54,409 bases of DNA from a virus. Lineage: Duplodnaviria; Caudoviricetes. Shown here one piece after another: positions 1 through 54,409 of this stretch. A program made the position numbers and the translations under genes. Location: the IMG/VR virus record IMGVR_UViG_3300022407_001247, positions 1 through 54,409 of that record; one strand, written 5' to 3'. The notes below the pieces were generated by a model. It saw only the letters and a list, made by a program, of their open reading frames with translations, did not search any database and was not told the DNA's origin. Every line of letters begins with the position of its first letter. The stretch's first letter is position 1.

Positions 1-127
1 ATTGACGGCCCTTGAAGATGTTGCTGCCTTGGCAACAATTGGGGCGACTTATCCGGAACTGATGCTTTATTTGCAAGCTGAAATGGCGAAGTGTGAGCAA
101 GCCCTTGCAGCACAGCCAGAGCAGGAG
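1..127. repeat. Terminal direct repeat, left copy (assembly overlap of a circular contig)
   Basis: 1..127 is identical to 54283..54409. It falls inside a gene, and 127 is a common assembler k-mer size. Confidence 0.95.
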
Positions 128-421
128 TTTGACTACAAATTAGCTTTTGGTGAGTGGTTGGACAAAACAGAGTGGGTGCAGGAAAAGATAAATAGTGGGC
201 ACTTAGGGGTGCGCTATCTAGGGATGCACAGAGCGGATGTACTGCGCGATCTTGCGTATCCAAATACGGTGACAGGTAAAGCCCCGCAACAGCGCAAGTG
301 GCAAGGTCTGACGGATGAAGATGTAAACAAGGAGTCCGCCATGATTGACTTAAAAATGAAGCTGGCATTCCACAGCGGGATGTACGTAGCTCAAAATATT
401 CTGAAGGAGCGCAACACATGA
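2..421 (+). CDS. Hypothetical early protein, 3' part (true start is ATG 54269 across the junction)
   Basis: MTQERLTALEDV... starts at 54269 after a GGAGG RBS and continues through the overlap. The stop overlaps the next ATG (ATGA). The C-terminal 'WQGLTDEDV' motif is common in small phage early proteins. Confidence 0.8.
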   Translation: MTALEDVAALATIGATYPELMLYLQAEMAKCEQALAAQPEQEFDYKLAFGEWLDKTEWVQEKINSGHLGVRYLGMHRADVLRDLAYPNTVTGKAPQQRKWQGLTDEDVNKESAMIDLKMKLAFHSGMYVAQNILKERNT

Positions 422-660
422 CTGACGAAGACGACGAGTTCGAGAGGATCGAACGTGAGATTAAGTTCAAGTTGGACAGCACCCGCACGGCAGTGGTGTC
501 CGACAATTACTACTGGATTCCCATCGACGCATCAACGCCCACCAATGTCAAAATCCTGCTGCTTGGGCGGTCAGGAGTAGCGACGATGGGACACTATGAA
601 AACACGCCGGGTACGCAGTTTTGGACGCACTGGGCACCACTACCTCGAAAGCGCCCGTGA
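418..660 (+). CDS. DUF551-like small phage protein
   Basis: 'WIPID...P' and 'THWAPLP' motifs; AAGGAG RBS; ATGA coupling. Confidence 0.65.
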   Translation: MTDEDDEFERIEREIKFKLDSTRTAVVSDNYYWIPIDASTPTNVKILLLGRSGVATMGHYENTPGTQFWTHWAPLPRKRP

Positions 661-896
661 AGACCGAACTCCTCGTGCGCAACACCCTGCGCCAATGTGA
701 CGACGGTCTGACTATGACGCAGATTTCTGCCCGATCAGGCGTACCTTACCGAGCTGTCCACCGGGCGGTCAGCAAGATGCCCGACGTCTACATCGACCGG
801 TGGCAGCCCCCGGTGGGCGCGTCCCCTTATCAAGCCGTCTGGTGCGTGGTAGAGGTACCTGAAAATTGCCCGCACCCCGTGCATGGGGGTTCCTGA
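657..896 (+). CDS. Putative HTH DNA-binding protein
   Basis: GTG start overlaps the upstream stop (GTGA). 'GLTMTQISARSGVPYRAVHRAV' is HTH-like. Confidence 0.55.
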   Translation: MKTELLVRNTLRQCDDGLTMTQISARSGVPYRAVHRAVSKMPDVYIDRWQPPVGASPYQAVWCVVEVPENCPHPVHGGS

Positions 897-1093
897 TGAC
901 TTGGGCCTACATAGAGCACCTGCTAGGGCGAGGTCTGCACTGGGACAAGTCACAAGAAGAGCTGATGCAGGCTATAGAGCAAGCCCGGGCAGACTGTCAA
1001 TTTGATGCCGCCGAGCATATCCGCATCATACTAGCCCGGCGCAACATAGTGCAGGTGGAAAAGCAGCGCGACCCCCGGCTCACTTCATCTTAG
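896..1093 (+). CDS. Hypothetical protein (last plus-strand gene)
   Basis: TGATG coupling at 894-898; converges on the 1080..3083 gene. Confidence 0.6.
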   Translation: MTWAYIEHLLGRGLHWDKSQEELMQAIEQARADCQFDAAEHIRIILARRNIVQVEKQRDPRLTSS

Positions 1094-3083
1094 CGATATC
1101 AGCTTCGATGTCAGGCCCGACTACTGGGGAGACTGCGTTCGCATCGGCTTCAATGTCTGCCGGCGCGCTTTCTGGGGACGGGGCTGGCCAGACTGCGCCA
1201 GCTGTCCCAGTTGTGGTACCGGCCTCAACAGCGCCGGCACCCAGCGCCCGTTGCGGGGCTCCAGCAGCTTGTTTTTCTAGCAGCTGCACAACGGCCGCAA
1301 CCTCGTGTGGGTCTTTGCTCATCAGCATATCGGCCATCTTGGAGGCGGTTTTCTCGTTGATGCTCGCCTTGCCTATTGTTCTTGACGCTAACCCGGTCAG
1401 TGACTGCCAGAAGTTACCGGACGCAGCCTGATTAAACGCCTGGGCGATGTCGCTGTTCTCTTCCAACTGCTCACGCATTTGCGTACGCTTGCCTGTCTGT
1501 GAACCCCCTAGCACTTTGTTAGCTTGGCCGAACAACTGAGCTTCGCGCTCTAGCGCATTCTTGAACAACTGGAATTGGCCTGGATTGTCAAACAGGGGTT
1601 GCAGTTTAGTCTGCATCTCGGGCGAACCAATAATGCGCTGGGCGGCATTGAAGTTGCCTGAGGGGTCCATTATGCGGCTGTACAGGTTACGCGCCACCCC
1701 GGTGCGGTAGGCTTCTTTCTCAGCTTGACTCATGCCGGCAACGAGTTTGACGATCTGCTCATGGTCCAGTTTGCCAAAGTCGGCCAGCCCCGAGCGCATT
1801 GCGTCAATCACTTCCATCTCACCCGCGTATGCGCCACGCGCCTGTTTGTAGGCGCCAACATTCTCATCTATCGCATTCACAAACTGTTTACGCAAGTCGC
1901 GCAGCGCGGTTGCTTCGGCAGACTTGCCGGTGCTGTACATGCTGTCAATAGTGGCGTCAATACCCCGCTTCATGTAATCCAGCGTGCGAACATCAGGGAG
2001 CTGGGTGCTGATGACGATAGTGTTGCCTGCGGGGTCTCTACCAAGGGTGTATATCTCCTGCAGCTGGTACCTGCTAGGGTCTTCGCCACGGAGCTTCGCA
2101 GCCATAGCCTCCTTGTTGGCGATCTCTTTTGCCTTGGCAAAGAAACCTGCAAACTCGGGGTCCTTAAGCACTGTGTTGATGCGCGGGTCATCTACCGTTC
2201 CGTGTGCGTAGGCGTTGTCGTAGAGCGTCTTGGCGCGGTCACGCAGGTCTTGCACCAGCTTCTGCTCGTCGGCGTAGTAGTCACCGGGCTGCAGGCCCTT
2301 CTTAACCTGAGAATAGGTACGCTCGCGTGCGCCTGTTTTCTGCTCTGTCAGGGTTTTCTCTACCTTACGCGCCCCTGAGCCTGTACGCTGCGCCACAGCC
2401 TCGGCTAGGTCAGACAGCGCAGGGCTGACGTTGGCTGTAACCGAAGGCACCCGCATTGCCCGGTCTTGCGCCATCTTTATGGCAATGTCTTGGGGTGACA
2501 GATTGGATTCTTGTAGGGCTGCATTGAGTTTCTCAGCCGCTCTGGTTTGGATGCGGGCCTCGGTCGGCGCAACCCGGTCCAAGAGCCACTTGCTCGCACC
2601 CCCAACACTCCGAATCGCGAGCGGTGCCGCCGCGCCTATTGCCGCGCCTAAAGCTGCGCCTTGGCCGGCACCTGAAAGACGCTCACCTTCCTTGGCGGAC
2701 CCAGCACCCGAGACTGCTCCCGTGGCTGCACCTAGCCCAGCCATGCGGCCCAGCGCGCCCATAGTTGAGCGTTGGAGCTGCGCGGCACCGGCGGGTTGGC
2801 CGCCCGGAATCAACATCGCGGCAACACCCGGCGCAGCCCCGCCAGCAAACTCCAGCGCGCCGGACACGAACGGAGACTCCTTAGAGTATTCACCGTATTC
2901 TTGCCGGATCTTGGACAGGTTCTGCTCGTACGAGCCCTGGCCCAGCTTGGAGCGTAGCCATGCTTCGGCCTCGTCGCCCCAGCCCATGGCAAGGCCTTGC
3001 CCAAGTACGGCACGGGCTGCGCCGGTAAGTTTGTCAGGTCGCCTACGCCCTGTCACCAGGTCAGATAGTGTCAGATCAGCCAT
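1080..3083 (-). CDS. Putative internal virion (ejection/DNA transfer) protein
   Basis: 667 aa, Ala/Gly-rich and helical, with a 'GLAMGWGDE' motif. Last gene of the structural operon, where podoviruses place ejection proteins. Confidence 0.65.
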   Translation of the reverse strand: MADLTLSDLVTGRRRPDKLTGAARAVLGQGLAMGWGDEAEAWLRSKLGQGSYEQNLSKIRQEYGEYSKESPFVSGALEFAGGAAPGVAAMLIPGGQPAGAAQLQRSTMGALGRMAGLGAATGAVSGAGSAKEGERLSGAGQGAALGAAIGAAAPLAIRSVGGASKWLLDRVAPTEARIQTRAAEKLNAALQESNLSPQDIAIKMAQDRAMRVPSVTANVSPALSDLAEAVAQRTGSGARKVEKTLTEQKTGARERTYSQVKKGLQPGDYYADEQKLVQDLRDRAKTLYDNAYAHGTVDDPRINTVLKDPEFAGFFAKAKEIANKEAMAAKLRGEDPSRYQLQEIYTLGRDPAGNTIVISTQLPDVRTLDYMKRGIDATIDSMYSTGKSAEATALRDLRKQFVNAIDENVGAYKQARGAYAGEMEVIDAMRSGLADFGKLDHEQIVKLVAGMSQAEKEAYRTGVARNLYSRIMDPSGNFNAAQRIIGSPEMQTKLQPLFDNPGQFQLFKNALEREAQLFGQANKVLGGSQTGKRTQMREQLEENSDIAQAFNQAASGNFWQSLTGLASRTIGKASINEKTASKMADMLMSKDPHEVAAVVQLLEKQAAGAPQRALGAGAVEAGTTTGTAGAVWPAPSPESAPADIEADANAVSPVVGPDIEADIAKMK

Positions 3084-5122
3084 TATTCAATCTCCCCCGT
3101 AGCCGGTGCGGTGTCTCGGTACAGCCCTTGGTTGATCTCATTGAGTCGCTTGGCCGAGCGCTCCCTTACAGACTGGAGCGCTTTGTAGCCGTTCTTCATG
3201 ATGAGGCCGCGCTCTTCCTTGCTCTTCGAGCTGAGACCCTGCACATCTTGCAACGCCTTGCGCTCGTCGTTGGAGATGGCGCCAGGGAATGTAGCCTTGA
3301 GCTGCGAGAGAGCAGCTTTCTCAAGCAGATTCTCCATCTCGCGTGTGTTGACGACTTTGGGGTCTTTAGAGCCAACAGCCTCAAGCGCTTTACGTTGCAC
3401 CACGTCCACCGCAGACGTGTCGAATGTGGTCGGGTTCAGAGCATAGGCTCGTTTCAGGTTGGCAAGGGCTTGGTCCGTTTGAGCGACCATGTCTTCAGTG
3501 TCCGTCTTGAGCTTCAACTCCTGCGGTGTGAGCTTTTTGGCTTGTTCGGCAGCGCGTTCTCCGGCTTGTCGCCTCAACTCTAGACCCTGCTGCGCGATGC
3601 TAGCCATGATTGCTTTGTACTCATTACCTTGGGACATCTTGTCATCGATGTACTTGCTCACGAATTTGTTGAACTCCGGAGTGCCACGCACGAGCCCTGC
3701 GTCAGCTGCCAGTCTACCGGCTTCGGAGGCCGGGGTTCCTGCTTTGTACTTCTCACGCAGAGCCTCTAGGTCGCGAGCGCGTCTGTCGGTTAGGTCGGCC
3801 AGATCTCGCGCACGTACATCTCTCATCTCTTCACCGGCCAAAGTGCGCAGTGCGCCGAGATCTTCTTTGGCGGTTTGCATCTTCATCTTCTGACCTTCTA
3901 ACCCCAGCGTCAAGGCTTGTGTGCGTTGGGCTTTCTCGGCCGCGCGCTGAGCTTTCTGCTGCTCACCCAAGACCTCACCCGCTTTGCCCAGGCTCTCACC
4001 AAAGCTACCCGTGCGCGTAGGGGCGCCAAAAGCTGCAGCCAGCTGGAAGTACATCTCTGCTTTGGAAGGGGCTGCCTCGCCGGGTGCAGCAATCGCCTTT
4101 TGCAGCATCTGGTTAAAGGCTTCAGTCTGCTCGGAGGCGGCCTTACGCGCATCGGCCAACTCCTGGGCATAAGGTTGTGTTGCGGGCTGGTACTTGTTGT
4201 ACATAGCCATGACGTCTTCATTCGATGCCATAGGCGCTGAGTCAACTAAGCTTCCCTCAGCGTAATTGCGGCGAACCATACCGCCCCGAGCGTATGTTCC
4301 GCCAAAGCCTCCTCCACCCCCTTCGCCCTCACCGCCTGTAACGCTACCGAAGTTACCCGTGTTTGCACTGTCTGAGTCGCCATAAAAACTACCCATATCG
4401 GTAGATATAGATCCTAAGGGCGTGCCGGTTGGTGCTGGCCCTATTGGCCCACCAACAGTACTTGGCGTAGAAGTCATTGCAGCTGCTTCGGCCGCCCGCT
4501 GGTCTTGCGCCCCCTGCGAGTACGCACCAGTTTGCGCATTTGTTTCCATGCGCGAATCGGAATAGGTCGGAGCACCAACCGACATACTAGCCTCTCGAGC
4601 GTTATCCGCAGCCGTTTGCGCATCAATCGCCGTTTGTGCTGCGTCCGAGTAGGTACTCATGTCTACAACAGGTGCTGGGGCTTGGCTACCAATTAACCCC
4701 GCTAAAAGCCCGCCGGTAAGGCTACGCCCACTGGTGTCCCAATTGCCCATGTCTGCTCGGAAACCACCACCGCCAAAGTCTTGCCCGCCGTCCGCAAGCC
4801 GCTGAAGCACTGAAGCCGCTACCGGAACTGCTGGAGCCATCGGCGCTGCAGGTACCTTAGGCGTTGTGTACCCTGCGCCATACTCATACGTCGGGGTATC
4901 GAGCATTTCGCCGGTGAATGCGGGGTCGTACACGCTACGCGAAGCAACTCGTTGTTTGTAGCTGTCGAGCCATTTGTCGTACGCCGAGCGGTCGGTTGAG
5001 TACTTGCTCATCAGGTCCGCGTAGTCCGGCGCTGCAGTGTCTACGGGCTTTACCATACCGGCGTAGGGGAGCTGCTGTGAGCTGACCCCGTAGCGCTGCA
5101 AGAGTTGTTGGTACTCGTTCAT
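3083..5122 (-). CDS. Putative internal virion (ejection) protein
   Basis: 679 aa with a low-complexity N-half, YARGGMV/YAEGSLV motifs and a coiled-coil C-half; coupled to both neighbours. Confidence 0.6.
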   Translation of the reverse strand: MNEYQQLLQRYGVSSQQLPYAGMVKPVDTAAPDYADLMSKYSTDRSAYDKWLDSYKQRVASRSVYDPAFTGEMLDTPTYEYGAGYTTPKVPAAPMAPAVPVAASVLQRLADGGQDFGGGGFRADMGNWDTSGRSLTGGLLAGLIGSQAPAPVVDMSTYSDAAQTAIDAQTAADNAREASMSVGAPTYSDSRMETNAQTGAYSQGAQDQRAAEAAAMTSTPSTVGGPIGPAPTGTPLGSISTDMGSFYGDSDSANTGNFGSVTGGEGEGGGGGFGGTYARGGMVRRNYAEGSLVDSAPMASNEDVMAMYNKYQPATQPYAQELADARKAASEQTEAFNQMLQKAIAAPGEAAPSKAEMYFQLAAAFGAPTRTGSFGESLGKAGEVLGEQQKAQRAAEKAQRTQALTLGLEGQKMKMQTAKEDLGALRTLAGEEMRDVRARDLADLTDRRARDLEALREKYKAGTPASEAGRLAADAGLVRGTPEFNKFVSKYIDDKMSQGNEYKAIMASIAQQGLELRRQAGERAAEQAKKLTPQELKLKTDTEDMVAQTDQALANLKRAYALNPTTFDTSAVDVVQRKALEAVGSKDPKVVNTREMENLLEKAALSQLKATFPGAISNDERKALQDVQGLSSKSKEERGLIMKNGYKALQSVRERSAKRLNEINQGLYRDTAPATGEIE

Positions 5123-6009
5123 TACTTGGTCCCAAGGTTATAGAGGCCTGCTCCTGCGGCCATACCCGTAGCCAACTGGGACAGCGGAGAAGCTGAGTAG
5201 GTGGCGCCGGTGCTGCTGCCCGACTGCGTCTGCGTGGTGGGTGTGATTGGCGCCATGCCCCGAATCTGGGTGCTAAGCCAGTCCATCTGCTGGCGCGGGT
5301 AAAGCTGTTCGTTTTGCCACTGCTGTTGGGCGGCGGTGAGTTCGGCCTGCTTCTGCGCCTGTTGGCCGCGACCAGCTGCTTCGAGCGCGGCAGCGTCGGC
5401 GGTGCTCATCTGCTGTTGCGTTCCGGCAAGGTTAGCCATCTGCGTCAGTGCGCCCTGTTGCCTAGCTAAGTCGGCCTGCGACGCCCCTAAGGCTTGACCG
5501 TAGCCTGCTTGCAGCGCTTGCGACTGCTGACCCAACACCGACTCGCCAACATCACGCAACGCGCGCGAACCAAACTCACCCATTCGCGAGCCGCCGAATT
5601 GGCCCGCACGCACAAAAGCGTCCGACACGCCGGGCAGTAGGTTCTCGCTCAAGTTGCGCGCACCGAGCTTGGCAATCTGGTCGGTGACGTTGGCGGTATA
5701 CGGGTTCATGTATGCCCCGATATTGCCAACCGAAGTCGCCCCGGCCAGATTTTGCATACCTGTCTGCGCTTGCTCTAAGCCCGGCCTCCAAGCACCCTGG
5801 TTAGCTTCGATGTCTGAGTATGCTTTCTCCTGCAGCGGGGAAAACGAGGCCACAGTGGGCATTGTGTAAGGCTGGTAGGGTGCATTCGCAATACCCTGTG
5901 CCACCTGGATCTGGTTGTAGATCGCGTCCTGCATCCACTTGGGAGTCTCAGACGTGCTGGTGGTGTAGGATGTGGCGGTCTGGGGTGAACCCTGGAACAA
6001 GCTGGCCAT
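5122..6009 (-). CDS. Putative internal virion/pilot protein
   Basis: Gln/Ala-rich, with 'YMNPY' and 'AGQFGGSR' motifs and a Gly-rich hydrophobic C-terminus, as in podovirus pilot/ejection proteins. Confidence 0.6.
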   Translation of the reverse strand: MASLFQGSPQTATSYTTSTSETPKWMQDAIYNQIQVAQGIANAPYQPYTMPTVASFSPLQEKAYSDIEANQGAWRPGLEQAQTGMQNLAGATSVGNIGAYMNPYTANVTDQIAKLGARNLSENLLPGVSDAFVRAGQFGGSRMGEFGSRALRDVGESVLGQQSQALQAGYGQALGASQADLARQQGALTQMANLAGTQQQMSTADAAALEAAGRGQQAQKQAELTAAQQQWQNEQLYPRQQMDWLSTQIRGMAPITPTTQTQSGSSTGATYSASPLSQLATGMAAGAGLYNLGTK

Positions 6010-7259
6010 TATGCGGCCTCCTTCAAATATGAGAGTGGTGATTTTGCATCAGGGCTGAATTTGCCTTTGGAAAGCGCCGCGCCCTTGTGCTTGCGCAGCT
6101 GCTCCCGCATTTGGTCGAGCCGCTGTGCTCCGGCCTTGGTTGAGCCGTCACCCACAAGGGCCACAGTCTCCGCATCAAACACGTATTCCCCATCCGACAG
6201 CCGGGCGTCAATGGTGTCATCTCGGCCAGAGCCAGAACCCTGCGCCAAGTAGGCTACTTTTGACAACGCGCCGCCGTGGGCCATATTCACCGGAACATTG
6301 TAAGCTCCGGTGCTAAACTTGTTCCAGTTTCGTGAGATGTAAGCGTTAGGGTCCAGGCCAGCAGCCGAGGCCTCCCGGTTGATGCGGTCCCAGTCAAAGG
6401 TCTGCATCGGGCGGTTGAAGTATTCCTCTTGCGCTGCTGTACGCCCTGGAGCAGCCGCTTGGGGGCTCTCAGGCTGCTGCATTGCTCCAAGAGCTGAAAT
6501 GGCGGGCAGGGCCATCGCAGCGGTCTTGAGGTTTAGCCCCAGACCTGAGCCGGCACCGCCTGCTCCACCGCCCAAGCCACCCATGAGCGCTCCGGTTACC
6601 GGAGAGCCCCCGGTCAGCGCCGATAGGCCACCGCCTAGCACAGCGCCGCCGAGGGCAGGAGCCCACGCGCTCGACGCGCCTAGAGCGCTTCCGATGGCGC
6701 CTCCAAACCCCGGGGCAATAAAGTTCAGCGCCAGCGGCAGCACAGGGCCTATCGTTTTGACGAGGTCCTTAACTCCGCCCCACAAGTCATCTAGCATGCC
6801 GTACTCGCGCAGCCCGGTGCGAGGGTTGACCCCGCCCGAGCCCCCGTAAGCCTGCAGTATCTTCGCTTCAAACGGATTGATGTGCGCGAGCATGGTGTCA
6901 CCATTCCGACCCTTCGCAGCCACGGTGCTCAAACCCCCGCGCGCAAATTGCTGCATAGGCTGCTCACCGGCCATCCGCTGGCGCAGCATGTGCAAGGCCA
7001 GCAAGATGATACCAATAACCACGGGGTCAAACTGTTCAGGCAGGTCACCAGGGCCCATCACTCCGGACTCCATAGCTTGCTGCCTGAAATCAGCGTAAGC
7101 GTCCGGCTGCTGCATCACAAACTCAAACATCTTCATCATCTCGTCGATGACTTCAGGGGTGAGCTTAGAGTTCTGTGACAAACGGTCCACGGCCTGCGCA
7201 ATGGATTGCCGCACCTGGGGAGAGTTTTGAAGTTTGTCCAGCAATTCTTGAGTGTTCAT
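6009..7259 (-). CDS. Putative internal virion protein
   Basis: ATG 7259 overlaps the upstream stop. Contains 'GRNGDTMLAHINP..GGSGGVNPRTGL' and 'GSGRDDTIDARLSDGEYV' modules and Gly-rich hydrophobic helices. Confidence 0.6.
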   Translation of the reverse strand: MNTQELLDKLQNSPQVRQSIAQAVDRLSQNSKLTPEVIDEMMKMFEFVMQQPDAYADFRQQAMESGVMGPGDLPEQFDPVVIGIILLALHMLRQRMAGEQPMQQFARGGLSTVAAKGRNGDTMLAHINPFEAKILQAYGGSGGVNPRTGLREYGMLDDLWGGVKDLVKTIGPVLPLALNFIAPGFGGAIGSALGASSAWAPALGGAVLGGGLSALTGGSPVTGALMGGLGGGAGGAGSGLGLNLKTAAMALPAISALGAMQQPESPQAAAPGRTAAQEEYFNRPMQTFDWDRINREASAAGLDPNAYISRNWNKFSTGAYNVPVNMAHGGALSKVAYLAQGSGSGRDDTIDARLSDGEYVFDAETVALVGDGSTKAGAQRLDQMREQLRKHKGAALSKGKFSPDAKSPLSYLKEAA

Positions 7260-7477
7260 ATAAATGCCCCGCAGAACCGTTCTGCCCATTCTTTCCAGTC
7301 TGTGAACCCGTAAGGTATCGGGATGTAGCGGCCGAGGGAGTTGTTGTTCAAGAACTGTACTCCCCAGTTTTGCCAGTCTTCGCCTTCAAGTTTGCTGAAG
7401 GCCCCGTACTGGTCCAGGTCGAGCACGACTTGGTCAGCCCAGTCGGTCAACGTCATGTTGTAGGGCATGGTTATCAT
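7256..7477 (-). CDS. Hypothetical Trp-rich protein
   Basis: Fills the gap between two genes with 4-bp overlaps on both sides. Confidence 0.7.
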   Translation of the reverse strand: MITMPYNMTLTDWADQVVLDLDQYGAFSKLEGEDWQNWGVQFLNNNSLGRYIPIPYGFTDWKEWAERFCGAFI

Positions 7478-9312
7478 CCCAGTGACGAATGGTCGCCCAT
7501 GTCGATATGACCAATGATCTGACCCATTTGGTAATCTCCACCGATTGCGTTTGAGCCGAATTTTACGCGCAGTTCCCGCCGCTGCTCTTTGAGCACAACG
7601 ATCTGCTGGTAAGGCTCGGTGGCCGACTCGGGAAAGGTGAAGACCCGGCTCTGGACTTCCGGAGAGCGGGCATTTGCCCGGCCCGTAACCTGCACATACA
7701 TGTCGCCAGACTGTACAAAGTCAGGCTCAATCTGGGTTAGGCGCAGCTTGGCGTTAATCCCTTTTGTAGCTACGGAAGAAAGATCGCATGTCTGGAAATA
7801 AGACTCGATAGGCTGCAGGCTCTGCCCGTCAATCTCGTCAACTCCTTGCTCATGGATCCAAACCGGATAGCCTCCGCCCCGTAAGTCGCCGGTCAGAATT
7901 GGCGCTGCATACGCGTTGCAGTGGCCCCCGGCCACGCGCTTGTTGGCGGGGAGCGTGGTGTCATACCAAGAGTTCTCGCGCACGTTGTAGATGACTGCAT
8001 GCGTGCACTCGGTTGCGTCGTCGCGGGGGTAGCACCACCACACCTCGCCAAACCGAGGCACTTTGTACGCAAAGACTTTAGAGCGCTGCGCGGTGTTCAG
8101 TCCGTCAAAGAACCAGTTCATGTTCATCTGGTTGGGCACTTCGCGCACCACACCGTTGAACATGAGGAAGCGATCCACCCCGGCCCAGAAGAAGATGCCG
8201 TCGTAGTCAACTACGCTGTCCGCAGACATGATGGAGGTGTCGGTGGCGATGGTGTCAAACTGGAATACCGTACTGCCGCCCGTAAACGAGGCACGGATAA
8301 CTGCATCGTAGGCCCAGAACAGCCCGGCAGGGGCAGACCCCGCACCGGCGCGGAGTGGCATACCTTTAATTATTTTCTGCCCCCACGCGCGCGCTATACC
8401 TGAACCTGAACCTGTCAGGTCGGTCGGCGTGCCCGCCACTGACCATCCGATTATGCCCCCCGTGCCGTAATAGAACAGGTACGGGTGTAGCATGACGATA
8501 CCCCCGGTGGCGTTAGCCCCCGCTGGCAGGGGGACGTTGCCAAGAGTTGAAGTTGCGGTAACGTCGCCATGGAAGATCTGCCCGCCAGTGTCGTTGCAAA
8601 TGCAAGACCCGTTAGGTGACACGTGCGCCAGTATTTGTGTGCTCAGCGCCGAGGCGTCATACGCGTAATCGAACATCCAGCGGTTGTCAGCCGAGGCGGT
8701 TAAACCAATTGCACCCCCAGACATATTGACATTTGTAGTCGCCAAAGTTCCGGCGTGTGTGGAAAGTACTACGTAACCGTTAACCGCTGAGCCCGTGGCA
8801 ACTGAGGTTATGGTCACCGTGGTTCCAACCGCAACTGCGGTGTAGTCCGGCACCGAGGTGTAAGCGTTTATGTTGCTGGCCAAGTTGGTCGCAGTGATTG
8901 CCAAACTGGTGTTGAACGGTACATGGGCAGAAATGATCGTCACCCCGTTCACCGTGACGCCGGTGATCTGCCCCGAAGAACCAGAAGTCAGCGTTACGCT
9001 GCCGGTGGCTGAGACATTCAAGGGTGTGCGGTTGCTAATTATGGAGCTGTTTTTGGAGCTGTCCAGCGTGAAGCGTTGAAGCAAATTAGCACTGCCAGAG
9101 TGGCAATACACAAGACCTTGCTGAACATAGTTGGTGAACCCCCGGGAGATTTCAGTCAGGAGCTTCACCACCGAACGGTAACCGCCGATCTTACGGGGCA
9201 ACCCCCGCTGAAACCGCATCCATTGTCCGTCGGTGTAAAAGTCGCCGTCAAATATGGTACCGTCGCGCTTGATGCCCGGGTTGGCTTTCAGAATCGAGGT
9301 CTGAACCGGCAT
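7474..9312 (-). CDS. Putative tail nozzle/DNA-stabilisation protein (P22 gp10-like)
   Basis: 612 aa, beta-rich, N-terminal 'PGIKRDGT..WMRFQRGLPRKIGGY', 'FGEVWWCYP..VIYN..ENSW'. Lies just upstream of the ejection genes. Confidence 0.6.
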   Translation of the reverse strand: MPVQTSILKANPGIKRDGTIFDGDFYTDGQWMRFQRGLPRKIGGYRSVVKLLTEISRGFTNYVQQGLVYCHSGSANLLQRFTLDSSKNSSIISNRTPLNVSATGSVTLTSGSSGQITGVTVNGVTIISAHVPFNTSLAITATNLASNINAYTSVPDYTAVAVGTTVTITSVATGSAVNGYVVLSTHAGTLATTNVNMSGGAIGLTASADNRWMFDYAYDASALSTQILAHVSPNGSCICNDTGGQIFHGDVTATSTLGNVPLPAGANATGGIVMLHPYLFYYGTGGIIGWSVAGTPTDLTGSGSGIARAWGQKIIKGMPLRAGAGSAPAGLFWAYDAVIRASFTGGSTVFQFDTIATDTSIMSADSVVDYDGIFFWAGVDRFLMFNGVVREVPNQMNMNWFFDGLNTAQRSKVFAYKVPRFGEVWWCYPRDDATECTHAVIYNVRENSWYDTTLPANKRVAGGHCNAYAAPILTGDLRGGGYPVWIHEQGVDEIDGQSLQPIESYFQTCDLSSVATKGINAKLRLTQIEPDFVQSGDMYVQVTGRANARSPEVQSRVFTFPESATEPYQQIVVLKEQRRELRVKFGSNAIGGDYQMGQIIGHIDMGDHSSLG

Positions 9313-10368
9313 TTAGAACACCCCGCCCGAGACCGCGCTCAACAGGCTGCTAGCGTTGTTGGCGGGGATGATGGTGTTGCCGTCGCTGTAGACGATCGTG
9401 GTCTTCAAGGCGTCAAGGTAAATTCCGTTGCCCAGGGTGGTTTCAATCCGCATGAGGTAGCCGCCGGTGGTCTCATTGTTGAACCAGTACTGCTGGACGG
9501 TGGCGGGGACGATGAGAGTTCGGTCACCGGTCAGCACGCCGGTCAGTTTGTAGGCGATGCGGTTCAGCTCGGCACCCGTCAGGGTGTAGTTGCCTGTGCC
9601 GGCCACGTTGATCGAGGTGTAGTCAAATGCAAACTCGATAGCCTGCCCAAACCCTAGGGTGTAGTAGTTGACCCCGTCGGTCGCAATTATTGACGACTCG
9701 CCAGGGTTGTACGTCTTGCTGGATAGCCCGTCTATCAGCGACACGCCTGAAGTGTCAACCGTGAGTGCCCCAAAGCCGCTGTTGCGCAGCAGCATGAACC
9801 AGTTGTCACCCACTGTGGCGGTGTTGGGTAAAGTTAGGGTGCCGACTCCACCGTTCCAGACATACATCTTCGCCCGGTCTGTGGTCAAGGCGCTGTAGTT
9901 TGTGTTCAGGGTTGTGATTGGCACTGACTGGGAAAGCACCGACCCCACCGCCACTATGCCCGTGCCAGCAAGGGCGGAGGCATTAGCTGCTGAAACGCCA
10001 GCGCCATACTGGAATGAGCGCCACACCCCGGCCGCAGTGGCGTTGCCGGCAAGATAGACCTGCCACGCCTCGCCCGAAGCGATGTTGACGACCTGGACTC
10101 CAGCAGCGTTTTTAACTAGGAACGAGGCTGAGCCGGTGTTGTTGAACAGGATCGTTTCGCCAGTGCCCGCCCCGGTGGCGTCCGGCAGTATCATTGACCA
10201 CCCGGCCACAGCCGCCGACACATCCATTATGCGCGTAGCATAGTTGGAAATTGCCGAGGTCTCTTCTGGCCAGAACAGGGTTCGGTCTGCGGTCAGCGTG
10301 GTGGCACTGTAGCTGATGTCGCTCGGGTAGATGTTCGCGCCACCAAAGACGTCGATATAGGTGGTCAT
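9313..10368 (-). CDS. Tail/fibre-associated structural protein
   Basis: Thr/Gly-rich beta repeats ('TLTLP', 'LTGVLTGDRTLIVP'); in the tail module. Confidence 0.55.
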   Translation of the reverse strand: MTTYIDVFGGANIYPSDISYSATTLTADRTLFWPEETSAISNYATRIMDVSAAVAGWSMILPDATGAGTGETILFNNTGSASFLVKNAAGVQVVNIASGEAWQVYLAGNATAAGVWRSFQYGAGVSAANASALAGTGIVAVGSVLSQSVPITTLNTNYSALTTDRAKMYVWNGGVGTLTLPNTATVGDNWFMLLRNSGFGALTVDTSGVSLIDGLSSKTYNPGESSIIATDGVNYYTLGFGQAIEFAFDYTSINVAGTGNYTLTGAELNRIAYKLTGVLTGDRTLIVPATVQQYWFNNETTGGYLMRIETTLGNGIYLDALKTTIVYSDGNTIIPANNASSLLSAVSGGVF

Positions 10369-10997
10369 ACGGAGGTCCTCGCAGCCGTGCGGTCCATGAT
10401 CTTCTGCATGTCTTCTCCATTAAACACCTGCGCCGCCCGGTCGTACGCGCCTTGCCAGGTGGGGATTCGTTCGTCGTTCTTGACGTAGGTGGTGGCTTCA
10501 AGCAGCGCGCCGTAGAGAATCAAGTTGGGCGCATACTCGGTGAGCCAGTTGGTTTGGTTCTCTTCGTCAAGCAGCCGAGGCATCTCGTAGTAGATGATCT
10601 CCACTTCCAACCCACTGGTCGGGGTGGGCGCAAACAGCCAGTGTTGGTAGTCGTAGTCTGCGTAGTACGTCGGGGTGCCGGTCAGGGTTTCATCTGGCCA
10701 GTAGTTACGCACGTACTCGTACGAGCGGGTGAAGATTGGCGTTCCGGCCACGCGCATTGACACCGTGTCTCGCCAGCGGTCCGGCTTCTGGTACACGGGC
10801 TGACCGTTCACAAAGGGGGTGTTTACAACACGAATGAAACCCTGCAGCTTGAGTTCGCGCGAAATGCGACGCTCGGCCATGTTGATGAGCCGGGGCAACT
10901 GATCGTAGACAATGGGGTCGCTCTCGGCAGTAAAACCGCGCTCCAGGTAACGGCGCAGGTCTTCTTGCAGCGAGGTGAAAGTCATTACGTATGCCAT
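10365..10997 (-). CDS. Head-tail adaptor/tail tubular protein
   Basis: ATG 10997 with GGAG RBS; 'INMAERRI', 'GTPTYY' and 'TNWLTEYAPNLILYGALLEA' adaptor motifs. Confidence 0.65.
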   Translation of the reverse strand: MAYVMTFTSLQEDLRRYLERGFTAESDPIVYDQLPRLINMAERRISRELKLQGFIRVVNTPFVNGQPVYQKPDRWRDTVSMRVAGTPIFTRSYEYVRNYWPDETLTGTPTYYADYDYQHWLFAPTPTSGLEVEIIYYEMPRLLDEENQTNWLTEYAPNLILYGALLEATTYVKNDERIPTWQGAYDRAAQVFNGEDMQKIMDRTAARTSV

Positions 10998-11048
10998 CAA
11001 TCTACTCCGAGTATGAGTAAGCTGCTGCTTCAGCACGCGTCGAGTTGA

Positions 11049-11077
11049 ATTATAACCTCTAGACGGATAAAAGCAAA
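11049..11077 (-). promoter_or_regulatory. Structural-gene promoter, TTTGCTTT...TTATAAT class
   Basis: Minus strand TTGCTT-N16-TATAAT; the same architecture occurs at 19683-19711 and 27217-27245. Confidence 0.7.
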
Positions 11078-11086
11078 CAGAAAGCG

Positions 11087-11533
11087 CTAAATCAGCCCGG
11101 CCTCGGCGTTGCGTCGGATTGTCAACCCGCGCAGAACCCGGCCCCCGGCTTTGTCCCACCTGCGTAGTTGGTCAGGCACAGCATCCCATTCGCCGGCATT
11201 GATTTTGCGCCGCAGCGTGCTGTTCTTGAGCGCGTTGCCGCCCAAGTTGTAGGCGAAGTCGATGAGTGCGGCAAGGCGGTCAGGACCATCTATACCAGGG
11301 CAGAGCTTGATAACCTGTGGCAGGTACACATGGGCTACCACCCATAGCAGTAGGGTCTCTGCTCGCTCATGTGTGATTGGGGCGTCGGTCAGCGTGACGC
11401 GCCTGCCGTCCTCGTAGTAAGTGCTGCCGTAGCCGATGGTCGGCACCCCAGCCGGGCACATGTACGGCCGAGGGTAGAAACCCTCAAACCGGCGCATCAG
11501 CGCCAGTGCCACCGGCAGGGCTTGCTCAATCAT
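11087..11533 (-). CDS. Endolysin, GH24 phage lysozyme
   Basis: 'FEGFYPRPYMCPAGVPTIGYG' gives the E-x8-C-x5-T catalytic pattern; also 'FAYNLG' and 'GLTIRRNAE'. Confidence 0.92.
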   Translation of the reverse strand: MIEQALPVALALMRRFEGFYPRPYMCPAGVPTIGYGSTYYEDGRRVTLTDAPITHERAETLLLWVVAHVYLPQVIKLCPGIDGPDRLAALIDFAYNLGGNALKNSTLRRKINAGEWDAVPDQLRRWDKAGGRVLRGLTIRRNAEAGLI

Positions 11534-11994
11534 TTGCCACGCTTCATCAAGTTGCGGTCAGCAAGGTAAATGCCCAGTGCTGCACCCGTGATTGCTAGGG
11601 TGTTCTCGCTCAGCACCATAAGACCAAACTCGCCGGCAGTCATCATCAACACCGCCCACGTTGCAACCGCTGGGCGGATTGTGGCGTTCCAGGCATCCAC
11701 CCAGGCGATGCCCACGGTCTTGGTAGTGCCTTTGACTGCCTCTAGCCATCCTTGAGTCTCCAGCTCGCTTATGGCAGCCTCAGCCTGTACTTGGATAGTC
11801 TTGACGCCCAGCGCCGCCTGCACCTTCAGCGACTCCAGCTGCCGTTCGTGCTGACCCCGGTCCAGCTCAGCCTGCAGGTGCATGCGGTCAATCTCATGCT
11901 TGTGATCTTGAGCCTTAGTTAGCCACGCGCTTACTTCGCCCCACAGCATGCGGAACACTGAACCACCGAGGAAGGAAACAAGTGCTGAGATCAT
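11530..11994 (-). CDS. Putative holin-like membrane protein
   Basis: Likely start ATG 11994 (ATGA overlap). Hydrophobic N-terminus and C-terminal TM segments after 'IRP'; adjacent to the endolysin. Confidence 0.55.
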   Translation of the reverse strand: MISALVSFLGGSVFRMLWGEVSAWLTKAQDHKHEIDRMHLQAELDRGQHERQLESLKVQAALGVKTIQVQAEAAISELETQGWLEAVKGTTKTVGIAWVDAWNATIRPAVATWAVLMMTAGEFGLMVLSENTLAITGAALGIYLADRNLMKRGK

Positions 11995-12251
11995 TTTTTC
12001 CAAAACTGAATAAGTGAATAGACAATGGCCGCCGCAGCCCAGACACCGACCCCGCGATTGACCCATTGGTCGATCTTGCGGTCAGTACGATGCAACCTAT
12101 CGTCGTGAACGCTGAGTTGTGCTTCAACAGCGCCTATGCGTTGCCCTTGGTTGACCTGCCTTTCCTCGAAGAGGATCAGCTTGCCAACGGCATCGGTTAG
12201 CTTGTCAACCTTGCTTTCAAGGCGTCGGAAGTCGTCGTCAGTCATATCCAT
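11991..12251 (-). CDS. Lysis-region coiled-coil protein with C-terminal TM segment
   Basis: Coiled coil followed by GVGVWAAAAIVYSLIQFW. Confidence 0.65.
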   Translation of the reverse strand: MDMTDDDFRRLESKVDKLTDAVGKLILFEERQVNQGQRIGAVEAQLSVHDDRLHRTDRKIDQWVNRGVGVWAAAAIVYSLIQFWKK

Positions 12252-12307
12252 TCCTTAGTAGCTAGGGTCGGGGCGAAGCCTTTGAGTAGGTTGAGCAGTT
12301 GTTCCAT
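12242..12307 (-). pseudogene. Probable truncated remnant of a 3TM-holin-like gene (MEQLLNLLKGFAPTLATKEWI*)
   Basis: GGAG RBS and ATG lie inside the duplicated 31-bp element. The peptide resembles the N-terminus of GTA-type 3TM holins as I recall them, then stops after 21 aa. Confidence 0.45.
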
Positions 12308-12335
12308 GTCATTTCTCCGTGGCGGTGTGGGTCAT
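12305..12335. repeat. 31-bp direct repeat, copy 1
   Basis: catgtcatttctccgtggcggtgtgggtcat; 30/31 identical to 13805..13835. Confidence 0.9.
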
Positions 12336-12340
12336 GTTAT

Positions 12341-13807
12341 TCAGCCGTTTACATCCGTTGACTGAAAAAGTATTGCCACAGTTGTTGTTGCCTTGATTGC
12401 ATTTGGACTGCTATTTGTAAATGCAAAAGAAAGAGTGTCCCCTTTGGCTAGCACCCAACGCGCATTTATAGGCGTTCCTGCGGATGGATCAGTGTCTAAA
12501 TATTCCGCTGTTGTTCCTTCCCCAACAGAAAATTCAACCCTGTTTCCTGTGCTGACCACCCCGTTTTTTGCTGCGTAAGAAAAAAAGCTACCAGACGTGG
12601 CAACATTTGCATCTAGCTTTGATGTAACGCGCACTACAACACAAGGACATGGGGCAATCCACTGATCTCTTATGTCATTGGTCGCCCCTGAAGCCACAGC
12701 GGTTGCCTGGGTGTAGTGCGAATGAGTGATAATTGCTGCACCAAGATTTGTATTTGGGCGTAGCCACTCAACAGTATTTCTGTTTGTTGTTGAGTTATTC
12801 AGCATTCTTGCGGTTACTACATTTTGCGTGTGGTATTTAATTTGATTAAAAGCCGCATTAGTAGCTAAATACAAAGTGTATTGCGTGTCTGCGCGAGTGC
12901 CAACTTCCTCATCCAAAATGATTCGGTTATACAAACCTCGAACGTCACCGACATAAATTGTCGTTCCAAGTCCAGTTTGGGTTACAAACGTATCTGCGCG
13001 AATATCTATCTCGTTTTCACTTGCGCCTTCTTCAACAATAATTGCAGACCGGACACAAGAAAAAGCCCACCCAGAAATTCGATTGGCATTAGATTGTGGA
13101 TCGGCAAGTTGTTCTGCGGCTGTGCCTTGCGTGTAAAGCCTAAATGCTGAGTAGCAGTTAATGCCAACGCAATCCGTAATTGCGTTTTGATACGCCCCTG
13201 CATTTGAGGTTGTTACCAAACGCTCAGAACTTATTTCAAAACCATATTGTTGACGAGATCCATTGGTGGCCTCGTTCATTTCAGCAACGCAATTTTTAAT
13301 CCATGAATTTCGCACAAGTCCATTCATGCGGATTCCACACAATCCTGATGCTGTTGACGCTGTAGAAACGTAAACATCTTGCACCCCGGCTGGCCGTATC
13401 AATGTTGATGTGCCAGTTCCAATCGACACAATTGCTGCATTGGCGGTTGACCCTGTATAAATTAGCTTTCCGTTTTGCAGAATAACATTCTGTTTGACTT
13501 GCACTGTTGAGGCAACGGCATAAACGTCCCCACAAAGGTCAACAAAACAAAGACCGCCAAGCGTTACTGCGTAGTCAATAGCAGCTTGAATCGCAGCCGT
13601 GTCGTCAGCAACCCCGTCGCCTACGGCTCCAAAGTCCTTGACACTCACACTCTCACGCAACTTGGCCTGAACCGTAGTTGCCACAGCGCCTGTACCGGCT
13701 GGCAGGTAGTACCCAGTCTGGGGGGAGATGGTTAGGTTTGCTGCGGTGTCGTCTGGTACCAGATTGACCGAGCCGCCCGAGGTTGTGTTCAGCTTCAATG
13801 TTGACAT
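12341..13807 (-). CDS. Tailspike/receptor-binding protein 3 (pectate-lyase-like beta-helix)
   Basis: 'PAGTGAVATTVQAKLRESVSVKDFGAVGDGVADDTAAIQAAID' neck followed by a beta-helix start. Confidence 0.8.
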   Translation of the reverse strand: MSTLKLNTTSGGSVNLVPDDTAANLTISPQTGYYLPAGTGAVATTVQAKLRESVSVKDFGAVGDGVADDTAAIQAAIDYAVTLGGLCFVDLCGDVYAVASTVQVKQNVILQNGKLIYTGSTANAAIVSIGTGTSTLIRPAGVQDVYVSTASTASGLCGIRMNGLVRNSWIKNCVAEMNEATNGSRQQYGFEISSERLVTTSNAGAYQNAITDCVGINCYSAFRLYTQGTAAEQLADPQSNANRISGWAFSCVRSAIIVEEGASENEIDIRADTFVTQTGLGTTIYVGDVRGLYNRIILDEEVGTRADTQYTLYLATNAAFNQIKYHTQNVVTARMLNNSTTNRNTVEWLRPNTNLGAAIITHSHYTQATAVASGATNDIRDQWIAPCPCVVVRVTSKLDANVATSGSFFSYAAKNGVVSTGNRVEFSVGEGTTAEYLDTDPSAGTPINARWVLAKGDTLSFAFTNSSPNAIKATTTVAILFQSTDVNG

Positions 13808-13835
13808 GTCATTTCTCCGTGGCGGTGTGAGTCAT
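13805..13835. repeat. 31-bp direct repeat, copy 2
   Basis: catgtcatttctccgtggcggtgtgagtcat; contains the RBS and ATG of tailspike 3. Confidence 0.9.
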
Positions 13836-15937
13836 AGCGCAGTATTTGTTGCAGAACCAGTAACGCCGATAGTCGCGCCGCCTGTCCCGTTGTTCACGAT
13901 GGTGTTGCCGATGGTTTCAATAACGCCTTGTACTGTTTGACGAATCAATACGCCAGTGGAGTTACCCTCCACCCGGTTCATGGTCACTTTTGAAAGCGTG
14001 TTCAATGTCGCACTGTTGTTCGATGCAATATCAATCCCCGCCGCATTGACTGCCGATGGCTGGATGATGTAGTTGCCGTGTATTTGCACTAGGGCTTTTA
14101 CTCCATACCCAGTGTTGTCACACAAAATTCCGTTCAGCGTGTTGCTCGCTGGAAGCATGATCGTGTTGTCTCTGACAAATGTTCGCTCACAGTCTTCAAT
14201 CAACACAGCACCGATGTTGTCGCAGTCTTTTATTCTTGCAACCAAAAAGTTATACGCATTTACAAAGCGAAGTGATGCCGCCCCTGCCCCTGTAGCAGCA
14301 ATAAGCGCATCGTCGGAAACGGTCAGAGTTCCGACATTGCTGTTGCCGTTTAACACGTAAATAGTCACATAGCTCACTGTGGTGTCAACATCCCATTTAT
14401 TGCGTGCTATGTCGTTCTTGCCGCCGAGGGTCAGCACAACACCACGACACGACGCAACGGCCCCGTTAAATTCCCAATAGTTATCTAACAACTCCAAACC
14501 AATCAAATTGTTGGTTGCACGCATCCCATATTGGTCTGCCAAAGGTGTAACGATCTTGTTGTCATTAAACTTAACATCAGTAGATGATGCAGCCCAATTG
14601 CAATAAATCGTAGTCAGGTTTTGCCCTGATGTAGTCCCCTCGAAATAGTTGTGATGAACAGAGGCTTCGTGAATATTAGAATCAAAGTAAAACGGTGAAC
14701 CAGACACTGTTACCTTGTTTTCATAGATAGACGTTCCGCGAGCTTTAACCAGCTTGATACCGTGACCAGTACCGCGCACGGTGTTATCCGACACTTTGAC
14801 ATTCATTCGATAGCTATTTGTCCATGCAACGGTTGCGCTGGTAGAGTCTCCAGATATTTCTATTCCCGTATCAAACGTGCCATAAACCTCGTTGTCAGTA
14901 ACCACGCCTTCAATATAAGACCGCGCTGTTCCATCAAAATCATACGGCCCAAAATCGTTCGAGTAGATATAGATTGGACGCATCGCTGCGCCGTTCATGT
15001 TTATCAATTTATTGCCTGTAAACGTGAACCGATTGGCTCCGGTAAGGCTTAAACAGGTGTTTGGATCGGTTGACGAATAACCGTCCACAGCGTTATCAAC
15101 CACCCAAACATCAAGGGGTGAATACTTGGTACTGGTGTCGCTTGATCCGTCGTAAAAATAGATATTCAACAAGTAGCCGATGTGGACAGTAATGCCATTG
15201 TTTACAAGATCATTGGCAACAAATCGCAACTTCTCTCCAGCCTGCACCAATAATGCCCTATCCTGCCCACCACTAAATTTATTATGGTGGATGTTTAGAT
15301 CATCAAAGTGCTGGCCGCCAATACTGGCGAAGTAGGAGCCAAACCCTGCTGCAAGCGCAGGGAAAGACGAATCATCGGTTGTAAATTCAAACCCTGTTAT
15401 CTCTACGGCAACAGCACCGCGCTTAATAAAAAACGCGCTACTCATTTTGTATTGCCCTGCACCACCCACAGTGACGGAGTTCACACTGTCATGGTTTTGC
15501 ACAATCTTGCAGCCGTTACCGTTGAGCTTAATGCCGCCCGTTGTGATAAATACCATCTTCAAATCGACGATTGCTCCAGGCGGGAAAAGCAATTCAACAG
15601 GCGCATCTCTGCCTAGTGTTTCAATATAAGTGACTGCCGCCTGAACCGCTGCCGTGCTGTCAGTAGCACCTGTTGGATCAAAGCCAGTGAAATCCTTAAC
15701 ACTCACACTTTCCCGCAACTTGGTCTGCACAGTCGTCGCCACGGCACCTGTACCGGCTGGGACATACTGCGCACCGCCGCCAGCGTTCATAATGCGGCTG
15801 ATCTCGGTCAGGGTGCCGTCGTACACGCCTTTGTTGATGACCAGATCGCCCGTGGAGACGTCAGCGGTCAGGACGATGTTCTTGCTGTCGGTGGCGTTGT
15901 TGCCTACCTGATGCTGGACGGCTTTTACTGTTGACAT
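13832..15937 (-). CDS. Tailspike/receptor-binding protein 2 (right-handed beta-helix depolymerase-like)
   Basis: Same neck motif, 'DPTGATDSTAAVQAA', and Asn-ladder beta-helix repeats. Confidence 0.8.
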   Translation of the reverse strand: MSTVKAVQHQVGNNATDSKNIVLTADVSTGDLVINKGVYDGTLTEISRIMNAGGGAQYVPAGTGAVATTVQTKLRESVSVKDFTGFDPTGATDSTAAVQAAVTYIETLGRDAPVELLFPPGAIVDLKMVFITTGGIKLNGNGCKIVQNHDSVNSVTVGGAGQYKMSSAFFIKRGAVAVEITGFEFTTDDSSFPALAAGFGSYFASIGGQHFDDLNIHHNKFSGGQDRALLVQAGEKLRFVANDLVNNGITVHIGYLLNIYFYDGSSDTSTKYSPLDVWVVDNAVDGYSSTDPNTCLSLTGANRFTFTGNKLINMNGAAMRPIYIYSNDFGPYDFDGTARSYIEGVVTDNEVYGTFDTGIEISGDSTSATVAWTNSYRMNVKVSDNTVRGTGHGIKLVKARGTSIYENKVTVSGSPFYFDSNIHEASVHHNYFEGTTSGQNLTTIYCNWAASSTDVKFNDNKIVTPLADQYGMRATNNLIGLELLDNYWEFNGAVASCRGVVLTLGGKNDIARNKWDVDTTVSYVTIYVLNGNSNVGTLTVSDDALIAATGAGAASLRFVNAYNFLVARIKDCDNIGAVLIEDCERTFVRDNTIMLPASNTLNGILCDNTGYGVKALVQIHGNYIIQPSAVNAAGIDIASNNSATLNTLSKVTMNRVEGNSTGVLIRQTVQGVIETIGNTIVNNGTGGATIGVTGSATNTAL

Positions 15938-15946
15938 GTGGGTTCC

Positions 15947-16210
15947 TTAAAGGGTCTCTGCGGCTCTAGCTTCGACTTCGTATGGGTTGTTGCGGTAGCC
16001 GTATCGTATCAGCCAGTAGCCGTATTTGATAGCATAGACCAGCTTCCCATCACGCCTCATCTGCTCAAGATGCTTGCGCTCGTGCCGGATCAGGCCTTGG
16101 TGCATCTCGTAGCCGGGGGCAAGGTAGATGCTGCCCCAGAAGCTCGTCCAGCCGTGGAAGCCGCAGAAGCGCATATACGCGAGGATTAGGCCGGTGGCGG
16201 TGTGGATCAT
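15947..16210 (-). CDS. Small HExxH zincin-like protein (DUF4157-like)
   Basis: 'LIRHERKHLEQ' and 'NPYEVEAR' motifs; ATG 16210 directly follows the upstream stop. Confidence 0.6.
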   Translation of the reverse strand: MIHTATGLILAYMRFCGFHGWTSFWGSIYLAPGYEMHQGLIRHERKHLEQMRRDGKLVYAIKYGYWLIRYGYRNNPYEVEARAAETL

Positions 16211-16211
16211 G

Positions 16212-17627
16212 TTATTTAATAGACCGAGACAACTCAATCCAACGGTCTGAAGTGCTTGTAGGAACTTTTAACATGGTGATGACTGACCATGCCGTAGGAG
16301 TAACGTTCACCGAACCAGCCATTAAAAGTGAGGCGCTGCTCACCATTGTTGTGTTTGCGTTCTGGAATACCAACTGCACTATCTGTCCGTCCGAACCACT
16401 ATTCAATGCCGTGATGTTTTGGGCACTGCCGTTATTGATAAGTAACGTCCCGATACCCGCAACACTTGGAGTTGCACCTGTTGCCGCATTAGTTGTAAAA
16501 GTAGATGCAAACTCTCTAGCAGTAAAGCCCCCTGCATCAGAGAAAATTCCAACATCACTACTTGCCGTGCTGTTCATTACTCTAAGGCCAACACCAGCTT
16601 CCGCCCTCAAAAACGGCATATCTGTTTCAACACCAGCACCGTCTGTCGGTGTGAGCCTAAACTGCGCTATTTTTGTAAGACCTGTAGATATTCCGTTGAA
16701 TCGGTAGCTTCCAGATGGGTCAACTGTGGAAACTTTATGTGACCAAGTTGCATTACCGGTTGTCCCGGCCCCGATAATCCAACGGCCATACTCGTCGCAT
16801 TGAAACAATGTTCTATCTGCTGAATCAATCCAAGTCCAGCTTACGCCACCATCTGACACCGTTCCGGTTGTGTGTGTTGGTGGAGTAGCGCCGGTTGTAC
16901 CCGCACCTGTAGAAACATATTGCTGTGACGTTGGGCCTTCGCGGTATACGCCAGCACCAGAAATAACTTGTCCCGTTGCCCACACTTCATATTCGCCAGC
17001 AATTGACACCCACGGAGCCAATGAGCGAATCTGCCATTTCCAGAAAGTAGCGCCGGTTTCTTTTGTAAACTGCTGAATAGCAGCGGCTCTAAAACCACGG
17101 TTAGTTAACCCACCGAGTTGGTATTGACCCGCAGCCCATAACCACGATGCTTTGCGTTCTGTTGCTGATGTTGTGCCTGAAGTGCCAAAGTTATTGGTGG
17201 TCAAAATGGCGTGATGACCACTATCAATCGCCCAATGTGTATCCGATGCGGCAACGTCCGAGGTAATAATACCAACGTGTTTGGTTGTTTGGCCGGGAGA
17301 TGTAAAGTCGTTGATTTGAGATAAGTCAAAACACACCACCCCAGAAGGTAAAGTCGCCAGCAAAGTTTTACGATTAAAAAGTACGTTTGACGGGATTGTT
17401 ACTACTTTTGCACCACTGTTGGCAGCGGTAATAATTTGAGCCGTGCAATCCGTTACACCATCTGCAACGCCACCAAAATCCAGCACACTCACACTCTCGC
17501 GCAACTTAGCCTGCACAGTCGTAGCCACGGCTCCGGTGCCTGCGGGGGTGTAGCCCATCTCGTTGCTTTGGAACAGGGCTGGGTCCAGTCCTGTGATGTC
17601 GCCGTTGCCGCTTAGTATGAGAGCCAT
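16212..17627 (-). CDS. Tailspike/tail fibre protein 1
   Basis: Same neck motif; 'GTTGATPPTHTTGTVSDGGVSWTW' carbohydrate-binding-like motif. Confidence 0.75.
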   Translation of the reverse strand: MALILSGNGDITGLDPALFQSNEMGYTPAGTGAVATTVQAKLRESVSVLDFGGVADGVTDCTAQIITAANSGAKVVTIPSNVLFNRKTLLATLPSGVVCFDLSQINDFTSPGQTTKHVGIITSDVAASDTHWAIDSGHHAILTTNNFGTSGTTSATERKASWLWAAGQYQLGGLTNRGFRAAAIQQFTKETGATFWKWQIRSLAPWVSIAGEYEVWATGQVISGAGVYREGPTSQQYVSTGAGTTGATPPTHTTGTVSDGGVSWTWIDSADRTLFQCDEYGRWIIGAGTTGNATWSHKVSTVDPSGSYRFNGISTGLTKIAQFRLTPTDGAGVETDMPFLRAEAGVGLRVMNSTASSDVGIFSDAGGFTAREFASTFTTNAATGATPSVAGIGTLLINNGSAQNITALNSGSDGQIVQLVFQNANTTMVSSASLLMAGSVNVTPTAWSVITMLKVPTSTSDRWIELSRSIK

Positions 17628-17636
17628 AATTTATCC

Positions 17637-17966
17637 TTAGACGATTGTCCAGACCGAGCCCGAAGGCACGGTAACCACCACACCCGAATCAACCGTAATC
17701 GGCCCAGCAGACATGGCGTTCTTGCCTGTGCCTATCGTATAGCTGACGGTGACGTTGGTGTCGTTCTCGTAGAACACCTGGTTAGCCCCGCCGCCCGCAG
17801 CACCCCCTCCAATCGGCACCACGAGGCCGCTGGAGTTCTTGGTGAACATCTTGCGGTCGGTCGTGTTTATGCCGAGCTCGCCCTCCACCAAGTTGCCCGC
17901 CGAGGGCTGGCTGCCCGAAGTGCTGCTGTGGTATATTTGGATGGTTGTATAGCCGACTTGTGCCAT
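17637..17966 (-). CDS. Tail-fibre adaptor-type structural protein
   Basis: 'LVEGELGINTTDRKMF' (Mtd-N-like) and 'FYEND..NAMSAGPITV..GSVWTIV' motifs. Confidence 0.6.
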   Translation of the reverse strand: MAQVGYTTIQIYHSSTSGSQPSAGNLVEGELGINTTDRKMFTKNSSGLVVPIGGGAAGGGANQVFYENDTNVTVSYTIGTGKNAMSAGPITVDSGVVVTVPSGSVWTIV

Positions 17967-17970
17967 GGTC

Positions 17971-18315
17971 TTACCTCAGGTTGTCTAGCTTGTATAACGT
18001 AGTCAGATACAAGGCACACATTTCATCCACCAAGTTCTCAAGCGCAGGAATGTCTTTGGCGATCTTGCTTCTGTTCTCGCACAACCACAACATCTCATTA
18101 CGGATCAGCTCGGTAGCGTCTTTGCTCTCACCAGGCACTTTACCGACCACACCAAAGAGCCCCTGGTGCGCTTCGACGTACTTGTCAACTGCATCTATGA
18201 CCCCGTCGTAAAACTCACCCAGGGCGCGATGTTGCTCGCCGTTTTTGGTTTTCCAATGCTCGATGTGGGCCGCGTTGCGGGCTTCAAAGGCGCGGGTAAT
18301 CATCTTTTCAATCAT
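17971..18315 (-). CDS. Ferritin/Dps-like four-helix protein (DUF5856-like)
   Basis: 'AHIEHW', 'HRALGEFYD', 'DKYVE' and 'TLYKL' pattern. Confidence 0.65.
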   Translation of the reverse strand: MIEKMITRAFEARNAAHIEHWKTKNGEQHRALGEFYDGVIDAVDKYVEAHQGLFGVVGKVPGESKDATELIRNEMLWLCENRSKIAKDIPALENLVDEMCALYLTTLYKLDNLR

Positions 18316-18324
18316 AGCTGCGCC

Positions 18325-18624
18325 TCAGTCAAACACATATAAAAAGCGCTGCCCGTCAGGGCTCACCGACAACGCGGCCGGTAGCGCTGCGGCATCATGC
18401 GTGGCGATGTCGGTGTCGGGGCGCACAAAGGGTAGCACGATCTTGTCCGGCGCGCGGGGCGCCAGCCGGTAAGGGTCGTACTGGTCTGAGTCTTCCCGGC
18501 AGACCATCAGGTTCGGGTAATTCGGGTCCGGGCTCAGCTCATCAAGGCGAAATTTGCGCGAACACCGGGCGCACAGCGCAATACCGTAAGACGCACCGCC
18601 CGAGGGGTCGAGAAACGTACTCAT
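18325..18624 (-). CDS. Hypothetical Cys-containing protein
   Basis: CARC...VC motif and 'RPD'; ATGA overlap with the upstream gene. Confidence 0.7.
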   Translation of the reverse strand: MSTFLDPSGGASYGIALCARCSRKFRLDELSPDPNYPNLMVCREDSDQYDPYRLAPRAPDKIVLPFVRPDTDIATHDAAALPAALSVSPDGQRFLYVFD

Positions 18625-19622
18625 CGCGTGTAGACAGAAATATAGGGCTGTATGAACGTGGGCGAGCCGTCGTTGTCGCCGTCCCGGGCAGACTGCATCG
18701 CCTGCGCAGCTTTCTGGTCCAGCAGCGGGACTAGGTTGATGTCCACGTTGGGGGTCTCAAGCGCAACCTTAGCGGCGAGCCCGGCCACAACAGCCTCCAT
18801 CCAGCGCTGGGGCACTTCAATCTCTTGAGCCAACGTGCCTACGTCCATGATGTGGCGGTGGCGCCAGACAATCAGCTGGCCGTGCTCGGCGGCCACATTA
18901 GGCGCAGGCCACAGCCGCAGAATGGGGTTAATCTGCTGGCGCTGGAAGTAGTAGCTCACCGGCCGACCCGGGAACACTTGGTTGCTCTGCGCGGTGTAGG
19001 TGTCACGGTTGAGCTGGCCGAGGGGGATTTCCTGCGGCATGTTGCCGAGGTAGATCTCACTGGCGGAAAACGCTACCGTAGAGGTAACGCGGAAGCCTGT
19101 ATGAGGTAACCCCACAGCAATGTTGCCCCAAGTCCACTGACCAGCGCTCGGGCTGGTGTCCAGGGTCAGGCTACCCACGTTAGTCCAGGTCACCCCGGCG
19201 TCGTTGGAGACCTCAAAGTTCAAACCGACTTGCCCCAGCCCGACAGACAGCCATTTTATGCCGACCGAGTTGACGGTAGTGGCGCTGCTGAAGAACGCTG
19301 TGTACTGGGTGGCCGTCGTAGTTGAAGCAGCGGGTTCGAGCTGCTGCAGCGTGAGGTAGTTGACGTTGAGCACCTCAACCGTGCCGGTGTCCAGGGTGAC
19401 CACCGGCTGGTTCTGGTACATGGGGTACACCTGTCGCTCAATACACCACGAAGGCGGGCGAGGGTTGGCTAGCTCTGACAGCAGAAGGTACAGCAGGTCC
19501 TGCGCGTACACCTGCATTTCAGGGGTAATGTTTTCTGCAGCAAGGCGGCACCGCCGGAAAGCATGGTCTACGACCTTGACTGTCTGGAAAGTGGTTGTGC
19601 TGATGGTTCCGGAAGTAGCCAT
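18621..19622 (-). CDS. Putative head-tail connector/tail tubular protein
   Basis: 'MATSGT', 'GRPVSYYFQRQ..LWPAP' and 'VPQRWMEAVVAGLA' adaptor-like motifs. Confidence 0.6.
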   Translation of the reverse strand: MATSGTISTTTFQTVKVVDHAFRRCRLAAENITPEMQVYAQDLLYLLLSELANPRPPSWCIERQVYPMYQNQPVVTLDTGTVEVLNVNYLTLQQLEPAASTTTATQYTAFFSSATTVNSVGIKWLSVGLGQVGLNFEVSNDAGVTWTNVGSLTLDTSPSAGQWTWGNIAVGLPHTGFRVTSTVAFSASEIYLGNMPQEIPLGQLNRDTYTAQSNQVFPGRPVSYYFQRQQINPILRLWPAPNVAAEHGQLIVWRHRHIMDVGTLAQEIEVPQRWMEAVVAGLAAKVALETPNVDINLVPLLDQKAAQAMQSARDGDNDGSPTFIQPYISVYTR

Positions 19623-19682
19623 TCTAACCCATAGTTGGTTGTGTCAGAACGGCAGCTGTCACAGCTCGCCCGCGATGCGGTA

Positions 19683-19711
19683 ATTATAACCCGAATAGCC
19701 GGGAAAGCAAA
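19683..19711 (-). promoter_or_regulatory. Structural-gene promoter, TTTGCTTT...TTATAAT class
   Basis: Minus strand TTGCTT-N16-TATAAT in the intergenic gap. Confidence 0.7.
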
Positions 19712-19714
19712 GCG

Positions 19715-19978
19715 TCAGCAGCGGACCTTAGCTGCGGAGCCACCTTTTTTCATCACCATCGGGGAAGCCGTAGCTACAGGCATCTTCATGGAAGAACGCT
19801 TCACCATCTCTTCGCGCCGCATGCGCGGGGTCTCTTCAGCTTCATGTTTGACCATCGCCTTGCGGCTCGGGTACTTTTCGCCGGTGGCTTTCTCAACGAC
19901 CGGACCGCCCTTGGCGTACTTGGCGGGAGCAGCGACTTTGCCGCCGAAGGAGAACTCTTTAACGTATGTGCAACCCAT
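19715..19978 (-). CDS. Small basic protein with three GG motifs
   Basis: FSFGGKV, YAKGGPV and MKKGGSA motifs; AAGGGG RBS. Confidence 0.7.
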   Translation of the reverse strand: MGCTYVKEFSFGGKVAAPAKYAKGGPVVEKATGEKYPSRKAMVKHEAEETPRMRREEMVKRSSMKMPVATASPMVMKKGGSAAKVRC

Positions 19979-20001
19979 GATAGCCCCTTAGTGTAAAAAT
20001 G

Positions 20002-20730
20002 TTAAGGATTCTGCAAAGCAAGAAATTGGCCTAGTGTCAAGCCACCGCCACCGCCGCCACCACCCGCCGCTGCGTTGTGCAGTAGCTCGCCCATGGTGGC
20101 ATTAAGGTCGTAGTTTGCCGCAATGGCGTTCCATACGGCGTCTCGGATGCCCTCGGGGGTCAGCGCACCATAAGAAAGGATATCGGCAGACATATTGCCT
20201 GAGGCATATGGCGTTGCATTGGTAATTGTTCCAGACCCGTCCGCAGCTGCCTGCATCCAAGCCAAAGCTGCTGCTGTTGCGGTAAGGTCGCCAGAGCCTG
20301 AGAGATTGGCTACTGCCTGCAAGAACCCCCGCAGGTCAGCAGTAGACACTGTGCCGTCACCCGCAAGGTTTGCCGCCATGCTGATGATGAGTTGGGCAAT
20401 TGCACTGGTGATATCACCCGCGCCGGTCAAACTTGCATCTGCGTTTAAACCACCCGCCAAGGTCACTGTGGCAGAGCCTGCACCTTGGATGGGCTGGGTC
20501 GATGCAATCTGCCCTGAAATCTGCGGCAGAACCCACGCAATGTCTGGATAGCTGCCAGTGGGTATGGCGTACAAAGACAGTGCCACCGTAGTCTGGTCAA
20601 CGTAGAAGCGGTTGCGGTATGAGCCCGACTTGCTGAAATTTGAACGTACCTGTCCTTCCACCGATGTGGTAGACCCGGCTATAAACCTGCCGGGACCTTT
20701 CTGTAGGACAGAGTAGTTGCCAATCAGCAT
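20002..20730 (-). CDS. Virion structural protein (fibre-like)
   Basis: Ala/Gly/Ser repeats 'A.L.G.G.(I/L)', and 'AVWNAIAANY..NATMG'. Confidence 0.55.
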   Translation of the reverse strand: MLIGNYSVLQKGPGRFIAGSTTSVEGQVRSNFSKSGSYRNRFYVDQTTVALSLYAIPTGSYPDIAWVLPQISGQIASTQPIQGAGSATVTLAGGLNADASLTGAGDITSAIAQLIISMAANLAGDGTVSTADLRGFLQAVANLSGSGDLTATAAALAWMQAAADGSGTITNATPYASGNMSADILSYGALTPEGIRDAVWNAIAANYDLNATMGELLHNAAAGGGGGGGGLTLGQFLALQNP

Positions 20731-20731
20731 A

Positions 20732-21853
20732 TTAGCCCCAAGCGGAGTCTATGTGGCCGAAGAACGAACTGTTGACTGGAGTAGCTGCACCAGCATACAT
20801 CAGCCATTGTAGATTTGCGCCGTCATAAACACGGGGCATGGATGGTAGCTGGTTGACCAGATCGCGCTCAGAAGCCACGCCCACCGTGGTGATGGGCAAG
20901 GTGAGCAGGGGTTTGCACAGCACCAAGTTCATAACGCCCGAGGTCATGGTGGCGGAGAATTGAACGGTTTGCACCGTCAAGATGCCTTGATCGCCAGCCG
21001 CCAAGGGGATGAATGGGCCAAACTTACCAGCCCCCGTCCCGGCATAGGCAATTGATCCTACCGGCGAAGCGGTGTTGATGATGGGTAGCGAAGGCGTTGC
21101 CGGGACGATGCGGCCTGCTGTCGAAGCCGTGTTGGTGTAGCTCATTGTGAAGGTTGGCGTACCCGCACCCATGACCACTGAGGGCACCAAATAAGCGCGT
21201 ACCCCTTTGCCGTCGGCGTAGCGTGGCAATGTCTGCGTACCCAGAATGGTCTGAGCAGTCGTCAGTGTGGTGGTGGTAATTGGGATTACTGCCAGTTGGT
21301 CGATGAGCATCATGACCGCTGGCGCTGTGGTTGGCGCTGCACTGAACGCGCTGACGTTAAGAATGTTCTTGACGCTTGGGCTGACGCTGCCACCAGTCTG
21401 GATGCCATTGGCAAACTGGGTGCCGGTAATGGTTTGGCTGGTAACAGTTTGCGAGATGTTGACGGTGTAGGTGCCGCCGTTGTTTTGTCCGGTGCCTGTG
21501 CCAAGCGCAGTGATGTAGGTACCCGCCGTCACGCCAGTGCCTGACAGAATAGAACCAATCGTAAACCTGCCGCTGCCGTGCGTTGTATCGGTAAAAGTCG
21601 TAGTAGCAATGGACCCGCCCAAAGCCGCTGTGACTGCGGTGGTGCTGGTTGAGTCCGACATGGCTTGGAAGGTCAAGTTTGTGCCAGCGCCAATGATGGC
21701 GTTTTGGATAGGGTTGCCCGAGCCAGTGGACAGGTCGTACCATTGACCGGCAGTTTGTACGGTGACCGGCAGGGTCAATTTGTTCCAATCTGCCCGATTT
21801 GATTGCCCACCAGTCAATGCGCTAATAAGCTGGTCCATACTCTGGATTGCCAT
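20732..21853 (-). CDS. Virion structural protein (paralogue of 21857..22723)
   Basis: Thr-rich; shares 'W.DLS..GNP', 'LPRY..G.GV', 'YTN...GR' and 'GPF..L..GD.G' with its neighbour. Confidence 0.6.
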
Positions 21854-21856
21854 TTT

Positions 21857-22723
21857 CTACCCCCAAATTGTTTGAATATACCCGTGAAAGGCCACGGTAC
21901 TAAGGCCGCTTTGCGGGTTGCACAGCAGGTTCAGGTAAGCATCGTCTTGAATTTGCGGAAAAGAAAAGAAGTCTAAAACTGGCACTCTCTCCGCTGGCGC
22001 GTCAATTGAACGGAAGCTAATGTCTTCAATTGGCACTACCAAAACCATTGCAATCAGGCCAATGTCTGGGCTTAAAAACTGAACGCTTTGAATGCTGCGA
22101 ACGCCCTTGTCACCGGATTGCAGACCCAAGAATGGGCCAGAACTAAACCGGGTGGCTGGGGCTGCGGTGATGATAGAGCCCGTAGCGGTGGCTGTGTTGC
22201 AGGCCACAATTTGCGTAGTCCGCCCACTCACGCCGTCGCTGTTGGTGTAGGTCACGAAAAACTGCGGGTTGCCTGAACCTAACTGAGCCGCCACCTGAAC
22301 GGGCATGATCTGCACACCCACACCATTGGTGTAGCGGGGCAGTGTCACCGTGTTGGTCATAAACTGCGGGTCGGTGTTGCCCATGTCCACGAACGGGTAA
22401 TACATCAGGTAATCGCACAGCAGCATTGGGTTTGGCGCTGCGTTGGCTTGGGTTGCCAGCACCATCAGGGTCTTCAAAAACTTCTTGTAGCCCAACTGCG
22501 CTACGTTCTGCCCGTGGCTGATGCCGCCATCTGTGCTTTGAGCCATTGCTACCGCCACCAATGGGCTGGCAGCGTAATAGTTTGGCACGGGGTTGCCGGG
22601 ACTCATACTCAGGTCAAACCACACACCACTTGTCGTGCTTTGGCTGACGGTTTTTCTCCAAGTGGCGAAGTTGGTCTTGCCTTCATTCTCGGCATTGACC
22701 AGATCGCGCATACTTGAAATCAC
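21857..22723 (-). CDS. Virion structural protein (paralogue of 20732..21853)
   Basis: GTG start overlaps the upstream stop; same shared motifs; both proteins end in WG. Confidence 0.6.
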   Translation of the reverse strand: MISSMRDLVNAENEGKTNFATWRKTVSQSTTSGVWFDLSMSPGNPVPNYYAASPLVAVAMAQSTDGGISHGQNVAQLGYKKFLKTLMVLATQANAAPNPMLLCDYLMYYPFVDMGNTDPQFMTNTVTLPRYTNGVGVQIMPVQVAAQLGSGNPQFFVTYTNSDGVSGRTTQIVACNTATATGSIITAAPATRFSSGPFLGLQSGDKGVRSIQSVQFLSPDIGLIAMVLVVPIEDISFRSIDAPAERVPVLDFFSFPQIQDDAYLNLLCNPQSGLSTVAFHGYIQTIWG

Positions 22724-22890
22724 TGGGCAGTCCCCTGACCGTAAACTGTTGCCTCTAAGTTAGCCAGCACAGGCACATCCTTGTGGCCGCATGGACGGTA
22801 AACAATTCCTTCGACCAAGAATACCGCTTCTTTGCATTCTGAGCATAGGTACAGAGGCGCTTCACCCTTGGCAATATTAGGCTGATCCAT
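22720..22890 (-). CDS. Small Zn-ribbon-like protein, 56 aa (absent from ORF track)
   Basis: Translated by hand: MDQPNIAKGEAPLYLCSECKEAVFLVEGIVYRPCGHKDVPVLANLEATVYGQGTAQ. It fills the gap exactly and has CxxC...CxH. Confidence 0.65.
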   Translation of the reverse strand: MDQPNIAKGEAPLYLCSECKEAVFLVEGIVYRPCGHKDVPVLANLEATVYGQGTAQ

Positions 22891-22892
22891 GC

Positions 22893-23324
22893 TCAAGTCT
22901 CCGTCACTACAAGTGCGCCTAGCGCGAACTGCGGCTGAATACCATTAGCCACCGCCAATGCACTGTTCAAAGCACCTGAGTACAAAATGATACCCGCCCC
23001 GGTAGACAGCATACCAATGGCAACGTAGGTCAGCGTGGCACCCGTGGCACCGCACTGTGCAAACTGAGCCAGAGCAGCGTTGCTTGCCGTGTTGGTAACT
23101 ACCGTCCAACCGCCCGCAGTACGCGCAACCGCGATCCGAACGTAGTTGGTGTAAGACGTTTCACTGGTTGACTGAGTTCCACCTACGCCGGGGTCGGCAG
23201 TGTGCAAACTCAAGTACAGGTTTGTTGCTGGGCTCGTAGCGGTGTTGTCCGCTATGCTTGTCCAAGCCGTGCCGTTGAAAATCAACTTCAGCAAGTTGTT
23301 GCAGGTTGTCGTACTTTTTGCCAT
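22893..23324 (-). CDS. Virion structural protein (tail/head fibre base type)
   Basis: 'LYLSLHTADPG..E..Y..Y.R' motif typical of small phage fibre-associated proteins. Confidence 0.6.
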   Translation of the reverse strand: MAKSTTTCNNLLKLIFNGTAWTSIADNTATSPATNLYLSLHTADPGVGGTQSTSETSYTNYVRIAVARTAGGWTVVTNTASNAALAQFAQCGATGATLTYVAIGMLSTGAGIILYSGALNSALAVANGIQPQFALGALVVTET

Positions 23325-23325
23325 G

Positions 23326-23580
23326 TCAGACTCCAGTCAGATTTTGATACTCAGCGTAGTTGAGTGTTAAGTAGTTTGTCCAAGCGGTGTCGTAGTCGGT
23401 GTACGCTGGGTTGTTTGACTGGTTTGCATACAGCATAACTCCAGAGGTAGTGTTGAACTTTTGAATCAGCCAAACCCCCCTAGCGGTTACCTTGCCCACA
23501 TACAGTGGATTTGCATCCACCAAGTTGTTGAGAAGGTAGGGGCTAGAGGGTGGTACATAGGTAACACCACTGACCGACAC
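23326..23580 (-). CDS. Hypothetical protein
   Basis: Fills the gap in the operon; 'YVGK..WLIQKF..W' pattern. Confidence 0.6.
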   Translation of the reverse strand: MSVSGVTYVPPSSPYLLNNLVDANPLYVGKVTARGVWLIQKFNTTSGVMLYANQSNNPAYTDYDTAWTNYLTLNYAEYQNLTGV

Positions 23581-23583
23581 CGT

Positions 23584-24102
23584 TTACCCCAGCTTTGCAC
23601 GTAGCGTATCAAGAGCCTTTTCAGCAGCAGCTTTGCGCTTCTCAAGGTCCATGATTTCGGCCTGCATTGCTTTGACTGCTACTGCGTGGTCTGCTTCAAG
23701 ACTTGAAATAACAGAGGCGTGCTGCTTTACGGCTTCAACTTCTTCAGCCTGGGCCGATGCCGTAGATGCCTGGTGCTCTTGAATCTTAGCGGCGGCATCT
23801 TTTTTGGCTTTTGCCACTTCAGCTTTAGCCTCAGAAATTTCTACCTTGAAGATTTTAAGCAGTTCGAGGTGTTCTTCCTTAACCCCGTTCAAACGCTGCA
23901 TAGCAGCCGCAACTTTAACCTCAGCAGCAGCCTCGCGATCCTGGCATGCTACGTTAACTCGTTCAAATTCTGCAGCTTTTTGGGCTACAGAACGAGACAA
24001 CTCAGCTTCACGCTGGGCGGCATCAATAACGGCCGGCAGCGTCTGCATAACCGGTGTCCACATGTCATAAAATGACTGTAGAGCTCTATGGTCGATAGCC
24101 AT
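23584..24102 (-). CDS. Coiled-coil protein
   Basis: A/E/K-rich heptads; AAGGAG RBS. Confidence 0.7.
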   Translation of the reverse strand: MAIDHRALQSFYDMWTPVMQTLPAVIDAAQREAELSRSVAQKAAEFERVNVACQDREAAAEVKVAAAMQRLNGVKEEHLELLKIFKVEISEAKAEVAKAKKDAAAKIQEHQASTASAQAEEVEAVKQHASVISSLEADHAVAVKAMQAEIMDLEKRKAAAEKALDTLRAKLG

Positions 24103-24114
24103 CTAGCTACTCCT

Positions 24115-24444
24115 TTAAGTAAGTCCGGCCTGAACCAAGTTCATGGTGGCGGTTCCGCTGGTGTAAGGCGTCACATTGAGCCGAATTGCCGTGACCGGGT
24201 AGGCATAGTTGCCGTCCGCAGACGCAGTCTTAGCGGCCAGTGTTGCGTGAGGATACCACTTAGCGGTAGCCGCACTGAAGTTTGAAGCAAACACATCGTC
24301 AAATGTGTGCTCAACAGTGTAAGTCAGCGAAGCACCGGCAGTCAAATTGACCGACAAACCCACATTGAAGGGGGAAATGTACTGGTCCATCGGGATAACT
24401 GCCGAAGTGGTAGCCGAGCCGACCGAAACTCTAATTGGGCGCAT
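24115..24444 (-). CDS. Virion structural protein
   Basis: Beta-sandwich-like, 'YTVEHTFDD' and 'PVTAIRLNV'; AAGGAG RBS. Confidence 0.65.
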   Translation of the reverse strand: MRPIRVSVGSATTSAVIPMDQYISPFNVGLSVNLTAGASLTYTVEHTFDDVFASNFSAATAKWYPHATLAAKTASADGNYAYPVTAIRLNVTPYTSGTATMNLVQAGLT

Positions 24445-24457
24445 ATGCCATTCTCCT

Positions 24458-24479
24458 TAAAGGCAGGGGCCGAAGCCCC
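24458..24479 (-). terminator. Possible intrinsic terminator or stabilising hairpin (cUUCGg)
   Basis: Minus strand GGGGC-TTCG-GCCCC followed by tgccttt; the U-tract is weak. Confidence 0.45.
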
Positions 24480-24488
24480 AGTCCCAAC

Positions 24489-24977
24489 TTAGTTGGCGTA
24501 AATAGGAGTGCTTGTACCGTTGGCGTTGCGCTGAGCGTACACAACCACCAGGGTCACCGAGCCGGTGGTCAGCGTGCCCGCCTTGGTGGCGGTGTAGGTA
24601 ATGATTGCGTCCGTCGCACCTACGTTAGCCCACAGAGCTGTTGTGGCGCTAGCAGCGGTGGCGCCCGTCATAGCGGTGGGGTTGGCCGGGCCGGTGACGG
24701 TAGTGGCAGCAACCAGGTCCGTAGCTCCGATTGACAACTTGACCGTTGTAGCCGCACTGAACGTGTCCGTTGTGAAGAACGTCAGGGAGTGCAGAATTGC
24801 CCCGGCTGGCAGGACGAACGCGGTGCCGGTCAGGCTGGCGTTCACAGAAGCAAAACCAAGCGTGACGCTTTGGACCAGCTGAATAACGCCGGTGTTGCGG
24901 AGGGTGCCTGCGGTGGTACCTGTGGAGACAGGGACAGTGCCGGACCGAATCGGACCCGAGAAAGTTGACATTGACAT
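24489..24977 (-). CDS. Virion structural/capsid decoration protein
   Basis: 'STFSGPIRSG' N-terminus and 'LPAGA'; first gene after the capsid gene. Confidence 0.65.
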   Translation of the reverse strand: MSMSTFSGPIRSGTVPVSTGTTAGTLRNTGVIQLVQSVTLGFASVNASLTGTAFVLPAGAILHSLTFFTTDTFSAATTVKLSIGATDLVAATTVTGPANPTAMTGATAASATTALWANVGATDAIITYTATKAGTLTTGSVTLVVVYAQRNANGTSTPIYAN

Positions 24978-24983
24978 GACTTT

Positions 24984-25054
24984 TCCTTACATGCGGTTAA
25001 GAGTGCGTCGGTCTGCATGTTCGTCAGCCGGGCTAGCTGTCTGACGCACCCTGA
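24984..25054 (-). ncRNA. Structured pseudoknotted RNA downstream of the capsid gene (Mu-gpT-DE-like candidate)
   Basis: Stem GGGTGCGTC/GACGCACTC (25051-25043 with 25009-25001). An internal ACATGC can pair with the downstream GCATGT (24994-24989) next to the SD. The location matches the described Mu-gpT downstream element; the family assignment is from recall. Confidence 0.55.
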
Positions 25055-25055
25055 A

Positions 25056-25113
25056 AGCGCCCTGCAAACACCCCTCACAGCTTGTGGCCACGAGGGGTGT
25101 TCACGGGAGCGCT
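25056..25113 (-). terminator. Long hairpin immediately after the capsid stop (leaky terminator or processing site)
   Basis: AGCGCTCCCGTGAACACCCCTCGTGGC / GCTGTGAGGGGTGTTTGCAGGGCGCT, followed by only a short T run. Confidence 0.55.
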
Positions 25114-25114
25114 C

Positions 25115-26029
25115 TTATACGCCCGGGGTACCGTAGAAGCCGCGCGGGTCAGTCCAACCCACGGTGTAACGCTCGGTGGCTTTGTAGCGCATGGAGTCGG
25201 TTTCGAAGTCACCTTCCATGCTCTTTTCCAGGCCGCGACGCATCATCAGCTTCAGACCTTCAGGAGCATCAGTCTGAATGCCCCAGGCAGTCGTAGACGT
25301 GATACGCGAGAGGTTGGCTTGCCCTTCGCCCAGCAGCCCCATCGATTTGATGGGGTTGATGTCGTTGTCGGTGGTACCCGAACGCAGCACAGACTTGAGG
25401 AGAACCTCGGCCTGGAACACGTTGGACGGGCCGGTAACGATCTTCAGGGGCGTCAACCGGATACGCTTGCCGTTGTTGTCAACAGCGTTGCGAATCTGGA
25501 TGAGCAGCTGCTCAAGGGAGGTCTGCGACATCGCAGCGGCGGTGGTCAGCTGGTTGCTGAAAGTGCCGTTCACGATGGGATGGTTGGAGGCCACCAGCGA
25601 CACACCGTCACCACCAACATACGAGCCGTTGAAGGCGCGGTTGATGATGTTGGCGCAGAGCGTTTCCTTCGTCTCGACCAACGACTGGGCCAAGTGCTTG
25701 GCGTAGGTCTGGCCGACACGGATGTGGTCGCCGTCTTCCACCAGCACCTTGGTCAGCGCGAAGGCCAGGCCGTACACTTTGTACAGGTAGCGCTGCAGGA
25801 ACAGCACACCACCCGACTGGTACGTGACCGCCATGCCGTCTGGCAGCTCAGGCGCAGCCCCGAAGCCGTACAGGACGGGCTCTTCGTGGTAGTTGCGCGT
25901 GATGCCTTTCTGCTCACGGAAGACCATTTTCCACTCGTCGGCGCGTTGCTCGTAAACGCCATCGAACACTTCGTTGAGGATAGGCTCAACAACGGACCGG
26001 AAGTCCGTACTACGCATTGGGGTAGCCAT
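25115..26029 (-). CDS. Major capsid protein (Mu gpT-like, HK97 fold)
   Basis: 304 aa; 'YGLAFALTKVLVEDG', 'YVGGDGVSL...HP' and 'MEGDFETDSMRYKATERY.VGWTDPRG' motifs; follows scaffold and cement genes. Confidence 0.88.
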   Translation of the reverse strand: MATPMRSTDFRSVVEPILNEVFDGVYEQRADEWKMVFREQKGITRNYHEEPVLYGFGAAPELPDGMAVTYQSGGVLFLQRYLYKVYGLAFALTKVLVEDGDHIRVGQTYAKHLAQSLVETKETLCANIINRAFNGSYVGGDGVSLVASNHPIVNGTFSNQLTTAAAMSQTSLEQLLIQIRNAVDNNGKRIRLTPLKIVTGPSNVFQAEVLLKSVLRSGTTDNDINPIKSMGLLGEGQANLSRITSTTAWGIQTDAPEGLKLMMRRGLEKSMEGDFETDSMRYKATERYTVGWTDPRGFYGTPGV

Positions 26030-26042
26030 GTTTTAGCCCTCC

Positions 26043-26636
26043 TTAGATCGAGTTGACAGCTGCTTTGTAATGGTGTTCGTTGATACGAACAGTCGCAGTT
26101 ACATAAGCGTCAGTGAGTGAATCGGCCACACCATAGGCAAAGCCCGTGATCTGGAACTGGCCTGAGGTCGCCTGGATGGCGGTCAGGAAGGTAGCGGACA
26201 AGCCGGTGAAGGTCGAACCGCCCGGGGCAGTTGCAGTCCAGTCGCACTCTTCGCCGACAGCCGTTTGCACGGTGGTGCCTGCGGAAGGGTTGGCGTACTC
26301 GACGTCAAACAGCGTCTCCGGATCATCGTACACGAAGGCACGGATGTTGGAGCCGGTAGCGCCGGTGGGCCAGAAGTTGCTGACCACAGGCTTGCCGGAG
26401 GCGTCGTTGTACTCCACGCCGGCAAAGATGCCGAGCAGAGCGATGCCGTCCACCGTGCCGGTACGAGTACCGTCAGAAGTGCCGAGTTGAATGACGCCGT
26501 TGTCAGTGAGTTTGACAGGGTCGCCATTGAAGATGTTTGCAGCGTAGGCGCTGGTGATGGTGTAAGCCTTCGGGCGAATCATCCCACTGTTGTGGTAGGA
26601 GGGACGGAAGCCGAAAGCAGCGCTAGTCGAGGACAT
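26043..26636 (-). CDS. Putative capsid cement/minor capsid protein
   Basis: 'FGFRP', 'IFNGDPV', 'LLGIFAGVEY' and 'VYDDP' motifs; directly upstream of the MCP. Confidence 0.65.
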   Translation of the reverse strand: MSSTSAAFGFRPSYHNSGMIRPKAYTITSAYAANIFNGDPVKLTDNGVIQLGTSDGTRTGTVDGIALLGIFAGVEYNDASGKPVVSNFWPTGATGSNIRAFVYDDPETLFDVEYANPSAGTTVQTAVGEECDWTATAPGGSTFTGLSATFLTAIQATSGQFQITGFAYGVADSLTDAYVTATVRINEHHYKAAVNSI

Positions 26637-26659
26637 GCGGGAGCTCCTTAAAAGATGGA

Positions 26660-27187
26660 CTAAGCAAGCTCAAAACGAGCTTGCCGCTTTTCCGCCAAAC
26701 CGGACATACCTTCACCCATATCGAGGCGACTCTTGCTGCTGCGGGCTTGTTGTTCAAGAAAGTCTGCCGTGTCAGTCAGCTTCTCTTCTTCACGGAGAGG
26801 AGCATCGTGGTGGGCTTCTTGCATGAAGCGTTGGTACAAGCTCTGGGGCAACTTGAATGCGAGCATCTCGTTCACACCAATGAACCCTGCGTACTCGCCG
26901 GTCTTGACGGTTGCGTGTTCCCAGCCAGCGATGTCTTCCGGCTTAACGGGCTCGTAGCCCAAACGCAACCGCGCATGAATGGAGTCGCGCGGATTGGTGG
27001 TGGTCAGCCAGCACAAGTGCCAGCCAGGGATTTGAGGCAAGTCTGGTAAAGCAGACTGGAATAACTGCTGTCGAAACAGTTCAAGTCGGTCATCCTCGGT
27101 GAGTGCGCGTGTTTCAGTTACAGCGCGATCTTGCATCGCACGTGATTCGCGGTTCTCGGCGGATTTCTTGAGGCGTTCGTCGGACAT
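26660..27187 (-). CDS. Conserved head-assembly-region protein
   Basis: 'LP.IPGWHLCWL..RLRLGYEPV' motif; has its own promoter and RBS. Confidence 0.65.
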   Translation of the reverse strand: MSDERLKKSAENRESRAMQDRAVTETRALTEDDRLELFRQQLFQSALPDLPQIPGWHLCWLTTTNPRDSIHARLRLGYEPVKPEDIAGWEHATVKTGEYAGFIGVNEMLAFKLPQSLYQRFMQEAHHDAPLREEEKLTDTADFLEQQARSSKSRLDMGEGMSGLAEKRQARFELA

Positions 27188-27216
27188 TTTCTCGCTCCTT
27201 TCAGCGATTAGGGTGA

Positions 27217-27245
27217 ATTATAAGGCACATTTGCTGAAAAGCAAA
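27217..27245 (-). promoter_or_regulatory. Structural-gene promoter, TTTGCTTT...TTATAAT class
   Basis: Minus strand TTGCTT-N16-TATAAT upstream of the capsid cluster. Confidence 0.7.
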
Positions 27246-27255
27246 TTATTTTGGT

Positions 27256-28176
27256 TCAAGCGCGGTTGGAACGGTCATACTCCATGTACCGTTTGACATA
27301 TTTCATGCGCAAAACAGGGTCATCCCACACCCCGGCATCCACCAACGCCTGTTTACGCTCAGGGCTGACGTAGACTTCGCGCCGAGTGGAGGCGGGGGCG
27401 TGTTCACGGCCGGAGCCGACGTTGGGGCCGCCCCGGGCTTGTCGCTCTTCGGGCTTAGAAACCCGCTCAGGCAGCCGACGGGCGACACGCTTGCGCAGTT
27501 CGTCCCAGTACTGGGTGGTTTTGGGGTCGTAGCCATCGCGGGCCAGGGCCTGGTCAACGGCCAGCACCACAGCTGAGTCCTCGTCCCGCCCCTGTTGGTC
27601 GTACCATGGGTTGTCAGCCAGGAACCGCTGCGCGTGGTTGGCCACTGCGGGGTCGATGCCGGGCTCAGGGCGTGGCGCGGAGGCTTGCTGTTTGGCGTTG
27701 CTGAGCTGCTGGGCGCGGGACATGGCTTGGTCGCGGTAGCGGAGCGCTTGGGCGACGTCTTCGCCGTTGCCCGCAGCTACAGCCTTAGCTATAACGTCCT
27801 CGGCCATCTTGACTTCGTTGAGAGCGGCCTTCAAGCCGCTGTCGACCGCATCAAAGTCCTGCTTGTGTGCGCGCTGCTCAAGGGCATTTTGCCGCCGCTC
27901 GAGGTCGTCGTTACGTTTGCGCAGGAACTCCAGCTCCAGTTTGTCGCGGCTGATGGCTTGGTCGCGACGCTCTTTGCGTTCGACTTTCTCTTTGCGGCGA
28001 CGCTCGCGAATGGCTTCCCGCTCGGAGTCGTCCGGGTCGTCCGGGTTGACGTCCCGTTCGTCGTTGTCGTCAACGTCGTCGGCCTCAGCCGGGCTGGAAT
28101 TGACGTCAGCTTCGCCTGCGCCGGTGGGTAGGGTCTCGACGATTTCAATATCGTCAGATTCTTTGATTTCAGCCAT
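27256..28176 (-). CDS. Putative scaffolding protein
   Basis: Acidic N-terminus, coiled coil, 'NPWY' and 'YWDEL'; lies between portal and capsid. Confidence 0.7.
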   Translation of the reverse strand: MAEIKESDDIEIVETLPTGAGEADVNSSPAEADDVDDNDERDVNPDDPDDSEREAIRERRRKEKVERKERRDQAISRDKLELEFLRKRNDDLERRQNALEQRAHKQDFDAVDSGLKAALNEVKMAEDVIAKAVAAGNGEDVAQALRYRDQAMSRAQQLSNAKQQASAPRPEPGIDPAVANHAQRFLADNPWYDQQGRDEDSAVVLAVDQALARDGYDPKTTQYWDELRKRVARRLPERVSKPEERQARGGPNVGSGREHAPASTRREVYVSPERKQALVDAGVWDDPVLRMKYVKRYMEYDRSNRA

Positions 28177-28191
28177 GATGGTTCACCCCTT

Positions 28192-28587
28192 TCAGATGAA
28201 TGCTTTCATCGCCAGCGGGTCACCTGTGACGCGGCCGATGATGTCGAGATCGTTGAAAATGACAAACAGAGCGCTGTCCCCGTTGGGTAGGATGTTCTCC
28301 CACCGGTCGCCGCCGTATTTGGGCACACGGACAAACTCTCCGGCAGTGCACCAGTTGCCTTCGGGCCAGGGCTCAAGGCTGTTCCGGTTCTTGAATGCCA
28401 GCGGGCCGACAGACACCACTTTTGCGGCTTGGGTGTTCCACTTTTCCGTGTCACGACTTCCGCTGTCCAGGATAATACCTGAGGCGGTTCGCTGTTTCGG
28501 ATTGCGGATTTGCACCAGCACGCGGCTGCCAAATGGCTGTACTCCTGGATCTGCTTCCGGGAAAGCCTCTTTCAACGCATCACTCAT
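28192..28587 (-). CDS. groES: GroES-like co-chaperonin
   Basis: 'QPFGSRVLV', 'TASGIIL', 'VVSVGP', 'KYGG' and 'DLDIIG' motifs. Confidence 0.85.
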   Translation of the reverse strand: MSDALKEAFPEADPGVQPFGSRVLVQIRNPKQRTASGIILDSGSRDTEKWNTQAAKVVSVGPLAFKNRNSLEPWPEGNWCTAGEFVRVPKYGGDRWENILPNGDSALFVIFNDLDIIGRVTGDPLAMKAFI

Positions 28588-28642
28588 TCTCTGCTCCTTT
28601 CAGCAGTTGGGGTTGGGGAACCTTTGCAGCGCAAAGTCGGCT

Positions 28643-28840
28643 TCACAAATCGTTGTTGCCGTTGCGCTCTTCATCTAATAACTTAAGCAATACTTCAACG
28701 GCCTTCTCCAGCCCGTTAAAGACACCACATCGGTATCCGTACTCAAATGCGTCACGAGTGTTAGGTTGACGTAGAGCCTGCAGCGCGTACTGCGCTTGCT
28801 CAGCTTTGAGACGGGTTAGTAACTGGGAGTCTACGCTCAC
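28643..28840 (-). CDS. Hypothetical protein
   Basis: 'FEYGYRCGVFNGLEKA' helical hairpin; GTGA overlap with the upstream gene. Confidence 0.7.
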   Translation of the reverse strand: MSVDSQLLTRLKAEQAQYALQALRQPNTRDAFEYGYRCGVFNGLEKAVEVLLKLLDEERNGNNDL

Positions 28841-28968
28841 GCTGGGGTTTTCTTACCTGCGGGGGGAGCGGGAGGCAGGGTCTGGCCGTCGCACTTCTCG
28901 CCGGCAGCCATGCGCTTGCGCTGGGGGACTGCACCGGAGTTCATTGGGACTGTGTTTTTGGTAGCCAT
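28837..28968 (-). CDS. Small protein, 43 aa (absent from ORF track)
   Basis: MATKNTVPMNSGAVPQRKRMAAGEKCDGQTLPPAPPAGKKTPA; AAAGGA RBS; stop overlaps the next GTG. Confidence 0.6.
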   Translation of the reverse strand: MATKNTVPMNSGAVPQRKRMAAGEKCDGQTLPPAPPAGKKTPA

Positions 28969-28996
28969 GGGGGAAGGTCCTTTCGGGGTGGTGGGG

Positions 28997-31501
28997 TTAA
29001 CGGGTGCCTGGGTTGATACCGGTGCCAGTGCTCACAGCAAACTTCTCACCAGTGGCTATTTCAGCCGCTGCTAGGCGCATCGCTGTGTCGTTGTCTGCGG
29101 TGTTCATCTCCTGACGCACTTGCAGTTCAGCCGCAGTGCGCTGGTTCTCTGCCTGTTGGCGCAGCTGTTCGCGTTGCAGTTCCTCGGCACGGGCCTGTGC
29201 ACGGTCTTGCAGGTCCGCGCCTTTGAGCTGCTGGGCTTGGGCGAGTTTGGCCTGCTCCACTTGCATGCGGGAGGCGTCGGCCTGCGCGCGCTGCTGTAGC
29301 GCTTGCCCTTGCACCTGAGCGTTGAGCTGGGCGACCTGCATGCTGTTGTCCGGAGGCATAGACGGCTGGGGCTTGAACTGCTGCGCCATCTGGTCTACCT
29401 GGGCTAGCAGCGGGCCAAAGCCCCCTAGCTCCTGCTCGATAGCCAGCTGTATGCGGGCGATGATTTGCGCTTCCTGATTGGCGTCGTCCTCGATAGCCCC
29501 GCTCTTGAGCGCCATCTCCACGCCCGAGTGGGCTTGCGTCAGGTAGTAGTTCAGCAGGTGGTCGCGCAGGTGCGAGGCGATAGGGTACATGTAGGTCTTG
29601 ACAATGGCCGGGTTCTGTCCGAACAGGGGCGACTGCAGGAAGGCCATGTGGATCTTCAGGTGCGCCAAGTGGTCCTGCTTGGGCAGCACGTACACCGGGC
29701 GGCCCATTGCAGCGGCGACGTTCTCGGACACCGGGTCGGAGTCGTCCTGCCCGGCGGCAGGCTGCAGCAGGTCATCAGGCACCTTCAGCGCGCGTAGGAA
29801 CATCTCCTCAATCTTGCGCTGATCGTACATCTGCGGCAACGCGGCGGACCGCTGCATGACCGCCTGCACTTGCGCAAACCGCTGGGTCTCGCTGAAGATA
29901 GCAGGGTCACTGACCGGGATAATATCCAGCGGGCCGTCAAAGTCCGAGGGCTTGACCTTTATGCCCCCGGCCTGGGCTTCGATGTCTTCCTCGGTCAGGT
30001 AGGCCGAGTTGATGCGGTGCAGGATCTTAAACACCCGGCTCATGGCAGAGTGGAACCGCGAGTGGATGCTCGAGAACACCACCATACCTTGCTCGATGAG
30101 CGCGAGCGTGGTGCCTACAGGGGCGTTAGGGTTTTGGTCGCTCAGCTTCTCAAAGCTGGTTTGCACCACACCCTTGCCTGCGTCTACTAGGAACCCTAGC
30201 AGCTGAAACAGCACGGGCGAAGGGCCGTTGAAGGGCAGCGGCATGGCCAGCTTGCGCACATCGTCCACCATCGCTCCACCTTCCAACTCTACCACTTCGG
30301 TAGGCTGGATGTTGATGGTCTGCCCGCCAGGGCCACCCTTCAACTTGAGCAGCGTGGGGATGTTCTGGATGTGCGCGGAGTCCAGCAGGGCGCGCAGGGC
30401 TCCGGTGGCTGCACCGCTCAGCCCGCCAATCATGTGGGTCAGGCCGATGGGGTACGCACCACGCCAGGGCACAAACGGGAACTCCACAATCCACTCCAAC
30501 TCCCCTCGGGTGACGTCGGCCTCGTCCCAGTTACGGTAGAGCGACAGGCCCCGGTCAGTGCTCTTGTCGATGGTAAGTAGGTAAGGCTCCGGCCCGTCAC
30601 CGAAGTCTATATGGGTGGCGACCTCAAACACCGTGCGCAGTCCGTCCTCGTTGTAGGAGGTCTCCTTGCGGCCTTCAATTTTGTCGTTGGCCTGCGAGGC
30701 CTTGCTGAACTCGGGAGACTCCGGGTCGGGCAGGTCGACGTCCCGGTACATACCAGACTTGACACGCCTTTGGTATTCAAACTTGGTGATGTACTGGACG
30801 TGGGTTTTACGCTCAGAGGTGTAGAAGTTGGTGGCCGCAAATGGCAGGTAGATGTCATCAATGGGGACGAACTCGACGTTCGGACGACGCCGGTCAGCGT
30901 TCCACATGACCTTGAGGTACTGCGCCCCGCCCAGCGGCACTTGCGTAGTCAGCTGCTCCAGCTCGCCCCTGAACTCGGGCATCTGCTCGGTGGCCTGCCA
31001 GTTCATAAAGTCGGCTTTGCGCTGGGCTTTCTCGAGCATGCGCTTGTCGCGCTCGGCCACGACCTTGGTGCGCACTGGGCCGTTGGCGGGGAAGATCTCC
31101 TTCATCACCCGGGCGCTAAAGTCCACACAGGCTTCCACCAGCAACGGGTGAACGACGCGGTTGGCGCCGTTAAACTGCGCTCCACCCGGAGCGTCATCAC
31201 CTAGGCCGGTGCGGCGCAGACCTTCCTCGTAGAGTTTGTCGCGCTTCTCGCGGGCTTCCTTGTCGCGCTCGATCTTGGTGACTAGGTCGGTAATAGCCTC
31301 GGCGAGCTCGGAGGGGTCTACCTCGTCGATGATGTTGGCAAAGTGGGCTTGCTTCTTCTGCAGGTCCTCGCCGTCTTTCATCCGCAGCATTGCCCCGCCG
31401 TCTTCGGTGTCCTCAACGTCTAGCTCGTCTTCGTCGGGCAAACTGAGCGTCTCCCCAGCAACATCCTCGTCGTCCTCAGGGGGCAATATATTGGTAGCCA
31501 T
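28997..31501 (-). CDS. Portal protein (P22-like, with C-terminal Gln-rich barrel)
   Basis: 834 aa; 'HPLLVEACVDF', 'GAATGALRALLDSAH' and 'APVGTTLALIEQG' motifs; downstream of the terminase. Confidence 0.88.
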   Translation of the reverse strand: MATNILPPEDDEDVAGETLSLPDEDELDVEDTEDGGAMLRMKDGEDLQKKQAHFANIIDEVDPSELAEAITDLVTKIERDKEAREKRDKLYEEGLRRTGLGDDAPGGAQFNGANRVVHPLLVEACVDFSARVMKEIFPANGPVRTKVVAERDKRMLEKAQRKADFMNWQATEQMPEFRGELEQLTTQVPLGGAQYLKVMWNADRRRPNVEFVPIDDIYLPFAATNFYTSERKTHVQYITKFEYQRRVKSGMYRDVDLPDPESPEFSKASQANDKIEGRKETSYNEDGLRTVFEVATHIDFGDGPEPYLLTIDKSTDRGLSLYRNWDEADVTRGELEWIVEFPFVPWRGAYPIGLTHMIGGLSGAATGALRALLDSAHIQNIPTLLKLKGGPGGQTINIQPTEVVELEGGAMVDDVRKLAMPLPFNGPSPVLFQLLGFLVDAGKGVVQTSFEKLSDQNPNAPVGTTLALIEQGMVVFSSIHSRFHSAMSRVFKILHRINSAYLTEEDIEAQAGGIKVKPSDFDGPLDIIPVSDPAIFSETQRFAQVQAVMQRSAALPQMYDQRKIEEMFLRALKVPDDLLQPAAGQDDSDPVSENVAAAMGRPVYVLPKQDHLAHLKIHMAFLQSPLFGQNPAIVKTYMYPIASHLRDHLLNYYLTQAHSGVEMALKSGAIEDDANQEAQIIARIQLAIEQELGGFGPLLAQVDQMAQQFKPQPSMPPDNSMQVAQLNAQVQGQALQQRAQADASRMQVEQAKLAQAQQLKGADLQDRAQARAEELQREQLRQQAENQRTAAELQVRQEMNTADNDTAMRLAAAEIATGEKFAVSTGTGINPGTR

Positions 31502-31513
31502 ACGGCACTCCTC

Positions 31514-33799
31514 TTAAAACAGTTCCGCGAGCAGCGAGTCGGCTAGTTCGTCAACCCGGGCTTGATTATAGCCTTGATTCGGCGAGGTGGCAACCATACC
31601 ACCGGCGGCGAAGCCTGGTTCTGGGGGAAGAGCCATGCCGGGCGCTGGTGGCGGGTTATTGATGTACCGCGCCAGGCTGCTAAAAGTGTAATCACCCCCC
31701 AGCGGCCCCATCAGCTCATCAAGTTCAGACTGACTAGCGTAGCGGTTGGGCAACCGGCTGAAGAACGCCTCCGCCTTGGTTGGGTCCGCGCCGTAATCGA
31801 GCACTTGTCCACGCCAACCTGAGATGTCTCGCAACCCGGTGTTCTGCAAGTCACCCACATCAGACCACTTGCCCGACTTGACGAAGTCCTGCACGAATGG
31901 TAGGTACTCCGGGGCGGGGGCGCGGTTCTTTTTGCCTTTGATTTGGACGATGCGTTCTTGGGGTAATGTGTTTTCAGCAAGATACTGCGCGTAAGCTGCT
32001 TTCGTACTAGGTGTGTTCGGCCTTAAACCCATATTCTCAGCGAATGTGTAAATGTCACCCGCGTCTTCAACGTCTTGTCCAAACGGAACTGTCTCCACCG
32101 TAGCATGCGGCTGACCCTTACTGTCACGCAGGGAGTAGATGCGGCTGCGGCCTTCAGCTACGTCAGGGCAGTAACCGCCGACGCAGTGCTGCATGGTGTC
32201 GCCTTCGTACTTGAGGGCGTCAGATAGGGTTTTGTATGTACCCTCAGCATCATGCAACCCTGCGTCTGGATTTACCCCCGGCTCTTTTAACTCCACCCAC
32301 TTCATCCCCTGCTCGGGGTACTCTTTGAACACTTGCGTGGCCGCATTGTTAGCGCGGGCCATGTCGGCTTCAACCTTCTGCGCCGCGCGCCATGCGTTGA
32401 TGTCCGCCACGCGCTCAACGGCCTGCGGCACGGTGATCTTGGGCAGGTCTTTGTACTTGAGCAGCAGCTCTGCGGGCAGGCCGGACTCAGGGTTGGTCGC
32501 GTTGCGCAGCTCGTCGATGAGGTGGTTGAAGCCGAGTTCTTCGGGGAAGCTTTTCTCTGGATAGTAGACAGGGGTTTCTGGCGGCACCTTCAGCAGCCAG
32601 GGGTTCTTGTCGACGTTGGAGAGGTAACCCCGGCGAATCTCAGACTCCGTTAACGGTAGGGTGTGTTTACCTGCGGTGGATACATCCAGCGCAGCATCAG
32701 AAGCATTCTCCCATGCTCGGGCAACCGGCGAAACACTTACTCCGTGGATCGGAAATCCTGCTTTCATTCTTGACACAGCCACTTGCTCCGGCAGCCAATC
32801 CCCATACAGTGCGCCTTCAGGGGTGTAGGCATGCGACCCCTCTCGTAGCTGCAACAGTGCCTTCTCTTTCTCGAGCCCGATCATTTGCTGCCGCATGGAG
32901 GTCAGGTACTCAGGGGGCACCCCGCGTTCCCCGGCTACTTGCGCGACCTTAGCCCCTAGGGCATCAATCCGACTCTGCACCTCGGCGAGCTTGGCTGGTT
33001 TGTCCACAGCCCACTTCTCAGCCAGCGCGCGGATAGGGTCTCCGGGCGTCGCCATCTCATTCTTGACGTAGCGGGTGAGTTGCTTGTCAATAAAGTTGTT
33101 GAGTGCTGCTTCCCGTTGCCATTGAGGTAGACGCTGATTCAACTGGACCAGCGTTTCCGGTGTCGTGGCCGGGTTAGCAGCAGACGAAGCGTACAACTGA
33201 AGAGCCTCTTCGGGGTTTTGGTGTCGTTTCAACCCCCGAAGCGAGTCCTCTACCGATCCGCTCAACCAGTTGCCGCCCGGGGCTTTGATGACGCCGCGCT
33301 GAGCAGCTCGACTACCTGCACGTGGAGACTCGGCTGCTATCCTTGCGGCCAAATTAGCTAGTTCGTTTGTACTTTTAACACCTAAGCCTGCAATGTTTGT
33401 AGAACCTGCGCCGCCAAGCAAGTTGCCTGCTGTAGTGAATGCTTTACCAGTTGGGGTCTGATTCAGCTCAGCGCCGGGCAGATATTGATTGTAGAACTCG
33501 GTTGTTGGCAATTGCGGCGTAGGGTCTGCACGACTGCCAATGCCAAATGCACGTAGTGCAGGCAAAGCATTCAAAAACTGTGAAGGAACTTGAGACAGAC
33601 CTGAACGCAGTAATCCCTCAATGTCCCCTGGCAATCCTGCGGTTCCTGCCGCATAGCCACGAAGTGCAGATAGTGGGGCATTGGCGGAAGCGGTTCTGTC
33701 TTGCTGAGCGCGCCGGGGGCGCATCTGGGGGAATACGCCGAATGCGGCACCGGTGTTTTCAGCCACAGCTGCACTCCTTGAGTTGGGCGAGACCGCCAC
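31514..33799 (-). CDS. Large protein with a PcfJ-like domain, probable virion cargo
   Basis: 'LKYEGDTMQHCVGGY..RIYSLRD..GQPHATVE..QIKGKKN' is a PcfJ-like motif; C-terminal FAAGGMV. Confidence 0.6.
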   Translation of the reverse strand: MAVSPNSRSAAVAENTGAAFGVFPQMRPRRAQQDRTASANAPLSALRGYAAGTAGLPGDIEGLLRSGLSQVPSQFLNALPALRAFGIGSRADPTPQLPTTEFYNQYLPGAELNQTPTGKAFTTAGNLLGGAGSTNIAGLGVKSTNELANLAARIAAESPRAGSRAAQRGVIKAPGGNWLSGSVEDSLRGLKRHQNPEEALQLYASSAANPATTPETLVQLNQRLPQWQREAALNNFIDKQLTRYVKNEMATPGDPIRALAEKWAVDKPAKLAEVQSRIDALGAKVAQVAGERGVPPEYLTSMRQQMIGLEKEKALLQLREGSHAYTPEGALYGDWLPEQVAVSRMKAGFPIHGVSVSPVARAWENASDAALDVSTAGKHTLPLTESEIRRGYLSNVDKNPWLLKVPPETPVYYPEKSFPEELGFNHLIDELRNATNPESGLPAELLLKYKDLPKITVPQAVERVADINAWRAAQKVEADMARANNAATQVFKEYPEQGMKWVELKEPGVNPDAGLHDAEGTYKTLSDALKYEGDTMQHCVGGYCPDVAEGRSRIYSLRDSKGQPHATVETVPFGQDVEDAGDIYTFAENMGLRPNTPSTKAAYAQYLAENTLPQERIVQIKGKKNRAPAPEYLPFVQDFVKSGKWSDVGDLQNTGLRDISGWRGQVLDYGADPTKAEAFFSRLPNRYASQSELDELMGPLGGDYTFSSLARYINNPPPAPGMALPPEPGFAAGGMVATSPNQGYNQARVDELADSLLAELF

Positions 33800-34196
33800 G
33801 AGCTTTGTTTATCCACGCACGACTCGGCATACGTTGCGGGACAGCTTGCTCAGCGGCCTCCAGCACCAGCTGCTCTAGCTGTTTTTGCGAAGTCGCCCGC
33901 TGCCCCAATTCGATACCCAAGGCGTTGTTGTGGATGTCTTGGTCGTAATCGGGAGGCATCTGCCCCAGCCCCAACATTAAACGCAGCGCTGAGAGCGGTG
34001 AAGTTGAATACTCGTGGACTTTCCCGAGCAAGGTGGCGATTGTCGGGTTGTACTTGCGGGCCAACGTACCCGCAGCGAGCATATGGCGCATGGCGTCTTG
34101 CTGGTCACCCTGACCTAACTGCCCCGCGTACATGTCACGCGCGACAGAGCTCGCGTAAGGCGAGACCGAGTACAAGTAAGGTGCGTCAGAGGGCAT
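33759..34196 (-). CDS. DUF6973-like protein
   Basis: 'DAMRH', 'HE' and 'DIHNNALG' motif pattern; C-terminal KARGGL. Confidence 0.55.
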   Translation of the reverse strand: MPSDAPYLYSVSPYASSVARDMYAGQLGQGDQQDAMRHMLAAGTLARKYNPTIATLLGKVHEYSTSPLSALRLMLGLGQMPPDYDQDIHNNALGIELGQRATSQKQLEQLVLEAAEQAVPQRMPSRAWINKARGGLAQLKECSCG

Positions 34197-34202
34197 ATCG
34201 GC

Positions 34203-34478
34203 CTACCATTTCACTTTGTCGGCCCAGTACGCAGCACTGGACTTGCCCTTGGCGATGTTGGCAGCGTGTCGAGCCTTGAAGCTGTCGCGCTTGGCGGTGG
34301 TTGCGGAGGATTCACCGGCCCGGGGCTTGCCCGCTGTCTTAGCGCCTTGCTCGCCGAACCGAATCACCTTCTCCTGCCCGTCGGTGCAGGCCTTCACTAC
34401 GTGCGACTTGGTCGGGTGGGTCGGGGTGCGCTTGGGCGTGTTGCAAGCCATGTCGGCCTTCTTTACGGGCTTGGTCAT
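34203..34478 (-). CDS. Small basic conserved phage protein
   Basis: 'KSHVVKA..KVIRFG..SFKARH..SAAYWADKVKW'. Confidence 0.7.
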   Translation of the reverse strand: MTKPVKKADMACNTPKRTPTHPTKSHVVKACTDGQEKVIRFGEQGAKTAGKPRAGESSATTAKRDSFKARHAANIAKGKSSAAYWADKVKW

Positions 34479-34648
34479 TTGGACTTCCTAGCTGCGGCGC
34501 GCATGTTGTCCACGAGGTTGGGGTAAGGGCGACCGGCCTTAGCAGCTGCAGCCTTTGCGCTCGACTTAGCAGCGGAGGACAGGGGCTTGCTGGGTCCAAT
34601 TGAGGCTGGACGCTTCTTGTCCCAAACGGGTTTAGACTTAGGCTGCAT
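34475..34648 (-). CDS. Small basic protein, 57 aa (absent from ORF track)
   Basis: MQPKSKPVWDKKRP...AGRPYPNLVDNMRAAARKSK; fills the gap, with an ATGA overlap downstream. Confidence 0.65.
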   Translation of the reverse strand: MQPKSKPVWDKKRPASIGPSKPLSSAAKSSAKAAAAKAGRPYPNLVDNMRAAARKSK

Positions 34649-36215
34649 AAGGGTTCAACCTTTCTTTGTTCTGTGGTCTAGGTTCATCAACGTCTTTAGC
34701 TTGCGGCAGCTCAAACCATCCGTCATTCTTGAGATAGATGATGGCCTGAGTGAACGTGTCAACATAGTCGTCATGTTCGGCCACAGGGAACTTGGTCAGC
34801 TGCTTTATGAACGGCTGAGCCCAGCTTACAAACTGTCCTGGGTTCTTGCTTGACTCCGGGATCCATAGTATGTCCAGCTCCAGGGTTGGTGCGGCTTGAT
34901 GCGCACGGGCTACTTTGTCCGCGTTGCCCGGATTATACCCAACAGCAGGCACTTTCGCCAAGCGCAGGTCTTGTAGCAAGCTTTGACCGCTGGCTTTTTC
35001 CTCAACGAGTATCCTGTCCGGCCGTCGGCCGCGCACTTGGTGTCCAGCGCCTTTGCCTGCATCGGCGCCGTACTCAGCGGTCCAATCGTCCACAGCCCTG
35101 GTGCGCAAGTCAGGATAGCCAAGGTGTTCGTCCCATGCGTCGAGCAGCATGCCGTTGCGCTTACCTTTGTGCGTGAACAATCCCCACACACTGCACGCTG
35201 TGGGATCGCCTGTAGTCTTTTCGGTGAATGCGCAGTCATAGCTCTGCAGCACGTACTGCAGCACTGGTCGGCGCTCAGCGGCAGGCCACATTTGGAAGTG
35301 TTGGGTTTTGAGTAGGCCGCCAGTATTTGGAACCGGTTCTTGTTGCAGTTGACCACTAGCGCCATAAGAGCCAAGTAGTTGCTTGAGAGCCGTAATCTCG
35401 GCCGGGCCAAACCGCTCCGGACAGATGAGCTCACCCTTTTTGGTACGAGGGTCGTAGGTGCCGAGCGATGTAGTGCGGCGCTTGCCGTCCCACTCCGCAG
35501 GAATGCAGATGTGCTCCCAGCCCTTGATGTCCTCTAGGATGTGACCGCTGACGTCACTTTCGTGCAGTCGCTGCATTACAACAACCATTGCATCGGTCTT
35601 CGGATTGTTGAGCCGTGTGCTCCAGACCATGTCAAACCACTCGATGGTGCTTTCCCTCATCGCATCAGATTGAGCGTCCTGTGCGCCGTGAGGGTCGTCC
35701 AAGACCAACCTAGATCCGCCTTCACCTGTTGCAGTGCCTCCTGGTGACGTGGCAATGCGGTAACCAGTCTTGTCGTTCTCAAACCGTTGCTTGGCGTTTT
35801 GGTCGCCTGACAGTTCAAACAGATTGCCCCAGCGTTCTTGATACCAGGGCGACTGCACGAGCCGCCGAGCCTTCAAGTTGTCACGGATAGAGAGGTTGCC
35901 CGCGTAGCTTGCACACAGGAACTTCTCTTCTGGCTTGCCAATCCATTCCCACATCGGCCACATGACAGACACAATCGTGCTTTTTGAATGCCTTGGCGGA
36001 ATGTTGATGAGCAGCCGACGAATGTCGCCACTGGAGATGGCTTCAAGGTGTTCGCAGATCTCTTCAATGTGCCACGACGGAATGAACGGAATGCCAGGCT
36101 CCACCACGTGCCAGCTCTGCTTGACGAACTCGTAAAGGTTGCTCTCCGCTCTGCGACGGTTTTGCTCATACTTGATCATGTCAAGTATTGCCGCAGGACT
36201 GAGTGGCGCGTTCAT
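34638..36215 (-). CDS. terL: Terminase large subunit
   Basis: Walker A 'INIPPRHSKS', Walker B 'LVLDDPH', 'MQRLHESD', and nuclease motifs 'QSYDCA..GDPTA' and 'HDDYVD'. Confidence 0.95.
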   Translation of the reverse strand: MNAPLSPAAILDMIKYEQNRRRAESNLYEFVKQSWHVVEPGIPFIPSWHIEEICEHLEAISSGDIRRLLINIPPRHSKSTIVSVMWPMWEWIGKPEEKFLCASYAGNLSIRDNLKARRLVQSPWYQERWGNLFELSGDQNAKQRFENDKTGYRIATSPGGTATGEGGSRLVLDDPHGAQDAQSDAMRESTIEWFDMVWSTRLNNPKTDAMVVVMQRLHESDVSGHILEDIKGWEHICIPAEWDGKRRTTSLGTYDPRTKKGELICPERFGPAEITALKQLLGSYGASGQLQQEPVPNTGGLLKTQHFQMWPAAERRPVLQYVLQSYDCAFTEKTTGDPTACSVWGLFTHKGKRNGMLLDAWDEHLGYPDLRTRAVDDWTAEYGADAGKGAGHQVRGRRPDRILVEEKASGQSLLQDLRLAKVPAVGYNPGNADKVARAHQAAPTLELDILWIPESSKNPGQFVSWAQPFIKQLTKFPVAEHDDYVDTFTQAIIYLKNDGWFELPQAKDVDEPRPQNKERLNPYAA

Positions 36216-36694
36216 TGGCCTGCGGCTTTGGTCATCAACTTTTGCATTGTGTCAAGCTCTGCGTCACTCAACCCTTTGAGGTCGACTGCTGCAATCGGTA
36301 TTGCACTGCCATTCGGCCCGCTAATCTCACTGCGAGCCAACTTAGGCACATGGTACTCGACCACGCTTTGGAACAAGTTGAACGCTCGTTCCGGGTTTGG
36401 CCGAGTTATGTAGACTTTGTTGCCATCTTGGTCGTAGACTTGCTTGCCATTAGCATCAAGCATTGGAGTGCCTTCAGCCACGGCATCAAGCCAGCCGGTC
36501 AATCGATGCGCATTTCCGTCGACAAACTCAGCAATCGCTAGTTTGGCAGTCAGCGTCACCTTGTTAGGGGTCCCTGGTTGGCGTCCAGAACCAGCTGGTC
36601 GCGTACTTCCTGGTTTAGCGCCGCCGCCATTGTTTGAACCAGGCAAAGCTCCTGCAGTTCGCTTTGGAGCAGGGGTTCGTAATTTCATAATCAA
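36212..36694 (-). CDS. terS: Putative terminase small subunit
   Basis: 'GSGRQPGTPNKVT', 'YHVPKL' and 'EISGPNG' motifs; immediately upstream of terL. Confidence 0.7.
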   Translation of the reverse strand: MIMKLRTPAPKRTAGALPGSNNGGGAKPGSTRPAGSGRQPGTPNKVTLTAKLAIAEFVDGNAHRLTGWLDAVAEGTPMLDANGKQVYDQDGNKVYITRPNPERAFNLFQSVVEYHVPKLARSEISGPNGSAIPIAAVDLKGLSDAELDTMQKLMTKAAGQ

Positions 36695-37173
36695 CCCTTT
36701 CGGTCAGATTGTCTTCTACGGATTGTATTGTATTTATTTTTATCTAAAACTACTTTGGTTGGCACCGTGGTCTTGCCAGGATCATCCAGGAAGCGCGCAA
36801 GCCACGCAGGAGGTTGATCACCATAGACGTAGCGCAGAAACTCACCGTACGCCGCATTAGCTCCTTCGCAAACCAGCACTACATAGCCTTTTTGCCTAAG
36901 CTTATCGATGATCAAATCCTGATTATCACTAGTTTGGCCGCCGACCTTTTTCATCTCGATGAACAAGCCATGTTTGTCGCCTCGAGGTTCGGCCAAAAAC
37001 AGGTCAGGCACTCCGGCCAAAACTCCTTCGCGTTTCATCTGCGCAGCAACTCGAGGGTCTCTCTTTCCTCCGTTCGGTATGCTCATAAAAACCAGGTCAG
37101 GATGGAAGTTGCGCACTCTGGCAACTAGGGTTGTCTGCTCGCTAGACTCTGACTTTGACTTAGTTGTAGACAA
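36691..37173 (-). CDS. VRR-NUC domain nuclease
   Basis: 'IPNGG.R', 'GVLAGVPDL', 'LFIEMK' and 'Q..GY' motifs. Confidence 0.85.
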   Translation of the reverse strand: MSTTKSKSESSEQTTLVARVRNFHPDLVFMSIPNGGKRDPRVAAQMKREGVLAGVPDLFLAEPRGDKHGLFIEMKKVGGQTSDNQDLIIDKLRQKGYVVLVCEGANAAYGEFLRYVYGDQPPAWLARFLDDPGKTTVPTKVVLDKNKYNTIRRRQSDRKG

Positions 37174-37220
37174 TACTTTTACTCCTTGTGTGGGTGTGAG
37201 CGTGTCACGGTGTGGAAGGT

Positions 37221-37524
37221 AGGGTCGAGTTCGCGTTCACTTCCAGTCCGCCCCCACAAATAAACATATACAACTGTTTTCATATTTATATATTATTCTG
37301 CCGGCAACCAACTTTATACTATTAACTCGAACCTCGAACCTTTTAGGTATAAAGTATATAGAAATCAACAACTTAGAGAGGGTCGAGTTGAGGTTCGAGT
37401 TGAGGTTCGAGTTCGAGTAAATCAACTCAAAAGGTCAGTGTCCGAGGTTTTATCCAAAAGTGATCTGACTTTTTCGTTTTTTGCCGAGTCGTCCAATCCT
37501 TTGAAAAATTCTGAACTCGACCCT
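37221..37524. repeat. Candidate replication origin: AGGKTCGAGTT iterons around an AT-rich core with an IHF box
   Basis: Direct copies at 37221, 37379, 37391 and 37403; inverted copies at 37324 and 37514. AATCAACAACTTA at 37363-37375 matches WATCAANNNNTTR. Confidence 0.6.
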
Positions 37525-39794
37525 TTCAACCAGACTTGACATTTTGTAGTTCGCCATTTGACTGGCTTTTCCATGCATGAAAAGCCTAATTTCAAGAGCA
37601 TTTTTTGAAGTGCTTTGCCTTTTGGGACTTCAATTTCTTCAATCAAACTGATCGCCATAGCTAGATGCTTGCTCGACAAAATTTGCTCATTGAAGCCGTA
37701 TCCACCCTCTGCAATGAGATCTTTTACAGCACCAAACTCATCGGCAACGTTGAGGCTGATCATCTGGTTTTTAGCCAACGATGATGGTGCTTGGCCCTTT
37801 GGGTTGAACAATGGGCTGAGTTGGTACTCAAGCAACCATTTCCTAAGACCTGCAGCATGGTCTTTTATGGCATTGAACAGGTTGCTGAAGTAGTCTGAGT
37901 TGGCTACTTTGAGCAGCTCTTGTTGGTCATTGAAAGGGGTGAACTGAACCCACCATCGGCGGTCCGTATCCTCAAGCGGAAGGGCATCATGGTGGTTTGT
38001 GAATGCAATGTAGTTGACCGTGTTTGGTGCCACATACTCATTGACCCCTTTAGGGTGGATTGTGATCTGATCATTCGTGATGTACGGCTTGATGGTATTC
38101 AGCACATCATGGCGGTTATGACCAACCATGCGAATCTCTTCCAAAACATTGACGCAACGGCCAGCCGCCCAACTCGTAAAGCCAGTTGCCAAAACCGAAG
38201 GCGACACAATGCCTACATTAGCCATACCCATCACACCCATCATCAAGTTGCCCAGCACGGACTTGCCATCGCCCTCAATGCCTTTGATCAGCGGAGCCCA
38301 CCGGATCTTAGACCCTGGATTCTGGACACAGTAAGCCATCCAACTGAGCATGATTTCTACGGCGTGTTGTTCGACCAAGATCATTGACAGATGGGCTTGC
38401 ACAATTTTTATAGCCTCATCGTCGCCTGAACTAAGCATTGCCGGCACATCTGGCGGACTGTTCTTGTTGTACTCATTGACGCATTCAACCCCATTGAGCT
38501 CAAACAAGTCATCAGCCATGGGCAAGTAGATGATCTTGTCTGGAGTTGGAATCCTAAACAGGTCCAAGGATAGAGTGGCCGCTGAGTCATCGCCACAAAA
38601 CCGGTTGAACATTGCCCCAAAGCCTTGTTGCGAGACTTTCCTTTTGCTAGTCACATTGAAGAACTTATCTTCATGGGTGACATAGACCCAATCACCTAGC
38701 CATTCAGGCACGCCCTCATGGACTTTTGGCTTGATCAGATTCTTTGCATCGCCGATTGAGATGGGAAAGTTTAGATCCTTGAATTTGGTCTTAAGGATGC
38801 CGGCCAAAACGTTGCGGCTGATGTGGTCAAGACCAAGCTCGGACTTAATGGCATCAACCACGACGGTCTTAAGCTGCTCAAGGTCTGTCTCGTCAATGAT
38901 CAAAGCCTTGCAACGATCAAAGGTCTTAGTCTGCTCAACCTTTTTATTGTCATTGGCCCGTTTGATGATCGAGGCCAATGTAAAAGCGCCTGAGCCGCCG
39001 GTCTTTTGTTCGCTGAATGAGTCCCACTTAGATTCCAACTCACGGCGATCATATGAGCTAGTCCCTTGACTGGCTTGGTCCCATAGCTCTAACCAATCTG
39101 GACCGCCCCGGCCTTGATGGTGCAGCGCCATACCTAGCTGCAACCAATCTTCATAGCTTTCAAGTTCACCAACAAACGGCAGCAGCTCGGTCTCAACCCT
39201 TTCTACATCCCAATCATTGAGAGGCGGCTTATAAGACTCAAGACCAAGAGCCTCATTTGATCCAAAGTGTCGTTCAACAAACCACGACACGTCTTGGATT
39301 GAACTAGGCAAAGAACTGTGACCATTGATTGCATGACCAGTCACTGTAAAGTAACGGCCATCTTTGTAAACCTCAATGTCACCGACTTTGCCTGATCTGG
39401 CTAAGTTAGACCGGGTGAACAGTTTGATGCCTGTGCCTGAAGGGCTAGTCTCTGCGTAACCATCAACCCGATCCAACAACTCCTTGGCTGCATGGTTCAT
39501 TTTGCCATCAACGACACAATCATCTAGGTCAATTCCCTGGAAGTCACCAGAGCCATCAATCGTGATACCTATGCCATCAAAGCCATCAATCAAATAGGCA
39601 TCTAGTGCATCTTCGTACGTTGACCACGTGCTAGGGTCTGTACTCTTTGCCATTCTGCCATTTGTTTGGTACGGTATTTTTTTCCACTTCTTGCCATCTA
39701 GCACTAGCTTCCACACTACCCACCTTGGGATGGCCTTTAAAGATTGAGGGATAAACTCAGGCAATACTGGTAAGACAGTGGGTTTAGCTGACAT
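37422..39794 (-). CDS. Primase-polymerase/PriCT-2/SF3-type helicase fusion
   Basis: Start ATG 39794 (AAAGGA RBS). PrimPol motifs 'WVVWK..KIPY', 'GIDLDDC' and 'ETSPSGTGIKLF'; PriCT-2 'YEDWLQLGMALH..W..KWDSF'; P-loop 'GIEGDGKS'. Confidence 0.9.
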   Translation of the reverse strand: MSAKPTVLPVLPEFIPQSLKAIPRWVVWKLVLDGKKWKKIPYQTNGRMAKSTDPSTWSTYEDALDAYLIDGFDGIGITIDGSGDFQGIDLDDCVVDGKMNHAAKELLDRVDGYAETSPSGTGIKLFTRSNLARSGKVGDIEVYKDGRYFTVTGHAINGHSSLPSSIQDVSWFVERHFGSNEALGLESYKPPLNDWDVERVETELLPFVGELESYEDWLQLGMALHHQGRGGPDWLELWDQASQGTSSYDRRELESKWDSFSEQKTGGSGAFTLASIIKRANDNKKVEQTKTFDRCKALIIDETDLEQLKTVVVDAIKSELGLDHISRNVLAGILKTKFKDLNFPISIGDAKNLIKPKVHEGVPEWLGDWVYVTHEDKFFNVTSKRKVSQQGFGAMFNRFCGDDSAATLSLDLFRIPTPDKIIYLPMADDLFELNGVECVNEYNKNSPPDVPAMLSSGDDEAIKIVQAHLSMILVEQHAVEIMLSWMAYCVQNPGSKIRWAPLIKGIEGDGKSVLGNLMMGVMGMANVGIVSPSVLATGFTSWAAGRCVNVLEEIRMVGHNRHDVLNTIKPYITNDQITIHPKGVNEYVAPNTVNYIAFTNHHDALPLEDTDRRWWVQFTPFNDQQELLKVANSDYFSNLFNAIKDHAAGLRKWLLEYQLSPLFNPKGQAPSSLAKNQMISLNVADEFGAVKDLIAEGGYGFNEQILSSKHLAMAISLIEEIEVPKGKALQKMLLKLGFSCMEKPVKWRTTKCQVWLKGSSSEFFKGLDDSAKNEKVRSLLDKTSDTDLLS

Positions 39795-40011
39795 TGCGTT
39801 CCTTTGCTTGGTCGGCAATGAGGGCTGCAGCCCCAACCTCCATGAACGCAATGATCAAAGAGCTTCTATTCATGCCTTTTGGCAAATTAGACGTGGCTTT
39901 TAAGGCCTCAGCTAGATAGATCCTAGCCGCATCACAACTGTCATAGACGCGGTCCTCTATGGAAGAGGCCGGCTGCGGAGAGTCCATAGGTTTCTTTCTC
40001 TGCCCATTCAC
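39784..40011 (-). CDS. Hypothetical protein upstream of primase (start GTG 40011 or ATG 39987)
   Basis: Overlaps the primase start by 11 bp and is co-oriented. Confidence 0.5.
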   Translation of the reverse strand: MNGQRKKPMDSPQPASSIEDRVYDSCDAARIYLAEALKATSNLPKGMNRSSLIIAFMEVGAAALIADQAKERNVS

Positions 40012-40147
40012 AAGTGTAGGTTGAACGGCGGCTGTGAAAGGGTAAAGCTGCCTCGTCGGTCAAACCATCGGTTTGCCCCAAGTCCAAAAATCATTCTAAC
40101 CTAAAAATTAGATGTACAATCATGCACCCAAAACTTTTTGTACAACT

Positions 40148-40399
40148 ATGACCAAAGACCACAAACTTAAAGCCGCATGTCAACTAGCCTTGGATCTAGT
40201 CCATGGGCACTTTGGCACCAAAGCCGAGATGGCCCGAAGAGCAGGCATGAGCCGCAATGCAGTATCATACTGGTTCACCAGAGGCCAGATAGGTAGGGCT
40301 GCAGCCATCAAGTTTGGCAAGATCAAGGCTCTAGGCATGAGCAAGGAGAACCTAAGGCCCGACATCAAGGACTGGACCCCGATGGCTAAACGCAAATAG
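40148..40399 (+). CDS. Cro/YdaS-like HTH regulator
   Basis: 'GTKAEMARRAGMSRNAVSYW' HTH and C-terminal 'LRPDI'; sits at the strand switch. Confidence 0.75.
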   Translation: MTKDHKLKAACQLALDLVHGHFGTKAEMARRAGMSRNAVSYWFTRGQIGRAAAIKFGKIKALGMSKENLRPDIKDWTPMAKRK

Positions 40400-40410
40400 T
40401 TGCAAAATAG

Positions 40411-40461
40411 TTGTAAGCTGCTTAAAAGTGTTGTACAATGCCCTTACGGCAACGTCGCCGT
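40411..40461 (+). promoter_or_regulatory. Early promoter 1 with downstream palindrome
   Basis: TTGTAA-N17-TACAAT, then ACGGCAACGTCGCCGT (40446-40461). Confidence 0.8.
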
Positions 40462-40484
40462 CTCAATGTTGTAAAGGATCTAGA

Positions 40485-40577
40485 ATGCGCAAAAACAAAC
40501 GTCGAATTTATGCCATGATGGCCACACAAACTGTGAACTTTATGGGATTCAAAACTCTTGCTATGAGTATCAAGTGA
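40485..40577 (+). CDS. Small basic protein, 30 aa (absent from ORF track)
   Basis: MRKNKRRIYAMMATQTVNFMGFKTLAMSIK; AAAGGA RBS; TGATG coupling to the next gene. Confidence 0.55.
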   Translation: MRKNKRRIYAMMATQTVNFMGFKTLAMSIK

Positions 40578-40792
40578 TGAAGTTCAAACTTGACATAGCT
40601 AGGGATGTAGACACTGATGAACCTGGAGTCTACATCATGAACTTGCCAGGTGGCTGGAAGTTCAACCATGACCCATTTGATTTGTGCCATACACGAGCGT
40701 ATGACTCAATGAAAGAGTTGCGGGCAGACATCAAGCATTCGGTCGAGCCGTGTGCTTGCGCTGAATGCAAGCGAATGATTTCCGCAAAATAA
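40577..40792 (+). CDS. Hypothetical early protein with C-terminal CxCxxC
   Basis: Coupled start; ends just before promoter 2. Confidence 0.65.
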   Translation: MKFKLDIARDVDTDEPGVYIMNLPGGWKFNHDPFDLCHTRAYDSMKELRADIKHSVEPCACAECKRMISAK

Positions 40793-40793
40793 A

Positions 40794-40845
40794 TTGTGCA
40801 GCACCTAAAAAGTGTTGTACAATGCAATCACGGCAACGTCGCCGT
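40794..40845 (+). promoter_or_regulatory. Early promoter 2 with downstream palindrome
   Basis: TTGTGC-N18-TACAAT, then ACGGCAACGTCGCCGT (40830-40845). Confidence 0.8.
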
Positions 40846-40865
40846 CTCAATGTCGAAAGCTTATC

Positions 40866-41129
40866 ATGACCGTCCTCACTGCAAACAACCCACTCATCGT
40901 GACCATCAAAAACGTCTATGGCAAAGAGATGATCTATCCTGCCAACTCAGTCGCACAGATTTTTGCCGACATTGCACGGCAAACAACCTTGAGCCGTGAC
41001 ACACTCAAGCTTGCACAAGCACTCGGCTACAAAGTTGAAGTCAAGCAGCAAGAATTGTCTTGGTCTAAAGATAACGTTCTTGGAGAATCATTTGCTGGCC
41101 ATTGGGCAAAAAACGGCGTTGCTTCTTAA
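40866..41129 (+). CDS. Hypothetical early protein
   Basis: 'IKNVYGKEMIYP..FADIA..TTL..ALGY' pattern; first ATG after promoter 2. Confidence 0.7.
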   Translation: MTVLTANNPLIVTIKNVYGKEMIYPANSVAQIFADIARQTTLSRDTLKLAQALGYKVEVKQQELSWSKDNVLGESFAGHWAKNGVAS

Positions 41130-41151
41130 AACAAACTACTTTGGAACTGTC

Positions 41152-41313
41152 ATGAACGCACTCACTAAAGACATCATGAAGTGGCTCAACATTGACGTTG
41201 AGCTTGCAATTGCCGTGCAATACAAGATGATGGAAACCGGCATCAGTTTTGGCAGCAGCTCAACGCGTGAGCTCAAGCAGTGCGCAAAAGAATGTCTGGA
41301 CTTGGTCAAATGA
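41152..41313 (+). CDS. Hypothetical early protein
   Basis: MNALTKDIMKWL...; ATGA overlap downstream. Confidence 0.55.
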   Translation: MNALTKDIMKWLNIDVELAIAVQYKMMETGISFGSSSTRELKQCAKECLDLVK

Positions 41314-41423
41314 AAGTCTTCTTAGCACTTGTTGTCATATCGGCCTTAGTGCCGTTCGTTTGGTTTGGCTATTGGGCTAGAACCGCCATAGAGCGGTTGT
41401 GGGATTGGGCCATTTCCAAATGA
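41310..41423 (+). CDS. Small membrane protein, 37 aa (absent from ORF track)
   Basis: MKVFLALVVISALVPFVWFGYWARTAIERLWDWAISK; ATGA overlaps at both ends. Confidence 0.6.
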   Translation: MKVFLALVVISALVPFVWFGYWARTAIERLWDWAISK

Positions 41424-42988
41424 AGCTCTACAGGCATCAAGTCCAAGCAATCGAGTGGCTAGGTCAAAGACCTAAAGCCATTCTTGCGCTTGACATGGGT
41501 CTAGGCAAGACTTGCGTGTCTAGCCTAGACCTGTCTGTGCCTGCATTAGTCGTGTGTCCAGCATCACTCAAGCTCAACTGGCAAGCCGAGCTCAAGACAT
41601 GGCGGCCTGAACTCAGCGTGCAGGTTGTTCGCAGCCCCAAAGATCCAATCAAAGGCCTTGACGTCACCATTGTCAACTATGACATACTAGGAAAACTTGA
41701 CCTACCAACGCCGTCCACTTTGATCGTAGACGAAGCTCACTACATCAAGAACTACAAAGCCAAGCGTACCAAGTTGCTGATGGCCTTGATCAAAGCCACA
41801 ACCAATGTCAGCCTATTGACAGGCACTCCTATAGTCAATCGACCCATCGAACTGTGGACCTTGCTCTATTCGATTGGAGCTACAAAGCTAGGCTACTTTG
41901 AGTTTGGTATGCGGTTCTGTGCAGGATGGAAAACACCCTGGGACACTTACGACTTCAGCGGCTCAAGCCGCAAAGGCGAGCTGATCAGCGTGTTAGAGCC
42001 ATTCATGCTGAGGATGACCAAAGAAGAGTGCATCGACCTGCCCTCAAAAACCTATCGAATTATTGCCCTTGATTTGCCAGTTGACAAGCGTGAGAAGCAG
42101 TTCAGTCAAGACCAGATTGACAAGCCAGATTCAATCCCGTTTGAAGCCATCAGTGACATCAGACGACTCAACGCAGAGCGCAAATTAGACCAATCTATAA
42201 GCTACATCAAAGACTGCCTTGAGCAGGTCGACAAGGTCGTGGTCTTTGCACATCACACGCACATCATCGATGAACTCATGAGTGCCTTTAAGGACTATGG
42301 GCCAGTCATGATCACGGGGTCTGTCAAGAACGAAGACAGACACGCAGCAGTCTTAGCATTCCAAAATGATCCTAAGTGTAGGGTCTTTGTAGGCAACATC
42401 AAAGCCGCTGGAGTGGGTCTAACCCTAACAGCAGCAAGCCACGTCATATTTGTTGAAGCACCATGGTCTCCTGCAGACCTTCAACAAGCAGCAGACCGCT
42501 GCCACAGAATCGGTCAACAAAACAGCGTCATTATTGACTTGTTGACGATAACCGGGTCCATCGATGAAATTATCTTACACAAGATTCTGACTAAGATGGA
42601 CGTCATTGACAGTATCATTAAGGAGTCCACGGACATGAACGAGAAATTGATTGCAGCCAAGCTGCGTGAGCTGGCCGAATTGTTTGAAGGTATGGAACCT
42701 GTTGCTAAAGTCATCGAGCAGGCAAATGATAAGCAGCTCAAGGCCATCGAGCAAGCTGCACCTAAGGCCATCGAGCAAGCTGCACCTAAGGTTGCAAACC
42801 AAGCCAAACAAATGGAAATTGAACCATTCACGCTTGACAACATCCGTCAAGCCATGGCTAGGTTGATCGGAGCCGGCAAACGTGACCAAGCACTTGCCAT
42901 TCTTGCCAAGCTTGGCGTTGCTAAAGTCAGTGAAATCGCCGAAGAGCAATTTGATCAAACCATGGAATTGATCAATGAAACACGCTAA
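41420..42988 (+). CDS. SNF2/HARP-like SF2 helicase with C-terminal extension
   Basis: 'DMGLGKT', 'VVCPASL', 'DEAH', 'LTGTP', 'GVGLTLTAA' and 'QAADRCHRIGQ'. Confidence 0.92.
   Translation: MKLYRHQVQAIEWLGQRPKAILALDMGLGKTCVSSLDLSVPALVVCPASLKLNWQAELKTWRPELSVQVVRSPKDPIKGLDVTIVNYDILGKLDLPTPSTLIVDEAHYIKNYKAKRTKLLMALIKATTNVSLLTGTPIVNRPIELWTLLYSIGATKLGYFEFGMRFCAGWKTPWDTYDFSGSSRKGELISVLEPFMLRMTKEECIDLPSKTYRIIALDLPVDKREKQFSQDQIDKPDSIPFEAISDIRRLNAERKLDQSISYIKDCLEQVDKVVVFAHHTHIIDELMSAFKDYGPVMITGSVKNEDRHAAVLAFQNDPKCRVFVGNIKAAGVGLTLTAASHVIFVEAPWSPADLQQAADRCHRIGQQNSVIIDLLTITGSIDEIILHKILTKMDVIDSIIKESTDMNEKLIAAKLRELAELFEGMEPVAKVIEQANDKQLKAIEQAAPKAIEQAAPKVANQAKQMEIEPFTLDNIRQAMARLIGAGKRDQALAILAKLGVAKVSEIAEEQFDQTMELINETR
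42635..42988 (+). CDS. Probable in-frame nested gene (117 aa) inside the helicase ORF
   Basis: TAAGGAG at 42619-42625, then an in-frame ATG at 42635. The product resembles the small protein that usually precedes DUF2800 genes. Confidence 0.55.
   Translation: MNEKLIAAKLRELAELFEGMEPVAKVIEQANDKQLKAIEQAAPKAIEQAAPKVANQAKQMEIEPFTLDNIRQAMARLIGAGKRDQALAILAKLGVAKVSEIAEEQFDQTMELINETR
42740..42791 (+). repeat. 24-bp tandem repeat x2 (KAIEQAAP linker)
   Basis: aaggccatcgagcaagctgcacct twice, plus aagg. Confidence 0.9.
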
Positions 42989-44066
42989 GCTCTCACCGAG
43001 TGCTAGCTCTAGATGGATGACTTGTCCAGGGTCTGTTCATCTAGAACCTGATGTCAAAGGTGGTGGTTCAAGTGTCTACGCAGAAAAAGGCACGGCAATG
43101 CATGAAGTGTCTGATCTGTGTTTGACCAAAAACCTTAAACCAACCACCTTTGTTGGCAAAACGGTCAATGGCCACATCGTCACGCATGAAATGGCTGAAC
43201 TTGTTCAAGTGTATGTCCACTACATGCAAGCCCTAAACGGTGACAAATACTACGAAGAAAAAGTCACACTCGCAGAGGTCATCAATGACTGCTGGGGCAC
43301 GGCCGATGCAATCGTTGTTGATGGTTCATTGATGAGGGTCATTGACCTTAAGACAGGCGGTGGTGTGCGCGTAGAAGCCGAAGGCAACACCCAATTGCTT
43401 TGCTATGCACTTGGCGCTTACCTTAAGTACAGTCCAGTCTACGATATAGCCAACATCGCGATGACCATAGTGCAGCCACCGATGAACAGCATTGACAGCT
43501 GGACTATTGAACTAAACGAACTCTTAGCATTTGCTGAAGAACTAAAGCGTTCTTACGCAGCCATTCAAAACGAACCAAACAAGTTTGTGGCTAGTGAGAA
43601 AGCTTGCAAGTGGTGTCATGCAAGAGCCAAATGTCCAGAAATGAAACGACTGGCCAATGAAGCAGCTGCGGTTGACTTCAAAGACATGAGCCTAGATAGC
43701 ATTGAAGAATGGATGCCTAAGCTTAGCCTGTTGCAGTCATTCATTGATGCGGTTGAGGCTAAAGCCAAAGACACTCTACTTGCTGGTGGTCAAATCAAAG
43801 GCTGGAAAGTAGTAGAGGGTCGCAAAACCCGTGACTGGCTAGACAAGTCAAAAGCCGAACTTTGGTTCAAGCAGCAAGGCTATGACAACATCTACACTGA
43901 GTCTGAGCTGTTGAGCGTTGCACAGATGGAAAAAAAGATGAAGTCTGAAAGTTTAGACTTTACAAACTTCATCAAGGTTTCCAATGGCAACCCGACCATT
44001 GTACCTGAAAAAGACAAAAGGGGTTCAATAGACAAAGGTCAGTCAGCAAAAAAAGATTTTGCATAA
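42975..44066 (+). CDS. DUF2800 Cas4-like PD-(D/E)xK nuclease
   Basis: 'HAKLSPS..RW..CPGS', 'GTAMH', 'WGTAD', 'IDLKTG', 'QLLCYALG' and 'CKWC..CP'. Confidence 0.88.
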   Translation: MKHAKLSPSASSRWMTCPGSVHLEPDVKGGGSSVYAEKGTAMHEVSDLCLTKNLKPTTFVGKTVNGHIVTHEMAELVQVYVHYMQALNGDKYYEEKVTLAEVINDCWGTADAIVVDGSLMRVIDLKTGGGVRVEAEGNTQLLCYALGAYLKYSPVYDIANIAMTIVQPPMNSIDSWTIELNELLAFAEELKRSYAAIQNEPNKFVASEKACKWCHARAKCPEMKRLANEAAAVDFKDMSLDSIEEWMPKLSLLQSFIDAVEAKAKDTLLAGGQIKGWKVVEGRKTRDWLDKSKAELWFKQQGYDNIYTESELLSVAQMEKKMKSESLDFTNFIKVSNGNPTIVPEKDKRGSIDKGQSAKKDFA

Positions 44067-44079
44067 AGTCAAAAATAAA

Positions 44080-44130
44080 TTGTGCAGCGCTTAAAGGCGT
44101 TGTACAATTCAATCACGGCAACGTCGCCGT
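44080..44130 (+). promoter_or_regulatory. Early promoter 3 with downstream palindrome
   Basis: TTGTGC-N17-TACAAT, then ACGGCAACGTCGCCGT (44115-44130). Confidence 0.8.
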
Positions 44131-44150
44131 CTCACTGTTGAAAGATCATC

Positions 44151-45122
44151 ATGGCACACGAACTCGATTTCTCTAACTCCCAAGCCAACTTTGCCCACAA
44201 GGGTGAAAAAGCATGGCACGGCCTTGGCCAGCAACTCGAAGCAGGTCAGCCCATTGAAGTGTGGGCAAAAGCTGCAGGCTTGTCCCATACTGTGGAGCGC
44301 TCAATTGTTCAATACGAAGCAAACGGCCTTTTGTTGCCCCATACCAACAAAGACGTGTTGTACCGCTCTGACACATTTGCACCTCTCGGCGTGGTCAGCG
44401 GCGACTACAACATTGTCCAGCCTGCAGATGTGTTAGACTTTTTTGCACGTCTTGCTGAGAACAACAACTTTGAACTGGAAACAGCAGGTTCACTTTCAGG
44501 CGGCAAGCGCATCTGGGCAATGGCTAAAGTCAACGATGGAGCTACCATAATTGGTCAGGACGTCGTCAAACCCTATGTCCTGTTGGCAACATCATATGAC
44601 GGCACTCTTGCAACCACGGCGCGATTCACATCAGTCCGTGTTGTGTGCAGCAATACGCTTGGCTATGCCTCAGCTGAGTCCGGCGACACAGTCAAAATCA
44701 ATCATTCAAAAGAGTTCAGCTCCAAAGACACAGCCCTTGATCTTGGCATCGCAATCAACGGCTTTGAAAAGTTCTTGATCGACTCACGCCGCTTAGCTGC
44801 AAAAGAGGTCAACAGCACGTTTGCAGTTCAGTTCCTCAAGACTCTGCTGCCTATCAGCATGTCTACAAAGACTGTGAACGGCATCAAAGTCCAAGAGCAA
44901 GTGCCTGTTGAAAAGACTAAAGCATTCCAGTCGATCATGGCATTGTTCAATGGTCAAGCTATCGGCAATGAGCTGCCTGAAGCTGAAGGTACTGCTTGGG
45001 GTTTGCTCAACGCTGTGACTGAGCATGTTGATCACGGTCTCAACCAGAATGCAGCATGGTTTGGCTATGGCAACGCCTTGAAGAATAAAGCTCGTGACCT
45101 GCTGGTTGAGGTCACAGCTTAA
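44151..45122 (+). CDS. DUF932 (TIGR03299-like) protein
   Basis: 'AWHGLG', 'ETAGSL.GGKRIW', 'SYDGT', 'RVVCSNTL' and 'GTAWGLLNAVTEHVDH'. Confidence 0.88.
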   Translation: MAHELDFSNSQANFAHKGEKAWHGLGQQLEAGQPIEVWAKAAGLSHTVERSIVQYEANGLLLPHTNKDVLYRSDTFAPLGVVSGDYNIVQPADVLDFFARLAENNNFELETAGSLSGGKRIWAMAKVNDGATIIGQDVVKPYVLLATSYDGTLATTARFTSVRVVCSNTLGYASAESGDTVKINHSKEFSSKDTALDLGIAINGFEKFLIDSRRLAAKEVNSTFAVQFLKTLLPISMSTKTVNGIKVQEQVPVEKTKAFQSIMALFNGQAIGNELPEAEGTAWGLLNAVTEHVDHGLNQNAAWFGYGNALKNKARDLLVEVTA

Positions 45123-45197
45123 CAGCATACACGCACTGCCTTGCGTGTATGACAGGTCGGAAAGACGGCCACTTCATCAACGTTTTAAGGACTAAAA

Positions 45198-45722
45198 ATG
45201 TCAAAGCTTGTTACCCCTGAGTTCCGCGGTTCTTTTGTGCACATCCTCGAACCCCATGCCATCAAAGGCGTCGAGAATGCCAAAGCACGCTATCAAATCA
45301 CAATCCCGCTGCCAAAAAAGGACGGCTTCTGGACCAAACTCAATGCTCTGGTTGAAGAGACTGCCAAAGCAAAATGGGGCAAAATCCCTGCAAAGATGAA
45401 GTCACCTGTCAAAGATGGTGACGAAGAAGAGCGTCCTGAATTGGCTGGTTGCTACAGCGTGCAAGCCACTTCCAACAACAAGCCTGGCATTGTTGATGCT
45501 GCCCTAAACCCCATCATGGATGGCGATGAGATCTACAGCGGTGCTTACTATCGTGCATCGATTCGTGCCTATGCTTGGGACCATCCTACCGGCGGCAAAG
45601 GCGTGTCCATTGCTTTGGACAATGTCATGAAAGTCAAAGATGGTGAGGCATTCAGTGGTCGCACCGATGCATCTGCTGACTTTGCTGACTTTGCCAAAGA
45701 AGACGCTGACTTGCTTGGCTAA
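45198..45722 (+). CDS. ssb: ssDNA-binding protein (DUF2815/Enc34-type)
   Basis: 'SFVHILEP', 'KDGD', 'IYSGAY.RASI' and 'GVSIALDNVMKVKDGE'; acidic C-terminal tail. Confidence 0.85.
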   Translation: MSKLVTPEFRGSFVHILEPHAIKGVENAKARYQITIPLPKKDGFWTKLNALVEETAKAKWGKIPAKMKSPVKDGDEEERPELAGCYSVQATSNNKPGIVDAALNPIMDGDEIYSGAYYRASIRAYAWDHPTGGKGVSIALDNVMKVKDGEAFSGRTDASADFADFAKEDADLLG

Positions 45723-45798
45723 AGTCAATAGCTAGCACGGGTCAACGTGCCAGTCGGGTGAGAAGCCCGTTCAACCAATCAATACGAAGGAGTTAGTT

Positions 45799-46548
45799 AT
45801 GGAAAGCAGGATCATGGGCCTTGTCAAGGCCATGCACAAAAAGTTTGACTTGGCCAATACTGGCAAACCTTGCCATCTTGAAGCTCATGAGAAGGCCTTT
45901 CGAGTCAAAGCCCTTCAAGAAGAACTTGATGAATACAACGCAGCAACTACACTGGTCGATGAGTATGATGCTCTTCTCGACTTGATCGTGTTTGCTGTCG
46001 GCACACTTGATCGACAAGGGCTGCCTTTGCTTGAAGGCTTTGAGAAAGTCATGAAAGCAAACATGGCCAAAGAGGTTGGCCAAAATGGTGAAAAGCGCGG
46101 TGGCTTCAAGCGTGATTTGGTCAAGCCTAAAGGCTGGACTGGCCCTGAAGCAGAGCTTAAACTCATCATTGATCGGGTTCCAAGCACTGAGTCAATGGCA
46201 CCTAGTTCAGATGGAACCATCGTGCAAGGCTTTGCACCTAAGTTTGATGCAACAAAAGTGCGGGTGGACTTGCTGCCAATAGAGCCAATGATGCAAGTTG
46301 CCGATGTCTTTGGGTTTGGCGCCAAAAAGTACTTTGCCAATTCTTACCGCAACGGCGAGACTGTTGTTTGGTCACGCACATATGGGTCTGTCTTAAGGCA
46401 CCTTTTTGCTTTTTGGAAAGGTGAAGACACTGATCCAGAATCAGGCTTGCCACACCTTGCCCATGCCGGAACTCAACTCTTCATCTTGATGGAGCACACC
46501 ACTCACAACAAAGACAAAGACGATCGCTTTGCTAGGTCACAGTCATGA
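45799..46548 (+). CDS. Fusion of a MazG/PRA-PH-like NTP pyrophosphohydrolase and a DUF5664 (dATP/dGTP diphosphohydrolase) domain
   Basis: N-half 'EELDEY..DALLDL..V..ANMAK..KPKGW..P'; C-half 'KFD..K.R.DLLP..FGAKKY..RHL..GEDTDPESGLPHLAHA'. Confidence 0.85.
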   Translation: MESRIMGLVKAMHKKFDLANTGKPCHLEAHEKAFRVKALQEELDEYNAATTLVDEYDALLDLIVFAVGTLDRQGLPLLEGFEKVMKANMAKEVGQNGEKRGGFKRDLVKPKGWTGPEAELKLIIDRVPSTESMAPSSDGTIVQGFAPKFDATKVRVDLLPIEPMMQVADVFGFGAKKYFANSYRNGETVVWSRTYGSVLRHLFAFWKGEDTDPESGLPHLAHAGTQLFILMEHTTHNKDKDDRFARSQS

Positions 46549-47180
46549 ACGTACAAAGCATCAGAGACCTGTTCAAAGCTATGAAGCCGGACGAATCTGG
46601 AATGTTGGAGATTGTCAATGCGTCATTCATAGCAGATGAGCCTTCCATTTTTGGTGAAGTTAACGACTCATGGAATGCTCGTGAGCTTCGTTGGTACATG
46701 AGCCAGTCATTGAATGTCAATGACATTGCCCCGCCAGTGCCTACAGTCTGGCAACAAGTTGCAAGCAAAAAGGGTCGTATCAACTCGAACTACGGTTGGT
46801 GTGTCTTTAGTCAGCAGAACGGCTACCAATTCCATAAAGCAATCGACTCGCTAGTTGCCAACAAGGCTAGTAGGCAAGCCGTGATCATTTACATCCGACC
46901 CTCAATGCATGAAGACAGTTGCATGGATGGAATGAGGGACTTTATGTGTACGTACAGCACTCAGCTGCTCATTCGTGCCGGGCAGCTGCATCACATTGTC
47001 AACATGCGGTCCAATGATGCCATCTATGGTTACAAAGGCGATAGGTTTTGGCAAGACACAGTTCATGACTTTGCACTTGCACGTCTACAGCAAACTTACC
47101 AAGACTTGGTAAAAGGCAACCTGTACTGGAATGCAGGCTCTTTGCACATCTATCCACGGCACGCCGGGCTTATCAAATGA
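46545..47180 (+). CDS. dCMP hydroxymethylase-like protein (T4 gp42 family, thymidylate synthase fold)
   Basis: 'ASFIADEP', 'RELRWY', 'WQQVAS.KG.INSNYGW', catalytic 'DFMCT', 'MRSNDAIYGYKGD' and 'WNAGSLHIY' closely follow T4 gp42 as I recall it, including the Asp179-equivalent. Confidence 0.88.
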   Translation: MNVQSIRDLFKAMKPDESGMLEIVNASFIADEPSIFGEVNDSWNARELRWYMSQSLNVNDIAPPVPTVWQQVASKKGRINSNYGWCVFSQQNGYQFHKAIDSLVANKASRQAVIIYIRPSMHEDSCMDGMRDFMCTYSTQLLIRAGQLHHIVNMRSNDAIYGYKGDRFWQDTVHDFALARLQQTYQDLVKGNLYWNAGSLHIYPRHAGLIK

Positions 47181-48133
47181 TCTACAACCCTTTTGCATCA
47201 ATACCTGTCCGTCCAAAAAGTCATGTACGTGGCTGGGCCATGCATTGGGCAGAATGCCTTGGCGTACCGGTTGCAGGGCCAACTGACACGTTAACTTGCC
47301 CAACTTTATACATTGAGCACGGTGTCAATTTTGGCGGAGTGCTCAATCTGTTCGGAGGGGTCAGCGAAGGCTTAGTTGACAGGCTTGAAGAGTTGGCAAA
47401 CTACAAGGGCCAGTTGGTTAGCTTGGATTGGCCTATGCCAAACTATGCACATCAATTGTCCAGGAGGTTAGGCCAAGCCACGTGTTCGCCTAGGCTGACT
47501 CCCGCCCTTTTGGCCGACTTGGATGCCCGTCTGAAGAACTCAACAACACTGACCCAACAGGATCTTAAAAGTGACGTGGTTGCAATCGGCGACAGTCACT
47601 CAACAGCCTTTGCAGCTAGTGGATCTAGTGTAATTCGGACCAACGGGCTAACTTTGCATGGGGCATTGCAAAAAGGTCATTTTGTTGAGCAAATAGGCCG
47701 CTTGGTTCACAAACCAAGGCGCGTAACGTTAGTCTGTGGATCAATAGACATCCGACACCATATCGGTCGACAGAGCGCTCCTAAACAAGCCGTCATTGAC
47801 TTATGCAACAACTACGCTGATGTGGCTGACTTTTTAACCGATGAGTTCAATCTTCAAGTTGAAATTGCTGCAACTGTACCGATCGAATGGGAAAAGCGCA
47901 AGATCCCTCAAACAGGTTTTTATAAAGGAACACCATTTGCAGGCAGCTTAGATCAAAGGCGATATTGGACTGAATTGTTCATAGACAAAATGAGCCAACT
48001 GTGTTTGATCAAGCCCCCAGATGATTGGTACTCTATGGGCCCTGAGGAGTATGCAAACACCTACATGGAGCTCAACTCGTCGGTGCACATTGCACCTCCT
48101 TTCTATCGTCGTTTTGACTGGGGTCAACTATGA
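47177..48133 (+). CDS. Two-domain protein with an SGNH/GDSL-like C-terminal domain
   Basis: 'IGDSHS' (block I), 'NGLTLHG', 'GSIDIRHH' (block III-like) and 'SSVH' (block V-like); coupled to both neighbours. Confidence 0.55.
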   Translation: MIYNPFASIPVRPKSHVRGWAMHWAECLGVPVAGPTDTLTCPTLYIEHGVNFGGVLNLFGGVSEGLVDRLEELANYKGQLVSLDWPMPNYAHQLSRRLGQATCSPRLTPALLADLDARLKNSTTLTQQDLKSDVVAIGDSHSTAFAASGSSVIRTNGLTLHGALQKGHFVEQIGRLVHKPRRVTLVCGSIDIRHHIGRQSAPKQAVIDLCNNYADVADFLTDEFNLQVEIAATVPIEWEKRKIPQTGFYKGTPFAGSLDQRRYWTELFIDKMSQLCLIKPPDDWYSMGPEEYANTYMELNSSVHIAPPFYRRFDWGQL

Positions 48134-49056
48134 GCATCTTTACGTGCACAACGAGCAAATCAAACATGGACATTCCGGCAGGCATGGATCCGCATGCCGC
48201 TAGATCTCACTACATTGCAATGCGCAATGGTTTTAAGTCAAAGTTGTCAGCCCCTGTAGTCCAAGCCCATGGCAAAAAATGGGTATTCAGAGGCGATGCT
48301 AGTGCAAGCAGCTTGAAGGGCTATGGTGCTGAGCAATTGATAGCAGAGTGCAAAGAAGATGTCTTAGTCTATTGCGCACCTCGTGTAGGTATGGCTATGG
48401 ATGCAATTGCAACCCTTGCCAAACTTTATGACAAGCACTGCGTGTTCTTTTGCCCAGCATCAGGAGAGCCCTCAATGCATCAAAAAGCCTTATTGGCTTA
48501 TGGTGCTGACTTGCGCTTTATCAAAATTGCAGCAATGCCAACTCTGAACAGTTACGCTAAAAAGTGGGCTGAAAAGCATGGAGCAAAGTACCTGCCTTTT
48601 GGACTTGGCAAAACCCCATCGGTGACAGCTGGGATTGTCAATCTTGCAGGACACATCACTGAAAAACTAGGCAAAGACCCTAGTGAAATTTGGATGTCCG
48701 TCTCTACTGGAACAGCTATCCGTGCATTGCAAATAGCTTGGCCTAAAGCAGCTTGCCGAGGTGTAATCGTAGCTCGCAACATGCACGATGGCGAGATTGG
48801 CAATGCAACGTTATGGTCAGCATCTCAACCATTTTTGAAAGACGTACCTCTAAACAAACGACCGCCCTTCCCATCAACTGCAAACTACGACGCTAAGTGC
48901 TGGGAAGACTTTGAAAACTTTGGCATCAATGACTCAATTTTTATCAATGTCGGCACCGATGACAAAGTAGTGGCCATGTATAAACAAGTCAAAGATACAC
49001 CGTTGAGCAGCCAGCGGGAATGGGGTGACATGTCTGACTTGGAGCGTGGACTATGA
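48130..49056 (+). CDS. PLP-dependent enzyme, fold type II (DNA-hypermodification decarboxylase-like)
   Basis: 'SLKGYG' Lys, 'APRVG', phosphate loop 'SVSTGT' and 'PPFPS..NYDAK.W', as recalled for phage hypermodification PLP enzymes. Confidence 0.75.
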   Translation: MSIFTCTTSKSNMDIPAGMDPHAARSHYIAMRNGFKSKLSAPVVQAHGKKWVFRGDASASSLKGYGAEQLIAECKEDVLVYCAPRVGMAMDAIATLAKLYDKHCVFFCPASGEPSMHQKALLAYGADLRFIKIAAMPTLNSYAKKWAEKHGAKYLPFGLGKTPSVTAGIVNLAGHITEKLGKDPSEIWMSVSTGTAIRALQIAWPKAACRGVIVARNMHDGEIGNATLWSASQPFLKDVPLNKRPPFPSTANYDAKCWEDFENFGINDSIFINVGTDDKVVAMYKQVKDTPLSSQREWGDMSDLERGL

Positions 49057-50186
49057 GAATTGAAACAACAGCCTACTATGATGAGATGGTTCGCTATGCT
49101 GGGATGGCAAAGGTCCAGCAAATCGAATGCAACTTAGGCATCATTCCTCACATGCACGGGTCGATCAAAGATGACTTGATGCGTTATGTTGAACTTTATG
49201 ACGTTGTCAACCGTAAGTATGCCGGCTTTACGCAAATCGTTTTAGATCTTTTCTACAACACTTCACCAGAACACCCGTATGCCCACAAACTGCATGCAGT
49301 AAGGCAGCCAATTTGCAAATCGTTTGAAGGTGTTGAAGGCGTGTGGGGCTTAAAAGAATGGCTCTACGTGTTCATCCTACATCGGGTCACAGGCAGTGGC
49401 ATCAACTACGCAAAAAAGCCTAGTGGGTACAACAACACCATCTTGCCAAAACTTGCCTCATGCGATACCATTGAGCAAATGGCTAAGGTCATTGTCAATC
49501 GAACGTCATCAATCTACACTTCAGTAGGCTATCAATTCCCAGCTTTCCCAAAACCTGTAGGAGACTACAAGCTAGGCGGTGACTACTTCTTATGCAGCTA
49601 CGCCCCTCAACTTGCTAGAGATCTTGCCGAATGGCTAAATGCAAAAGGCAAGCAAGATCTTCGTGACATTGGTGAATGGATGTTCAACTGGAACAAGACT
49701 CAAGGGTTGCGAGCCTACAAGTTTCAATACGCAGCAGTCGTTAGCGACATTGCTGATTTCTTTCCTCAGTTCACAAACCTAAACAGTCCATTCTTTTACG
49801 GCACAAATGCAAAAGAGTGTTTGAAGTACGCAGCCATCCAGCTGTCTAAAGGCAATGAGCAAGACTTCCTAGACGAGGTCACTATGAAGTTTTGCAATGA
49901 GATTGGCTCGACTGCCTATGACGGTGAAGACATCTTTTGCGATGGCATCAGATGGCTAGAAAACTATGTCAGACCTGGCCATGACTATAGCCATGTCAAT
50001 CGCGACAAAGTTTGGAATAGCAGCACAATCATCGATCATCCCTATGGTCGTCAAAAGGCAATGCTCGATCATGGCTTGATCGAGTCATTCAACCATCTAA
50101 GCATCCATCCATCTGATGACTATGTGCTCAAACAAGCCGGAGTGAGCAAGGATCAGTATTTGTTAAAAGTTCACGGCTTAGACTAA
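49053..50186 (+). CDS. Putative amino acid:DNA transferase (aGPT-PPase/AADT-like, divergent)
   Basis: C-terminal 'FQYAAVVSD', 'YGTNA' and 'EDIFCD..RW' parallel the F..D / G.GA / E..LCE..KY motifs of aGPT-PPases; gene context agrees. Confidence 0.55.
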   Translation: MRIETTAYYDEMVRYAGMAKVQQIECNLGIIPHMHGSIKDDLMRYVELYDVVNRKYAGFTQIVLDLFYNTSPEHPYAHKLHAVRQPICKSFEGVEGVWGLKEWLYVFILHRVTGSGINYAKKPSGYNNTILPKLASCDTIEQMAKVIVNRTSSIYTSVGYQFPAFPKPVGDYKLGGDYFLCSYAPQLARDLAEWLNAKGKQDLRDIGEWMFNWNKTQGLRAYKFQYAAVVSDIADFFPQFTNLNSPFFYGTNAKECLKYAAIQLSKGNEQDFLDEVTMKFCNEIGSTAYDGEDIFCDGIRWLENYVRPGHDYSHVNRDKVWNSSTIIDHPYGRQKAMLDHGLIESFNHLSIHPSDDYVLKQAGVSKDQYLLKVHGLD

Positions 50187-50206
50187 ACGATTGTACAATT
50201 AAAATC
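50170..50206 (+). promoter_or_regulatory. Promoter variant without the palindrome, possibly giving a leaderless mRNA
   Basis: TTGTACAAT at 50191-50199; ATG 7 nt downstream with no SD. Confidence 0.5.
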
Positions 50207-50635
50207 ATGACAAGACCAACACTAGACCAAACTTACATGCAAGTTGCTAGAGCATTTGCCAAAAGGGCAACGTGTTCCAGAAGGCAAGTCGGTGCCGTCA
50301 TAACGGGCAATGGCTACATCTTATCATCAGGCTACAACGGATCCTTCCCAGGATCTAAGCACTGCATTGATGTACCATGCGCAGGGGCAGGACTGCCTAG
50401 CGGTTCAGGTCTAGATCTTTGCATGTCAGCTCACGCTGAACAAAATGCAATAGCCAGACTGCGTCAAGTCGATGAAGCAGACACTTTGTACTGCACAACG
50501 GCGCCATGCATAAGCTGCACCAAACTGGCATTGTGCACAAGCATAAAGCGCATAGTTGCTGATCAGGACTACCCATCTAGTGGCAAAGACTTATGGCTTT
50601 TGGCCGGCCGCGCATGGAGTAACTATGCGGAATAA
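50207..50635 (+). CDS. dCMP deaminase
   Basis: 'ATCSRRQVGAVI', 'GYNG', 'HAEQNA' and 'PCISC'. Confidence 0.92.
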   Translation: MTRPTLDQTYMQVARAFAKRATCSRRQVGAVITGNGYILSSGYNGSFPGSKHCIDVPCAGAGLPSGSGLDLCMSAHAEQNAIARLRQVDEADTLYCTTAPCISCTKLALCTSIKRIVADQDYPSSGKDLWLLAGRAWSNYAE

Positions 50636-52403
50636 GGCCGTACTTGACATCGAGTGTTATGTCAACTACTTTTTGATTGCCGTCAAGTCCATTGCTAATG
50701 GCAAGATTGCAACGTTTGAGCGTTCAGATTGGGAAGACTTTGACACCGAGCAACTTAAGAGTCTTTTGTCCAAGTACACCATTGTCACTTTTAACGGCAA
50801 CCGCTACGATTTGCTGCTGCTCAAAGGTGCTATTGCGGGCTTTGAGCCTGCTAAGCTTAAGGCCTTATCCGATGACATCATTGTCAATGACCTTAGAGCT
50901 TGGGATGCCGAGTCAAAGTACACCCTACCTAGGTGCATGTACATCGACCACGTTGACTTGATTGAGGTGGCGCCAGGCAAAGCATCGCTTAAGATTTACG
51001 GCGGTCGCTTGCACAGTAAGCGCATGCAAGACTTGCCAATAGAGCCAAATGCAACAATCAATAAAAGTGAAAGAGACTCGTTGAGTGGCTATTGCATCAA
51101 TGATCTAGACACAACTATCGACCTATACGGCAGGCTTAGCGGGCAGATTGAGCTGCGTGAACAGATGGGCAAAGAGTATGGCTTGGAGTTGCGTTCAAAG
51201 TCGGATGCACAAATAGCAGAGTCAGTGATCAAAAAGCAGATTGAGGCAATCAAAGGAGACAAAGTCTATCGACCTAGTCTGCCCAAAGACTTTTCATTCA
51301 GTTACGTGCCTCCCTCATTCATTGCGTTTAAGCACCCAGAACTGCGCTATGCCCTAGACATTTTTAAGACAAGGCCATTCACGCTCGATGAAAAAGGCGA
51401 CGTTGCTGAACCATCAGAAGTTGGCAAACTTAAAGTCAAGGTCGGGTCTAGCACTTACCAACTTGGAATCGGTGGCATACACTCTTGTGAGAAAAAGATC
51501 TACTATGTCGCTGATGCCGACCATGTCATCGCTGACCGCGATGTTACTAGCTACTATCCCAACATCATCCTGAACCAGCTGCTCTACCCTAAACACATTG
51601 GGCCTGACTTTTTGACCGTCTACAAATCCCTTGTGGAGAAAAGGATCAAGGCAAAAAGAGAAGGCAACAAGGTTGTCAATGAAGCACTAAAAGTTACGAT
51701 CAATGGGAGCTTTGGTAAATTTGGATCTAAGTGGTCGGCCCTCTACGGGCCAAACCTACTCATTCAAACCACGGTGACCGGGCAGCTAAGCCTTTTGATG
51801 CTTATTGAGGCCCTTGAAGAGCAAGGCATTAGCGTAGTGAGTGCCAATACTGATGGCATCATCATCTATTGCCACAAGCGCAACCAAGCGGCTATGGAAA
51901 CCATCATTGCCAACTGGGAAAGAACAACCGGCTTTGGCACAGAAGAAACCCCATATTCGGCGGTCTACTCGCGTGACATCAACAACTACATTGCACTTAA
52001 GCGCAATGGTGGCTATAAAGTCAAAGGAGTTTACGCAGATGAAAACCTGTCCAAGACCCCAACGACTCAAGTATGCACGCAAGCCGTGGTGGACTACTTA
52101 CAGCTAGGCATTCCAATAGAAACCACAATCCATGAATGTGTAGACATCTGCAAATTCATCTCAGTTAGAGCCGTCACCGGAGGTGCCGTCAAGAACAATG
52201 AGTACCTAGGCAAAGCGGTACGCTGGTACTATGCCAAAGATGAGCTAGGAGCCATACACTACAAGAAGAATGGCAACAAGGTCCCTGTGACAGATGGAGC
52301 AAAGCCACTCATGATTTTGCCTGACTCTTTGCCCAATGATATTGATCATGCTTGGTACATCAAAAAAGCATACGCAATGCTTAATGACCTCGGGGTCAAA
52401 TAA
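50625..52403 (+). CDS. DNA polymerase, family B-like with 3'-5' exonuclease
   Basis: ATG 50625 with GGAG RBS. Exo motifs DIECY, FNGNRYD and YCIND; pol motifs DVTSYYP, KVTINGSFGK and SANTDG. Confidence 0.92.
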   Translation: MRNKAVLDIECYVNYFLIAVKSIANGKIATFERSDWEDFDTEQLKSLLSKYTIVTFNGNRYDLLLLKGAIAGFEPAKLKALSDDIIVNDLRAWDAESKYTLPRCMYIDHVDLIEVAPGKASLKIYGGRLHSKRMQDLPIEPNATINKSERDSLSGYCINDLDTTIDLYGRLSGQIELREQMGKEYGLELRSKSDAQIAESVIKKQIEAIKGDKVYRPSLPKDFSFSYVPPSFIAFKHPELRYALDIFKTRPFTLDEKGDVAEPSEVGKLKVKVGSSTYQLGIGGIHSCEKKIYYVADADHVIADRDVTSYYPNIILNQLLYPKHIGPDFLTVYKSLVEKRIKAKREGNKVVNEALKVTINGSFGKFGSKWSALYGPNLLIQTTVTGQLSLLMLIEALEEQGISVVSANTDGIIIYCHKRNQAAMETIIANWERTTGFGTEETPYSAVYSRDINNYIALKRNGGYKVKGVYADENLSKTPTTQVCTQAVVDYLQLGIPIETTIHECVDICKFISVRAVTGGAVKNNEYLGKAVRWYYAKDELGAIHYKKNGNKVPVTDGAKPLMILPDSLPNDIDHAWYIKKAYAMLNDLGVK

Positions 52404-52409
52404 AAATAG

Positions 52410-52460
52410 TTGTATAGGTCTAAAAAGGGTTGTACAATGCAATCACGGCAACATCGCCGT
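52410..52460 (+). promoter_or_regulatory. Early promoter 4 with downstream palindrome
   Basis: TTGTAT-N17-TACAAT, then ACGGCAACATCGCCGT (52445-52460). Confidence 0.8.
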
Positions 52461-52483
52461 CTTAATGTTGTAAGGACTTTTTT

Positions 52484-52729
52484 TTGAGCAATTTTATAAA
52501 GACTCGCGTCGCAGGCATTCCATGCACCGCCCGCGTTGACTATGTGAACGTGGTCAAGGGTAGCTACAACTACAACGCTGCTAGCGACCACGACTACCAC
52601 GGCTACTCAGAGATCGACTGGGAACTCTGCGACCGCCGAGGCCGCCCCGCCCCCTGGTTGGCCAAGAAGCTCACCATCGCCGACACTGCCAGGATCGAAA
52701 ATGAAATACTCGAGCACTCAAATGACTGA
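52484..52729 (+). CDS. Conserved hypothetical phage protein
   Basis: TTG start after AAGGA; 'GIPC..SDHDYHGY..DRRGRPAPWL.KK'. Confidence 0.7.
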   Translation: MSNFIKTRVAGIPCTARVDYVNVVKGSYNYNAASDHDYHGYSEIDWELCDRRGRPAPWLAKKLTIADTARIENEILEHSND

Positions 52730-52820
52730 AATCTCTCCAATCCGCGTCGCACTGGCGCTTACCTACGTGGCAGCAATGCTCACACTCTACCTTGATGTCT
52801 TTGTCTGGAGGACTGTATGA
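52722..52820 (+). CDS. Small membrane protein, 32 aa (absent from ORF track)
   Basis: MTEISPIRVALALTYVAAMLTLYLDVFVWRTV; fills the gap with overlaps on both sides. Confidence 0.6.
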   Translation: MTEISPIRVALALTYVAAMLTLYLDVFVWRTV

Positions 52821-53017
52821 CTTTAATTCAACTTGCCAAGCAAACTCTTCGACGCCTCACCCCTGCCCAAATGGCGGCTACTGAACTTGCAGAAGCCGAA
52901 CTGCACCGACTTGAAGCACACACGGCAATGGAGTACGCTAGCAGTATGGTTAGCTACGAGGACGCTAGGATTAAACGCCTGCGGAAGTTCTTGTCTGATG
53001 CGGAGAAAACAGTATGA
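52817..53017 (+). CDS. Hypothetical early protein
   Basis: GGAGG RBS; ATGA coupling. Confidence 0.7.
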   Translation: MTLIQLAKQTLRRLTPAQMAATELAEAELHRLEAHTAMEYASSMVSYEDARIKRLRKFLSDAEKTV

Positions 53018-53277
53018 GCATTTTGGAAGAGATACGGGTCAACCGCACCCCCAGCCATATGGTGCGCCCCGCAGCCCTTGAGTTGCAAAAGCAAACCAAG
53101 CGGATCATGGGCGAGTACGTGGAACGCGAGAAGCAACCCGGCGAAGTGCAAGCATCTGACAACGACTTGTGGCAACGTCCGGTTTACCGCACAGGTGACG
53201 GCGATCACACTGCCCAAGTGCCACGCGAGGGTAGCCTTGTGGCTTTTAGCCTGCCAAGCCGGGGGAATCGGACATGA
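53014..53277 (+). CDS. Hypothetical early protein
   Basis: C-terminal 'R.GS..AFSLPSRG' motif; coupled to neighbours. Confidence 0.7.
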   Translation: MSILEEIRVNRTPSHMVRPAALELQKQTKRIMGEYVEREKQPGEVQASDNDLWQRPVYRTGDGDHTAQVPREGSLVAFSLPSRGNRT

Positions 53278-53570
53278 CTGACCTTGAAATCGACAAGGCG
53301 CTGGCATTGGCTATTGGGCACAAGGTAGCCTATGTAACTGTGCTTGGTGAAGGCATCCCACAAGTGTGGGTGCAAGTAGACCCGAGATTTGAGTGGGCTA
53401 TTCGCGTCTTCGACCACCGCGACTGGAACGTGATCGGCCCGATTGCGGAGCGGTACAACATGTTTCCTTACAGTGTTGGTGGCTGGTGGAATGTGGCTGG
53501 CTACGGGCAACCAAGTTCACAAACTCCACAGAACGCAATTGCATTGGCAGTAATAGGAGCAAAGAAATGA
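53274..53570 (+). CDS. NinX/DUF2591-like protein
   Basis: 'IDKALALAIG', 'DWNVIGPIAE' and 'PQNAIALA' pattern. Confidence 0.5.
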   Translation: MTDLEIDKALALAIGHKVAYVTVLGEGIPQVWVQVDPRFEWAIRVFDHRDWNVIGPIAERYNMFPYSVGGWWNVAGYGQPSSQTPQNAIALAVIGAKK

Positions 53571-53686
53571 ACGACGACGACATCGAAGACCTTTACCGCC
53601 CAGATTGGGTGGCACTTGGAATTGCCACTGCGATCTCGCTGGTGTCGCTTGCGGCATTGGCTTTTTTGTTGGGGTACTTGACATGA
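53567..53686 (+). CDS. Small membrane protein
   Basis: AGGAG RBS, ATG 53567, one TM helix. Confidence 0.6.
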   Translation: MNDDDIEDLYRPDWVALGIATAISLVSLAALAFLLGYLT

Positions 53687-53892
53687 CTAAAGAAGAAATC
53701 ATCCGCATGGCGCGTGAGGCTGGGTTTGCTGATTCTGAAGGGGTAGTACACGCCGCGTATCAGCTTGAGCGCTTTTTCAAAGCCGCCTACGCCGCAGGAG
53801 CAGCAGCCGAGCGAGAGGCGTGTGCAATGGTGGCCGAGCAGCGAAGCGAACCGGGCACTGCGGCTTTCATCCGCGAAAGGGGAAACACATGA
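53683..53892 (+). CDS. Hypothetical early protein
   Basis: 'MTKEEIIRMAREAGF..AEREACA' small phage protein family; coupled. Confidence 0.7.
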   Translation: MTKEEIIRMAREAGFADSEGVVHAAYQLERFFKAAYAAGAAAEREACAMVAEQRSEPGTAAFIRERGNT

Positions 53893-54272
53893 CTGACAGA
53901 GAAGTGATGCAGCAGGCGCTGGAGGCGTTGGTTAAATCAACGGGCGAGTTGCACAGGTACTACAGCAGTCCAACGGACATGCAAATCCTACTCAATCACA
54001 AAGTTATCACCACCCTGAAAGCCGCACTGGCACAGTCAGAGCAGGAGCCGAGTCAGTGGCGCGACATGGTGGTGGTCAGCCTAGTCCGAGAGGGCATCAA
54101 CAAGCACAAGGCACGGGAATTGGCTGATCACTTTGCCACCCCACCCGCAGCACAGCGCAAGTCTCTGACGGACGATCAACTTGATGAAATTGCTGTAATT
54201 GCGAGAAGGGGCAATTTGCATGACCTTCGTATTGCCATCGAAGCCGCCCACGGCATTAAGGAGGGGACATGA
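53889..54272 (+). CDS. Hypothetical early protein
   Basis: 'MQQALEAL', 'LTDDQ' and 'AIEAAHGI' motifs; coupled. Confidence 0.7.
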   Translation: MTDREVMQQALEALVKSTGELHRYYSSPTDMQILLNHKVITTLKAALAQSEQEPSQWRDMVVVSLVREGINKHKARELADHFATPPAAQRKSLTDDQLDEIAVIARRGNLHDLRIAIEAAHGIKEGT

Positions 54273-54409
54273 CACAAGAACGATTGACGGCCCTTGAAGA
54301 TGTTGCTGCCTTGGCAACAATTGGGGCGACTTATCCGGAACTGATGCTTTATTTGCAAGCTGAAATGGCGAAGTGTGAGCAAGCCCTTGCAGCACAGCCA
54401 GAGCAGGAG
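54269..54409 (+). CDS. 5' part of the gene that continues into 2..421
   Basis: ATG 54269 with RBS; reads through the circular junction. Confidence 0.75.
   Translation, partial: MTQERLTALEDVAALATIGATYPELMLYLQAEMAKCEQALAAQPEQE
54283..54409. repeat. Terminal direct repeat, right copy
   Basis: Identical to 1..127 (attgacggcc...gagcaggag). Confidence 0.95.

What the first reader, a model, noticed from the sequence alone, without database searches (positions are those of the whole stretch)
45799..50635. Candidate new DNA hypermodification pathway: amino-acid-derived modification of cytosine
Seen: six contiguous genes between SSB and the DNA polymerase, namely a double NTP-pyrophosphatase, a T4-gp42-like hydroxymethylase, an SGNH-like protein, a fold-II PLP enzyme, an AADT-like protein and a dCMP deaminase. 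The first four junctions are 4-bp overlaps. Established: in phages ViI, M6 and PaMx11 an amino acid:DNA transferase and tailoring enzymes, including a PLP decarboxylase in ViI and M6, hypermodify 5-hydroxymethyluracil. T-even 5hmC is instead decorated with sugars. Inference: this cassette joins the 5hmC precursor pathway to amino-acid transfer and decarboxylation, predicting an aminoalkyl-type 5-substituted cytosine that could block restriction or CRISPR. I am not aware of such a base being characterised. No glycosyltransferase was recognised.
Basis: partly seen in the sequence, partly recalled or inferred. Interest (0 to 1): 0.92.

Follow-up and report, generated by a model that had tools for sequence, protein, structure and literature searches.

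The report
Kinase-less cytosine DNA hypermodification gene cassette
A freshwater phage carries a tight gene block that should make hydroxymethyl-cytosine DNA and then decorate it with an amino-acid-derived group, using an enzyme pair not yet studied in any cultured phage.

Summary
The window is a complete 54,409-bp phage genome. Six co-directional genes lie between a gp2.5-type SSB and a family-B polymerase, and the first four junctions are ATGA overlaps.

- 45799-46548: a two-domain MazG-type NTP pyrophosphatase.
- 46545-47180: a T4 gp42 homologue (E 2.3e-57) with all four residues diagnostic of a dCMP hydroxymethylase.
- 47177-48133: a protein whose residues 130-318 have an SGNH fold, with an invariant GDSH motif.
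- 48130-49056: a fold-type-II PLP enzyme in the same PHROG as M6 gp52, a proven DNA-base decarboxylase. Its invariant Lys63 aligns with gp52 Lys36.
- 49053-50186: a helical protein whose best solved structural match is the amino acid:DNA transferase PaMx11 gp46 (Z 8.7). It has a conserved E-D-x-x-C motif like the transferase's E-T-x-x-C.
- 50207-50635: a dCMP deaminase.

The 49053 product is not a sequence member of Pfam ADDT, and the genome has no recognisable 5-hmdU DNA kinase. In seven metagenomic proteins the SGNH-like module is fused to the transferase-like module.

Best reading (about 0.55): post-replicative, amino-acid-derived hypermodification of 5hmC in which the SGNH module stands in for the kinase. 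The chemistry is untested. One derived lineage carries the transferase-like gene without a hydroxymethylase.

The parts
45198..45722 (+). gp2.5/Enc34-type ssDNA-binding protein (left neighbour, not part of the pathway)
   Evidence: PF10991 E 5.9e-42 and phrog_112 E 5.6e-48.
45799..46548 (+). Two-domain all-alpha (MazG-type) NTP pyrophosphatase. Predicted to turn dCTP into dCMP.
   Evidence: PRA-PH at residues 9-88 (E 8.6e-7) and dGTP_diPhyd_N at 148-243 (E 3.7e-28). An AAGGAG ribosome-binding site lies before the ATG. Substrate is inferred, not tested.
46545..47180 (+). dCMP hydroxymethylase (T4 gp42 type)
   Evidence: PDB 1b49, E 2.3e-57 over residues 16-210. Cys135, Asp132, Asp158 and Asp166 match T4 Cys148, Asp145, Asp171 and Asp179. 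It is the only PF00303 match in the genome.
47177..48133 (+). Two-domain protein P0001. The N-terminal domain (about residues 1-125) has no assigned fold. The C-terminal domain (130-318) is SGNH/GDSL-like.
   Evidence: AF2 pLDDT 94.2. Foldseek 3mil E 2.9e-4. VIA 7tog Z 13.1. G138-D139-S140-H141, G157, G188, D191, H194, H195, E298, S302 and H304 are invariant in 45 of 45 sequences. Fused to a P0003-like module in 7 metagenomic proteins.
48130..49056 (+). Fold-type-II PLP enzyme P0002, an M6 gp52-like putative decarboxylase of a DNA-borne amino acid
   Evidence: phrog_7093 E 4e-46. M6 gp52 matches the same PHROG at E 2.2e-159. Lys63 is invariant in 21 of 21 sequences and aligns with gp52 Lys36. 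The family profile matches cysteine synthase at E 4.2e-6, with the Lys on the KDR lysine.
49053..50186 (+). Helical, HhH-glycosylase / AADT-fold protein P0003. Putative base-flipping group transferase acting on 5hmC in DNA.
   Evidence: AF2 pLDDT 88.4. VIA wide: best match 8z2m (PaMx11 gp46), Z 8.7, rmsd 4.3, 208 aligned. BFVD best match is a 52%-identical protein named 'Amino acid:DNA transferase domain-containing'. Atlas neighbours carry HMUDK_hel. In 63 superfamily sequences, E292, D293, C296 and D297 are conserved in 62, 55, 61 and 58. No Pfam or PHROG match.
50207..50635 (+). dCMP deaminase
   Evidence: PF00383 E 2.8e-20 and phrog_174 E 1.5e-36. HAE at residues 76-78 and PCISC at 100-104.
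50556..52403 (+). Family-B DNA polymerase (right neighbour). The longest ORF starts at TTG 50556. ATG 50625 is the more likely start.
   Evidence: phrog_1252 E 1e-197, with the match starting at residue 22 of the long ORF. Candidate starts are listed.

Best explanation
The cassette is a pathway for a hypermodified cytosine, made in two stages.

Pre-replicative stage:
- The MazG-type enzyme hydrolyses dCTP to dCMP.
- The gp42-type enzyme converts dCMP to 5-hydroxymethyl-dCMP.
- Host kinases raise it to the triphosphate, since no phage dNMP kinase was found.
- The phage polymerase builds 5hmC DNA.
- The deaminase sends part of the dCMP to dUMP for host thymidylate synthesis.

Post-replicative stage:
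- The P0003 protein flips 5hmC out of the duplex. Like the amino acid:DNA transferases, it uses a cysteine (Cys296, in the motif E292-D293-x-x-C296) to attack C6, expel a leaving group from the 5-CH2 and add a nucleophile.
- The genome has no DNA kinase, and the SGNH-like protein P0001 is fused to this module in other phages. I therefore propose that P0001 (Ser140/His304) provides the activation, for instance by esterifying the hydroxymethyl group.
- The PLP enzyme P0002 (Lys63) then decarboxylates the attached amino acid. This needs a free alpha-amine, so the amino acid should be linked through its side chain, as serine is in phage ViI.
- The predicted product is an aminoalkyl-type 5-substituted cytosine, for example a 5-(2-aminoethoxy)methyl-cytosine-like base.

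Shown here: gene identities, key residues, gene linkage and the fusion. Inferred: every chemical step after 5hmdCMP, the role of P0001, and the identity of the amino acid.
For: 1. Hydroxymethylase. T4 gp42 homologue at E 2.3e-57, with the catalytic Cys and the three Asp residues that mark dCMP use, hydroxymethyl rather than methyl product, and non-hydroxylase type (criteria read in PMC13326640 sections 24 and 28). The same four residues are present in 31 of 31 sequences: 30 neighbours of P0003 homologues plus the window.

2. PLP enzyme. P0002 matches phrog_7093 at E 4e-46 and M6 gp52 matches it at 2.2e-159. M6 gp52 is an experimentally shown PLP decarboxylase acting on DNA (PMC8989533 section 19). 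Lys63 aligns with gp52 Lys36 and is invariant in 21 of 21.

3. Transferase-like protein. Among 48,161 solved chains, the best match to P0003 is the AADT PaMx11 gp46 (Z 8.7). The next ten rows are queuine-salvage enzymes and HhH DNA glycosylases. BFVD and Atlas neighbours are AADT / HMUDK_hel proteins.

4. Motif. E-D-x-x-C is the most conserved motif of the superfamily (E in 62, D in 55, C in 61 of 63 sequences). AADTs have E243-T244-x-x-C247 in 7 of 7. In PaMx11 gp46, Cys247 is proposed to attack C6, and Glu243/Thr244 hold the metal at O4 (PMC11472151 sections 14 and 22).

5. Fusion. Seven proteins of 639-790 aa join a P0001-like N-terminus (blastp E 1.8e-21 to 1.9e-39; hhalign probability 99.7-100) to a P0003-like C-terminus (E 2.1e-15 to 1.6e-44).

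6. Linkage. Of 80 viral loci with a P0003 homologue, 50 hold the SGNH gene, 44 the PLP gene, 30 the hydroxymethylase, 43 both SGNH and PLP, and 27 all three. Many loci are truncated.

7. Cultured phages. Homologues of P0001 occur as the N-terminus of a 795-aa protein in Aeromonas T4-like phages 44RR, 31 and 25. A review lists these phages as having gene 42 but no glucosyltransferase (PMC2993671 passages).

8. Other routes absent. No glucosyltransferase families and no DNA kinase families were found in the complete genome.
Against: 1. P0003 does not match Pfam ADDT. None of 46 family members matched at E <= 5, and there was no match in the genome at E <= 10. Profile-profile comparison with seven AADTs gave probability 0.2 to 1.5%.

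2. The fold match is only middling. The tool itself warns that Z below about 13 can be a common arrangement for helical proteins. Foldseek against PDB found nothing at E <= 0.001 (best 1xg7, E 0.45).

3. The alignment of Cys296 with gp46 Cys247 is inferred from the range offsets (307-258 = 296-247). It was not seen residue by residue.

4. No known way of activating the hydroxymethyl group is encoded. The role given to the SGNH protein has no precedent that I found.

5. A derived clade holds 25 of the 27 loci that lack partner genes (27 of the 80 loci lack them). It keeps the P0003 homologue next to other genes (an HhH-GPD protein and families c7 and c2) without SGNH, PLP or hydroxymethylase. 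One such record of 174 kb, rated complete, has no gp42-like gene, no PF00303 match and no Tet_JBP match. The family therefore does not always depend on a recognisable hydroxymethylase.

6. The P0002 match to Pfam PALP is below the curated cut-off (26.2 against 35 bits), and its pairwise similarity to M6 gp52 is weak (22% identity, E 0.002).

7. No phage dNMP kinase was found, so full replacement of C is not assured.
Confidence: 0.55

Rival explanations
1. The PLP enzyme works upstream on a free amino acid, not on DNA. Like its nearest solved relatives (cysteine synthases), it would make an unusual beta-substituted amino acid or other donor. The SGNH-P0003 pair would then attach that donor to 5hmC, possibly as an ester rather than through AADT-type substitution. 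The end product is still a hypermodified cytosine, but there is no decarboxylation step.
For: The P0002 family profile finds cysteine synthase / O-acetylserine sulfhydrylase best (E 4.2e-6) and tryptophan synthase beta next. SGNH enzymes are esterases and acyltransferases: all 50 listed rows, including PatB and OafB-type O-acetyltransferases. No kinase is present.
Against: P0002 lies in the same PHROG as M6 gp52, which acts on DNA as a decarboxylase (PMC8989533 section 19). In that paper ViI gp226 was likewise modelled on a tryptophan-synthase-beta-like template, so fold type II does not exclude decarboxylation.
Confidence: 0.15
2. The DNA carries plain 5hmC, or 5hmC only in part. P0001, P0002 and P0003 then do something else, for example a glycosylase-like anti-defence or repair function together with unrelated metabolic enzymes.
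For: P0003 scores almost as well against queuine-salvage hydrolases and 8-oxoG glycosylases (Z 8.1 to 7.2) as against the AADT (Z 8.7). A whole clade keeps P0003 without the other genes, and one complete 174-kb genome has no hydroxymethylase.
Against: The genes overlap by 4 bp. There is a natural SGNH-P0003 fusion. Of the 80 loci, 43 hold both SGNH and PLP next to P0003. The PLP enzyme's nearest characterised relative is a DNA hypermodification enzyme. The motif with an invariant Cys fits a C6-attacking transferase, not a glycosylase.
Confidence: 0.12
3. The modified base derives from thymine/uracil. The adjacent deaminase would convert 5hm-dCMP to 5hm-dUMP, and the cassette would then hypermodify 5hmU as in ViI, M6 and PaMx11.
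For: A dCMP deaminase closes the cassette. It accompanies P0003 homologues in 22 of 80 loci by clustering (10 of 80 by blastp to the window's copy). All characterised AADT pathways act on 5hmU (PMC8989533). That such deaminases can accept 5-substituted dCMP is my recollection, not a result of any call.
Against: T4 also has a dCMP deaminase alongside gp42. The deaminase is absent from most loci that hold the rest of the cassette. TS homologue plus PRA-PH plus deaminase cassettes were tied experimentally to a 5hmC derivative in the MetaGPA study (PMC8670742 passages). P0003 has Asp293 where AADTs have the Thr that sits near O4. This fits an amino group at position 4, but that is inference.
Confidence: 0.08
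4. The modification is built on the free nucleotide before replication, not on DNA.
For: The 5hmC carbamoyltransferase of a similar cassette is active on 5hmdCTP (PMC8670742 passages). No DNA kinase is present here.
Against: P0003 has the fold of base-flipping DNA enzymes, and the AADT it resembles was crystallised on dsDNA (PMC11472151 abstract and section 14). M6 gp52 acts on DNA (PMC8989533 section 19).
Confidence: 0.07

Closest known systems
Salmonella phage ViI pathway to 5-(2-aminoethoxy)methyl-dU (5-HMUDK gp67/gp243, serine:DNA transferase gp247, PLP decarboxylase gp226)
   Same: The logic is the same: a hydroxymethyl-pyrimidine built into DNA, a helical base-flipping transferase, then a fold-II PLP decarboxylase and no radical-SAM isomerase (PMC8989533 sections 16 and 19).
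   Different: The base here should be cytosine, because the hydroxymethylase is gp42-type. No P-loop DNA kinase is present. The transferase-like protein is outside Pfam ADDT. An SGNH-like partner is present instead.
Pseudomonas phage M6 gp52 (PLP decarboxylase of C-alpha-glycinyl-thymine in DNA)
   Same: Same PHROG (phrog_7093), the aligned PLP lysine, and a shared C-terminal PFP...YD.K.W motif.
   Different: Only 22% pairwise identity. M6 needs the radical-SAM isomerase gp53 first; I found no such gene next to the window's cassette.
PaMx11 gp46 / PUGT (5-phosphomethyl-dU glycinyltransferase; PDB 8z2m; Pfam PF18724 ADDT)
   Same: It is the best solved structural match (Z 8.7, 208 residues aligned). 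Both have a Glu-x-x-x-Cys motif in a late helix.
   Different: No sequence-profile similarity. P0003 is 85 residues longer. It has Asp in place of Thr244. The substrate of gp46 is phosphorylated 5hmU, and no kinase exists here.
T4 dCTPase (gp56), dCMP hydroxymethylase (gp42) and dCMP deaminase (cd), with alpha/beta-glucosyltransferases
   Same: Same pre-replicative logic, and a close gp42 homologue.
   Different: The pyrophosphatase here is MazG-type. No gp1-type kinase and no glucosyltransferase were found.
5hmC carbamoyltransferase cassettes of metagenomic phages (MetaGPA study)
   Same: A TS homologue, a PRA-PH pyrophosphatase and a dCMP deaminase form the frame around a 5hmC-decorating enzyme (PMC8670742 passages).
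   Different: Here the decorating module is SGNH + PLP + AADT-fold, not a carbamoyltransferase.
CmoA/CmoX/CmoY of Synechococcus phage S-B43 (5-carboxymethylcytosine and its glycine amide)
   Same: An amino acid ends up on C5 of cytosine in phage DNA (PMC12783734, abstract only).
   Different: The chemistry is wholly different: Cx-SAM transfer and an ATP-dependent amide ligase. No hydroxymethylase, PLP enzyme or AADT-fold protein is mentioned in the abstract, which is all I read.

Membership tests
T4 gp42-type dCMP hydroxymethylase | Homology to thymidylate synthase / gp42 over the catalytic core | tested here: met
   PDB 1b49, E 2.3e-57, residues 16-210 against 27-225. PF00303 E 9e-13.
T4 gp42-type dCMP hydroxymethylase | Catalytic cysteine (T4 Cys148 / E. 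coli Cys146) | tested here: met
   Cys135 aligns with it. Present in 31 of 31 family members near P0003 homologues.
T4 gp42-type dCMP hydroxymethylase | Asp at the ThyA Asn177 position (dCMP rather than dUMP) | tested here: met
   Asp166 aligns with T4 Asp179. 31 of 31. Criterion from PMC13326640 section 24.
T4 gp42-type dCMP hydroxymethylase | Acidic residue at the ThyA Leu143 position (lets water in: hydroxymethyl, not methyl) | tested here: met
   Asp132 aligns with T4 Asp145. 31 of 31.
5-hydroxy-dCMP synthase (RB69 gp48 type) | Asn at the ThyA Asp169 position | tested here: not met
   Asp158 is kept (T4 Asp171). 31 of 31 have Asp. Criterion from PMC13326640 section 28.
Amino acid:DNA transferase (Pfam PF18724 ADDT, formerly aGPT-Pplase2) | Match to the family's sequence model | tested here: not met
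   None of 46 family members matched at E <= 5. No match in the genome at E <= 10. PaMx11 gp46 scores 97.1 bits with the same model. hhalign against 7 AADTs gave probability 0.2 to 1.5%.
Amino acid:DNA transferase (Pfam PF18724 ADDT, formerly aGPT-Pplase2) | Two-bundle helical, DNA-glycosylase-like fold | tested here: met
   8z2m_A ranks first of 48,161 chains: Z 8.7, rmsd 4.3, 208 aligned. The next ten rows are HhH glycosylases and QNG1. This Z is in the range the tool calls uncertain for helical proteins.
Amino acid:DNA transferase (Pfam PF18724 ADDT, formerly aGPT-Pplase2) | Catalytic Cys with a metal-binding Glu four residues before it (E243-T244-x-x-C247 in PaMx11 gp46) | tested here: inconclusive
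   E292-D293-x-x-C296 is conserved in 62, 55 and 61 of 63 sequences; the AADT motif is in 7 of 7. Equivalence in space is inferred from alignment ranges only.
Amino acid:DNA transferase (Pfam PF18724 ADDT, formerly aGPT-Pplase2) | Works on a base phosphorylated by a co-encoded 5-hmdU DNA kinase | tested here: not met
   No PF18748, PF18747 or PF18723 match at E <= 10 in the complete genome. The only Walker A motif is in the primase-helicase.
Amino acid:DNA transferase (Pfam PF18724 ADDT, formerly aGPT-Pplase2) | Transfers a free amino acid or amine to C5-methylene of a pyrimidine in DNA | not testable with these tools
   Needs enzyme assays.
M6 gp52 / ViI gp226-type PLP decarboxylase of DNA-borne amino acids (phrog_7093) | Match to the family model | tested here: met
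   P0002 E 4e-46 over 15-278 of 279 profile positions. M6 gp52 E 2.2e-159.
M6 gp52 / ViI gp226-type PLP decarboxylase of DNA-borne amino acids (phrog_7093) | Schiff-base lysine (M6 gp52 Lys36) | tested here: met
   Lys63 is in the same column, invariant in 21 of 21. It aligns with the KDR lysine of cysteine synthase.
M6 gp52 / ViI gp226-type PLP decarboxylase of DNA-borne amino acids (phrog_7093) | Decarboxylase activity on DNA | not testable with these tools
   Needs enzyme assays.
SGNH/GDSL hydrolase-acyltransferase superfamily | Fold | tested here: met
   Residues 130-318. VIA Z 13.1 to 8.9 for 50 listed SGNH entries. Foldseek 3mil E 2.9e-4.
SGNH/GDSL hydrolase-acyltransferase superfamily | Block I GDS motif with the nucleophilic Ser | tested here: met
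   G138-D139-S140-H141 in 45 of 45. GDSH is kept in 7 of 7 fusion proteins.
SGNH/GDSL hydrolase-acyltransferase superfamily | Block III Asn and block V Asp-x-x-His | tested here: inconclusive
   The family has G188-S-I-D191 and S302-V-H304, both invariant in 45 of 45. That is Asp where Asn is usual, and no Asp three residues before the His. Which block each motif corresponds to is my reading from recalled consensus, not a superposition.
MazG / all-alpha NTP pyrophosphatase | Match to family models | tested here: met
   PF01503 29.7 bits (cut-off 21.3) and PF18909 97.8 bits (cut-off 27). Substrate not testable here.
dCMP deaminase | Family model and the zinc motifs HAE and PCxxC | tested here: met
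   PF00383 72.5 bits. HAE at 76-78 and PCISC at 100-104.

The most novel reading that the evidence does not exclude
A widespread, uncultured family of phage enzymes (the SGNH-like module plus the P0003 module, found separate or fused) activates and substitutes the hydroxymethyl group of 5hmC in DNA without any kinase. With the gp52-like decarboxylase it makes a natural base not yet described: an aminoalkyl ether, thioether or amine on 5-methylcytosine. The same SGNH module in the cultured Aeromonas T4-like phages 44RR, 31 and 25 would explain how these gene-42 phages manage without glucosyltransferases.
Probability: 0.3. Interest if true: 0.9.

Novelty: new variant of a known kind. Interest (0 to 1): 0.8.

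Why it matters
All characterised amino acid:DNA transferase pathways act on thymine-derived 5hmU and start with a DNA kinase (PMC8989533). The known decorations of 5hmC are sugars and a carbamoyl group (PMC8670742, and abstracts in the listing).

This cassette would extend amino-acid tailoring to cytosine. It would also reveal a second way of activating a hydroxymethyl-pyrimidine in DNA.

The P0003 family is large:
- 798 proteins at E <= 0.001 among 1,894 candidates.
- At least 579 IMG/VR stretches.
- 171 clusters at 50% identity.
- It occurs both in roughly 55-kb phages and in T4-like contigs of up to 180 kb.
- It has no match in 50,697 records of cultured phages.

A new cationic cytosine would bear on restriction and CRISPR evasion, on the sequencing of environmental phage DNA, and on enzyme tools for marking 5hmC.

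Tried and rejected
**Searches on P0001, P0002 and P0003 that found little**
- Sequence search of each against PDB found nothing useful.
- NCBIfam found nothing for P0001 to P0004.
- Foldseek of the P0003 model against PDB gave no row at E <= 0.001.
- hhalign of the P0003 family, and of a wider 63-sequence superfamily profile, against PaMx11 gp46 alone or against 7 AADTs gave probability 0.2, 1.5 and 0.3%.
- The C-terminal 461 residues of Aeromonas ORF233c are not detectably P0003-like (hhalign probability 0.4 and 0.5%). They give only a sub-threshold HMUDK_hel match (E 9.2e-4, 19.1 bits against a 25-bit cut-off). I therefore do not call ORF233c an SGNH-P0003 fusion.
- The N-terminal domain of P0001 (residues 1-125) stays unassigned. 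The structure rows cover mainly 126-318, and the Atlas search of residues 1-128 gave no usable hit.

**Other negative or uninformative results**
- Complex prediction of P0001 with P0003 returned no verdict (score 0.00). This is no evidence either way.
- Promoter-like and terminator-like sites in 40000-54409 do not exceed the shuffles (14 against 13.6; 15 against 16.1).
- No tRNA genes were found.
- No RNA holder was listed among the sequencing runs.
- Parts of the cassette lack contig cover in runs X2-X5. This is not evidence of absence.
- Family c2 (334 aa, in 49 of 80 loci, absent from the window) has no Pfam or PHROG match. It shows only a moderate hint of being a P0003 paralogue (hhalign probability 81.5%, E 1.1e-5).

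**Literature**
- The searches (and 53, 95) found no paper describing an AADT-type or amino-acid/aminoalkyl modification of 5hmC.
- Subscription journals and supplementary files were not searchable.
- The supplements of PMC8989533 (contig lists behind its Figure 2) and of PMC8670742 (its 110 associated domains) might mention these families. I could not see them.

**What I saw of each paper**
- PMC8989533: outline, sections 16, 19 and 21.
- PMC11472151: outline, sections 11, 14 and 22.
- PMC13326640: outline, sections 24 and 28.
- PMC8670742 and PMC2993671: passages found by term.
- PMC12783734: outline and abstract only.
- All others: search listings only.

Full report
**What is there.**

The window is a whole virus record of 54,409 bp with an exact 127-bp terminal repeat. 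Genes on the minus strand from about 1080 to 39851 include the terminase, virion and tail-fibre genes and a primase-helicase. A plus-strand replication module runs from about 40100 to the end.

In that module, the order is:
- an SNF2 helicase,
- a DUF2800 exonuclease,
- a DUF932 protein,
- a gp2.5/Enc34-type SSB,
- the six genes of the finding,
- a family-B polymerase.

The coordinates are exact. The first four junctions are ATGA overlaps, and an AAGGAG site precedes the first gene. Short contigs from four other studies' runs cover all four overlapping junctions with 0 to 9 differences. The arrangement is therefore not a one-off assembly product. The cassette's own source looks like a freshwater metagenome. 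The best other holders are labelled freshwater (three runs) and soil (one).

**The pre-replicative enzymes.**

The first product has two MazG-like domains.

The second is a close homologue of T4 gp42 (E 2.3e-57). In the printed alignment it keeps four diagnostic residues:
- the catalytic Cys (T4 Cys148),
- the Asp that replaces ThyA Asn177 and selects dCMP (T4 Asp179; the PDB mutant entries carry Asn there),
- the acidic residue at ThyA Leu143,
- the Asp at ThyA Asp169.

A 2026 paper shows that Asn at this last position marks the flavin-dependent 5-hydroxy-dCMP synthases of RB69 and others (PMC13326640 sections 24 and 28). This enzyme is therefore the hydroxymethylase type.

The same four residues occur in 31 of 31 sequences: the window plus 30 hydroxymethylase genes that lie near P0003 homologues. 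It is the only ThyA-family gene of the genome.

The last gene is a dCMP deaminase with its zinc motifs.

This frame of TS homologue, PRA-PH pyrophosphatase and deaminase is the one the MetaGPA study found around a 5hmC carbamoyltransferase in contigs with modified cytosine (PMC8670742 passages).

I found no dNMP kinase. The only Walker A motif of the genome is in the primase-helicase.

**The PLP enzyme.**

- P0002 matches Pfam PALP only below the cut-off.
- It matches phrog_7093 at E 4e-46.
- M6 gp52 matches that PHROG at E 2.2e-159. It was shown to bind PLP and to decarboxylate C-alpha-glycinyl-thymine in DNA (PMC8989533 section 19).
- In an alignment of P0002, 19 homologues from viral contigs and M6 gp52, Lys63 is invariant. 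It sits in the column of gp52 Lys36, the proposed Schiff-base lysine.
- The family profile finds cysteine synthases in PDB (E 4.2e-6), with that Lys on their KDR lysine.

Fold II does not argue against decarboxylation, since ViI gp226 was modelled on the same fold.

**The transferase-like protein.**

P0003 has no Pfam, PHROG, NCBIfam or PDB sequence match. Its AlphaFold model, built from 46 homologues, is confident (pLDDT 88.4).

- Foldseek against PDB gave only weak glycosylase rows.
- The Foldseek-independent search of 48,161 chains put PaMx11 gp46, the crystallised glycine:DNA transferase, first (Z 8.7, rmsd 4.3, 208 aligned). The next ten rows were queuine-salvage enzymes, AGOG, OGG, AlkA and EndoIII.
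- The authors of the gp46 structure likewise found only glycosylase/lyase neighbours, at Z about 6 (PMC11472151 section 11).
- In BFVD the best match (52% identity) is named 'Amino acid:DNA transferase domain-containing protein'. Weaker rows are AADT, Pplase1 and HMUDK-helical-domain proteins.
- 24 of 30 named Atlas neighbours carry HMUDK_hel in 11-13% of their members.

By sequence, however, membership in Pfam ADDT fails, and profile-profile comparison with seven AADTs finds nothing.

One shared feature stands out. The most conserved motif of the P0003 superfamily is E292-D293-x-x-C296-D297, conserved in 62, 55, 61 and 58 of 63 sequences. All seven AADTs have E243-T244-x-x-C247. In gp46, Cys247 is proposed to attack C6, and Glu243/Thr244 hold the metal at O4 of the base (PMC11472151 sections 14 and 22). 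The ends of the structural alignment (307 with 258) give the same offset as 296 with 247. I could not see the alignment residue by residue, so the equivalence is inferred. The change of Thr to Asp beside the base's position 4 would suit an amino group. That is speculation.

**The SGNH-like protein and the missing kinase.**

- Residues 130-318 of P0001 have the SGNH fold: Z 13.1 to 8.9 for 50 listed SGNH entries, some of them O-acetyltransferases.
- GDSH, H304 and other residues are invariant in 45 of 45 sequences.
- The complete genome has no match to the two 5-hmdU DNA kinase families, to HMUDK_hel or to ADDT at E <= 10.

The exhaustive profile search with the P0003 family listed 150 of 171 matching clusters. 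Eight of those proteins are 494 aa or longer.
- Seven (639-790 aa) are fusions of a P0001-like N-terminus with a P0003-like C-terminus. All 7 keep GDSH, and 5 of 7 keep E-D-x-x-C.
- The eighth (494 aa) has an unrelated N-terminal extension.

This Rosetta-stone fusion is the strongest evidence that the two proteins work as one unit. In canonical kinases the catalytic domain is joined to a helical domain of this same fold class. From that I infer that the SGNH module takes the activating role. That role is not shown.

**Distribution.**

- The P0003 family is abundant: 798 proteins at E <= 0.001 among 1,894 candidates, and at least 579 IMG/VR stretches.
- It has no match among 50,697 cultured-phage records.
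- Counts in the 80 best loci, by clustering:

| Gene near the P0003 homologue | Loci of 80 |
|---|---|
| SGNH | 50 |
| PLP | 44 |
| Hydroxymethylase | 30 |
| SGNH and PLP | 43 |
| All three | 27 |

- By blastp to the window's copies the counts are 51, 46 and 34.
- Among the 33 loci with at least 4 kb on both sides, the counts are 26, 21 and 15.
- Contexts include window-like genomes of about 55 kb and T4-like contigs with gp45, gp44 and UvsX homologues.

Against my reading, 27 loci have none of the three partner genes.
- 25 of them form one well-supported clade (99/93) nested among loci that do have partners. The tree is midpoint-rooted only.
- There the gene sits between an HhH-GPD protein and families c7 and c2.
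- One such record of 174 kb, rated complete, lacks any gp42-like, PF00303 or Tet_JBP match.

**Cultured relatives.**

- P0001 homologues occur in 43 phage records: 38 Aeromonas, 3 Tenacibaculum and 2 Stenotrophomonas.
- In the Aeromonas phage record I inspected (44RR2.8t), it forms the first 334 residues of a 795-aa protein.
- The tail of that protein gives only a sub-threshold HMUDK_hel match.
- A review lists Aeromonas phages 44RR, 31 and 25 as having genes 42 and 56 but no glucosyltransferase (PMC2993671 passages).
- These phages are a practical place to test what the SGNH module does to 5hmC.

**Verdict.**

The gene identities and their linkage point to a post-replicative, amino-acid-derived hypermodification of 5hmC. 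However, the transferase-like protein is a new family related to AADTs by fold and motif only. The canonical kinase is absent and seems to be replaced by an SGNH-like partner. No chemistry has been tested.

I found no paper describing such a pathway. A glycine amide of 5-carboxymethylcytosine, made by unrelated enzymes, is known (PMC12783734 abstract).

I rate it a new variant of a known kind, of high interest.

Noticed in passing
window 1-36000 versus 36001-54409; also 12001-18000: G+C falls from 0.564 in the first 36 kb (mostly the virion and terminase genes) to 0.483 in the remaining 18 kb (mostly the replication module). A low-G+C island (0.48-0.51) at 12-18 kb holds a pectate-lyase-like tail-fibre gene (12341-13807). 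The genome looks mosaic.
   Followed up: partly
window 1-127 and 54283-54409: An exact 127-bp direct terminal repeat, consistent with the record being a complete genome.
   Followed up: partly
L015:9288-10292 and 48 other loci: A 334-aa family (c2) with no Pfam or PHROG match follows the P0003 homologue in 49 of 80 loci and is absent from the window. It may be a distant paralogue of P0003 (hhalign probability 81.5%, E 1.1e-5).
   Followed up: partly
L011-L029, L032, L034-L037, L039, L040, L070 (for example L032:6054-6833): In a derived clade the P0003 homologue is preceded by an HhH-GPD family protein (PF00730, E 1.7e-7). It is followed by unknown families c7 and c2 and, in most of these loci, by a SegE-like GIY-YIG endonuclease on the other strand. 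No hydroxymethylase was found in one complete 174-kb genome of this clade.
   Followed up: partly
L002 (Erythrobacter phage vB_EliS_R6L gp1) and L003:5995-6705 (Microcystis phage Mae-JY30): The only cultured-phage matches to the PLP enzyme P0002 lie in genes annotated 'DNA modification methylase'. In R6L the match is part of a large protein that runs across the start of the record. In Mae-JY30 it directly follows two ParB/sulfiredoxin genes. This hints at other DNA-modification uses of this PLP family.
   Followed up: no
L001:5399-6922: In Aeromonas phage 44RR2.8t the 795-aa protein with the SGNH-like module lies directly after a gene annotated as similar to a sodium:solute (glucose) symporter.
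   Followed up: no
P0254 (494 aa): One P0003 homologue has an N-terminal extension of about 113 residues that is not P0001-like.
   Followed up: no
window 50556-50635: The longest polymerase ORF (TTG 50556) overlaps the deaminase gene by 80 bp. ATG 50625 is the more likely start, since the family match begins at residue 22 of the long ORF.
   Followed up: partly
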